From Octopus sinensis (taxonomy: Eukaryota): a DNA stretch of 64,000 nt. Made by a program: the position numbers and the translations under genes. Location: positions 10,230,001 to 10,294,000 of the forward strand of contig NC_043025.1 in assembly GCF_006345805.1 (NCBI RefSeq), written 5' to 3'. The notes beneath the pieces were generated by a model. That model saw only the letters and a list, made by a program, of their open reading frames with translations, was not told the origin of the DNA and ran no database searches. Below, one piece after another: positions 1 through 64,000 of this stretch. Each line of letters starts with the position of its first letter. Position 1 is the first letter of the stretch.

Positions 1-177
1 GGCTGAGTGGTAAGAAGCTTCTTTCCCAACCACATGTTTCTAGGTTCAGTCTCACTGCATGGCACTTTGAGCAAGTGTCTTCTACCTCCTTGTTATGAAA
101 TTTTTTTTCTGGTATGAGAAGATAGCTAAAAGTTTGCTGCTCTTTGCAACAACCTACTTTTGCAAACAAGGATTTTC

Positions 178-585
178 GGATCCTTTTGGTTTGAACGGCA
201 GTTTTTTAACATAATTTCTAGGTAACTAAATAATTTTAAACTTCATATACTGGTAGAATGTGTTTATAAAACATCTTTTTCTCTTGGCTTTATTGAGAAA
301 ATTCTATGGTTTGTAAGATATTTGTTGTTTTTTTCCTTCAATTTCTGCAATTTCAACCAATCACTGACGTCTATTGAGGTAAAAAAAACATTCTGTGCCG
401 TATGAATATGTCCCTCGTTTAAGAAACAGATTGGGTTTATTTACATTTCTGAAGAAAAAAGATACCCTTCCCCTCACCCCTAACCCTAACTAACCCTAAT
501 CCTAAAACAGATTGAAATGCAATAGATCGATACTAGGGTCATAATTATGGGTGACAATTTCATATGACACCGCTAGAAAAAACTG
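178..585 (+). mobile_element. MITE family M1 copy (TIR GGATCTTTTCGGTTTGAACGGCAGTTTTT, internal CCCTAA-like motifs)
   Basis: About 410 bp and homologous to the other copies. The right TIR is degraded. Confidence 0.8.
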
Positions 586-690
586 TCCCACCTCCCGACA
601 CATGTTAAGTATAATTGACTTCAGCAAGATTTGAACACAGAATGTAAAGAGCCAGTACAAATACTGCAACGCCTTTTTATCCAACTTTCA

Positions 691-1110
691 GATTTTTTCG
701 GTTTGAACGGCAGTTTTTTCTAGAGGTGTCATATATGAAATTGTCACCCATAATTATGACCCTAGTATCGATCTATTGCATTTCAATCTGGGTTAGGGTT
801 AGTTAGGGTTAGGGGTGCGGGGAAGGGTATCTTTTTTCTTCACAAATGTAAATAAACCCAATCTGTTTTTTAAACGAGGGACATATTCATACGGCACAGA
901 ATGTTTTCACCCCAACAGACGTCATTGATTGGTTGAAACTGCAGAAATTGAAGAAAAAAACAACAAATATCTTACAAACTATAGAATTTTCTCAATAAAG
1001 CCAAGAGAAAAAGATGTTTTATAAAGACATTCTACCAGTATACGAAGTTTAAAAGTGTTTAGTTGCGTGGAAATTATTTTTAAAAACTGCCGGTCAAACC
1101 GAAAAGATCC
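691..1110 (-). mobile_element. MITE family M1 copy, inverted relative to 178-585
   Basis: Both TIRs present, reverse complement of copy 1. Confidence 0.85.
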
Positions 1111-1967
1111 CAACTTTCTACTAATTCTTTCTACTGATCCATTACCTCTAAATCTTTTGGTAATTGTTAACAAGTTGAGAGGAAGAAATAAGCAAAATTA
1201 AGAGGCGAAAATTGTTAGCTGAAAAACGAAGTTGTTAGTTGAGGTGCACCTGAAATACGAACTTCTATCGTCTTTCAATTGAATTCTATTCCTATTGATG
1301 ATGCTTTGTTGGAATATTAAATCGATTTCAGTATTTGACTGGTACTTTATTTCATCGAACCCCAGAAAAATAGAAGACAAAATCGACCTCGACAATATTT
1401 GAACTCAGAACGAAAGAACCAGAACAAATTTTGCAAGGAATATATTTTTTTTTTTCAAAGAAAATCTAAAACCTGAAATTATTTACGTGAAAAACGAAAT
1501 AATTAGTTTAGGTGCATATGAAAAATGAAATCGTATCAGCGCCCGAAAGACGAAACTGTTTTGGTCTTCTATCATAATTTCATTCTCATGTAGGATGTTT
1601 TATAGGAATATTAATATCAATTCTAATACTTGATTAGTACTTTATTTTATCGCCCCCGAAAAGATGAAAGGCTAAGCTAATCTCGGCAGGATTTGAACAC
1701 GGAACTAGAATTAAAAGCAGGTTCGATCGGTGTCCGATCGGTGTTTGATCTTTAGATGCTGGTTAGATTCTGAAGAGGGGACCCTTTATTTATTATTATT
1801 TCACAGCGAGACTTTGCAAATGGGATTTAATGTATCTGTTATACAAATATATAAATATATATATTAAATGCTAAATATACGTAATGTAAAGAACTCTTCT
1901 GTGTGGGACGAATAGATTACAACAGCAGCTGTTTTTTTTTTGCCAGAGCAGAGGAAAAGGCTTCGTT

Positions 1968-1970
1968 ATG
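1968..1970 (+). CDS. RABGGTA: RABGGTA start codon at the end of an upstream exon (ATG|GTGAGT)
   Basis: The next exon begins with CAT (His2) directly after an acceptor and has no in-frame upstream ATG. The best upstream ATG followed by a donor is cttcgttATG|gtgagt. Confidence 0.65.
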
Positions 1971-4900
1971 GTGAGTTGCTGTATAAAATGTATAGCTTTG
2001 TTTATTGTCACATATTTTCTGTATTTTACAACTTCAGTTACCTTCATATGCAATCTAGAATAAATTTAGGATATTGCTGATATACACAGCAAGGAACAAC
2101 AGACAAATAATTGAGTTTAATTTCTCTTCTTTCTGTAATTAGGGTGTGTTAAGGTAAATTACAGTTCAGGCTTTATTGTCACATCTTTCTGCATTTTTTT
2201 TACCTTCAAATAGCTTGAGTTACGATCTAGAATGGGTTGGGGATTCTGTTGGTAGTAGGGCAACATATATTTTCAAAATAGGGGGGGGGGCTGCCATCTA
2301 GTTAATTAACTTTAATTACGCTTCTTTCTATAATTAGGGTGGATTCTGTGTGGCGAGTTCATTAGCGAGGACTTCGTTTATTGTCACATAGTTCTGTATT
2401 CCACGCCTTCATTTAGTATAGAGTCTAGGGTGGGTTTCGGATACTGTAGGTACAAAAAATCTAAGTTTAATTATACTATTTTCTTTAATTAGAGTGTGAT
2501 ATGGTAAATGTGTATAGAGAATGCATCAGCAAAGTGGTCGATAAATATCTAGAATGATTTTAAGTATGATTCGGCATTCTTAGGGTGCTGAATCTGGAAG
2601 AGTGGGGGTACTTTAGGGCTCAACAATTTCCAGCCAAATATCGATACAATAACTAGTATTCACCAAATATATTTTACATTAAATATTCCGACTGTACTAA
2701 TTAATGTAATATGGTAGAATCGTTAGCACACCGGTCGAGATGCTTAGCGGCATTTCGTCCGTGTTTACGTTCTGAGTTCAAATTGTGGCGAGGCTGACTT
2801 TGCCTTTCATCCTTTCCAGGTCGATAAAATAACTACCAGTTGAGCAAGCACAGAGATCGATAAAATCGACTTGCTTCCTCCCCGAAATTATTGGTCTTAT
2901 GCCAAAATTTGAAACCAGTATGATAATCGGACTGGATTTTTGTTGGGTTTTCTTTTACCAATTTCTTAAAATATTTTCTTTGTAAAAAGCAGTAATGACA
3001 CAAAAAATGTAAATTATAAGTACCCTGACCCACTGGTATAAAGACTTCATTTATTATCACATATTTTAGCATTTCACCCGTTCAAGTAGCTGGGTACAAC
3101 AGTCCAGAGGGATGTACTGGCATAGCATATATAGTAGAACAAGTTTTATTATAAAAATACTAATAAACAGAACCACTAGAAGTATATTTGCTTCTCTTTC
3201 TATAATTATTGTGGGTTAGAGAGAATTCGTTTAGTTATCACATAGATCTCTATTTCACATCTTCCCGTAACTGGAAACACATAGTCTAGAACAGAAGACT
3301 ACTGGTATATAACAAGGAAAGATTTATTATTTTTAAAAAAGTGAGGAAGAAACACATAATTGAATTTAATTGCACCCTTTTCTGTAATTAGGGTGAGTTA
3401 TGTAAGGTGGATGTAAATGCACGGCCTAGTATTTAGGGCAGTGGTTTTCAACCAGGGTTCCGCCAGTACAGTGCAGGGGTTCCGCAAGAAGTTACAAAAC
3501 TGCTAAAATCGGCAGTAATTTTTACTTCTCCTGTGCAGATATGTGTGCATAAGACTATTAAATTATTGCACAGGAGTTCCTCGAGCCAGTGGAATGTTTC
3601 CTTGGGGTTCCGCTCCAGCAAAAAGTTTGAAAAGCACTGATTTAGGGTGTTGCATTTTCGTGATCGGATGATCGTGGCTTCGATCCTCGGAGCGGGCAGT
3701 GCGTTGTGTTCTTGAGCAAAACACTCTATTTCACCTGGTTCCAATCTACTCAGCTATAAATGAATCCCGTTCTGAGGGAGTTTTGTAACTCAGTCACTTA
3801 ACACGCCATGGAAACCGAATTAAGCTTCGGCTTTATGAGTTTTAGAGCTCATGGCAGATTTAATCCACGTTGAATTTCTGCATAATCTTCGTTTATTGTC
3901 ACATTTTCGGCTAGCTTGATATAATTATACCATTTTCTGTAATTAGGGTGTGTTATTGTGAACCCCTAGTGAGAATGCATCAGCAAAGTGGTCGATAAAT
4001 AGGTAGAATGGTTTTGAGTATTAAGGGTGCTGAATCTGGAATACTGTAGGTAATTTAGGGCTCAGTAATCCTCAGCCACATATCGATGCAAAAACTAGTA
4101 TTAGGGCTGCAGGTGTAGAGTGCTGTTGGTATATTGCTGGAAAATATTTATTATTAAAAAAAATAAAACAAACAAGAAAAAAAGAAACTGAGAATCTTTT
4201 CGGTTTGAACAGCAGTTTTTTCTAGCGGTGTCATATGAAATTGTCACCCATAATTATGACCCTAGTATTGATCTATTGCATTTCAATCTGTTTTAGGATT
4301 AGGGTTCTTCAAGGCAGTGCCCCAGCATGGCCCTAGTCTAATTACTAAAAGATGTGTGTGTGTGTGTTAGAATTCCGCTGAGGTCAACTTTGCCTTTCAT
4401 CCTTTTACAGTCGATGAAATAAGTACCTATTTCTTTACTACCCACCAGGGGCTAAACACAGAGAGGACAAACAAGGACAGACAGACGGATTAAGTCGATT
4501 ATATCGACCCCAGTGTGTAACTGGTGCTTATTTAATCGACCCCGAAAGGATGAAAGGCAAAGTCGACCTCGGCGGAATTTGAACTCAGAACGTAGTGGCA
4601 GACGAAATACCTATTTCTTTACTACCCACAAGGGGCTAAACACAGAGAGGACAAACAAGGACAGACAGACGGATTAAGTCGATTATATCGACCCCAGTGT
4701 GTAACTGGTGCTTATTTAATCGACCCCGAAAGGATGAAAGGCAAAGTCGACCTTGGCAGAATTTGAACTCAGAACATAACAGCAGACAAAATACCACCTA
4801 GCATTTCACCCGGTATGCTAACGTTTCTGTCAGCTCGCCGCCTTAATTCTACCAAATTCTATCACGGTCAACTTTACTTTTGTCTTTTTGGAGTCGATGA

Positions 4901-7900
4901 AATAAGTACCTGTTATGCACTAAGGGCAATGCAGTCAACTTATCCCCTCCCCCAAAATTTCAGGCCTTGTACCTATAACAAAAAAGGGTTATTTTGAGGT
5001 GGTAGTGAGGACATGCTATGTGGCTGTTCTGTAGTGTAGCAGCGGTGGTGGTGGTAGTGGTGGTGGTGGTGGTGACAGTGTTGCTTGATAGCGACAATGT
5101 GTGGTTGAGATGTAGTGTGACAATAGTCAAGCCATCATATGGTGATGTAGTGTGACAGTTGAGACATGTTGTGTGTGGGTGTACAGTGAGCTGGTCAGGA
5201 CATCATATAACTTGTTAACAGAAATGTTTTCCTTTCCCAGCATGGTCGTGTGAAGGTAAGAACAACAGCTGAACAGGCTGAAGTGAAAAGGAAGGAGAGA
5301 GAGAAGAAGCTACAGTTATACAGTGCTGCATTGGAGAAGATATTTGATAAGGTATGTAGATTATGAGCCAAGTTGGGGGCTGGTGTCTTTCAAATTGCCT
5401 GGAATTGTTCGGAAAGAGGTAGACCCAGGAAAACCTGGGACGAGGTGGTGAAGAACGACCTTCGTACTTTAGGTCTCACCAAGGAAATGACCAGAGACCG
5501 AGACCTTTGGAAGTATGCTGTGCGTGGGAAGACCCAGCAGGACAAGTGAGACCATAACCCGTGGCCTCTACCTGGGACGTAGCCAGCCCACTTATGCATA
5601 CTTTTCCTTCTTGTGACAGAAACCCTACTTGTGAAGACCTGTTGAGGCAAGTGAAAATCGAAATCGATCAACATCAATGGAAATTGTAGCTGAGATACCA
5701 GTGCTGGTGGCACATAAGAGAATCATCCGAAAGTGGCCATTGCCAGCGCCGCCCCGACTGGCCTCTGTGCTGGTGGCACGTAGAAATCAACCATCTGATC
5801 ATGGCCGTTTGCCAGCCTCATCTGGCACATAAAAAGCACCCACTACACTCTCAGAGTGGTTGGCGTTAGGAAGGGCATCCAGCTGTAGAAACACTGCCAG
5901 ATCAGACTGGGCCTGGTGCAGCCTTCTGGCTTCCCAGACCCCAGTTGAACCGTCCAACCCATGCTAGCATGGAAAACGGACGTTAAACGATGATGATGTT
6001 CCTAATTGAAGTAGTCCTTGTACCTAGTCGGTCCTGTAAATTTCAGGTTCTGACTATCTATAGTTCTGATTGTATGAGCATTTACAGTAGGGGCTGAGCT
6101 AAATTTTAGGATTTTGTTAAATTTCAAAGCTATGTGATAATACGTGGTTAACCTTTAGCACTCTGCATTTCCTCTAGATTTGTTTCCCCTACCACTGTCC
6201 TGTTACAACAGGGGATAAAACTTATACAGTGACCTGATGCTCCCACCGTGTGCTAAAGGTTAATTTAAAACAATATGCCAGCGCCACCTAGACTGGCCTC
6301 TGTGCCGGTGGCACATAAAGAGCACCATCCGAATGTGGCTGATGCCAGTGCCGCCTTGACTGGCTTCCGTGCCGGTGGCATGTAAAAAGCACCAATCTGA
6401 TCGTGGCTGGTTGCCAGCCTCGCCTGGCACATAAAAAACAACCACTACACTCACGGAGTGGTTGGCGTTAGGAAGGGCATCCAGCTGTAGAAACACTGCC
6501 AGATCAGACTGGAGCCTGGTGCAGCCTTCTGGCTTCCCAGACCCCAGTTGAACCGTCCAACCCATGCTAGCATGGAAAACGGACGTTAAACGACGATGAT
6601 GAGGATAATAATAATAATAATAATAATAATTGTGTACAGTGCTCAGGTGCACTACAACTCATCTAAAGTGTATATATAATCAGGTGTAGTTTCGACGGAT
6701 TTCGGGAAGCATGAGGGCCTTAAAGGATGCAGTGTCATGGCAGTCAACAACTGATGCAGGCAGTTTATTCCACGCTTCAGCAACCCTGAGCGTGAAAAAA
6801 TGTTTCCGAAAGTCATGGGAGCTGTGCTGTTTTCTGACTTTGTAGGCATGTCCACGTGTGTTAGACACATGGAGATCAAAAAGGTGTTCAGTGTTGTTGT
6901 TGGTGAGGTGGTTGATAACCTTGTGGGTGTTTACCAAGTCCGTCGCTAGACGCCGGAGCTTCAGTGAATCCATGCCCAGGGAAACAAGGCGCTCAGAATA
7001 TGGTAGGTGTCTGATGGAGGGTATGCGTTTGGTTGCACGTCTCTGGACAGATTCCAGGAGGTCAATGTTCTGAGCAAGATAGGGATTCCAAACTGATGAT
7101 GCGAATTCCAAGTGTGGTCGTACCATAGCTGTATACAGTTTTAAATAGATGGCTGGAGAGCGGCTAACAAAAGTCTTGCTGAGTGATGCCAAGACACCCT
7201 CGGCCTTCTTGACAATTTTAGAGATATGCTTTGTCCAACGCAAATCACTGCTGACAGTGATGCCTAGGTCATGCTCGCAAGAGGATTTCTTGATATCAGT
7301 GTTGTGGAGGGAGTATGTGGACGCAGGGTTTTTTCTCCCAAAATGCATGGTGGTACACTTGTCCACAGCCAGTTTCAGTTGCCAGTCTGTGATCCATTGC
7401 TGCATTGCGTCTAGGTCTGATTGCAGGAAAGAGTTGTAGACATCTGGATCAGTCCTCTTGATTTCAAGGTACAGCTTGATGTCGTCTGCATATTTCAATA
7501 CTGTGGCATTCTTTAAATTGGCATCTATGTCATTAATGTATGCCACAAACAGGAGGGGCCCAAGGACAGATCCCTGTGGTACACCCGATGGTGTAGAGTG
7601 CTGTCCTAGAACTGTGACTACCTCCTTTCGGCTGAGGATGAAGGATTTTAACCAGTTAAAAAGGTCATCCCCCACACCCATTGCAGAGAGTTTCACCATA
7701 AGCCTTTTGTGTGGCACAGAGTTGAAAGCCTTAGCAAAGTCAAGGTAGACAACATCCACCCATGAGCCACTGTCAGTGATCTGAGTAATGTCCTCAAGGA
7801 ACTCGACAAGCTGGTCACTGCAGCTGGAGTTAGGGACAAATCCATATTGTGAGGGTCGGATGAGACTGTGAGAGCTCCAGAAGTTCCAGAGTGTTTCTCT

Positions 7901-10900
7901 GACACACGATTCCATCAGTTTTGCAATACAGCTAGTGAGACTGACTGGGTGATAGTTGACAGGTGATGTGCGGTCACCCTTTTTGAACAGAGGAATGACA
8001 CTGGCAGTTTTCCACTGCTCCGGAGTAGCACCATTGTTGAGACAGTACTGGAAGAAAATAGAAAGCTGGTGTAAAAGGAAGTGCCTGCCACGTTTGAGAA
8101 GCAGGTATGTAACTCCATCAAGACCAGGGGAGGCATAGTTGCGCTTATTTTGAAGGTGACGTCGCAGCATTGCAGGTGTAAATTCCATAGTTGTTATGGA
8201 GTTTGCTGTTAGTGATGGTGAAGATGGTACATTTTGACTTTCGACAGTGAATATGTTTGCATAGCACTCGGCAATGAGTTCTGCGCATTCCTTGGGGTCG
8301 TCAGTGATCTGGTTCGTGTGAGGGTTGCGAAGAGGGCCCACTGGAGAGTGAGGTCTCTGCTTTGAATGCACATATTTCCAGAAAACCTTGCTGTCAGGAT
8401 TGGCTGCTATGCACTGTTCAAATTCAAGCACTGCATTTTTTGTCACTTACTTGATATGGTTGGAGGATTTATTCCGCTTCTTCCTGTTGGATGTTACTAA
8501 TTGAAGTAGTCCTTGTACCTAGTCAGTCCTGTAAATTTCAAGTTCTAACTATGTATAGTTCTGATTGTATGAGCATTTACAGTAGGATCTGAGCTAAATT
8601 TGAGGATTTTGTTAAATTTCAAAGCTATGTGATAATACGTGGTTAACCTTTAGCACTCTGCATTTCCTCTAGATTTGTTTCCCCTACCACTGTCCTGTTA
8701 CAACAGGAGATAAAATTTATACAGTGACCTGATGTTCCCAAACTGTGCTAAAGGTTAATTTAAAACAATATGCCAGCGCCGCCTAGACTGCCTTCCGTGC
8801 AGGTGGCACGTAAAAAGCACCATTCAAACGTGGCTGATGCCAGTGCCGCCTTGACTGGCTTCCGTGCCGGTGGCATGTAAAAAGCACCAATCCGATCGTG
8901 GCCGTTGCCAGCCTCGCCTGGCACCTATGCCGGTGATACGTAAAAAGCACCCACTACACTCAAGGAGTGGTTGGCGTTAGGAAGGGCATTTAGCTGTAGA
9001 AACACTGCCAGATCAGATTGGAGCCTGGTGCAGCCTTCTGGCTTCCCAGATCCCTGGTCGAACCGTCCAACCCATGCTAGCATGGAAAACGGTTAAACGC
9101 TGATGATGATGAATATGAATGGAAAAGCATTACTTTTCACAGTGTAATCTGAGTGCTAAAGGGTTAAGTATGTAACATCAATAGTAGACTTGCACCTATT
9201 TATTTATTTATTTATTTCTCCATTTTCCAGCGAAACAATTCCGTCTTTGATGAAAAGGGATTGAGTCTCTGTGCTGAAGTTCTCCTAGTCAACCCAGATT
9301 TCTACACTCTCTGGAACTTCCGCAAAGAAATCCTCGTAGCTTTCAAGGAGACACGGTATGTTTATTGATTTATCTAAATATGACAGCTGTTTCAGAAGCC
9401 TTCTTTATTTGTCTATATACTAGCTATTAAGTAACTGTGGAGGCGCAATGGCCCAGTGGTTAGGGCAGCGGACTCGCGGTTTCGATTCCTAGACCGGGCG
9501 TTGTGAGTGTTTATTGAGCGAAAACACCTAAAGCTCCACGAGGCTCCGGCAGGGGATGGTGGTGATCCCTGCTGTACTCTTTCACCACAACTTTCTCTCA
9601 CTCTTACTTCCTGTTTCTGTTGTACCTGTATTTCAAAGGGGCCGGCCTTGTCACTCTCTGTGTCACGCTGAATACCCCCGAGAACTACGTTAAAGGTACA
9701 CGTGTCTGTGGAGTGCTCAGCCACTTGCACGTTAATTTCACGAGCAGGCTGTTCCGTTGATCGGATCAACCGGAACTCTCATCGTCGTAACCGACGGAGT
9801 GCTTCCATTAAGTAACTGACCCCGAATGGGAAGATCTGCAAACAAATCTCTGACTTGTTTTGGAGAATCTTTTAGTCAAAAGTATTAACCACAGAACTTA
9901 TCTTTTTAATCCTAATACTTTTTCTATTGGTCATTTTTGCCGAACTGCTAAGTTACAGGGATATAAATGCCCAAAAATTGTTGTCAAGCAGTGGTGGAGG
10001 ACAGACACAAAGGCACACACACACACACAGATATATATGTGTGTAATACATACACACACACACACAACAGGCTTCTTTCATTTTGTCTACCAAATCCACT
10101 CACTAGCTTTTGACCATAGGCCCACTGGATTTAGGACTGACCTAGGGCTACACAACCATACCAACAAATAGTTTATGTCAGATAACGTATGGTGTAAACG
10201 ATTATCTCTTGTTCATTTTCAGATCTACCAAGGATCTCCAGCGTTTGTTTGAGGAAGAACTATCCTTCATCGAGTCCTGTCTTAGAGTTAATCCAAAATC
10301 TTATGGTTCCTGGGATCATCGCATCTTTGTCCAACAGAACATTCCACACCCAAACTGGACGAGGGAACTTGCTTTGTGTAACAAATTCTTGGAGTACGAC
10401 GAGAGAAACTGTAAGTAAAGTTATTAAGATCTGGTTTATCAGGTTTCAGATATTTAGTATGAGTTTTGAAGGAGGTGCAGAGGTATAGTCTTGGCTTTGA
10501 GGAAGGTATCCTACTCAAAGAAGGTACCCTACCCAAAGAAGGTACCTCATCCAAGCAACATTCCTAACCCAAGGAAGGTATTTTACTGTGTGGTATTTTA
10601 CTGTGCCAGCGGCTAGCTGGCAGAAACGTTAGCACGCCGGGCGAAATGCCTATCGGTATTTTGTCTGCCACTATGTTCTGAGTTCAAATTCTGCTGGGGT
10701 TGACTTCGCCTTTCATCCTTTCGGGGTCGATAAATTAAGTACCATTTACACACTGGGGTCGATATAATCGACTTAATCCATTTGTCTGTCCTTGTTTGTC
10801 CACTCTGTGTTTAGCCCCTTGTGGGTAGTAAAGAAATAGGTATTTTACTGTGCCAGCAGCGAGCTGACAAAAACGATAGATACATACATATTTGTCTACT

Positions 10901-13900
10901 AAATTCACTCCCAAGACATTACTTGCCTCATGGCTATAGAAGAAGCCACTTGCTCAAAGTACAGTGGGACTAAACCCAAAACCACATGGTTTCAAAGTGA
11001 ACTTTTTCTTCTAGAGAGAACTTTGTCAGTGAGCAGTTTCAGAGCTGAATATAGGCTAAAAACCTGTGGTCTATTCGCTCCCAATTCACATGCACACACA
11101 CACACACCTGTTTTTTTCTACATGAATATTTATTTGCTTGCATCTGTTGTTGTACTTTCAGTTCACTGCTGGGATTATCGACGTTTCGTTGTGAAGAATT
11201 CCAACAGTGTAACCTTGCAAGATGAGTTTGATTTCACTACTACTAAAATCTGCAACAATTTTTCCAACTATTCTTCTTGGCACTACCGGAGCAAACTCCT
11301 GCCTCTTCTCCTCCCAGACCCTAGTCAGCCAGCTGGCACCAAAGAAGAGGCCATTCTTGAAGGTAATATTAAATATTTAATTGAGGCAATAAGCTGGTAG
11401 AAACGTTAGCACGCCGCGCAAAATGCTTAGCGGTATTTCGTCTGCCGTTACGTTCTGAGTTCAAATTCCGCCGAGGTCGACTTTGCCTTTCATCCTTTCG
11501 GGGTCAATTAAATAAGTACCAGTTATGCACTTGAATCGATGTAATCGACTTAATCCGTTTGTCTGTCCTTGTTTGTCCTCTCTGTGTTTAGCCCCTTGTG
11601 GGTAGTAAAGAAATAGGTATTTCATCTGCTGTTAAGTTCTGAGTTCAAATTCTGCCGAGTTCGACTTTGTCTTTCATCCTTTCGGGGTCGATAAATTAAG
11701 TACCAGTTACGCACTGGGGTCGATATAATTGACTTAATCCATTTGTCTGTCCTTGTTTGTCCGCTCTGTGGGTAGTAAAGAAATAGGTATTTCATCTGCC
11801 GCTACGTTCTGTGTTCAAATTCTGCCGAGGTCGACTTTGCCTTTCAGCCTATTTTCCATTACATTTTAGACAGATTCAGTGCTGAGTTAAACAATAGTAC
11901 AGATTTGTTGTCAGTGCCTTATTTATATTTTTCTGAAATTTTCATTATGTCTTGCAACCTTTTCAATAAGTAAATGACTGGAAATCGAACCAGTGAGTGT
12001 GTTAAGTAATAAGGCACTAAAAGAGAATGACTCTCCCCTGACACAATAAAATTGTATAAAATGTTTTGTAGTCATTTGTTCCAACTCTTTACATTCTTAG
12101 TTCTAATCCTGCTGGTGTCAACTTTGCCCTTCATCCTTCTAGAGAGCAATTTCAGATTTAAAGGGTCAAATTACATGGGGTAGTGGATTGGCAAAATCTT
12201 TAGTGTATTGGGTATAATACCTTGTGGTATTTGTTCCAGCTCTTTACATTTTGAGTCCAAATCTCATTCAAGTCAAACCACAGAAGAAAATCTTTATACT
12301 CTTTTACTTGTTTCAGTCATTTGACTGCGGCCATGCTGGAGCACCACCTTTTAGTCGAGCAAATCGACCCCAGGACTTATTCTTTGTAAGCCCAGTACTC
12401 GTTCTATTGGTCTCTTTTGCCGAACCACTAAGTGACGGGGACGTAAACACACCAGCATCGGTTGTCAAGCAATGCTTGGTGGACAAACACAGACACACAA
12501 ACACATAGAAATATATATATATATATACATATATACGACAGGCTTCTTTCAGTTTCCGTCTACCAAATCCACTCACAAGGCATTGGTCGGCCCGGGGCTA
12601 TAGCAGAAGACACTTGCCCAAGATGCCACGCAGTGGGACTGAACCCGGAACCATGTGGTTGGTAAACAAGCTACTTACCACACAGCCACTCCTGCGCATG
12701 TATAGTTCTGTATTATAATATTTTTGGTAGCACAGCAGTGGTGGAAGGGTTAAACCCTTTAGTATTTAATCCAGCCCAAGTTTTCTACCTGTTTTATGTT
12801 CAAACTAGCCAGATCCAGCCTCTCACACCTACCCTACAATGTCATTCTAAAAATAAAGTCACAACATCGAAATCTCAAAGCTATGAGATCATGCATAATT
12901 TAAAACAATGTAACTAAATAGACATTACATTTCACAGAGTAATCTGACTACTAAAGGGTTGAAAAGCTGCACTGTTGCTTCACTTCTTATTAAAGTATTC
13001 AGATCTTATCACAACCCTTGTAATATGCCTGTAATCAAGGTACATAACTCTACCTCCCTCACTGTTTAAGTGGATCTTTACGGTTTGACCGGCAGTTTTT
13101 TCTAGCAGTGTCATATGAAATTGTCACCCATAATTATGACCCTAGTATCGATCTATTGCATTTCAATGTTTTAGGGTTAGGATTAGGGGTGGGGGGAAGG
13201 GTATCTTATTTTCTTCACAAATGTAAATAAACCCAATCTGTTTCTTAAAACGAGGGACATATTCATATGGCACAGAATCTTTTTACCTCAAGAGACATCA
13301 TTGATTAGTTGAAATTGCAGAAATTGAAGATAAAAAACCAACAAATATCTTACAAACTATAGAATTTTCTCAATAAAGCCAAGAGAAAAAGATGTTTTAT
13401 AAACACATTCTACCAGTATACGAAGTTTAAAAGTGTTTATTTTCATGGAAATTATTTTTTTAAAATGCCAGTCAAACCTAAAAGATCTCTTGTCACTGTA
13501 ATGAATTTTTTTTTTTACTAAATTTTTGTTGAAATATAACAGTATTTATTTCAATTAATTTTGAAAACTAATGAAGAATTTAGAAAAATAGCCTTGTCGT
13601 TGTTAACCCTTTTGTTACTAACCCAGCCAAAACTGGCTCTGGCTCTGTGGTAAAATGTCTTGTTTTCATAAACTCTAAATTAAAATATTCCACCAAACCT
13701 TAGTCACAATTTATGTTCCTAACACTAGCTTAATGATAACTAAGTTATTTTACTAAATTCTTTGTTATATTTAAAATAATTGAAAGAAACACAGACCATC
13801 TCAAAATAAATACAGTAACGAAAGGGTTAATTAAGCTGGTGTTTGGAACATAAATTAAGATGAAATTTTGATGGGAGCTTTTAATTTAGATTACTTTAAA

Positions 13901-15204
13901 ATGGAATTTGTATCTTAAAGCATGGGTTGGACGGTTCGACCGGGGATCTGGGAAGCCAGAAGGCTTCATCAGGCCCAGTCTGATCTGGCAGTGTTTCTAC
14001 AGCTGGATGCCCTTCCTAATGCCAACCACTCCGTGAGTGTAGTGGGTGCTTTTTACGTGCCACCTGCACAAGTGCCAGGCGAGGCTGGCAATGGTCACGA
14101 TCGGTTGGTGCATTTTACATGCCACCGGCACGGAAGCCACTCAAGGCGGCGCTGGCATCGGCCACTATTCGGATATGCACGCACATGCATAATTAGTTAC
14201 TTATAAACTAAATCTCCTTTTTATGTGTTCCAGAATTTGAAATTGTCCAGAATGCCATGTTCACTGACCCTGATGACCAAAGTGCCTGGTTTTACCACAG
14301 ATGGTTACTGGGAAGAGGTAAGATACCAGAAACATACCATCCTAAAGCATTTCCCACTCTCTCACTTACCATTCCTTACTTTGAACCAGCTTAAGAACAT
14401 TCTTAAACACTTTCTTTACGCATTCTTTTCTTTTTTAATACTAAAGCCATTTCAATACCCATTGCCATGATTCAAAGATGTGTGTATGTATATATATATA
14501 CTCTTTTTACTCTCTCTTTTACTTGTTTCAGTCATTTGACTGCGGCCATGCTGGAGCACCACCTTTAGTCGAGCAAATCGACCCCAGGACTTATTCTTTG
14601 TATAAGCCCAGTACTTATTCTATCGATTGTCAAGCAATGCTAGGGGGACAAACACAGACACACAAACACACACATACATATATATATATATACATATATA
14701 CGACAGGCTTCTTTCAGTTTCCGTCTACCAAATCCACTCACAAGGCATTGATCGGCCCGGGGCTATGGCAGAAGACACTTGCCCAAGATGCCACGCAGTG
14801 GGACTGAACCTGGAACCATGTGGTTGGTTAGCAAGCTACTTACCACACAGCCACTCCTGCGCCTATATATATAAAATTAGAAAAAAAAACACCTTTTATC
14901 AATTCAAAATGAACTATTAAATTACACCATCTAGAAAATTACATATAATAGAAATATTAAAATTAAAATAACAATAAAATACCAATAATTAAGTAATTTG
15001 CAAAAAAATAATAAAGACGTGTATAATTATACATTTTTATTATATTTTTTTTTTTGCAATCTACTTAATCATTGGTATTTTATTGTTATTTTAATTTTAA
15101 TATTTCTATTATATGTAATTTTCTAGATGGTGTAATTTAATTGTTCCTTTTGAATTGATAAAAGGTGGGTTTTTTTCTAATTTTTTATATATATTATGTA
15201 TGAA

Positions 15205-15247
<43 letters not shown>

Positions 15248-15426
15248 AATTTTTTTCTCTCCTTGTTTCTCTCCGTGTTTCTTTTCTGTGTATCTTTCTG
15301 TTGAAGAGCGTAGGCTTGAAATGTAAAAGACTTATTCTATTTCTATTCCTGAGCGCCATACTAATACAATTGTTTGTTTGTACTCCACCTGCCTTCGTCT
15401 TTTGTTTATTTTCGTAAACCTTCCCG

Positions 15427-15481
<55 letters not shown>

Positions 15482-18400
15482 TCAGGAAGAGAGAGTCTTA
15501 TCACATCTATCTCTATATGTATGTCTGTCAGTCAGTTTTTCAGTCTAATCCATCTATCACTATTAATTTATCTCTCTACTTGTAGGAAGGGTTGAACCTG
15601 ACTTCCTCCAGGTCATTGCCTCCCGAGCCACGAAGACCCTCACCATCAGTGTCACCAAACCAATCCATCCCGTAAGTTCTTTCGTCACACACATATAGAA
15701 ACCGAGCCAGATCAGACTGGAACCTGATGCTACTCTGCAGCTTGCCAGCTTTCATCAAACCGTCCGACTCATGCCAGCATGGACAACAGGCATTAAATAA
15801 GGATGATGATGATATATCGTCATCATCATTAAATTCTCTTGTTCCTGGCATGGTTTGAGACAGTTTAACATAATCCAAAGACATATGTGGAGGCACATGG
15901 CCTATTGGTTAGAGCAGCGGACTCGCGGTCGAGGGAATCGCGGGTTCGAATTTTTATATCATGATTATTTATTTTTAGCGCCGCCCCAACTGGCTTCCGT
16001 ACCAGTGGCACGTAAAAAGCACCAACCGATCGTGGCCATTGCCAGCCTCGCCTGGCACCTGTGCTGGTGGCACATAAAAAGCACCAACCGATCGTGGCCA
16101 TTGCCAGCCTCACCTGGCCCCCGTGCCGGTGGCACGTAAAAAGCACCATCTGATTGTGGCCGTTGCCAGCCTCGCCTGGCACCTGTGCGGGTGGCACGTA
16201 AAAATCACCCACTACACTCACGGAGTGGTTGGCATTTAGGAAGGGCATCCAGCTGTAGAAACCCTGCCAGATTTGACTGGGCCTGGTGCATCCTCCTGGC
16301 TTCTCAGACCCCAGTTGAACCGTCCAACCCATGCTAGCATGGAAAGCGGACGCTAAACGATGATGATGATGAATGACATTGTAGAGTAGATATGAGGGGC
16401 CAGATTTGGCTGGTCTGAACATGAAACGGGTTGAATATTTGGGCCAGATATGACCAGTTTAAATGCTAAATGGTTAAAACAAGGGCTGGTTCACATGACA
16501 TTTGGGCATGTCTACACCCACTAGTTGGCCTACGTGATACATATCTAAGGACCAGCTCTCATCCAAGTCCTGTATGCCTTAATAACAGAACCCTTTTTTT
16601 GCTGTCTAATCTATAACTGGAACTCTTGAAATGTACTTTGGGCCACAGCAAAACCAAGAAGTAGCTATGATTCATGGGTCACTGCATGTTCCTTAAACTC
16701 CTGAACCTGCATGAGATGCAGTTTGGTGTCTTACTCATGACCATTCACACACACATACACACACACTCACTCACTCACTCACTCACTCACTCACTCACTC
16801 ACTCACTCACATACACACACACACATACACACTCACTCACATATACACACACTCACTCACTCACATACACACACGCACTCACTCACTCACTCACATACAC
16901 ACACACACACTCACATACACACACTCACTCACACACACACTCTCACTCACTCACATACACTCACTCACTCACATACACTCACACACACACACACACACAT
17001 GCATTCATAAACCTTTCAACTATTTGTGTTCTTGTTTTGTTTTGTTTCATTATTTTCACTATTTTCACTTTCACTTTCGTTTTCTCTCTGTTCCAGCTGG
17101 AAAGTTGTGAGAAGGTGGAAGTGTCCATCAATGACACCCCTGTTACTGCTTCCTCTTCAAAGTGGCACAACCCATTCCACAACGACTACTATTCCCCAGT
17201 ATGGATATCCTTTTGCTGAACTTCTACTATTAATTATACTAATAATAATAATTGTTGCAAATTTTAGCACAAGGCCAGCAATTTTGTAAGAGGGTTAGTC
17301 GATTATATCAACCCCAGTACTTAACTGGTGTTTATTTTATCAATCTCGAAAAGCTGAAAGGCAGTCATCCTCAGCAGAGTCAGAAGAAATGCTACTAAGC
17401 ATTTTGTCTGATACTAATGATTCTGTCAGCTCACCACAATGATGATGATCCTTGGCCACGATTATAATTTCACTTAGCTTGACGAGTCTTCTCAAGAGCA
17501 GCGTATCACCAAAGATCTCGGTGACTTGTCATCACCTCCATAAGGCCCAACATGCTTCACCACCTGTCACAGGTGTGAGGGGCTAAGTCTGGCCAGTTTG
17601 AACGTAAGACAGTGTGCCATTTGTTCTTATAAAATTGCTTATAAAATTTGCTTTCATCTACTGGTTCCATTCAGGTGTCATGGACTTCAAATACATCGGC
17701 GATGCTTCGGTATATGTACACATGTGACTTTGTTTACATTTCTGAAGATAACAGAAACCCTTTTCTCCTAACCCTAACTCTAACACAAACCCTAACCCCC
17801 CATATATAAAAAAACCCACTTTTTTGAAATGTATCTGGTACTTCCACCAGTACATATACCGAAGGTTCGCCAATACATCTAACATTCTTTCCTTGACTCT
17901 CAGTAAATTCTTCCTCTACCTAAAGAGTTCTTGTCGGAAACTTCCCTGGACATCACGGTTAAACTTTACGCTGAATCGACGACCCTAGCAAGCTGTACCC
18001 TTTCGCTGAAAGAATCAACGGACCGTATCTGCTATCGTTCTAATAACCTGACACCAGACACAATTTTCAAGTTAGTTTTAGTTTTTATCCTTTACTTGTT
18101 TCATTTGTTCGACTGCTGCCATGCTGGAGCACTGACCTGGCCCCAGTACTTATTATTTTCAAGTTTACCACTTATTCTGTTAATCTTTTTTGCTGAACTG
18201 CCAAGTTACAGGTATATAGACAAAGCACCAGCAGTAGAGGGACACACACACATACACATTATTATATATATATATATATATATATAAAGTATGACACACT
18301 GATACATAAAATTTGTTTTGCCATTTATTATATATATCTGTCTGCCTATCTATCTATCTATCTATCTGTCTGCCTATCTATCTTTCTATCCGACTGTTTG

Positions 18401-21400
18401 TTTACCTATCTGTTTATTTATCTATTTCATTATCTATCTATCTCTCCATCTGTCTCTGTGTACCTTGCTGTATTTTTCAGCTCAGAACTTAGTGCTGCCA
18501 AGACTGCCATTTTAGCAAAAGAGTTGGAAGCCATTCAGGAACTTCTGCAACTGGAGACTGAGAACAAATGTTAGTGGTGTTACTCACATGTTGTTGTTAG
18601 TGTTGTTGTTCATGTTATTGTTACTGCTAACTTAGGGCTAAGCAACAATTACAAGAGCGGATATGTTAAATAATGTAGTCCTAGATACATAGCATCTGAA
18701 TAAAATGTAGGGTGGTCATCACTGGAACATCTATGATCATAGGTCTGCTAGATTAGGAACAATCTGGGGTTAAACAACAAGAAAAGAGATGTTAAATAAT
18801 GTAGTCCTAGATACATAGCATCTGAATAAAATGTAGGGTGGTCATCACTGGAACATCTATGATCATAGGTCTGCTAGATTAGGAACAATCTGGGGTTAAA
18901 CAACAAGAAAAGAGATGTTAAATAATGTAGTCCTAGATACATAGCATCTGAATAAAATGTAGGGTGGTCATCACTGGAACATCTATGATCATAGGTCTGC
19001 TAGATTAGGAACAATCTGGGGTTAAACAACAAGAAAAGAGATGTTAAATAATGTAGTCCTAGATACATAGCATCTGAATAAAATGTAGGGTGGTCATCAC
19101 TGGAACATCTATGATCATAGGTCTGCTAGATTAGGAACAATCTGGGGTTAAACAACAAGAAAAGAGATGTTAAATAATGTAGTCCTAGATACATAGCATC
19201 TGAATAAAATGTAGGGTGGTCATCACTGGAACATCTATGATCATAGGTCTGCTAGATTAGGAACAATCTGGGGTTAAACAACAAGAAAAGAGATGTTAAA
19301 TAATGTAGTCCTAGATACATAGCATCTGAATAAAATGTAGGGTGGTCATCACTGGAACATCTATGATCATAGGTCTGCTAGATTAGGAACAATCTGGGGT
19401 TAAACAACAAGAAAAGAGATGTTAAATAATGTAGTCCTAGATACATAGCATCTGAATAAAATGTAGGGTGGTCATCACTGGAACATCTATGATCATAGGT
19501 CTGCTAGATTAGGAACAATCTGGGGTTAAACAACAAGAAAAGAGATGTTAAATAATGTAGTCCTCATGCCTGAATGACATGATGGTCACAGCTGGAACAC
19601 CTTTGACCATATTCTGTTAGATCAGAACTGACTTGGGGTTAAACAACAACAAAAAGGATGGACACATGAAACACTGTAGTCCTAGATATGTTATGACTGG
19701 ATAAAAGATAGGATGGTTATAGATATGTCATCATCATCGTTTAACGTCCGCTTTCCATGCTGGCATGGGTTGGACGGTTCGACCAGGGTCTGGGAAGCCA
19801 GAAGGCTCCACCAGACTCCAGTCTTATCTGGCAGTGTTTCTACAGCTGGATGCCCTTCCTAACGCCAACCACTCCGTGAGTGTAGTGGATGCTTTTTACG
19901 TACCACCGGTACAGGTGCCAGGGGGGGCTGGCAAACGGCCACGATCGGTTGGTGCTTTTTATGTGCCACCAGCACAGAAGCTAGTCAATATCATCATCAT
20001 CATCGTTTAACGTCCGCTTTCCATGCTGGCATGGGTTGGACGGTTCGACCAGGGTCTGGGAAGCCAGAAGGCTGCACCAGACTCCAGTCTGATCTGTCAG
20101 TGTTTCTACAGCTGGATGCCCTTCCTAACGCCAACCACTCCGTGAGTGTAGTGGGTGCTTTTTACGTACCACCGGTACAGGTGCCAGGGGAGGCTGGCAG
20201 CTGCCACGATCGGTTGGTGCTTTTTATGTGCCACCAGCACAGAAGCTAGTCAATATCATCATCATCATCGTTTAACGTCCACTTTCCATGCTGGCATGGG
20301 TTGGACAGTTCAACTGGGGTCTGGGAAGCCAGAAGGCTGCACCAGACTCCAGTCTGATCTGTCAGTGTTTCTACAGCTGGATGCCCTTCCTAACGCCAAC
20401 CACTCCGTGAGTGTAGTGGGTGCTTTTTACGTACCACCGGTACAGGTGCCAGGGGAGGCTGGCAGCTGCCACGATCGGTTGGTGCTTTTTATGTGCCACC
20501 AGCACAGAAGCTAGTCAATATCATCATCATCATCGTTTAACGTCCGCTTTCCATGCTGGCATGGGTTGGACAGTTCAACTGGGGTCTGGGAAGCCAGAAG
20601 GCTGCACCAGACTCCAGTCTGATCTGTCAGTGTTTCTACAGCTGGATGCCCTTCCTAACGCCAACCACTCCGTGAGTGTAGTGGGTGCTTTTTACGTACC
20701 ACCGGTACAGGTGCCAGGGGAGGCTGGCAGCTGCCACGATCGGTTGGTGCTTTTTATGTGCCACCAGCACAGAAGCTAGTCAATATCATCATCATCATCG
20801 TTTAACGTCCGCTTTCCATGCTGGCATGGGTTGGACAGTTCAACTGGGGTCTGGGAAGCCAGAAGGCTGCACCAGACTCCAGTCTGATCTGTCAGTGTTT
20901 CTACAGCTGGATGCCCTTCCTAACGCCAACCACTCCGTGAGTGTAGTGGGTGCTTTTTACGTACCACCGGTACAGGTGCCAGGGGAGGCTGGCTGGCAGC
21001 GGCCACGATCGGTTGGTGCTTTTTACGTGCCACCGACACAGAAGCCAGTCAATGTATGAAATAAAAATTTTAAAAATTGAAAAGAAAAACTTTCTAAACC
21101 TGTTCTCTTTATTTACCTTCCAGGGGCCATGTTGACTGTTGTGCAGTTGATGCAAGCATTGAATTCACAGCGCTATAGTGCAGACATAAATAACTATCTA
21201 AACACACTGAGCCAGATTGACCCCAAACGAGACAATTACTACAAGGACTACAGTAAGTTTATCCCAATCTTAGTAAATTGAGGGTCACACCTGTGGGGTA
21301 GGAGTGTGGCCCATCCCTCCTTCAATTTCTTTTAATTTTGTCTTTCAATTTTTGTTGTTTTTTTCTTTGTGTTGTTCAGTTTTTTGTTTTTGTTTTTTTA

Positions 21401-24400
21401 GGCAAGCTGGCATTGGTATAGCTGTGGGTTTAAGAAATACATACATACATATATATATATATATATGTGTGTGGAGGCGCAATGGCCCAGTGGTTAGGGC
21501 AGCGGACTCGTGGTCGTAGGATCGCGGTTTCGATTCCCAGACCGGGCGTTGTGAGTGTTTATTGAGCGAAAACACCTAAAAGCTCCACGAGGCTCCAGCA
21601 GGGGGTGGTGATCCCTGCTGTACTCTTTCACCACTCTTTCTTAAGAAATACATACATACATATATATATATATATGTGTGTGGAGGCGCAATGGCCCAGT
21701 GGTTAGGGCAGCGGACTCGTGGTCGTAGGATCGCGGTTTCGATTCCCAGACCGGGCGTTGTGAGTGTTTATTGAGCGAAAACACCTAAAAGCTCCACGAG
21801 GCTCCAGCAGGGGGTGGTGATCCCTGCTGTACTCTTTCACCACTCTTTCTTAAGAAATACATACATACATATATATATATATATATGTGTGTGTGGAGGC
21901 GCAATGGCCCAGTGGTTAGGGCAGCGGACTCGTGGTCGTAGGATCGCGGTTTCGATTCCCAGACCGGGCGTTGTGAGTGTTTATTGAGCGAAAACACCTA
22001 AAAGCTCCACGAGGCTCCAGCAGGGGGTGGTGATCCCTGCTGTACTCTTTCACCACTCTTTCTTAAGAAATACATACATACATATATATATATATATGTG
22101 TGTGGAGGCGCAATGGCCCAGTGGTTAGGGCAGCGGACTCGTGGTCGTAGGATCGCGGTTTCGATTCCCAGACCGGGCGTTGTGAGTGTTTATTGAGCGA
22201 AAACACCTAAAGCTCCACGAGGCTCCAGCAGGGGGTGGTGATCCCTGCTGTACTCTTTCACCACTCTTTCTTAAGAAATACATACATACATATATATATA
22301 TATATGTGTGTGGAGGCGCAATGGCCCAGTGGTTAGGGCAGCGGACTCGTGGTCGTAGGATCGCGGTTTCGATTCCCAGACCGGGCGTTGTGAGTGTTTA
22401 TTGAGCGAAAACACCTAAAAGCTCCACGAGGCTCCAGCAGGGGGTGGTGATCCCTGCTGTACTCTTTCACCACTCTTTCTTAAGAAATACATACATACAT
22501 ATATATATATATATGTGTGTGGAGGCGCAATGGCCCAGTGGTTAGGGCAGCGGACTCGTGGTCGTAGGATCGCGGTTTCGATTCCCAGACCGGGCGTTGT
22601 GAGTGTTTATTGAGCGAAAACACCTAAAAGCTCCACGAGGCTCCAGCAGGGGGTGGTGATCCCTGCTGTACTCTTTCACCACTCTTTCTTCTGTTGGCCT
22701 GCTCGCTTAGCCAGCGGGATGGCGTCATTCGAAGGCTAAAACAATGCGAATGCATTGTGACCAGCGATATGTAACAACATCTGATGGTCTGGTCGGTCAC
22801 GTGATATATCTATATAATCAGCAGCAGCAGATTTTGATGATGTCCATCATCATCATTTAGCATCTACTTTCCATGCTGGCATGGGTTAGATGGTTTGACT
22901 GGAACTGCTAGGCTGGAGAGCTGCACCAAGTTCCAGTCTGATTTAACATGGTTTCTACAGCCAGATGCCCTTCCTGACACCAACCACTCCAAATGTGTAA
23001 TGGCTGCTTTTTCTGTGCGACCAGCATAAGTACCAGTTACGTGACACTGGCATCAGTCTTCTCAAGCACACCATTTTGCCAAAGGTTTATCACTTGTCAT
23101 CACCTCTTTGAGGCCCATCTTTGAAAGAACTTTTCTTCATCCATTTCCTTCCAGTCATTCAAAATGTGACCACGTGTGTACCGTTGGCGATTTTTTATTC
23201 CTCTGTCTTCCCTTCTCTCAATCTTTCCGTCTCCTATGTTTCCGACGAAGAGCTCCGCTCGAAACCTTAAACCCACCTTCTTCCCTTCCTTCCTGAGCAT
23301 CCAATAATACTATATTTGTTCCACGTCCTCACATTGTTGTGTTTTCATGTTTGGATTAACTTTATATTTATATATATATATATCACATTACATGACTGAC
23401 CAGGCTATCAGATGTTGCTACACATCGCTGGTCACAATGCGCTTTAAATTATTTTTTTAGCCTTCAAATGACGCCACCCCGCTGGCTAAGCGAGCAGACC
23501 AACAGAAGAAAGAGTGAGAGAAAGTTGTGGCGAAAGAGTACAGCAGGGATCACCACCATCCCCTGCCGGAGCCTCATGGAGCTTTAGGTGTTTTTGCTCA
23601 ATAAACACTCACAACACCCGGTCTGGGAATCGAAACCACGATCCTATGGTCGCGAGTCCGCTACCCTAACCACTGGGCCATTGCGCCTCCACTTCTGAGT
23701 ACAGCAGGGATCGCCACCACCCCCTGCTGGAGCCACGTGGGGCTTTAGGTGTTTTCGGTCAATAAACACTCACAACGCCCGGTCTGGGAATCGAAACCGC
23801 AATCCTACGACCGCGAGTGCACTACCCTAACCACTGGGCCATTGTGCCTCCACATATATATATGGATGTGTGTGTGTTTGTGTATGTTTCCCCCGCACCC
23901 CCTCATTTTAATATATGTTCACTGGTTGTAAATAATGACCTTCTGAGCAAACACTCTTGCTTGCTTGCAATCTGCAGCAAAAACATGTCCAGGCTTGTCA
24001 ACATGTTGCATGATCTTTGTAAACAAAAGCCTCATTTGTCCAGTGATGTTTGTTCCCAGTTCTTTGCATGTACATTACGTTCTGAGTTTAAATGCCACTG
24101 AGATCAACTTTGCCTCTTCGTCCTTTTGAGGTAAAATAAGTACCAGCTGAACGCTGGGGGGTCAATGCAATCGACTTACCTCCTTGCCTGAACTTTCTGG
24201 TTTTGTATCAAAATTTGAAATTATTACGTTTATATATTTGTTGTGCAAGATTTTTTATGTGAAGTCGTGTGTTGAAACAGATATTGTTATATTTCGGAAT
24301 GGTCATTTTGCCAGTTTAGCCAATAAATTATTATTATTATTATTCAATAGTCCTATTTTTATCATATGCTTTCACTGCACTACACAGTTCTGTGTACTAT

Positions 24401-26670
24401 GGTTTGTTGTGATGCTCTTATTTTTACTGTATTGAAAGTGTTTTACATAGGATGTCTGCGGTACCTAGTAGTGCTATTTTCTGTATGTTTTATATACTTG
24501 TTAGTCTTGGTGTTTTGTTTTGTATTTGTCTGAATGTTTTTGGTTTTTTTTTATCATAATAATGCACCTCTTATGATAGTTGTTTCTGCTTTTAGACTCC
24601 ACATTCGAGTTACCTCTATTTCCCGGTCTTTGTATTTTGAAAGATTCTCCATTTCTTTTAGAGTAACTTTATTATTATCTTTTGTATTTCAGAAAGTAAA
24701 GTGACGATAGAAAATCAGATCAAATCCATGGATGGTAGTCAAGCCAAACTTGTACTCAAGGGTCTTGACCTTTCTACAGTGTACCATCTGGAGCATCTGG
24801 TATCAGTGCAAGTGTTGGACCTGTCTTCTAACAATATTTCACGTCTGCACACATTTGCCTATCTGCAGAGTGTGGAATCTCTAGATCTGGACCACAACAA
24901 GATCAACAGCATTGAGGGCCTTGGACTTCTCCCTAATCTCACGCACCTCTCGTTACGCCATAACTGTATCCTTGACTTATGTATCTGCATATTTTTGTTT
25001 TCATTCTCTCCTTTCATCTTCATCATCATCATCATTCTGATGTCCACTTTTCCACACTTGCATAAGTCAGACGGAATTCATAAAGGTGGATCTTCTATGG
25101 TCAGATGCCTTTCCTGTTACAAACCTTCACCTGTTTCCATCATCATCATCGTTTAACGTCCGTTTTCTGTGCTAGCATGGGTTGGACGGTTCGACCGGGG
25201 TCTGGGAAGCCAGGAAGCTGCACCAGACTCCAATCTGATCTGGTAGTGTTTCTACAGCTGGAATTCCTTCCTATCGCCAACCACTCTGTGAGTGTAGTGG
25301 GTGCATTTTACGTGCCACTAGCACAGGTGCCAGACGAGGCTGGCAAAGGCCACGATCGGATGCTGCTTTAGGCCAGTTGGGGCGGTGCTGGCAACGGCCA
25401 CGTTCGGATGGTTCTCTTACATGCCACCGGCACTGGTATCACAACTACAATTTCCATTGATTTTGCATATAAGATAATATTTCCCCATGACCAGACATGA
25501 CTTCACAGAAGATAGGAAAACAAACAACATTGCTTGCACTACAATGCCACCTGTTTACAACTATCACACTAAGTCAGGTCAAAGAGATAACACACATAAG
25601 CTTCTTTCAGTTTCCATTTACCAAATCCACTTACAAGGCGTTAATCAATCCAGTGCTATAATCGAAGCTACTTGCCCAAAGCGCAGTAGAGCAGCAGGCC
25701 TCCTACCACACAGCCATGCCTGCACCTGTGTGTTTGCCTCCTTGTCATCACATTGCATGATCATACACAAAGCCTTATTCGTTTCCAATAATCTGTGAAA
25801 CCAGTTTGCTTGGAAACAGGTAAGTCCTGATGGCAGGAAGGGCATATCATCATTTAACGTCCACCTTTCCTGCTGGCATGGGTTGGGCAATTTGAAAGGA
25901 ACCTGCACCATACTTCTGTGTCTGTTTTGGTATGGTTTTTATGGCTGGATGCCCTTCCCAACACCAGCCACTCTGCAGAGTGGACTGAATGCTTTTTACA
26001 TGGCACCAGCACAGGTGAGGTTAATTTTGGCATGGTTTTTACAGCTGGATGCACTTTCAAATGCCAACCACTTTACAGTGTGGACTGGATGCTTTTTAAG
26101 TAACCAGAGAAAATCTGCCTCAAATTAATTCCATCAGTCTCATGGAGAAATGGTCTTTAAAATAATGATAGTGATGAGGGCATGTGTGTGTGTGTGCATG
26201 CCTAGGTGAGTAGTTTCATTCTGTAGGCTCTGACAAATTGCTGAGCAACAGATAGTGACCTTTGTTGATATTTTCCATTTAATAAATTGTTTAGTAGCTC
26301 TGTGCTTCCAAAGATAAATGTTACAAAAACTCTTTTACTTGAAAAAACAGACAAGGGTTTGTAAAAGGAAAAGCATTTGGCCACACAACACCTCAATATG
26401 ATGTATTCCTCTGACCCATGCTAGCATGGAAAATCGGATATAAAATGAATGAATGAATTTACAATTTGATCACAGGTTGTTTTTCTTTAACCCATTTAAA
26501 CCACAGGCCTGTTGAAAGTTGATGATCTTCGACCACTCCAGTCCTGTGCGGCTCTGAAAGAACTCAATCTGGAAGGGAACGCTCTCACAGAAGATGACAC
26601 AGACTACCGGAATTCTGTACAACAGCTTCTGCCACAGCTGACACACGTTGACAGCAACCCAATAAACTAA
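1968..26670 (+). CDS. RABGGTA: Rab geranylgeranyltransferase (GGTase-II) alpha subunit, spliced gene, 13 coding exons, 574 aa
   Basis: Exons 1968-1970, 5241-5351, 9231-9355, 10223-10410, 11162-11362, 14234-14317, 15586-15671, 17097-17204, 17907-18070, 18481-18569, 21124-21252, 24693-24965 and 26507-26670 sum to 1725 nt and splice in frame with consistent phases. The translation shows the family architecture: [11 protein letters not shown]-terminus, PPTA repeats ([56 protein letters not shown]), an Ig-like insert and C-terminal LRRs. Confidence 0.96.
5241..5351 (+). CDS. RABGGTA: RABGGTA exon 2 ([37 protein letters not shown])
   Basis: cctttcccag acceptor, gtatgt donor, conserved N-terminus. 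Confidence 0.95.
5395..5540 (+). mobile_element. RTE LINE extreme 3' fragment fused to a SINE
   Basis: Translates as [36 protein letters not shown]. Confidence 0.75.
6606..8495 (-). mobile_element. 5'-truncated CR1/L2-group non-LTR retrotransposon with an intact RT ORF (6680-8446, 588 aa)
   Basis: RT motifs [27 protein letters not shown] and [10 protein letters not shown]1-type C-terminus ([18 protein letters not shown]), (ATT)n 3' tail at 6606-6630, no endonuclease domain. It lies in RABGGTA intron 2. Confidence 0.93.
9231..9355 (+). CDS. RABGGTA: RABGGTA exon 3 ([41 protein letters not shown])
   Basis: ttttccag acceptor, gtatgt donor, NPDFxTLWNxR motif. Confidence 0.95.
9437..9806 (+). 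mobile_element. tRNA-derived SINE family S1 (full copy). Other copies at 23385-23840 (-), 37190-37680 (-, variant), 40540-40925 (-) and 49380-49765 (-).
   Basis: tRNA-like head with A/B boxes, dispersed near-identical copies. Confidence 0.88.
10223..10410 (+). CDS. RABGGTA: RABGGTA exon 4 ([33 protein letters not shown]...DERN)
   Basis: ttttcag acceptor, gtaagt donor, PPTA repeat. Confidence 0.97.
11162..11362 (+). CDS. RABGGTA: RABGGTA exon 5 ([10 protein letters not shown]...[16 protein letters not shown]...)
   Basis: actttcag acceptor, gtaata donor, PPTA repeat. Confidence 0.97.
11390..11850 (+). mobile_element. SINE family S4 with an internally reiterated body. Other copies at 2715-2850, 4370-4990, 10615-10860, 52380-52540 (-) and 53990-54120 (-).
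   Basis: GTTCTGAGTTCAAATTCCGCCGAGGTCGACTTTGCCTTTCATCCTTTCGGGGTCGAT motif. Confidence 0.85.
13072..13487 (-). mobile_element. MITE family M1 copy
   Basis: TIRs and internal homology. Confidence 0.85.
13607..13826. mobile_element. piggyBac-type MITE
   Basis: TTAA|CCCTTTTGTTAC ... GTAACGAAAGGG|TTAA. A second copy lies at 26967-27186 in the opposite orientation. Confidence 0.8.
14234..14317 (+). CDS. RABGGTA: RABGGTA exon 6 ([27 protein letters not shown])
   Basis: gttccag acceptor, gtaaga donor, conserved motif. Confidence 0.97.
14866..15192. repeat. About 325-bp AT-rich near-perfect palindrome (foldback element)
   Basis: Arms of about 155 bp mirror each other around gtataattatac at about 15027. 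Confidence 0.88.
15298..15326 (+). ncRNA. Degenerate Penelope-type minimal hammerhead motif
   Basis: CTGTTGA-A-GAGC-GTAG-GCTT-GAAATGTAA. Confidence 0.4.
15586..15671 (+). CDS. RABGGTA: RABGGTA exon 7 ([28 protein letters not shown])
   Basis: tctacttgtag acceptor, gtaagt donor. It supplies the required phase 1 to phase 0 change and matches the start of the Ig-like insert. Confidence 0.85.
15980..16372 (+). mobile_element. SINE family S3 with a (GAT)n tail. Other copies at 5700-5998, 6271-6600, 8770-9110, 13920-14165 (-), 25140-25440 (-), 61925-62175 (-) and 63145-63355.
   Basis: Conserved GAGTGGTTGGCGTTAGGAAGGGCATCCAGCTGTAGAAAC...CGGACGTTAAACGATGATG. Confidence 0.88.
16745..17000. repeat. 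(CA)n/(CACT)n microsatellite
   Basis: Direct reading. Confidence 0.92.
17097..17204 (+). CDS. RABGGTA: RABGGTA exon 8 ([36 protein letters not shown])
   Basis: Long polypyrimidine tract plus cag, followed by the U12-type donor ATATCCTTTT. Confidence 0.88.
17205..17906 (+). other. U12-type minor intron with AT-AA termini (RABGGTA intron 8)
   Basis: 5' ATATCCTTTT, branch site TTTCCTTGAC at 17888-17897. The only stop-free in-frame acceptor is ...CAGTAA|ATT. Confidence 0.78.
17907..18070 (+). CDS. RABGGTA: RABGGTA exon 9 ([21 protein letters not shown]...PDTIF)
   Basis: Follows the U12 branch site TTTCCTTGAC and ends at a gttagt donor. The in-frame start requires an AA acceptor. Confidence 0.8.
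18481..18569 (+). CDS. RABGGTA: RABGGTA exon 10 ([29 protein letters not shown])
   Basis: tttttcag acceptor, gttagt donor, ELxxLExENKW motif. Confidence 0.95.
18663..19715. repeat. 126-bp tandem repeat (7 identical copies plus degenerate units) in RABGGTA intron 10
   Basis: atgttaaataatgtagtcctag recurs at 18663, 18789, 18915, 19041, 19167, 19293, 19419 and 19545. Confidence 0.95.
19730..21055 (-). repeat. Five tandem 265-bp copies of a (GAT)n-tailed SINE 3' part
   Basis: Identical pseudo-ORFs start at 20155, 20420, 20685 and 20950. Confidence 0.93.
21124..21252 (+). CDS. RABGGTA: RABGGTA exon 11 ([12 protein letters not shown]...[12 protein letters not shown])
   Basis: ccttccag acceptor, gtaagt donor, DPxRxxY motif. 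Confidence 0.95.
21433..22810 (+). repeat. Six tandem copies (about 210 bp) of a tRNA-derived SINE head plus microsatellite
   Basis: GGAGGCGCAATGGCCCAGTGGTTAGGGCAGCGGACTCG (A-box) ... TTCGATTCC (B-box) repeated six times. Confidence 0.93.
23242..23269 (+). ncRNA. Degenerate Penelope-type minimal hammerhead ribozyme motif
   Basis: CCGACGA-A-GAGC-TCC-GCTC-GAAAC-CTT, compared with consensus CTGATGA..stem II..GAAAC. Confidence 0.5.
24693..24965 (+). CDS. RABGGTA: RABGGTA exon 12, leucine-rich repeats ([25 protein letters not shown])
   Basis: tatttcag acceptor, LRR consensus, followed by the U12 donor GTATCCTTG. Confidence 0.95.
24966..26506 (+). other. U12-type GT-AG minor intron (RABGGTA intron 12)
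   Basis: 5' GTATCCTTGA, branch site TTTTCTTTAAC at 26481-26491, CAG at 26504-26506. Confidence 0.88.
26507..26670 (+). CDS. RABGGTA: RABGGTA exon 13, last coding exon ([26 protein letters not shown]...SNPIN*)
   Basis: U12-like branch site TTTTCTTTAAC about 16 nt before cacag, LNLxGN LRR cap, TAA stop. Confidence 0.93.
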
Positions 26671-26899
26671 GACACCTGACAGACAAGAAGCAGCAGCAGC
26701 AAGAATGGCATTATTGCTGTCTTCAGAAGGGAAGAAAATCGTTGGATAATGTAACCCGAAATTTATGACTGACGTATAAAAGAAGAATGGTCGTTGTTGG
26801 TGGAGAATTGTATGTGCAAGCTGACCTATCCTGGAGTTAAATAGCATCGGAATTACAGTATTATTTACTTACATTGGCAACAAGGTCACAAGATCTCGG

Positions 26900-26905
26900 A
26901 ATAAA
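26900..26905 (+). terminator. Candidate RABGGTA polyadenylation signal
   Basis: AATAAA about 230 nt after the stop codon, followed by GT/T-rich sequence. Confidence 0.5.
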
Positions 26906-26966
26906 ATTCTGTATATTGTTGTGATTTTATCTTTATTTTTTTTTATTTTCTCCTTTCATACTTTAA

Positions 26967-27186
26967 CTCTTTCGTTAGCGTATTTATTTTGAGTACTCTG
27001 TGTTTCTTTCAATTATTTTAGATGTAACAAAGAATTTAGTAAAATAACTTTGTTATCATTCAGCTAGTATTAGGAACATAAATTGTGACTAAAATTTGGT
27101 GGAAGATTTTAATTCAAAATTTATGAAAACAAGACATTTGTACTGCAGAACCAAAGCCGGTTTCAGCCAAGTTGGTAACGAAAGGG
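26967..27186. mobile_element. piggyBac-type MITE, second copy
   Basis: TTAA flanks, reverse complement of 13607-13826. Confidence 0.75.
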
Positions 27187-27189
27187 TTA

Positions 27190-27690
27190 ACTTAATAATA
27201 AAATTATTGTATACAGTGCTCAGGTGCACCACAACTTGTCAAAAAGTGCATATAAAGAATATTCAGTAATGTACAAATGTCTGGAAAGCGAATAGTGTAT
27301 GAGTCAGATACATGCTTGCGTTTGTATGGAGGGCAGAAAATCAGGTGTAGTGTTGGTGAATCTCAGGAAGCATGGAAGTTTTGAAGGATGCAGTGCTCCG
27401 ACAACTAACAACTGATGCCGGCAGTTTGTTCCATACTTAAGCGTGTGTATGGAGGGGAGAAAATCAGGTGTAGTGTTGGCGAGTCTCAGGAAGCATGGAA
27501 GTTTTGAAGGATGCAGTGCTCCGACAACTAACAACTGATGCCGGCAGTTTGTTCCATACTTAAGCGTGTGTATGGAGGGGAGAAAATCAGGTGTAGTGTT
27601 GGCGAATCTCAGGAAGCATGGAAGTTTTGAAGGATGCAGTGCTCCGACAACTAACAACTGATGCCGGCAGTCTGTTCAATGCTTCATCAA
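27190..27690 (-). mobile_element. 3' fragment of a related CR1-group LINE containing three 123-bp tandem copies
   Basis: Shares the 3'-UTR motif tg(t)acagtgctcaggtgcac and the [14 protein letters not shown] frame with the 6.6-kb element. Confidence 0.8.
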
Positions 27691-28199
27691 CTCTTAGTGT
27701 CTTGCCTATATTTTCCACCATCTCTCCTCTCTCTCAATAGCGAGGATTGTTTAGTCTTGCAAGTTACTTGGTAACACCACTAGTGTAGCGCCATGAAAAA
27801 ATTCCCCCAGTGTACTGATCTAAATAACTGTAAGCGCAGGCTAAAACTACGCGCCTTCACTAGTCGGTTAAGGTGAGACAGTGTCATGTGACAACTTGCT
27901 GGAGCCTAGCGGCAGGTATTTAAAGGGAAAAATTTGACAAGTCAGTCAGTCACCGGCTGACACTCGTTGATGATACATCAAAGAGGCCAGGGAACAGAAG
28001 AAAGAAGAAGACATGCACCCAACACCAGAGCTGAAGACACCTCCGAAAGTGGGGGGCCCCGCCACATCAAAATGGTGGAGGAGTAGGGGCTGAAACCGGA
28101 TATGGTTCCTCCTGATGATGTCTTGAGCTAACTGGATCCTATAAAGGAGCTGTTGTAGCCGACCACGAAACACGGTTGTAATTCCTCTATTGATAGGTA

Positions 28200-29490
28200 C
28201 GAGGGGCGTTCAATAAGTAATGCCTCTGACCTACTTGCAGTTGTTTGATCTAGCTGAAATTTTGCATGTGCAATTATTTATATCTCTATAAATTAAGTGG
28301 CAAATTACAGCTCTGAAATAATTGTGGTTTCTGATTTACAGGTGTTTGAACTGAGTCAAGTGTGAAATGGAGCCTGTTGAGTGGCGAGCAGTGATCCGGT
28401 TTTTGTAGTTGAAAGGACGCACACCACGGGAGACTTTTGATGAAATAAAAGTAACTTATGGTGATGATGCCCCATCATATAACCTTGTAAAACCCTGACA
28501 TAGTGAATTCAAACATGGTCGGAACTCTGTGGAAACAGCTCCCAGATCTGGTCACCCCCTTCTGCCATTGATGAGGCATCTGTCCGTCAAGTTGAGGCTG
28601 CCATTTTGGAAGATCGACGCATAACTATTCACCAAATAGCCCATGAGGTCAAGATTAATACCGGGTCTGTGGAAACTATCATTCATGACCATCTGCACAT
28701 GCAAAAGGTGTCTGCCAAATGGATTCCCAGGTTGCTCACACCTTTCCAGAAGCAAAAACGCGTCGAGCGCTCGAAGATGAATTTGGAGATGTGCCAAGAA
28801 GATGAATCAAAATTTTTCAAAAGTCTGATTACACATGATGAAACCTGGGTCCATCACTATGATCCAGAGACCAAAGCCCAGTCAATGCAGTGGAAGCACC
28901 GTGACTCACCTCCTCCAAAGAAGGCAAGGGTGCAGCCCTCTGCTGGTAAGGTCATGCTCACAGTCTTCTGGGACCAGGACGGAGTAGTGATGACAGATTT
29001 CCTGGCAAAGGGTACCACAATTACAGGAGCCTATTATGCTTCACTTTTGAGGAAATTAAGAGAAGCTATCAAAATCAAGACGCGGGGCAAGATCAGCAAA
29101 GAAATCCTCCTCCTGCAGGACAACGCTCCGGTCCACAACTCGCGTGTCACCAGATCAGAAGCACAGGCGTGCGGCTATGAACTCCTCCCCCATCCCCCTA
29201 CTCTCCTCCCCTTGCACCCTCTGATTTTCACCTCTTCCCAGCCATGAAGTTGTTTTTGAAAGGAAAGCGTTTCCCAAATGATGCAGCCTTGATTTCTGAA
29301 GTCACGTCGTGGTTGGAGGACCAAGCTGGGGTCTTCTACAAAAACGGTCTCCAGAGCTGCATTAAACAATGGGAGAAATGCATAACTCTGGGTGGTTTTT
29401 ATGTAGAAAAAGACTAATAACTGTGCCAAATTTCATTGCTCTACTGCTATGGGAAGTGGGTCAGGAGCATTACTTATTGAACGCCCCTCG
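28200..29490 (+). mobile_element. Full-length (1291 bp) mariner (DD34D-type) DNA transposon with a decayed transposase
   Basis: TIRs CGAGGGGCGTTCAATAAGTAATGC at both ends, TA target-site duplications at 28198-28199 and 29491-29492. Confidence 0.95.
28367..29417 (+). pseudogene. Mariner transposase pseudogene
   Basis: MEPVEWRAVIRFL* start, KWIPRLL linker, THDETWVHHYDPETK, QDNAPVH and YVEKD* end, with in-frame stops and frameshifts. Confidence 0.92.
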
Positions 29491-30055
29491 TAGATATTTA
29501 GATCAATATATTCATTAATTGATCAATAAATAGATCAAGATATTGATAGGTATATATATTTATAGAGCTGGATCTTGATAGATATATATGAGCCAGCATA
29601 TCTCAAGGTAGGTAGACATATATCTTAACCACATGGGGCTTTGATATTTTAGGAGCAGGCATGGCTGTGTGGTTAAGACAAATGATTTCTGACTAAATGG
29701 TTCAGGGTTCAGTCTCAGTGTGTGGCACCTAGGGCAGATGTCTTGTAATATAAGTTAATTAAAAGCATTTTTTTTTAAATTTTTTCTTTTCAAAAAAATT
29801 ATCTGGCTGTGTGGTAAGTAGGTTGCTAACCAACCACATGATTCCAGGTTCAGTCCCACTGTGTGGCACCTTGGGCAAGTGCCTTCTACTGTAGCCTCCA
29901 GCCGACCAAAGCCTTGTGAGTGGATTTGGTAGACAGAAACTGAAAGAAGCCTGCATCTACATACTATTTTTCAAAAAAAAAAGAAAAACATTTAAAGTTC
30001 CAAAAACCAAATTTCAGTGAAAATTATAACAATTGGTTATACAAATATAATTTAT

Positions 30056-30184
30056 TTATTCGTGAACTTTGGGTTTTAGTTGACTCCTAATTAATTCTTC
30101 CCTTTCTTGTGTTTTCTGTTCCAGCTTTATTTGGTGGACCTTCTTTGCTTCCATCATCTCAGCAATGTAAGTAGAAACTTTGGA
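30056..30184 (-). CDS. MRPL52: MRPL52 exon 5, last exon (SKVSTYIAEMM...LKPKVHE*)
   Basis: ctttcttctcctttcag acceptor, TAA stop overlapping AATAAATAAA poly(A) signals. Confidence 0.93.
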   Translation of the reverse strand, partial: SKVSTYIAEMMEAKKVHQIKLEQKTQEREELIRSQLKPKVHE

Positions 30185-33100
30185 CTGAAAGGAGAAGAAA
30201 GACAGTTTTAGTTAAAATTATGGAAATACATGCATATGGCTTTCACAGAAGACATGGAACATTCTAGATTCATGTCAATGTCTGGTGTGGAGAGAAATTA
30301 AACAAGAAATAGCTTACAAACTACAGAATTTTCTCAAGAACACCAAGAGAAAAAGATGCTTTATGTGACACATTCTACCAGTATACGAAAGACATGGAAC
30401 ATTCCAGATTCATGTCAATGTCTGGTGTGGAGAGAAATTACACAAGAAATAGCTTACAAACTACAGAATTTTCTCAAGAACACCAACAGAAAAAGATGCT
30501 TTATGTGACACATTCTACCAGTATACGAAAGACATGGAACATTCCAGATTCATGTCAATGTCTGGTGTGGAGAGAAATTAAACAAGAAATAGCTTACAAA
30601 CTACAGAATTTTCTCAAGAACACCAAGAGAAAAAGATGCTTTATGTGACACATTCTACCAGTATACGAAAGACATGAAACATTCTAGATTCATGTCAATG
30701 TCTGGTGTGGAGAGAAATTAAACAAGAAATAGCTTACAAACTACAGAATTTTCTCAAGAACACCAAGAGAAAAAGATGCTTTATGTGACACATTCTACCA
30801 GTATACGAAAGACATGAAACATTCTAGATTCATGTCAATGTCTGGTGTGGAGAGAAATTAAACAAGAAATAGCTTACAAACTACAGAATTTTCTCAAGAA
30901 CACCAAGAGAAAAAGATGCTTTATGTGACACATTCTACCAGTATACGAAAGACATGAAACATTCTAGATTCATGTCAATGTCTGGTGTGGAGAGAAATTA
31001 AACAAGAAATAGCTTACAAACTACAGAATTTTCTCAAGGACACCAAGAGAAAAAGATGTTTTATGTGACACATTCTACCAGTATACGAAAGACATGGAAC
31101 ATTCTAGATTCATGTCAATGTCTGGTGTGGAGAGAAATTAAACAAGAAATAGCTTACAAACTACAGAATTTTCTCAAGAACACCAAGAGAAAAAGATGCT
31201 TTATGTGACACATTCTACCAGTATACGAAAGACATGAAACATTCTAGATTCATGTCAATGTCTGGTGTGGAGAGAAATTAAACAAGAAATAGCTTACAAA
31301 CTACAGAATTTTCTCAAGAACACCAAGAGAAAAAGATGCTTTATGTGACACATTCTACCAGTATACGAAAGACATGAAACATTCTAGATTCATGTCAATG
31401 TCTGGTGTGGAGAGAAATTAAACAAGAAATAGCTTACAAACTACAGAATTTTCTCAAGAACACCAAGAGAAAAAGATGCTTTATGTGACACATTCTACCA
31501 GTATACGAAAGACATGGAACATTCTAGATTCATGTCAATGTCTGGTGTGGAGAGAAATTAAACAAGAAATAGCTTACAAACTACAGAATTTTCTCAAGAA
31601 CACCAAGAGAAAAAGATGCTTTATGTGACACATTCTACCAGTATACGAAAGACATGGAACATTCTAGATTCATGTCAATGTCTGGTGTGGAGAGAAATTA
31701 AACAAGAAATAGCTTACAAACTACAGAATTTTCTCAAGAACACCAAGAGAAAAAGATGCTTTATGTGACACATTCTACCAGTATACGAAAGACATGGAAC
31801 ATTCTAGATTCATGTCAATGTCTGGTGTGGAGAGAAATTAAACAAGAAATAGCTTACAAACTACAGAATTTTCTCAAGAACACCAAGAGAAAAAGATGCT
31901 TTATGTGACACATTCTACCAGTATACGAAACACATGAAACATTCTAGATTCATGTCAATGTCTGGTGTGGAGAGAAATTAAACAAGAAATAGCTTACAAA
32001 CTACAGAATTTTCTCAAGAACACCAAGAGAAAAAGATGCTTTATGTGACACATTCTACCAGTATACGAAAGACATGAAACATTCTAGATTCATGTCAATG
32101 TCTGGTGTGGAGAGAAATTAAACAAGAAATAGCTTACAAACTACAGAATTTTCTCAAGAACACCAAGAGAAAAAGATGTTTTATGTGACACATTCTACCA
32201 GTATACGAAAGACATGGAACATTCTAGATTCATGTCAATGTCTGGTGTGGAGAGAAATTAAACAAGAAATAGCTTACAAACTACAGAATTTTCTCAAGAA
32301 CACCAAGAGAAAAAGATGCTTTATGTGACACATTCTACCAGTATACGAAAGACATGGAACATTCTAGATTCATGTCAATGTCTGGTGTGGAGAGAAATTA
32401 AACAAGAAATAGCTTACAAACTACAGAATTTTCTCAAGAACACCAAGAGAAAAAGATGCTTTATGTGACACATTCTACCAGTATACGAAAGACATGGAAC
32501 ATTCCAGATTCATGTCAATGTCTGGTGTGGAGAGAAATTAAACAAGAAATAGCTTACAAACTACAGAATTTTCTCAAGAACACCAAGAGAAAAAGATGCT
32601 TTATGTGACACATTCTACCAGTATACGAAAGACATGGAACATTCTAGATTCATGTCAATGTCTGGTGTGGAGAGAAATTAAACAAGAAATAGCTTACAAA
32701 CTACAGAATTTTCTCAAGAACACCAAGAGAAAAAGATGCTTTATGTGACACATTCTACCAGTATACGAAAGACATGAAACATTCTAGATTCATGTCAATG
32801 TCTGGTGTGGAGAGAAATTAAACAAGAAATAGCTTACAAACTACAGAATTTTCTCAAGAACACCAAGAGAAAAAGATGCTTTATGTGACACATTCTACCG
32901 GTATACGAAAGACATGGAACATTCCAGATTCATGTCAATGTCTGGTGTGGAGAGAAATTAAACAAGAAATAGCTTACAAACTACAGAATTTTCTCAAGAA
33001 CACCAAGAGAAAAAGATGCTTTATGTGACACATTCTACCAGTATACGAAAGACATGGAACATTCTAGATTCATGTCAATGTCTGGTGTGGAGAGAAATTA

Positions 33101-36100
33101 AACAAGAAATAGCTTACAAACTACAGAATTTTCTCAAGAACACCAAGAGAAAAAGATGCTTTATGTGACACATTCTACCAGTATACGAAAGACATGGAAC
33201 ATTCTAGATTCATGTCAATGTCTGGTGTGGAGAGAAATTAAACAAGAAATAGCTTACAAACTACAGAATTTTCTCAAGAACACCAAGAGAAAAAGATGCT
33301 TTATGTGACACATTCTACCAGTATACGAAAGACATGAAACATTCTAGATTCATGTCAATGTCTGGTGTGGAGAGAAATTAAACAAGAAATAGCTTACAAA
33401 CTACAGAATTTTCTCAAGAACACCAAGAGAAAAAGATGTTTTATGTGACACATTCTACCAGTATACGAAAGACATGGAACATTCTAGATTCATGTCAATG
33501 TCTGGTGTGGAGAGAAATTAAACAAGAAATAGCTTACAAACTACAGAATTTTCTCAAGAACACCAAGAGAAAAAGATGCTTTATGTGACACATTCTACCA
33601 GTATACGAAAGACATGGAACATTCTAGATTCATGTCAATGTCTGGTGTGGAGAGAAATTAAACAAGAAATAGCTTACAAACTACAGAATTTTCTCAAGAA
33701 CACCAAGAGAAAAAGATGCTTTATGTGACACATTCTACCAGTATACGAAAGACATGGAACATTCCAGATTCATGTCAATGTCTGGTGTGGAGAGAAATTA
33801 AACAAGAAATAGCTTACAAACTACAGAATTTTCTCAAGAACACCAAGAGAAAAAGATGCTTTATGTGACACATTCTACCAGTATACGAAAGACATGGAAC
33901 ATTCTAGATTCATGTCAATGTCTGGTGTGGAGAGAAATTAAACAAGAAATAGCTTACAAACTACAGAATTTTCTCAAGAACACCAAGAGAAAAAGATGCT
34001 TTATGTGACACATTCTACCAGTATACGAAAGACATGAAACATTCTAGATTCATGTCAATGTCTGGTGTGGAGAGAAATTAAACAAGAAATAGCTTACAAA
34101 CTACAGAATTTTCTCAAGAACACCAAGAGAAAAAGATGCTTTATGTGACACATTCTACCGGTATACGAAAGACATGGAACATTCCAGATTCATGTCAATG
34201 TCTGGTGTGGAGAGAAATTAAACAAGAAATAGCTTACAAACTACAGAATTTTCTCAAGAACACCAAGAGAAAAAGATGCTTTATGTGACACATTCTACCA
34301 GTATACGAAAGACATGGAACATTCTAGATTCATGTCAATGTCTGGTGTGGAGAGAAATTAAACAAGAAATAGCTTACAAACTACAGAATTTTCTCAAGAA
34401 CACCAAGAGAAAAAGATGCTTTATGTGACACATTCTACCAGTATACGAAAGACATGGAACATTCTAGATTCATGTCAATGTCTGGTGTGGAGAGAAATTA
34501 AACAAGAAATAGCTTACAAACTACAGAATTTTCTCAAGAACACCAAGAGAAAAAGATGCTTTATGTGACACATTCTACCAGTATACGAAAGACATGGAAC
34601 ATTCTAGATTCATGTCAATGTCTGGTGTGGAGAGAAATTAAACAAGAAATAGCTTACAAACTACAGAATTTTCTCAAGAACACCAAGAGAAAAAGATGTT
34701 TTATGTGACACATTCTACCAGTATACGAAAGACATGAAACATTCTAGATTCATGTCAATGTCTGGTGTGGAGAGAAATTAAACAAGAAATAGCTTACAAA
34801 CTACAGAATTTTCTCAAGAACACCAAGAGAAAAAGATGCTTTATGTGACACATTCTTCCAGTATACGAAAGACATGAAACATTCTAGATTCATGTCAATG
34901 TCTGGTGTGGAGAGAAATTAAACAAGAAATAGCTTACAAACTACAGAATTTTCTCAAGAACACCAAGAGAAAAAGATGCTTTATGTGACACATTCTACCA
35001 GTATACGAAAGACATGAAACATCCTAGATTCATGTCAATGTCTGGTGTGGAGAGAAATTAAACAAGAAATAGCTTACAAACTACAGAATTTTCTCAAGAA
35101 CACCAAGAGAAAAAGATGCTTTATGTGACACATTCTACCAGTATACGAAAGACATGAAACATTCTAGATTCATGTCAATGTCTGGTGTGGAGAGAAATTA
35201 AACAAGAAATAGCTTACAAACTACAGAATTTTCTCAAGAACACCAAGAGAAAAAGATGCTTTATGTGACACATTCTACCAGTATATGAAAGACATGAAAC
35301 ATTCTAGATTCATGTCAATGTCTGGTGTGGAGAGAAATTAAACAAGAAATAGCTTACAAACTACAGAATTTTCTCAAGAACACCAAGAGAAAAAGATGTT
35401 TTATGTGACACATTCTACCAGTATACGAAAGACATGGAACATTCTAGATTCATGTCAATGTCTGGTGTGGAGAGAAATTAAACAAGAAATAGCTTACAAA
35501 CTACAGAATTTTCTCAAGAACACCAAGAGAAAAAGATGCTTTATGTGACACATTCTACCAGTATACGAAAGACATGAAACATTCTAGATTCATGTCAATG
35601 TCTGGTGTGGAGAGAAATTAAACAAGAAATAGCTTACAAACTACAGAATTTTCTCAAGAACACCAAGAGAAAAAGATGTTTTATGTGACACATTCTACCA
35701 GTATACGAAAGACATGGAACATTCTAGATTCATGTCAATGTCTGGTGTGGAGAGACATTGGTTGAAATTGCCGAAATACAAGAAATTAAACAAGAAATAG
35801 CTTACAAACTACAGAATTTTCTCAAGAACACCAAGAGAAAAAGATGTTTTATGTGACACATTCTACCAGTAAACGAAAGACATGAAACATTCTAGATTCA
35901 TGTCAATGTCTGGTGTGGAGAGAAATTAAACAAGAAATAGCTTACAAACTACAGAATTTTCTCAAGAACACCAAGAGAAAAAGATGTTTTATGTGACACA
36001 TTCTACCAGTATACGAAAGACATGGAACATTCTAGATTCATGTCAATGTCTGGTGTGGAGAGACATTGGTTGGAATTGCCGAAATGCAAGAAATTAAAGA

Positions 36101-39100
36101 AGAAATAGCTTACAAACTAATATGTGATTAATTCGAATTAATATGTGATTAATTCGAAACATAGGCGCAGGAGTGGCTGTGTGGTAAGTTGCTTGTTTAC
36201 CAACCACATGGTTCCGGGTTCAGTCCCACTGCATGGCACCTTGGGCAAGTGTCTTCTACTATAGCCTCAGGCCAACCAAAGCCTTGTGAGTGGATTTGGT
36301 AGATGGAAACTGAAAGAAGCCTGTCATATATATATATATATATGTATGTGTGTTTGTGTGTCTATGTTTGTCCCACCAAAATCGCTTGACAACCGATGCT
36401 GGTGTGTTTATGTCCCTGTTACTTAGCGGTTCGGCAAAAGAGACCGATAGAATAAGTACTGGGCTTACAAAAGAATAAGTCCCGGGGTCGAGTTGCTCGA
36501 TTAAAGGCGGTGCTCCAGCATGGCCGCAGTCAAATGACTGAAACAAGTAAAAGAGTAAAGAGTATGACATGATGGTCACCCCTGGAGCATTTCTGTTTAT
36601 AAGCCTGTTGGATCATGGCTAACCTGGGGTTAAATAACAACAAAAATGAAGGTAAACACATTTATTAATGTAGTCCTAGATACACTAGGTCCGAGTAAAA
36701 GACAAAATGATCACAGCTGGGATGCCTTTGATCCGAGGTTTGCAGGATCAGGACTGACCTGTGGCTAAACAACAAGAAGGAAGCAAACATAGATGACGTA
36801 ATCCAAGACACACTATGTCTGAATAAAAGACAGGATGGTCACACCTGGATCACCATTGATCATAGATTTGCTGGATTAGAACTGAGCTAGGACTAAAGAA
36901 CTACGATAAATGACACATTAGATAATGTAGTCCTAGATACAAATAATTGACAGGATGGTCACAGCTGGAATATCTTTGATTTTAGGCCTGATGGATCTGG
37001 ACTGACCAGGAACTAAACAACACTAACAATATATATTGATTTCAAATTTTGGCACAAAGCAAGAATGTTTGTTTGTTGTTTGTTCCTTCTCGAGCCGAAC
37101 CTGGCTCATAAGGGTTTCTTGTCGTATTGGTTCCCCACCTGGACGAGACGCCAGTCCGTCACAGGTGAGCTGCAAGATGCAGGAGGAAAGAGTGAGAGAA
37201 AGTTGTGACAAAAGAGTCAGCAGAAGTTCGCCATTACCTTCTGCCGGAGCCGCGTGGAGCTTAGGTGTTTTCGCTCATAAACACACACATCACCTGGTCT
37301 GAGATTCGAACCCACGATCCCTCGACTGCGAGTCCACTGCTCTAACCACTAGGCCATGTGCCTCCACAAAAATAAATGTTCCTTCTCGAGCCATGCCAGG
37401 CTCATAAGGGCCGGTTTCCCGGTTTCCTTGGCGTGTAGGTTCCCCAGCTTGATGAGACGCCGACTGCGTCGCAGGTGAGCTGCAAGATGCAGCAGGAAAG
37501 AGTGAGAGAAAATTGTGGCAAAAGAGTCAGCAGAAGTTCGCCATTACCTTCTGCTGGAACTGCATAGAGCTTAGGTCTTTTCACTCATAAACACACACAT
37601 CACCAGGTCTGAGATTCAAACCCGTGATCCCTCGACCGCGAGTCCGCTGCTCTAACCACTAGGTCATGTGCCTCCACATGACCTATGGGGGTAAGTCAAT
37701 TACATTACACCCACCCACCCCATACAGCTAAGCCTTTTGTCTGCTCTGCTAATGTTTCTGCCAGCTCACTGCCTTAACACCAACATATATTGTAGAATAA
37801 AATGCAATCTCACAGCTAATTCAATTCTCTTTGTCCGCCGCAATCCCTGGCGTTGGCTCAGTTCAGATGGCCGGCCGTCTGTGAAGGAAGAAATTAATAC
37901 ATTAGATATATGTTCAGAGTTTCAAATGGAGGAATAATAATAACTAGCAGGAAATTCGGATCTTTTCGGTTTGAACGGCAGTTTTTTAAAATAATTTCCA
38001 CGTAACTAAACACTTTTAATCTTCGTATACTGGTAGAATGTGTTTATAAAACATCTTTTTCTCTTGGCTTTATTGAGAAAATTCTATAGTTTGTAAGATA
38101 TTTGTTGTTATTTTTCTTCAATTTCAACCAATCAATGACGTCTATTGAGGTGAAAACATTCTGTGCCGTATGAATATGTCCCTCGTTTATTTACATTTGT
38201 GAAGAAAAAAAAGATACCCTTCTCCCCACCCCTAACCCTAACTAACCCTAAAACAGATTGAAATGCAATAGATCGATACTAGGGTCATAATTATGGGTGA
38301 CAATTTCATATGACACTGCTAGAAAAAACTGCCATTCAAACTGAAAAGATCCAGAAATTCCAAAGTATAAATCAGCACATTTGAAAAACACTGTTAGTAT
38401 ATTAGTATATTAAACACAAGCAAGGAATTTCAAAAAATTTTTCAATATCTTGCCATTTAACAAGGAGTTGCTTATTTACCTTCTTAAAATACATTTGACA
38501 GATGTGGTGTCCTCTAGAGTTTAAGGAAATAAAAGATGAATTAAAAAATAAGACTTATGCATATATCGTGATCGTTACCAGCGTCACCTTACTGGCACTT
38601 GTGCCCGTGATAGTAGGGTGCCAAGAGCACCATCCGAGCATGATCGTTACTAGAGCAGCCAAGTGGCTTTCCGTGCCAGTGGCACGTAAAAGGGCACCAT
38701 TCAAGCGTGATCGCTACAAACGTCGCCTTACTGGCACCTGTGCTGGTGGCATGTGTAAAAAGATTTGAGCGAGGTCGTTGCCAGTACCGCCTGACTGGCC
38801 CCCGTGCCAGTGGCACTTAAAAGCACCCACTACACTCTTGGAGTGGTTGGCGTTAGGAAGGGCATCCAGCTGTAGAAACTCTGCCAGATCAGATTGGGGC
38901 CTGGTGCAGCTATCTGGTTCGCCAGCCCTCAGTCAAAATAGGTTTTGGCCTGGGGCACACAAAAGATAAACTTCCACAGTTATTTGCTAAGTTTATTTCA
39001 CTCTAATTTAATGTAACTTTCTATTGATGTATCTTTAAGACATTGTTTCATTATGTCCCACATTTCAATTGTGCCTGTGTATTTAACAGACAAATGCAGA

Positions 39101-40175
39101 ACAATAATACAACAAAGTGCAAATGTATTGAGAGAAAATTTAGTCAGAAGAACAATTAAATCAAATACACAACAGATAAGGCTTTGGGATATCAACAACA
39201 ACTTACCTAAATATGTATAGTCTGGGAGATCAACAAGTGGGCCATAACTGGAGTTGTTGGCAGCTTCTCCTTTGCTGTAAGTTAGATGGGATTTAAAATT
39301 AAAGTCAGTGATAAATTATAAATGAAGGTCTGCTAGGATGTAAGAAGTCCCTTATACACACCACACACACACATCAGTATTCTACACTCGTAATATTTTT
39401 TGACAAGTCTGGATAGTAACTCATAAGTATCCTGTCAAAAACTGATTGATTCTATCCCTTTCGCCTCTAGGACTTCCATTCTCTTTTAACACATCATGAA
39501 ATTTTGTAACAGCACATCCGCTGCCGTTTGTGGAAAACGAAGAGACCCTATTCACCTGCGAACGTTTTACACCGCCTTCCACGACTATCAAATTCTTACA
39601 ATTATGAGAACAATAACATGGCTCTTTTCAAGGCAACCTCGCATTCAATTCTTACACCATTCTACGAGGGGGTAGGAACCCCTTTACACGGCTTTCTATA
39701 CACTTACAAATACATTCATTCGCCGTAAACTTATATCAATATTTGCCTGAATAATCATCATAATTCAGTGCAACCCTATTCACCTGCGAACGTTTTACAC
39801 CGCCTTCCACAACTATCAAATTCTTACAATTATGAGAATAACATGGCTCTTTTCAAGGCAACCTCGCATTCAATTCTTACACCATTCTACGAGGGAGTAG
39901 GAACCCCTTTACACGGCTTTCTATACACTTACAAATATATTCATTCGCCGTAAACTTATATCAATATTTGCCTGAATAATCATCATAATTCAGTGCAATC
40001 ATTAACAGCAGGAGTGGCTGTGTGGTAAGTAGCTTGCTAACCAACCACATGGTTCTGGGTTCAATCCCACTGCGTGGTATCTTGGGCAAATGTCTTCTGC
40101 TATAGCCCCGGGCCGACCAATGCCTTGTGAGTGGATTTGGTAGACGGAAACTGAAAGAAGCCTGTCGTATATATG

Positions 40176-40210
<35 letters not shown>

Positions 40211-42782
40211 TTGTGTGTCTGTGTTTGTCCCCCTAGCATTGCTTGACAACCGATGCTGGTGTATGTTTACGTCCCCGTCACTTAGCGGTTCGGCAAAAGA
40301 GACCGATAGAATAAGTACTGGGCTTACAAAGAATAAGTCCCGGGGTCGATTTGCTCGACTAAAGGTGGTGCTCCAGCATGGCCACAGTCAAATGACTGAA
40401 ACAAGTAAAAGAGTAAAAGAGTATGTGTATAAGTTCCTGGAAATGAGAGAGTGAAAGAGAGAATGAGTATCAGAGGGACTGAACAAGAGAGAGAGAGAAA
40501 GAAAGAAAGAGAGAGTGGAAGTAAGAAACAGAGTGGATGGAAGCATTCCGTCGGTTACGACGACGAGGGTTCCGGTTGATCCGATCAATGGAACAGCCTG
40601 CTTGTGAAATTAACGTGTAAGTGGCTGAGCACTCCACAGACACGTGTACCCTTAACGTAGTTCTCGGGGGAATATTCAGCGTGACACAGAGAGTGACAAG
40701 GCCGGCCCTTTGAAATACAGGTACAACAGAAACAGGAAGTAAGAGTGAGAGAAAGTTGTGGTGAAAGAGTACAGCAGGGATCACCACCATCCCCTGCCGG
40801 AGCCTTGTGGAGCCTTTAGGTGTTTTCGTTCAATAAACACTCACAACGCCCGGTCTGGGAATCGAAACCGCGATCCTACGACCGCGAGTCCGCTGCCCTA
40901 ACCACTGGGCCATTGCGCCTCCACAAGCAACAGAGTAAAACAGAGAGAGAGTGAGAGTAAGGCAAAAAATGGGGGTGGGAGTTATGAAGTTTGAAATACT
41001 TACGAAAATCTGTGTTTAGAACCAACATAAGCGGCAGAGCTTGTTGTTATATGCCGAGAGGTCCCCAGAGGAATATTTACAGTTGTCAGACACACCCTTA
41101 ATTCTGGAAAAAAAAAAAAACATATATATATAAGACACTTGTCCTAAGCCACTTTGACTATTGCTCTCAGCTATGGTCACCATCCAGTGTCAAGTTAATC
41201 ACAGAACTTGAGGCGATCCAACGAAGCTACACGAAGAAGATAGCCTCTGTGCAGCATATAAGATACTGGGAAAGACTCAAGAGATTAAAAGTCTATTCCT
41301 TAGAGCGTAGGCGAGAAAGATATGCCATAATATATATCTGGAAGATCCTGGAAGGACTTGTCCCAAACTTTGGCATCGAGAGTTACACAAATGCCAGAAC
41401 TGGGCGCCACTGCGTGGTGCCAAGGACTCCAAATTTGCCATCAAGATGTAGGACAAGATACTGTGATAGCCTGAGCTTCTGAGGCCCACAGCTCTTCAAT
41501 ATCCTCCTGAAGAACCTGAGGGACCTGCATGGGGTGGATGCGGATGTCTTTAAAGTAGGACTGGATCTCTTCCTGTCAGGTGTCCAGGATGAACCAACTT
41601 CACGGCAGGAGGTGCAGATGAGGGCAGCTGCATCAAACTCTCTCATGCACCAAATGGTAGTTGCTAAAAAGCATTTGTGAGGTAAAATCATGTAGCAACA
41701 CCAAATGGCGGTGCCCCAGCATGGCCACAGCTCAAGAGCTGAAACTGGAAAACATAAACATATATATAGGCGTAGGAGTGGTTGTGTGGTAAGTAGCTTG
41801 CTTACAAACCACATGGTTCCGGGTTCAGTCCCACTGCGTGGCACCTTGGGCAAGTGTCTTCTACTATAGCCTCGGGCCGACCAAAGCCTTGTGAGTGGAT
41901 TTGGTAGACGGAAACTGAAAGAATCTCGTGGTATTAAAAGTAAGTCCTGTGGGTGGGCGATGTGTTCAACTAAAATGTTTCGAGGTGGTGCTCCAGCATG
42001 GCCGCAGTCAAATGACAAACAAGTAAAAGAATATCATAGATGCACACACACATTGAAACTATGAGGTTGCTTCTTAACTACACAACCATGCCTGATGTGC
42101 ATGTATGTGTGTGCACACACATGCATGTATGTGTGTGCACACACATGCATATATGTATGTTTATGTCATGTCACTGATGCTGGTCGACAGGCCACGATCG
42201 TGGGCCGTCGCGCTTTATGCATTAAGGATGACGATTTATTTTTTTTTTTTGTATAACCAACCACATGGTTCCGGGTTCAGTCCCACTGCGTGGCATCTTG
42301 GGCAAGTGTCTTCTGCTAAAGCCCCGGGCCGACCAATGCCTTGTGAGTGGATTTGGTAGACGGAAACTGAAAGAAGCCCGTCGTATATATATATATATAT
42401 ATATGCGTGTGTGTTTGTGTGTCTGTGTTTGTACCCCTAGCATTGCTTGACAACCGATGCTGGTGTGTTTCCGTCCCCGTCACTTAGCGGTTCGGCAAAA
42501 GAGACCGATAGAATAAGTACTGGGCTTACAAAGAATAAGTCCCGGGGTCGATTTGCTCGACTAAAAATGGCGGTGCTCCAGCATGGCCACAGTCAAATGA
42601 CTGAAACAAGTAAAAGAGTAAAGAGAGTATCCGGTACTTCCGGAAGTACACCGGTACTTATACCGTAAGATCGCCAGATTTTGACGGACACAAACAATTC
42701 TACCATTCCACCGTCCAAATCACCGTCTAAATATTTGAAAGTTACACTTACCCTTCAAACATAAGTCAAACAATCTCGCCAT
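30056..42782 (-). CDS. MRPL52: 39S mitochondrial ribosomal protein L52 (mL52), spliced gene, 5 coding exons, 130 aa
   Basis: Minus-strand exons 42782-42752, 41103-41004, 39274-39207, 37878-37814 and 30184-30056 are all GT-AG and total 393 nt. They encode MARLFDLCLKELRVCLTTVNIPLGTSRHITTSSAAYVGSKHRFSKGEAANNSSYGPLVDLPDYTYLDGRPSELSQRQGLRRTKRIELASKVSTYIAEMMEAKKVHQIKLEQKTQEREELIRSQLKPKVHE*, which has the mL52 signature GPLxDLPDYxYxDGRP and a C-terminal LKPK. Confidence 0.95.
30249..36118. repeat. 140-bp tandem satellite, about 42 copies, in MRPL52 intron 4
   Basis: The line pattern recurs every 420 bp (3 x 140) and units are nearly identical. Confidence 0.97.
37814..37878 (-). CDS. MRPL52: MRPL52 exon 4 (DGRPSELSQRQGLRRTKRIELA)
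   Basis: ttccttcacag acceptor, gtgaga donor. Confidence 0.95.
37958..38352 (+). mobile_element. MITE family M1 copy in MRPL52 intron 3
   Basis: TIRs and internal homology. Confidence 0.85.
39207..39274 (-). CDS. MRPL52: MRPL52 exon 3 (KGEAANNSSYGPLVDLPDYTYL)
   Basis: ctaacttacag acceptor, gtaagt donor, family signature. Confidence 0.96.
39545..39997. repeat. About 228-bp direct tandem duplication in MRPL52 intron 2
   Basis: accctattcacctgcgaacg at about 39545 and 39773. Confidence 0.88.
40008..40402 (+). mobile_element. tRNA-derived SINE family S2 with an internal (TA)n(TG)n. Other copies at 12300-12700 (-), 14510-14865 (-), 36165-36565 (+), 42255-42625 (+) and 50185-51030 (-, head triplicated at 204 bp).
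   Basis: GGAGTGGCTGTGTGGTAAGTAGCTTGCT..GGTTCAGTCCC head and AAACAAGTAAAAGAG tail. Confidence 0.88.
41004..41103 (-). CDS. MRPL52: MRPL52 exon 2 (transit-peptide-like LRVCLTT...SRHITTSSAAYVGSKHRF)
   Basis: poly-T ccag acceptor, gtaagt donor. Confidence 0.88.
41130..41690 (+). mobile_element. CR1/L2-group LINE 3' fragment in MRPL52 intron 1
   Basis: DYCSQLWSP..ELEAIQRSYTKKI..YWERLKRLKVYSLERRRER C-terminal RT motif, with an in-frame stop. Confidence 0.82.
42634..42649. promoter_or_regulatory. Palindromic double ETS/GABP-type site GTACTTCCGGAAGTAC in MRPL52 intron 1
   Basis: Perfect 16-bp palindrome containing CCGGAAGT on both strands, about 100 nt from exon 1. Confidence 0.45.
42752..42782 (-). 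CDS. MRPL52: MRPL52 exon 1 (MARLFDLCLK)
   Basis: aataATGGCG start context, G|GTAAGT donor, phase matches exon 2. Confidence 0.85.
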
Positions 42783-43006
42783 TATTTGGTCTGAAATAGA
42801 TCATAACAACGGGAGATGACTCTGTTTTGGCGGTGTTTGTAAAAAAATAGTGGAACGGGGAAATTTTGTCCGTTACTTCGGTTCAACGTCCCAGTTTTTA
42901 TGAATATCCGTCATCTTTATCATACGGTCCCGATCGGGCGATGAGACGTGAATGTCTGGGTAATTTCCTATTTGACGATCGTATAATGAATTTGTTTTAG
43001 ATTCAA

Positions 43007-43406
43007 CTAGCAGTATCGCCCGGCCTTGCTCGGGTTTGTAAGGGAAATAACTATATAAGCATTTTTAGAGGTGTAAAGTATAATAGCCATCTCAGTAAGG
43101 CTAACCACAAAGGGGGTGAGGTGTTACTGTAGCTTTTTACGTTCTGAGATTTAATAATAAATTTTTAGAGAGCTACTTCCCTTATATATGCCAAAAATAC
43201 ATTAAAAATGGGAAAAATTGATGGTAAATTTTTTTTTTTAATCGTAGACTCATCGTTGACGCGCGCTAATACCCAGAAGGGCTTGATATGAATCACGACT
43301 ATAAGATACCCGGTTTTGGTTAAACTGCACCGCAAAATGTGGGAGTAGTTAGGAATCTAAATCGTAGGAGACAGACAGCACACAACCTTACTTTTATATA
43401 TAAAGA
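43007..43406 (-). mobile_element. Non-autonomous Helitron, family B
   Basis: On the minus strand: A|TC 5' end, CCCG..CGGG hairpin and CTAG|T 3' end. Confidence 0.75.
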
Positions 43407-43637
43407 TTTCATTTCAACTCGATTAGCATGCCATTAATCGACATGCTCTTCTTTATTGTAAATCCCAACGATTTGTAGATCAGCAGATAATTAATGAAAG
43501 CTCTACAATTACGACACTAGCTGGAGTTTTGTCAGAATCAGTGACCTGTATTGCTTGGCATGAAGATATCTTGCATGTGCCCAGGGCGAAGCTCTATTCA
43601 AAATAAACTAACATTTCCCCTCACTTTTAACTAGCTG

Positions 43638-44064
43638 GGATCTTTTCCTTTTGATAGACAGAATTCAACACAATTTCTAGTTAACTAAGCAATTTGAAAC
43701 TTCGTATACTGGTAGAATGTGTCAAAAGAAAACATTATTTTCACTTGGCTTTTTTGATAAATCTGTAATTCGTTTGTTTAACGTAGTTTAATTTTTCGAA
43801 TTTTAACCAATCCTATGCTCTCTTTTGTTAAGTTCTTATATTGCTGCGTTATCGATATTGATAAACAAACGAGGCGGGTTGTGTTGACATGTGCTAGAAA
43901 GAAGCCAAGTGAAAATTATGTTTTCTTTTGACACATTCTACCAGTATACGAAGTTTCAAATTGTTTAGTTAACTAAAAATTGTGTTCTACCAGTATACGA
44001 AGTTTCAAATTGTTTAGTTAACTAAAAATTGTGTTGAATTCTGTCTATCAAAAGGAAAAGATCC
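43638..44064. mobile_element. MITE related to M1 with long TIRs (GGATCTTTTCCTTT(T)GATAGACAGAATTCAACACAATTT...)
   Basis: Long terminal inverted repeats, shares CTTCGTATACTGGTAGAATGTG with M1. Confidence 0.75.
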
Positions 44065-45090
44065 ATTAAAAAAATGTGTTCGCTGTGTGTACCATTTATA
44101 ATTATGAAACTTTTTATTGTAATAAACTTTTTGGATCACTGATTTTACGAGCGAGCTTCAGATATGAAATTAGCCACGTCTGGCCTTTTTTTTTTTTTTT
44201 GTCACAGTGACCTTTTGCTAGCTGGAACGTTACATCAGGCACACGCTACGACTAAAGATCGTAACAGTATTTGGATCTTTTCTGTTTGGCTTCACCTGTG
44301 GAAATCTTAAAGTTTAGTGAAAATGGGGCCTTGATTTGGGAGTTCCAGGGTTTCCAGGAGTATAAAACGAATTCATAGTAACTATAATGGAAGGAGGGTT
44401 TTTATGATACTTTTGGGGTATCTTCTTCCATTATAATTATTCTGTTGATTCAAGGAGCTGAAAATGAAGTCCTCAGGCGGAGTAAATTCAATAACCGTTT
44501 ATTCAAAGGTGCTTCATACGAGGGGTTTGCTTTCAGCAACCATCTTCACAGTAGTGTGTAGTTAGCCTTCTCTCCCATACATGTGGGGCTCAATAACCTC
44601 TGGGGACAATGCATGTGGTATCACAGTGGGACAAAGTCTGCTGTGAGCTCCTGACTTCAAAGTCTTGCTCGGCGTCAGCATGAGAAGAATGAGAGGGATT
44701 ACGTTGTTGCCTTTTCCTTAAAGAATGGTTGCAGGCGAGATCTCGTTTTTGTCTCACGTATGGCAATGGTTGCAGGCAAGATCTCGCAGTTTCAAAATGG
44801 TGCTGGCTTCTTTGTACCTCACTACCCTGAGAACACCAGTGTGAAAATAGAGAATAACTGGAGCAGGCACAAGAAAAGAGCAAATGCCGGCATAATTTAC
44901 TCCAAAGGGATGAATCATCTAGAGATGCTGTGGTATAATCCACCTTTTAGACTAAATGTAACCTCAGAAATGCTTCTATATTCTTCCATGCTGTGGATAA
45001 ACATTTTCCATTGTTAAGTTCTTCCATGCTATGGATAAGTACTTTCTATTGCTAAGTTCTTATATTCAACAACTTTGAATGTATACTATA

Positions 45091-47516
45091 CTAGCACTAT
45101 GACCCGGCAACACCGGGTCATAGTGCTAGTGCATGCATATACAGCTGCATGCATGCACACATACACGCGAGTACTGTCCAAATCTCTGACCAATCACATA
45201 CAGCTAGCTGGCATTCAATTGGTGTATCAAGTTTTGGGCATTTTGATTGGGTTTTGGATAGAAAATTCACAAAAAAGTCACTTCTATTGATTTTTAATGG
45301 CTTTGTGGGGTGACTGGGGAAATGTAAAGATGTGCACGACCACCCTTGGACGGTTTTGAATGACCATAGAAAGTGCGAGCCCTCTAACTGAAAAATTGTG
45401 GATTTTTATAAAGGATACGCACGCAGACATTTTGCCGTTTATATATAGAGATAGCTATAACAAACAACAGGAAACTAGATACAATAAAAACTCAAGTAAT
45501 AATTATAATATTAGCAACCCAGCCTTAACTTACTTGCATAATACTATGGTCCAAGATAACTATGAAGACTGTTTTTCTCAACAGCACTAGTAGATATCAA
45601 GATGCTATTTCCTTTCAGCCCACCCTCAGTATCTGCTTATATAACTGTAGGAATAGAGACTACTGTCCCTGAACAACAATTGCCGCCTGGAAAATATAGT
45701 ATACAAATATTTAGTTCAAATGGTGGAAATGTGCACCACTATAACAATGCTACAGCAAATATATTTAAGGTGATATGGGAGAATCATATAATCCTTGAGG
45801 GATAGGAGGAAAGAACACAATACTTCTTTAGCTACACTAATCTGGCAATTGAATAACAAGGAATATTAATTATACTAGCACTATGACCCAGCAACGCCGG
45901 GTCATAGTGCTAGTGCATGCATATACAGCTGCGTGTGTGCACACATACACGCGCGTACTGTCCAAATCTCCGTCCAATCACATACAGCTAGCTGGCATTC
46001 AATTGGTGTATCAAGTTTCGGGCATTTTGATTGGGTTTTGGAGAGAAAATTCACAAAAAAGTCACTTTAACTGATTTTTTAATGGCTTTGCGGGGTGACT
46101 GAGGAAATGTTTATATATATAGAGATTTACAGGGTGACTGGGGAAATGTAAAGATGTGCACGACCACCCTTGGACGGTTTTGAATGACCATAGAAAGTGT
46201 GAGCCCTCTAACTGACAAATTGTGGATTTATATAAAGGACACACAGGCAGACATTTTGCTGTTTATATATATAGAGATTTGTGGGGTGACTGGGGAAATG
46301 TAAAGATGTGCACAACTACCCTTGGACGGTTTTGAATGACCATAGAAAGTGCGAGCCCTCTAACTGAAAAATTGTGGATTTGTATAAAGGACACGCACAC
46401 TGACATTTTGCCGTTTATATATAGAGATAGCTATAACAAACAACAGGAAACTAGATACAATAAAAACTCAAGTAATAATTATAGTATTAGCAACCCAGAC
46501 TTAACTTACTTGCATAATACTATGGTCCAAGATAACTATGAAGACTGTTTTTCTCAACAGCACTAGTAGATATCAAGATGGTATTTCCTTTCAGCCCACC
46601 CTCAGTATCTGCTTATATAACTGTAGGAATAGAGACTACTGTCCCTGAACAACAATTGCCGCCTGGAAAATATAGTATACAAATATTTAGTTCAAACGGT
46701 GGAAATGTGCACCACTATAACAATGCTACAGCAAATAAATTTAAGGTGATATGGGAGAATCATATAATCCTTGAGGGATAGGAGGAAAGAACACAATACT
46801 TCTTTAGCTACACTAATCTGGCAATTGAATAACAAGGAATATTAATTATACTAACACTATGACCCAGCAACGCCGGGTCATAGTGCTAGTGCATGCATAT
46901 ACAGCTGCGTGTGTGCACACATACACGCGCGTACTGTCCAAATCTCCGACCAATCACATACAGCTAGCTGGCATTCAATTGGTGTATCAAGTTTCGGGCA
47001 TTTTGATTGGGTTTTGGAGAGAAAATTCACAAAAGAAGTCACTTCTATTGATTTTTTAATGGCCTTGTGGGGTGACTGGGGATATGTAAAGATGTGCACG
47101 ACCACCCTTGGACGGTTTTGAATGACCATAGAAAGTGCGAGCCCTCTAACTGAAAAATTGTGGATTTGTATAAAGGACACACACACAGACATTTTGCTGT
47201 TTATATATATAGAGATTTGTGGGGTGACTGGGGAAATGTAAAGATGTGCACAACCACCCTTGGATGGTTTTGAATGACCATAGAAAGTGCGAGCCCTCTA
47301 ACTGAAAAATTGTGGATTTGTATAAAGGACACAAAGGCAGACATTTTGCTGTTTATATATATAGAGATTTGTGGGGTGACTGGGGAAATGTAAAGATGTG
47401 CACGACCTCCCTTGGACATTTTGAATGACCATAGAAAGTGTGAGCCCTCTAACTGAAAAATTGTGGATTTGTATAAAGGACATGCACGCAGACATTTTGC
47501 TGTTTATATATAGAGA
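45091..47516 (-). mobile_element. Three non-autonomous Helitrons of family A (45091-45451, 45875-46427, 46851-47516) separated by two copies of a 423-bp spacer
   Basis: A|TC and CTAG|T termini (third copy has CTAA for CTAG on the plus strand), 18-bp terminal hairpin, reiterated about 152-bp 5' modules. Confidence 0.75.
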
Positions 47517-48153
47517 CTAGCAGTATCGCCCGGCGTTGCTCGGGTTTGTAAGGGAAATAACTATATAAGCATTTTTAGAGAGTTATAGCCAAAAAATAGC
47601 AAAAAATGCATTAAAAATGGAAAAAATATGATGGTAAATTTTTTTTTAAATCGTTGACTCATCGTAGACATTTTTAGAGAGTTACTTCCCTTATATAATA
47701 GCGAAAAAATGCATTAAAATGGAAAAAAAACGATGGTAAATTTTTTTTTAAATCGTAGACTCATGTAGACGCTTTCTTAGCCATTTCTGTTTTGGTGTCT
47801 TCAAGCCATGAAGTCGTTGTTCTAAAAGAACACTGGTCTCCTTGACAACGCATTACGACGTTGATTTCCTTACACTCCCTTCCCCACAGGTGCAGGTGTG
47901 AGCGTGGACGCCAACTCCGCCGCCATCAACACACGAAAAATTATGCATTAAAATGGAATAAAAAATGATGTTAAATTATTTTTAAAATCGTAGACTCATC
48001 GTAGACCCGCGCTAATATTCAGACGGGCTCGATATGAATCACGACTATAAGCTACCCGAATTTGGTTAAACTGTACCGCAAAATGTGGGAGTAGTTAGGA
48101 ATCTAAATCGAAGGGGACAGACACTCACACAACTACAGTTTTATATATATAGA
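47517..48153 (-). mobile_element. Non-autonomous Helitron, family B (second, longer copy)
   Basis: Same termini and internal sequence as the 43007-43406 copy, with an internal duplication. Confidence 0.75.
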
Positions 48154-48199
48154 TATACATAGCGCAGTAGTGGTGAGATATGACAGCAAAGAAAAGCAT

Positions 48200-48510
48200 A
48201 CATTCACTCTCTGCATGCAATTAGGCTCGGAAAGTTCGTGAGGAACCCATTGACCCAATTTGCTGACTTTTCCGATAGCACACAGGTGTCAATGAATGGT
48301 TGAATGACCAAATCCAAGCTTCTCTGCTAGTTCCTCAACAGTTACGATGATATTTTGTTCCACCAGGGTTTTCAGGATGTCCTTGTCGAGTTCTACAGAT
48401 CTTTCAGGATGAGGCTCGTCTTCTAGGCTGTAGTTTATGGCTCGGGATTTCTGGAACCACCATTGACACTGCCTTACGCTTATTGTCCAATCCCCATATA
48501 CTGCATTAAT
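48200..48510 (-). pseudogene. Mariner transposase N-terminal fragment of a different family
   Basis: HTH region RNINAVYG...WFQK...SLEDEP...TVEELAEKLGFGHSTIH and a WVPHEL linker motif. Confidence 0.85.
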
Positions 48511-48588
48511 ATTTCTTGTACTTTGCACACATTTATATTCTGTTATTCTTTTATATGTTTCAGCCTTGAGGTTGTGGCCATGCTGGAT

Positions 48589-48593
<5 letters not shown>

Positions 48594-48622
<29 letters not shown>

Positions 48623-48912
48623 TATCTGTCTGTCTGTCTGTATGTATATATGTATATGTATGTGTGTGAACAATAATATTTTCAACAGATGTGTTGCAAA
48701 TGTATCTGATTGTTCTCAAGCTTCAATACTGTGTGTGTGTGTATGTGTGTGTATGTATGTATGTATATGTATGTATGTATGTATATGTATGTATGTATGT
48801 ATGTGTGTATGTATGTATGTGTGTGTGTGTATGTGTGTGTGTATGTGTGTGTGTATGTATGTATGTATGTATGTATGTATGTATGTATGTATGTATGTAT
48901 GTATGTATGTAT
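48594..48912. repeat. (TG)n/(TATG)n microsatellite
   Basis: Direct reading. Confidence 0.92.
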
Positions 48913-50619
48913 GAGGGTATGTTTACTTTATTACTAATTACTCTCTTCCAAGAACATTTTCACTCACTCTTAGCTCTTAGCTTCCCATACATTTTACTCA
49001 TGTATCTATCAGCGTCATAGACAGAATACTTTCACTTTAGTCTTCCTCAAATCACTCTGTCGCTATTTACTTTCATTTTATTTGTTGCCCACTGTGTGTG
49101 TGCGTTTGCGTGTGGTGTAAACCAGACTAAGAAAAGCATTTGACACACACACCAGAATGTGAGTTTTCTGTAAATTTTACTTAATTGGAGTTTAAATTTT
49201 AAAAACTGGACCTGGCATGACGCGATGCATTTTACTCTTAAAACTGCTAGGTAAATTGTAATTGAAGAAATCCTATATTGTAGATTTGTATAACTCCCAA
49301 AGGGAGGCAGATAAAATCTGCCTTTTATAATAAGAGATAATTTCTTGATTAGTTACACAACTATCTCCCTATGGATGGATGGAAGCACTCCATTGGTTAC
49401 GACAACGAGGGTTCCGGTTAATCCGATCAATAGAACAGCCTGCTCGTGAAATTAACGTGTAAGTGGCTGAGCACTCCACATATACATGTACCCTTAACGT
49501 AGTTCTCGGGGATATTCAGCGTGACACAGAGAGTGACAAGACCGGCCCTTTGAAATACAGGTACAACAGAAACAGGAAGTAAGAGTGAGAGACAGTTGTG
49601 GTGAAAGAGTACAGCAGGGATCACCACCATCCCCTGCCGGAGACTCGTGGAGCTTTAGGTGTTTTCGCTCAATAAACACTCACAACGCCCGGTCTGGGGA
49701 TCGAAACCGCGATCCTACGACCGCGAGTACGCTACCCTAACCACTGGGCCATTGCGCCTCCACTATCTCCCCATACGGCAGTAAGGTTGAAGGTTACTAC
49801 TTATGTTCAACAGAATTGCGCCAAATTCTAGATTGCAGGTCAAATTTAATAAACAGACACAATTAACTGATTATAACTCTCTCTTTGTAACTATCATGAC
49901 CTAGTTCAGCAGTTTGACACCTCTGTAATTGAGATCTGGAAGGACCGTGTACTATGTGCACCCCTTCCACATATCATATTAGTACATTCCTCCCTGCACC
50001 TCCAATGAGCTGATGCACCATGCTTGTCTCTCTCCAACTTGCCTTTTGCTGCCTGCCCCTACCTTGTCTTCTCTCTCATCTATTCTCCCCTTCTGACAAC
50101 TGTATCATTGCTATCCTGCTGCTCCTCTTCCATGAATTCCTCCTATGTATGTATGTATGTGTGTGTGTATACATATATATATATATATTATTCTTTTATT
50201 TGTTTCAGTTATTTGACTGCGGCCATGCTGGAGCACCGCCTTTAGTCGAGCAAATCAACCCCAGGACTTGTTCTTTGTAAGCCAAGTACTTATTCTATCG
50301 GATCTCTTTTGCCGAACCGCTAAGTTTCGGGGATGTGAACACACCAGCATCGGTTGTCAAGCAATGTTGAGGGGACAAACACAGACACATAAGCATACAC
50401 ACACACACACATACACACACATGCACACACACATACACAAACAAACATTTACATATACGACGGGATTCTTCCAGTTTCTGTCTACCAAATCCACTCACAA
50501 GGCTTTGGTTGGCCCGAGGCTATAGTAGAAGACACTTGCCCAAGGTGCCACGCAGTGGGACTGAACCCGGAACCATGTGGTTGGTTAGCAAGCTACTTAC
50601 CACACAGCCACTCCTGTAT

Positions 50620-50653
<34 letters not shown>

Positions 50654-50823
50654 CATATATATGACGGGCTTCTTTCAGTTTCTGTCTACCAAATCCACTC
50701 ACAAGGCTTTGGTCGGCCCGAGGCTATAGTAGAAGACACTTGCCCAAGGTGCCACGCAGTGGGACTGAACCCGGAACCATGTGGTTGGTTAGCAAGCTAC
50801 TTACCACACAGCCACTCCTGTAT

Positions 50824-50857
<34 letters not shown>

Positions 50858-52166
50858 CATATATATGACGGGCTTCTTTCAGTTTCTGTCTACCAAATCC
50901 ACTCACAAGGCTTTGGTCGGCCCGAGGCTATAGTAGAAGACACTTGCCCAAGGTGCCACGCAGTGGGACTGAACCCATGACCATGTGGTTGGTAAGCAAG
51001 GTACTTACCACGCAGCCACTCCTACGCCTATATATATATATATCACCATCATCATCATCATCAACATTTTACTCCTGTTTTCCATGCTGGCATGGATTTG
51101 AAGGCTTGATACAAACTGGCAAAGCCAAGGGTTGCACCAGGTTCCGTAGTCTGTTTTCACTTGGTTTCTATGGCTGGATGCCCTTCCTAATGCCAACCAC
51201 TCCACTGAGTGCATTAGGTGCCTTTTATGAGGCACCACCACCCGTACCTTTTACATGGCATCAGCACCAGTGCTGTGTATGTGGTACCGATATTTTATAT
51301 ATGGGACCATGGTTTTAGGATCTCAATGCTGTTATGGTGAATGGGTTTTCTCAAGTACAGCAAGGCATCACATACCTTAGTCCCCTTTCCTCTCCTTCAA
51401 AAGGTTCAGTGTTTTGAGGTTGGTCTTCATTCCATGCCTCCATGGGTCATTCTCTTCCACAACCTCCCTCTTCTTTAAGTGCTTGCTACTTCTTCATGCA
51501 TCTGTCCTCCTCCACTTCCTCCTCATCATCATTTAACATGTTTTCTACGCTGGCATGGGTTGGACGGTTTGAAGGAAGCTGGCCAGCAGAAGAGCTGTTC
51601 AGGCTCCATGTTTGTTTTGGCTGGTTACTACAGCTGGATTCCCTTCCTAACATCAACAACTTTATAAAGTGTACTGGATGCATTAATGCAGCACCAGTAT
51701 GGGTGCATTTATGTGGTACCAGTTGAGACCCCCTTCGGTCATGATTGACCGTGGGATTGCATCTAGAAAGTTACCCTCTCAGGCACAAGTCCGAGCAAGG
51801 TTGTTTATGGAAGGCCAGCAGTCGCCCATGCATACCGGCCTCCGCTCTCCACGCCACCAGTGTTATCCAAGGGAAAGGCAAAGGTCGATACAGCTTGGCA
51901 CCTGTGATGTCGCAACTCATTTCTACAGCTTAGTGAGCTGGAGGAAAATGAAAGAGGCCAATGTCAAGTGGCTCCTTGACACTGGCCTTTTTGTCTATGA
52001 GAGGCCCAACACTTTTATCAGCCACTTTGCATCCGTAAGGCCTAATGCTTGAAAAGTGCTTTTCCTGTGCCAGTGACATTCGTGACAGTTATGTAACACC
52101 AGAATCAGCCACAACTACAATTTCACTACAATATATATCAAAACAGATGACTGGAAAAAATCTGGC

Positions 52167-52346
52167 ATTATTTATTCTCCAATGTATGTTTCACTGCTTA
52201 ATAGAAGTTACATAGATATACATGTTGAAAATCATGTAAGACATCTTGAAGAATTACTAATTGGCAATGTCTTACATAGTTTTCTACATATATATCTATG
52301 TAACTTCTATTAAGCCGTGAAACATATGTAATGGGGAATAAATAAT
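52167..52346. repeat. About 180-bp foldback inverted repeat
   Basis: About 80-bp arms (attatttattc..tgtttcac.gcttaatagaagttacatagatata..tgtaagacat) with a loop of about 22 nt. Confidence 0.8.
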
Positions 52347-52569
52347 CAATCCTTTCTACTGTAGGCACAAGGCCTGAAATTTTGGAGAAGGGATAAGTTG
52401 AATACATCGATCCCAGAGCATAACTGATACTTATTTTATTGACCCCGAAAGGATGACAGGCAAAGTTGACCTTGGCAAAATTTGAACTCAGAACCTAGCG
52501 ACAGATGAAAAACCACTAAGCATTTTATTAGGTGTGCTAATGATTCTGACTCCTGAATGATAATAATAT

Positions 52570-53035
52570 CAGATTTTTTTTGTTTTCTATTCTATTGGTG
52601 AATGCAATTGTCTTCCCAATAGCAACATATGGATGCGAGACCTGGACACTAAAGAAAGCTGACCAGAAGAGAATTAATGCATTCGAGCTTTGGTGTTGGA
52701 GAAGACTTTTACGGATTCCATGGACAGCGAGGCTCACCAATGGAGAAGTTCTTAAGCAGATCAGGCCGAAAATGTCACTAGAAGCTAGGATCACCAAGCA
52801 TAGATTGGCATATTTTGGTCATATTATGAGGAGAAAATCCCTGGAGAAGGACATCATGCTTGGAATGGTCAGTGGCAAGAGAGGAAGAGGCCGACCAAGA
52901 ACCCGCTGGCTTGACACCATCAAGAGTGATACCGGAATGGACATAGCCAATCTGAAAGAAGCAGCCCAGGATAGAACTGACTGGAGGACACTGATCCAAT
53001 GAGTGACTGAGAGTCGACTTCGACTGAGTGGATAG
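52570..53035 (+). mobile_element. RTE-clade (BovB-like) LINE 3' fragment
   Basis: ATYGCETWTL..AFELWCWRRLLRIPW..YFGHIMRR..GKRGRGRPRTRWLD motif. Confidence 0.88.
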
Positions 53036-53410
53036 ATAGAGATTTTATATGTAATTACTCTGTAAAATGTATTTTCCAGTATTTCCTAGTATTTTTAACA
53101 CTCATACATATAACATTTACAAATATACTGGAATATGCAGTTATGCTTGATGAGGACACAGCTTGGATTATAACCCAATCTACATAATATTTATTTCTGT
53201 GTGTGTGTGTGTAGGTTCTTCTCTTCCAGCCGACAAGCTGGTGTCCCAGTATGGCTGCAGTTCAAAGACTGAAACAATAAAAGGTAAGAAAAAAAGATAC
53301 ATCTGTGAACACACACACACACACTTTAGCCACAGCAACACAAATGTTGCAAGGTCACCAATACACATATACTGATAGAAACACATACTAAAAGCACAAG
53401 TATATATTTG

Positions 53411-53823
53411 GGATCTTTTCGGTTTGACCGGCAGTTTTTTCTAGCGGTGTCATATGAAATTGTCACCCATAATTATGACCCTAGTATCGATCTATTGCAT
53501 TTCAATCTGTTTTAGGGTTAGGGGTGGGGGGAGGGTATCTTTTTTTCTTCACAAATGTCAATAAACCCAATCTGTTTCTTAAACGAGGGACATATTCATA
53601 CGGCACAGAATGTTGTTTACCTCAATGGATGTCATTGATTGGTTGAAATTGCAGAAATTGAAGAAAAGAAACAACAAATATCTTACAAAGTATAGAATTT
53701 TCTCAATAAAGCCAAGAAAAAAAAAAGATGTTTTATAGACACATTCTACCAGTATACGAAGTTTAAAATTTTTTATTTACCTAGAAATTATGTTAGAAAC
53801 TGCCGTTCAAACCGAAAAAATCC
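53411..53823 (-). mobile_element. MITE family M1 copy
   Basis: TIRs and internal homology. Confidence 0.85.
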
Positions 53824-54120
53824 CACATACAACACAAACTAGTCACAAACACACATGCATTTAGAGAAACGCACACACACTAATAGAAGCGCAATACACA
53901 CATGTACAGTAATTGAAGTACAATAAACATGCACTAATAGAAGTACAGTACACATACACCCAACATGCACTAAAGTCACCAACATATATAGTTTCTTTAT
54001 TGCCCACAAGGGGCTAAACATAGAGGGGACAAACAAGGACAAAGGGAGTAAGTCGATTACATCGACCCCAGTGCGTAACTGGTACTTTATTTATCGACCT
54101 CGGCGGAATTGAAGTCACAA

Positions 54121-54162
<42 letters not shown>

Positions 54163-54239
54163 GCACACAGAACCAACGAACACATACATTCAGTACATAA
54201 GGCTACACACACACACAAGAGAAAAACATCCACCACGTG

Positions 54240-55080
54240 AGGAATTACTTCCCTTGACAAACCACCTCTCCATGATTTACAATATGTAAACCCCTCAGCC
54301 AGCTCCGCCATTTTTGGTAAACAGCTTGCGTATGTACGTATCACGCCTTTCTCCCCCTCTCTCTATTCGTCTATACGTGTGCGTGCGTATTTTCTCCTCT
54401 GTATTCCTATACGTATGCGCGTACGTGACGCCTCCTCGCTCTATCTATGTATGTGCGTGTGCGCTCTGACTCTCTCTTTATGTGTATGTGTGTGCGTGCT
54501 TCCTCTCACTTTTCAGCCATTTGTTCATTCTTCTCTGTATACACGCAGGACGCGCATAGATATATATGTACGTATATATACTATAATATATATATGTGTA
54601 TATATATGTGTAAAAATATATTTATATATATGTTGACCACAACTGAATAATAAGGCCATTACAATATTTTACTGAGGTAAGAAGAATTATACGTACATGT
54701 GTATTATATACACTTAATAACTCATGTATGTATGTATTATATATATATGTGTATGTATATGTATACATACAGCTTTTGAATTCATGAAAAGGAGGAATAT
54801 ACATATGTGTGTGTATATATATAGTAATATTGTATATGCATATAAAGTACTTTATATGTATAAAGTAGTTTTGTACATGATGTCTGAAGCTTCTTTTTTC
54901 GTATTGTTGATCGCTATTCAGAGTAGTAGATCGTAGATCAACAAAAAGCCCCATCCTTTCTACCCCATGTGTGTATAATATATGGTATATGATGTATATC
55001 CTGGTGTATATATAACGAAGAAAAGAAGGGATCGTTACGACACGCGTTCGTCTGTCTCTACACATGGCGACGGTGAGGAT
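54240..55080. promoter_or_regulatory. Possible promoter/first-exon region of unidentified gene(s)
   Basis: Locally CpG-richer unique DNA, a YY1-like CCGCCATTTT at 54305-54314, a donor GAG|GTAAGA at 54677 and cacATGGCGACG|GTGAGG at 55064-55078. Confidence 0.35.
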
Positions 55081-55083
55081 TCC

Positions 55084-55855
55084 TAGTCTTTCGGCATCTG
55101 ATGTACTTTTTCTCTTTAATTTCTCGATAAAACTTCGGTGAATTTCACTGAGATGTGTCGATTATGGTTGAATACATGTTATATGTCCATTTACGCGTGT
55201 ATATACGTATATGTTGTTGAGAAATTATAGGAACTTGTGTTGTGTTTGAAGACATGTCTTTCCCAATGTCGGTTAGTCTTTCGGCATCTGATGTACTTTT
55301 TCTCTTTAAATTTTCGATAAAACTTCGGTGAATTTCACTGAGATGTGTCGATTATGGTTGAATACATGTTATAAGTCCATTTACGCGTGTATATATGTAT
55401 ATGTTGTTGAGAAATTTTAGGAACTTGTGTTGTGTTTGAAGACATGTCTTTCCCAATGTCGGTTAGTCTTTCGGCATCTGATGTACTTTTTCTCTTTAAT
55501 TTCTCGATAAAACTTCGGTGAATTTCACTGAGATATGTCGATTATGGTTGAATACATGTTATATGTCCATTTACGCGTGTATATACGTATATGTTGTTGA
55601 GAAATTATAGGAACTTGTGTTGTGTTTGAAGACATGTCTTTCCCAATGTCGGTTAGTCTTTCGGCATCTGATTCGTTAATCTAGTTTTTCTCTTTAATTT
55701 TTCGATAAAACTTCGGTGAATTTCACTGAGCTATGTCGATTATGGTTGAATACAGCTTATAAGTCCATATACGCGTGTATATATGTATATGTTGTTGAGA
55801 AATTTTAGGAACTTGTGTTGTGTTTAAAGACATGTCTTTCCCAATGTCGGTTAGT
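55084..55855. repeat. 190-bp tandem repeat, 4 copies
   Basis: tagtctttcggcatctgat recurs at 55084, 55274, 55464 and 55654. Confidence 0.92.
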
Positions 55856-58079
55856 TAAAACCTAGATCTTTCCATGTCGTTGCCTCTTCGTTTATAATTT
55901 TAATCACTTCACCAATTAAAACATCGTTGGAATTTCATTGAAAAATGTCGTTTATACTTTTGTATATACAGATGTGTATATATTTATTGGAAATACATAG
56001 AGAGATAGTATGTTTTGGAGGATTTTTTTCATTTTTACAAGAGGTGTTTCGTTATTTTCCTTCCGCCAATATATTATCCGTGCGTGTGAATACATGTATA
56101 TATAAAATACTTTGTGCTTGAAGTGTGTAGATTATATATAAAGCGTGTGTATACACACACTAGCGGTTTATCCAGGTCGCCCCCCCTTTGTTTGAGCAGA
56201 AGTTAATCAAATGGCGTTCCAGCCATGACCTTTCATCTATCTACCTATTTATATCTTTGCATGTCAGTCTATCCTCCATTTGTATATCCGTCTATTTCTG
56301 TTTCCCTCTATCAGTATATACTCCAATCTATCCTTCGTTTCAAAAGACAATGGGGGAATGTTGGTTTTTAAGGGAAATTTGGCTGCTATTTCTGAATATG
56401 CTGGTTGATCGCTCGCTGGTACATTTATGCAGGACTACGCATATTGTTTTTAGTCATTTTTATATGCGAATCAACTAAATTTTCATTGAAAATGTCAGGG
56501 TTTATTGAATTTAAATTTATTGGGGGGGGGGGAAACCCCTACAAGTAGAAGACACTTGCCCAAGGTGCCACGCAGTGGGACTGATATCTAAACACGAATT
56601 TCTTTCATGAATCTCATTAAAAAGACAAAAAGCTTACTGGAAATAATGTAGCTAATTGTAAGTTTCAATAGAGGTCTGTTTCGTTTTTGACCGGATTTTC
56701 GTTTCTAAACAACCAGGCATGTAAACATCACTATCACTGTGGTCTTTATATATTTTTATATTTCTTTCTATTCCCGTCGGAAATTATTTAAGAATTTCAT
56801 TGAAATATGTCATTTAAAGTTTATGAAATATATATCCACTGAAAAATACATAGAAAATTGTATATTTTCCAAGTGTATTTTGTTCTTTATTATCGTCTGC
56901 AGACAAAGTATGAACATCACTGTCTTTACATATATATTTTTTCGTTATATTGCCCTATTTCTGTCCTAAATTGTCTAAAACTCTCATTTAGGATTCATTT
57001 AATTTCCTGATCAATAAAGGAAATTATAAATTTTAAAAGTATTTTGTTCCATTATCGTTCTATTGTCACCCATAGACATGTAAACAATCGCCAATAAATT
57101 CGTTATATATATATATAGGTAAATTTTGGCATTATTTACCTGTATTTCTCTATTTCTGTCCTGAATTTCGTTGAAAAGTGTCGTTTAAGGTGTATTAGTT
57201 ACATACTTCCCGAAAAATATTGAAAATTTTTAAGTGTTTTATCGTTTCCAGACAAATCAGATGGTAAACATCACCATTAGTTTATCTTATATTTTGTTTT
57301 ATTTCTCTGTTTTTACTGTTAAACCTCACATGAATTTCATGGAAAAATGTTGAATGTTTATTAAATGTATATGCAGTGGAAAAAATAATATCGAAACTAG
57401 CAAACTTTTAAGAGTTCTTTCTATTATTATCCATGGACGAATTTAAGCATCAATCACCATTGGTCGTTTTATATATATAAAAATTCTCTAATTTAATGTT
57501 TCATTGAAAAATGTGGTTTAAGGGTTGATATATATTTAATAGGAAAAAAACCCCAAAAAGAATTCAAAATGTGATTTTTTCGTTCATCTTTAACCGAGCG
57601 CAGAAAGCATACAGGCAAGCATGGCGGTCAGGCTGTCGGTGTTGTAAACATCGTTTTCTTGTTATGTTATAAATATATTCTCTTCAAGTCTGCCATTAAA
57701 TGCGGACCACCTTTGATCAGAGGTCTGACCTGGCCTACACAACAATCGTATGTGACAAACGAGCAAGAGAGTGCTCAATACATGGACAGTTTATTCTTTT
57801 TTGTTAGAAATTGGTGATTTAGCGAGTCACTAGTGTCAGGTGACGATGTACATATCTTTGCGTGTGTGTGTGTGTATATTGCTTGTTTTTAATGTCTAGT
57901 TCCATTGAAACAATTAAGCATTAACTAAAAGTTCAATCCGCACCGGAGTATCAAATTTATTTTAAAAAGAGCTTGGCCGTTTCCTTGTATATATATATAT
58001 ATATATACATACACGCACACATAGACTTTGTGTATAATTGAGTGTATATATATATAAACACACACATACACACTGTATG

Positions 58080-58112
<33 letters not shown>

Positions 58113-58133
58113 TGTAACGAAGGATCGCCTATG

Positions 58134-58200
<67 letters not shown>

Positions 58201-58302
58201 CAATTAAGGACAACTACTTAATAAGGAAAACTTAACAAGAAATTGTCAGGTAGATAGCTTAACAAGAAATTGTTCAATATGTTCAATAAGAAATAATTAT
58301 TT

Positions 58303-58348
<46 letters not shown>

Positions 58349-59427
58349 AACGAAAGATCGCCTATGTATATATATATATGTGTGTGTGTATATATATTGT
58401 AACGAAAGACCGCCTATATATATAAATATGGGTTTAAATAATGAACAAGGCTAAAGATTACTATGGCTAGTTTATTGAAAAACAGAGAAGAAGAAGAATA
58501 TTTTAAGGTGTTCTGTTGTTACATAATGAAACAAGCATTTATGCTTATATGCATAAAAATTTTTTTTGATTTTAAATTGTAATGCAAAGAGGACGCGATG
58601 ACCACTCTTATCTTTTATGAAGAGATCTATGGCTACCGTGTAGTCCTTTCTTGGTTGGACTTGCAAATATTGCAAGTGAGGGTCATGGTTATGCGTACTC
58701 GCGCGCAATCACACTATCTAATGAGGTTAACATGAAGAAGGTCATCCAACTGTTGAAATCCTGCCAAAAGTGGAACGGTCGAGTGGGACGTCCTCGACCC
58801 TTCTTACTAGGGTCGGAGGAACTGTGAATAAGTCGCCTGGTACGTGACCACACCTTTATTCCATGACAGCATGGATATAGGACATAAAACGATGCCACAC
58901 GTTCCTCTAACCATATATATTCCTTGTCGTAGACTTTTTAAATAAATATACCGTCCCCCCATGTCTTTGTTGTATTTCACCTAATTTGTGAATAATTTTT
59001 ATTATAAACCATATCTAGATTTCATTTCACAGACGTACAATTTGCGTCTGCTATATATATATATATATAGTGTATTTAGTTTCCTGTTTTATAAGAACTG
59101 CTTGCAGTTAAGTCATTGCTATATCCTGCTTGCTAATTTGGCGGGCGAGGCTGATATATTTGTCTGTTTTACTTACCTCTCTACTTAACAGATCGTCTAT
59201 ATATATATAATTCAAAAGGAATTTCGAATCTGTCTGTTTTTTAATGTTTTATTTATATTCTTTATAATATTAATGTAGAATATATAGTTTAAATAGTATA
59301 TATAGTAAAATGAAATGAAGTATTGATTGTCTTATTGAATAGAGGAAATATTGAATATCAAATATTAAGGGATTAGTATACTTTCTTGCATTTAAGCAGT
59401 CTTCAAGGTCCCAGGCTGTGGCAGGAA

Positions 59428-59471
<44 letters not shown>

Positions 59472-60111
59472 CACACTCACATACATACGATTATGTGTAT
59501 ATTTTATCTACTTTCTTGCCTACATATATCTCTTCTCTCTATACATGTATGTATTACACACCCGTGTTGAGCCATTAATCTCTGCAGGTATATATGTAAC
59601 TGTTTTTTCGGTCAAACCCGTCTCTGTCACTGAGATTGTCTACCTCTGTCCATCTGATTACCTGCTTGACCGTGTCTACCCGTTTGTCTGCTTGATCATC
59701 TGTTTTCAGTTCTGGACGCCACGGGGTTCCAATTCTATTTTCAAATTGCTTACGTTCCTGTATGTATGAGTATGCACACTGGCGTATGTATATACATACA
59801 TACACAGTATGCATAGTGTGTGTGTGTGTGTGTGTGTATAAAATATATATATAGTAGAATGAGCTCATTGTTGATTAACCTTAGTTTTTTAATTTATTAC
59901 TTGCATAAAGCATATGCTATATAAGGTGCCGTGCCTGTGGTTGTAGGCATCCTCCCGGTATTATTGTTAAACATAAATTAATATAATTGACATCAGACAT
60001 TTGTAGCCCAAAAGTTGATGTAAAAAAACAAATTCAAATTTCTTCTTTGAAGGGAATCGGTTTTACATGCCATGCATACTGATGTCTGTGTTTGTAGTGT
60101 TTATATTGTTT

Positions 60112-61430
<1,319 letters not shown>

Positions 61431-62280
61431 ACACGACTATTCAGATGCATGAACTCATAGTAATGCACACAAATGTTCAGTCATTATTCATCAGCATGAA
61501 ATTTATACTATCCTCAGATACACATGTACACACACACACACACACACACACAAGAACAGTATCAATATTTATATGTAGTGTCCTTGTTTTGTAAGGAAAA
61601 AAAGCATTGATGTCTGTACACAACTAGAGTTGTTAGAACAGTTTATGTTAGTGCAAAAGAAGGTAGACTTATTTTTAGCTATTGTTCATCTTATATGAGT
61701 GTGTAAAGTTGTGGGTGTTAAGGACTTTGCTTATAGCATGATGTAGCTGGGTGTTTGGGCCTATATGTGTATTTGATATGGGGATATTGTGTATGCTTGT
61801 GTGGTGTAGTTATGTTGTGCATATTTGTGTGTATGACATGATTTAGCTGTGTATGTTTGACACTCTGAGTATATGTGTATGTATGCATAAAAATGTGTGT
61901 ATGTATGTGTATATATATATATCATCATCATTTAGCGTCTGCTTTCCATGGGTTGGACGGTTCAACTGGGGTCTGTGAAGCCAGAAGGCTTCATCAGGCC
62001 CAGTCTGATCTGGCAGTGGTTCTACGGCTGGATGCCCTTCCTAACGCCAACCACTCCGTGAGTGTAGTGGGTGCTTTTTACGTGCCACCGGCACAAGTGC
62101 CAGGCAAGGCTGGCAAACGGCCACGGACGGATGGTGCTTTTTACGTGCCACCGGCACGGGGGCCAGGCGAGGCTAGATAAAAAATTTAAAGAAGCAGGCT
62201 AAAACTAAAGTCAGTCAGATGTACACAATGAATATATAGGTTGATGCTCAGTGAAAGCTTTAGATGGAAGGAGTGGATAT

Positions 62281-62307
62281 GATGTTTCGAGTATGGCCCT
62301 TCATCAG
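62281..62307 (-). ncRNA. Penelope-type minimal hammerhead motif with an intact CTGATGA/GAAA core
   Basis: The minus strand reads CTGATGA-AGGGCCATACTC-GAAACATC. Confidence 0.5.
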
Positions 62308-64000
62308 AAAATAGAAAAAAGTCAAGAGAGAAGAGGAGGAAAGAGCAGATAGATAGTTAAGAGAAAAGCATGCATGTTGTTACATGACTTCTGTTGCTTT
62401 TTTATTTTTGATTTGCCTATTATCCACACACTTCTATATCCTGATGACAAAGATCTTGAGTATTTCATTCTTAGATTACATTATACCTTTGAATTCCCTT
62501 GGAGTATATCTATTCTGTAATATTGATTATATCTATATATATAACCACACATACACACATTGAATCTATTGTATGTGCCTACTCAGCTTTATGAATGTGA
62601 TATCTAGTGTGTATAGATGTTATATTGCCATAGCTACTGTTATGTGTATATAGTTTGTATTATAGTAGATATGTGCGTGCATGTGTCTTTTATATACTTT
62701 TGAAAGAATGGCCTATCCAAGGAGCTAGATATGTAGGTTTTCTGAGTAGTTGCGTATGTGTTGTAAGGTCTGTTTGATCAGAACTGAGCCACAATATTTG
62801 CATGATGTGAGACAAATAATATATTCAGTAATGTAGATTGGAGTATATAGCATTATATCCTCGTCATCATTGTTTTATGTCTTCTTTCCATGCTGGCATA
62901 GTGGGACAGATCATTACTATCCATATTAGCTACTACTTGACGATCTGCACAAACTGACATGAAGATATTGTCTTAAACAGCTTAGTGGACCATCTGTTGC
63001 TTGTAGATTCGATCAAAGTTGTAATCTTTCAACTTATATTGCAGTTGCTATTGTTTCTGTTTTTGTTCTGTTTTGTTGAAGTAAGCTCTAAGCTAACCCG
63101 TGATTGAAGATATTTCAGCTGTGACTATCCTATCTTTTTATTTTCGATCGTGGCCGTTTGCCAGCCTTGCCTGGCACACAAAAAGCACCCACTACACTCA
63201 CGAAGTGGTTGGCGTTAGGAAGGGCATCCAGCTGTAGAAACACTGCCAGATCAGACTGGGCCTGGCGTAGCTTTCTGGCTTCCCAGGTCCCGGTCGAACC
63301 GTCCAACCCATGCTAGCATGGAAAACGGACGTTAAACGATGATGATGATGATGTGTATCTTGGATGCATTATCAAATCAAATATGTCCTTCCTTCTTAAG
63401 ACTTTATAAGGTAGATTGTTAGTGGTTATTTGAGACTGTCTCTTTGGTTCTTGTTAACAGTACTTGTTTGATCCTTGTCAGTTCTGAATTGAGTAGCCTT
63501 ATGATCAAAACCTTTTGTACATTTTGATTAGACACACTATTCAATGTATTGGCAAACTGTGATAAACATTCTGGCTGTGACCATTCTGTCTTATTCAGAC
63601 ATTGTAGCTAGGTCACATTATGCAGTCTATCCCCTTTTTTAAAATTGTAGAGTGTAAATTAAGGTAGATTTGGCTGTTACTTCTAATAGTTTTAAGTAGT
63701 CAGTGTAAATAAATTACATGTTCTCATTAGCTTGTAAATGTTCCTTTTAATTTTTCCTAACAACTGAATGGAACTTTTAATGATTTGAGCAAAAGTATTT
63801 TAAATCCTAAGCTAGTGTAGGCATTCAAACTTTTTACGCACTTTAGCAAGCACATGCTTATAAATTTAAATGAGTGATAACAGTTGATGTGCACAGCACC
63901 AATATAGTCACTTCAAGGCTGTGCATCCATATGGCTTGGAGAATATGTTGCTTGCAGTTTATTTATAATTGAGTAGGTAACTAGAGAAAATGCTTTTAGC

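Follow-up and report, generated by a model that had tools for sequence, protein, structure and literature searches.

Intron 8 of the gene for the Rab geranylgeranyltransferase alpha subunit (RABGGTA) in Octopus sinensis is most probably a naturally occurring U12-type intron of the AT-AA subtype that evolution has fixed, a reading to which we assign a probability of roughly 0.9. The intron occupies positions 17205–17906 (702 nt) on the + strand of the window, by which we mean the whole 64 000-nucleotide stretch of DNA that was analysed, and is laid out as ATATCCTTTT...TTTCCTTGAC-N9-AA between exon 8 and exon 9. It is an ordinary minor intron, not an element of a new kind. An earlier note had described it as U12-type with AT-AA termini, and this description stands: the donor and the branch box are in place and U12-type orthologues are found in Sepia, Haliotis, Lingula and the alligator.

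Gene model and reading frame

The coding region of RABGGTA runs from 1968 to 26670 on the + strand and comprises 13 exons. The start codon forms the final 3 nt of exon 1 (ATG/GTGAGT at 1968–1976) and the stop codon lies at 26668–26670. With the junction 17204/17907 the spliced coding sequence translates to a protein of 574 residues that matches the O. sinensis RefSeq entry XP_029653078.1 from end to end with 100% identity. No other junction reproduces the annotated protein, in agreement with the original claim that the frame is kept only if the intron ends at 17906, and the junction is already present in the RefSeq annotation, although models in RefSeq may derive in part from aligned proteins and not from reads.

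Exon 8 (17097–17204, + strand) contains 36 codons (LESCEK...YYSPVW) and ends in phase 0 with TCC CCA GTA TGG (SPVW) at 17204. Its terminal tryptophan (W289 in the alignment) is invariant across 13 aligned homologues. Exon 9 (17907–18070, + strand) reads ILPLPKEFL...TPDTIF plus two bases of the following codon, and the frame opened at 17907 is free of stops up to the donor AA/GTTAGT at 18070. Rat RabGGTase alpha (1DCE chain A) matches the octopus protein with E = 1.5e-135, and in this alignment ILPLPKEF pairs with LCDLPAAS, which follows VW in the rat protein (row SHVWLCDLPAAS); the correspondence with the mammalian sequence that had been drawn beforehand was thus reproduced. The same 13-residue peptide is contained in XP_052834101.1, the model of O. 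bimaculoides, and in an older partial record of 336 residues. We note that database searches with a 91-residue peptide from exons 8 and 9 and with a 201-residue fragment returned nothing; the word index missed even the identical RefSeq protein that was found with the full-length query.

The pattern of substitution shows exon 9 to be under purifying selection in the 17907 frame. Over exons 8 and 9 the codon differences between O. sinensis and O. vulgaris are seven synonymous and none non-synonymous, and those between O. sinensis and O. bimaculoides are 11 synonymous and three non-synonymous. Within ILPLPKE itself the Octopus comparison gives two codon changes, both of which are synonymous.

Splice signals of intron 8

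The donor ATATCCTTTT begins at 17205, directly after exon 8, and fits the U12 5' splice-site consensus /[AG]TATCCTT. The 5' splice site ATATCCTTT (17205–17213, + strand) has a single copy in the window and recurs unchanged in O. vulgaris, O. bimaculoides and Sepia. The branch-site box TTTCCTTGAC (17888–17897, + strand) is the only TTCCTTRAC in the window, and its only A, at 17896, is the predicted branch point. Branch A is 10 nt away from the last base of the intron and 11 nt away from the first base of exon 9. By motif the donor is a perfect U12 5' splice site and the branch box is near-consensus. The intron ends in AA at 17905–17906 (+ strand), which is identical in the three Octopus assemblies and is replaced by AC at the equivalent register in Sepia and Haliotis; a TAA at 17904–17906 makes up the last three intron bases.

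Taken individually, the two motifs are no rarer than chance: over both strands of the 64 kb, ATATCCTTT has one occurrence where 1.04 would be expected, and TTCCTTRAC has one where the expectation is 1.46. Their placement, however, is far beyond chance, since both sole copies are on the coding strand, the donor lies exactly at the end of exon 8, the branch box precedes by 10 nt the only junction that keeps the frame, and the arrangement is kept in orthologues. The pyrimidine content of the 22 nt that lie 25 to 4 nt before exon 9 is 0.73, compared with 0.64–0.86 in the other introns of the gene, although this measure is blunted by the pyrimidine-rich branch box. An Rfam scan of the window returned no matches and no snRNA genes nearby.

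Because exon 9 starts with AT, four registers yield an identical mRNA, namely 17205–17906 (AT-AA) and shifts of +1 (TA-AA), +2 (AT-AT) and +3 (TC-TT). We adopted the AT-AA register since it agrees with the donor consensus of U12 introns and with the orthologues that are AT-AC. The other three were set aside, the choice among them being a question of naming only.

Several decoy sites surround the acceptor. A CAG at 17901–17903 (+ strand) lies 7 nt past branch A. It is conserved among all three Octopus species but is lacking in Sepia; the frame from 17904 that it would open has TAA as its first codon. An AC at 17918–17919 (+ strand) lies 23 nt past branch A, and its use would shift the frame from 17920 to a TAG after 22 codons. 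Translation confirmed both premature stops as they had been predicted, and the positions given in the earlier note for the donor, branch A, CAG, AA and AC are all correct. Retention of the intron leads to a stop after four codons. There is also an in-frame AG at 17926–17927, 31 nt from branch A. The decoys sit within a 29-nt block that is fully conserved in the three Octopus species.

Established U12 biology suggests how such an intron would be removed. U11 and U6atac would pair with the donor and U12 with the branch box, and the 3' cleavage site would be set chiefly by how near it lies to branch A and not by the identity of the last base, which may be tolerant of change in A-type (AT-AN) introns. 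If the choice of the 3' site is led by distance in this manner, the CAG, at +7, lies too near to be used and the AC, at +23, too far away. The optimum distance from the branch point to the 3' splice site is 11–13 nt for U12 introns (PMC3584512), and the Octopus distance of 10 or 11 nt is at the short edge of this range.

Comparison with orthologous introns

The last 29 nt of the intron (...TTTCCTTGACTCTCAGTAA/ATT) are identical in the O. sinensis, O. vulgaris and O. bimaculoides assemblies. All three read ATATCCTTTT...TTTCCTTGACTCTCAGTAA/ATTCTTCC, and the intron sequence further upstream diverges. The orthologue in the cuttlefish Acanthosepion (Sepia) pharaonis is ATATCCTTTT...TCCTTGACTCTCTTGAC/ATT, an AT-AC intron which has the same donor as Octopus, shares its branch box TCCTTGAC and keeps the branch spacing of 10 nt. 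Octopus and the cuttlefish differ at four of the last five intron bases, and the CAG decoy is lacking in the latter. The Haliotis orthologue is likewise AT-AC. Both share the exon junction TGG/AT(T/A) with Octopus, but their introns end in AC where those of Octopus end in AA. In a related decapod, a Logan RNA-seq contig has ...GTT TGG ATT ATG..., just as predicted for the orthologous junction. Together with the RefSeq models and the intronless Argonauta gene, this contig lends indirect support to the junction in transcripts. A comparison of orthologous introns across cephalopods and molluscs had been suggested at the outset; the AA ending proved to be shared by the three Octopus species, whereas the cuttlefish and Haliotis have AT-AC and Argonauta has no intron.

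Further afield, the Lingula intron (GTATCCTTGT...TTCTTTGAC) is of U12-type GT-AG, as is that of the alligator (GTATCC...TTTCCTTGAC-N13-AG), in which the donor is GTATCC and the branch box is identical to that of Octopus. In Mytilus, Liolophura and Xenopus the intron at the same position is U2-type. All of the orthologous versions are in phase 0 and directly follow the conserved tryptophan. The human gene has a U12-type G/GT-AG intron between exons 9 and 10 which has been shown experimentally to be used (PMC10853781); it would correspond in position to intron 8 of Octopus, as judged from the exon count and from the GG at -2/-1, which belongs to the tryptophan codon (phase 0 after VW). In human and alligator the intron is of the GT-AG subtype, while that of Octopus is A-type with a noncanonical AA end.

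In Argonauta hians the contiguous sequence CCA GTG TGG ACA CTT aligns without indels to TGG/ATT CTT of Octopus, and the intron has been precisely lost in this animal. Taken together, these comparisons identify Octopus intron 8 as the orthologue of an ancient bilaterian RABGGTA minor intron located after the conserved tryptophan. Its AA end is fixed in the three Octopus species and derives from a classic AT-AC intron, the terminal AC having changed to AA in the Octopus lineage without loss of function.

AT-AA is a known functional subtype (PMC1557818, PMC10639083, PMC8280824, PMC3584512) and is the commonest noncanonical ending that animal and plant minor introns show (PMC10639083). Orthologous introns are documented to switch between AT-AC and AT-AA, one example being that of MSH3, which is AT-AA in human and AT-AC in mouse, and in RASGRP4 the AT-AA ending is conserved between the two (Sheth et al. 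2006, PMC1557818). These introns resemble that of Octopus in their subtype and in terminal-base switching between orthologues, but belong to different genes and lineages. As far as we could find, the cephalopod RABGGTA instance has not been individually described before. A single orthologous intron can be seen here as U12 GT-AG (Lingula, alligator and human), AT-AC (cuttlefish and abalone), AT-AA (Octopus), U2-type (mussel, chiton and frog) and precisely lost (Argonauta), which makes it a compact teaching example. The understanding of minor splicing and of Rab prenylation is unchanged.

Alternative interpretations

One may ask whether the AT-AA end and its decoys (the CAG/TAA, the out-of-frame AC and an upstream U2-like GT at 17199) constitute a selected switch, coupled to nonsense-mediated decay (NMD), on the level of the RabGGTase alpha subunit; the earlier note had put forward an NMD-coupled rheostat on Rab prenylation. 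Use of the decoys, or retention of the intron, would give premature stops, and the three Octopus species agree exactly in the CAG/TAA arrangement. Choice of the 3' splice site in U12 introns is known to be error-prone and such introns can be rate-limiting (PMC3584512), and competition between U2 and U12 splicing has been observed in a human RABGGTA minigene (PMC10853781). Support for the idea is confined to the presence of decoy sites. Sites of this kind are common by chance near splice sites, and their conservation is inseparable from that of the 29-nt block between the branch and the 3' splice site. Moreover, Sepia has no CAG, and Argonauta does without the intron altogether. We consider a selected switch to be highly improbable.

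A more specific proposal is that the Octopus-specific TCTCAG-TAA/ end is not the product of neutral drift but a decision point which sets the share of productive RABGGTA mRNA. This might operate in either of two ways: the U12 site at +10 might compete with the CAG at +7, which the major spliceosome could use in combination with the GT at 17199, or ADAR might edit the terminal A into inosine and so make the end AG-like. The cephalopod lineage is famous for RNA editing. What speaks for such a decision point is the presence of the sites and their conservation in three species, and we regard it as highly doubtful.

The main mRNA could instead follow a different path that preserves the frame. The GenBank model for O. 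vulgaris, P0002 (538 residues), does so with GT-AG introns only: it uses a donor GT at 17199, a pseudo-exon within the intron that includes the branch box, a donor GTAAAT at 17903 and an acceptor inside exon 9. On this path the invariant tryptophan is lost along with 51 conserved residues of the Ig-like insert, intronic residues that no homologue has are gained, and the pseudo-exon is broken by a 180-nt insertion in O. sinensis. Gene predictors restricted to canonical sites are known to mis-model U12 introns (PMC1635337). We have rejected the model as the main isoform on account of the lost tryptophan and conserved residues and the pseudo-exon residues without homologues. The AG at 17926–17927 also keeps the frame, but in addition to its 31-nt distance from branch A its use would delete ILPLPKE, seven codons which are aligned in homologues, change only synonymously and are present in the intronless Argonauta gene; on these grounds it was likewise rejected. 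It is very unlikely that either route produces the main mRNA. As regards annotation, the canonical-only O. vulgaris model mangles RABGGTA, which is modelled correctly in RefSeq for O. sinensis and O. bimaculoides.

An assembly or sequencing error, or a private variant, in what is truly an ordinary AT-AC intron, which the earlier note had offered as a one-base change from AC to AA, would bring the intron into line with the canonical A-type ending and with its Sepia and Haliotis orthologues, but is practically out of the question and was rejected, as the AA with its surroundings (...CTCAGTAA/ATT) is common to three independently sequenced species and four differences from Sepia in the last five bases are not a single-base slip.

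A second U12-like intron

The last intron of the gene (24966–26506, + strand) is a U12-like GT-AG intron with the donor GTATCCTTGAC, a branch-like box TTCTTTAAC at 26483–26491 and a CAG acceptor. The alligator, which was examined separately, has GTATGTGCC at the donor position and does not match the motif; among the species of the per-intron table, nine of ten have kept the donor motif at this phase-1 position.

Gene model and encoded protein

A 13-exon gene was outlined on the + strand from stop-free segments and, when spliced with the AT-AA junction of intron 8 (17205–17906), gives an uninterrupted coding sequence of 1722 nt. The start codon is formed by the final three bases of exon 1 (1968–1970; ATG/GTGAGT at 1968–1976, the slash here and below marking a splice boundary), so that intron 1 (1971–5240) directly follows the initiator codon. 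The 574-residue product, including the initiator Met, matches XP_029653078.1, the RefSeq geranylgeranyl transferase type-2 subunit alpha of Octopus sinensis, with 100% identity across 100% of its length. An end-to-end alignment was also obtained with rat RabGGTase alpha (PDB entry 1DCE; E = 1.5e-135), with the exon 8/9 junction peptide opposite rat SHVW-LCDLPAAS. The exon numbering of the earlier note and its alignment to mammalian LCDLPAAS are thus right, and the public annotation already has the junction. The junction peptide is present as well in O. bimaculoides RefSeq entry XP_052834101.1 (574 residues) and in an older partial record of 336 residues. Protein searches with sub-fragments of 91 and 201 residues returned no matches, though the database contains the identical RefSeq protein; negatives from such short queries do not equate to absence.

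Splice signals and reading frames of intron 8

U12 introns are defined by their donor and branch sequences rather than by their terminal dinucleotides, and non-canonical ends support U12 splicing. On the + strand, exon 8 ends at 17204 with ...TCC CCA GTA TGG (SPVW) and is followed directly by the U12 donor ATATCCTTTT from 17205. The branch box TTTCCTTGAC occupies 17888–17897, with its sole A at 17896, and is followed by TC TCAG TAA and then by the ATT CTT CCT CTA CCT of exon 9. The frame from 17907 is open as far as AA/GTTAGT at 18070; that from 17904 meets an immediate TAA, that from 17920, past the AC at 17918–17919, reaches a TAG after 22 codons, and with the intron retained a stop follows after four codons. 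Reading of the window bore out every coordinate in the earlier note, and translation from each of the three acceptors gave the frame behaviour described there.

The donor motif ATATCCTTT and the branch motif TTCCTTRAC each occur once in the window (1.04 and 1.46 copies expected, respectively). Each alone is at about chance frequency and the signal is their placement: the sole donor motif coincides exactly with an exon end, and the sole branch motif lies on the coding strand, 10 nt ahead of the one junction that keeps the frame.

The donor and branch signals, the branch-to-junction spacing and the uniqueness of the productive junction are directly observed. The distance from branch to 3' splice site in U12 introns is short, with an optimum of 11–13 nt (PMC3584512). 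From the established U12 rules we infer that the 3' site at +10/+11 from the branch would be picked by distance, the CAG at +7 probably lying too close to the branch and the AC at +23 too distant from it. AT-AA falls within the AT-AN class formed by A-type introns (PMC3584512, PMC8280824) and is, in animals and plants, the most frequent of the non-canonical minor-intron endings (PMC10639083); switching between AT-AA and AT-AC in orthologous introns has been documented for MSH3 (PMC1557818).

Alternative interpretations

Use of the 17204/17907 junction in Octopus is indicated by the RefSeq models, coding-sequence conservation, a decapod transcript and the intronless Argonauta gene. It is unlikely that the main mRNA uses another splice path, such as that of the O. 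vulgaris GenBank RABGGTA model (538 residues; OX597843.1, 13832–15424 of the extracted locus), which is GT-AG throughout. This model passes from a donor GT at the Val codon to a 49-nt intronic pseudo-exon containing the branch box, and then from a donor GTAAAT at the CAG/TAA site to an acceptor deep in exon 9. The path drops the invariant Trp together with 51 residues from the Ig-like insert and adds residues found in no homologue, and in O. sinensis an insertion interrupts the pseudo-exon. The O. vulgaris genome carries the same AT-AA intron despite its GenBank model, which we regard as a product of canonical-only modelling. The proposal in the earlier note that decoy acceptors could serve as an NMD rheostat is pure conjecture, and its other proposal, that the AA end is a sequencing error or a one-base AC-to-AA variant, is excluded by the presence of the same 3' end in three Octopus assemblies.

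Comparison with other Octopus species

At the orthologous locus, O. vulgaris (GCA_951406725.2) and O. bimaculoides (GCA_001194135.2) both have ATATCCTTTT immediately after TGG and an intron ending in ...AACATTCTTTCCTTGACTCTCAGTAA/ATTCTTCC. The three Octopus species share identical sequence over the final 29 intron bases; the upstream part diverges by large indels, giving intron lengths of 702, 1425 and 1639 nt. O. sinensis shows, across exons 8 and 9, seven synonymous and no non-synonymous codon differences from O. vulgaris, and 11 synonymous and three non-synonymous differences from O. bimaculoides. Within ATT CTT CCT CTA CCT AAA GAG there are two differences, both third-position synonymous; the start of exon 9 is thus coding in the frame from 17907. 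The AT-AA intron proposed in the earlier note is a real, conserved minor intron.

Intron 8 of O. sinensis carries a specific insertion of about 180 nt (17695–17874, + strand) that O. vulgaris and O. bimaculoides lack; between its end and the U12 branch box downstream are about 15 nt. The insertion has 25-nt terminal inverted repeats (88% complementary) and AATACATC on both flanks, and resembles a MITE bearing a target-site duplication.

Orthologous intron in other animals

Intron states were read by mapping every protein back onto its own locus. In all versions mapped the intron is in phase 0, right after the invariant Trp. The Acanthosepion (Sepia) pharaonis orthologue (TGG/ATATCCTTTT...TCCTTGACTCTCTTGAC/ATTATG) is of U12 type with the same donor and 10-nt spacing as Octopus, but ends in AC rather than AA. 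Haliotis also has a U12 AT-AC intron (ATATCCTTCT...TACCTTAACTTTCACAC/), Lingula (GTATCCTTGT...TTCTTTGACATTTAG/) and alligator (GTATCCAC...TTTCCTTGAC-N13-AG/) have U12-type GT-AG introns, and those of Mytilus, Liolophura and Xenopus are of U2 type (donors GTAATG, GTAAGT and GTAACA, respectively). The last five intron bases differ at four positions between Octopus and Sepia (CAGTAA versus TTGAC in register), which marks the change as old drift within a tolerant position and not one recent mutation.

Direct RNA evidence for the orthologous junction comes from a related decapod, the protein of which is 85% identical to that of Acanthosepion: a Logan RNA-seq contig reads CCT GTT TGG ATT ATG TTG. 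In the Argonauta hians genome the intron is absent (CCA GTG TGG ACA CTT GAC); exons 8 and 9 are contiguous and align codon for codon with Octopus TGG/ATT CTT CCT, and the gene serves as a natural counterpart of a cDNA across the junction. We note that this species has precisely lost the U12 intron and has also lost the intron at about residue 209 (exons 5 and 6 contiguous); the two losses are at 11547–11840 and 4793–5131 of its locus.

Human RABGGTA has been published as a minor-intron gene, and its exon 9/10 intron, of U12 type G/GT-AG, has been employed in minigene experiments (PMC10853781). Judged by exon count and the GG preceding the donor, this is probably the same intron as Octopus intron 8. 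In our view, intron 8 is a new but already annotated instance of a well known class; its evolutionary history is tidy, and nothing points to an unusual mechanism.

Other features of the locus

The last RABGGTA intron (24966–26506, + strand) is also U12-like, the second such intron in the gene, and belongs to the GT-AG subtype, with donor GTATCCTTGAC, branch-like box TTCTTTAAC (26483–26491) and acceptor CAG. It is kept in Argonauta, and its phase-1 position carries a GTATCCTT donor in O. vulgaris, O. bimaculoides, Argonauta, Sepia, Liolophura, Haliotis, Lingula and Xenopus; the donor is U2-like in Mytilus and GTATGTGCC in alligator.

Three long tandem arrays lie inside or near RABGGTA: 126 bp × 7.2 (18663–19564, 100% identical), 265 bp × 5 (19728–21053) and 209 bp × 6 (21430–22690), the last having a tRNA-like segment in its unit. 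Downstream of the gene, a stop-free segment of 246 residues (28507–29244, + strand) presumably resembles a mariner/Tc1-type transposase, from the motif ...THDETWVHHYDPETK..., and a 140-bp satellite of about 39 copies with 98% identity spans 30249–35759. In O. vulgaris the MRPL52 gene lies downstream of RABGGTA. An OTU-domain (Peptidase_C65/OTU) gene in divergent orientation lies immediately upstream of RABGGTA in Sepia, Liolophura, Haliotis and Lingula, an arrangement suggestive of conserved micro-synteny.
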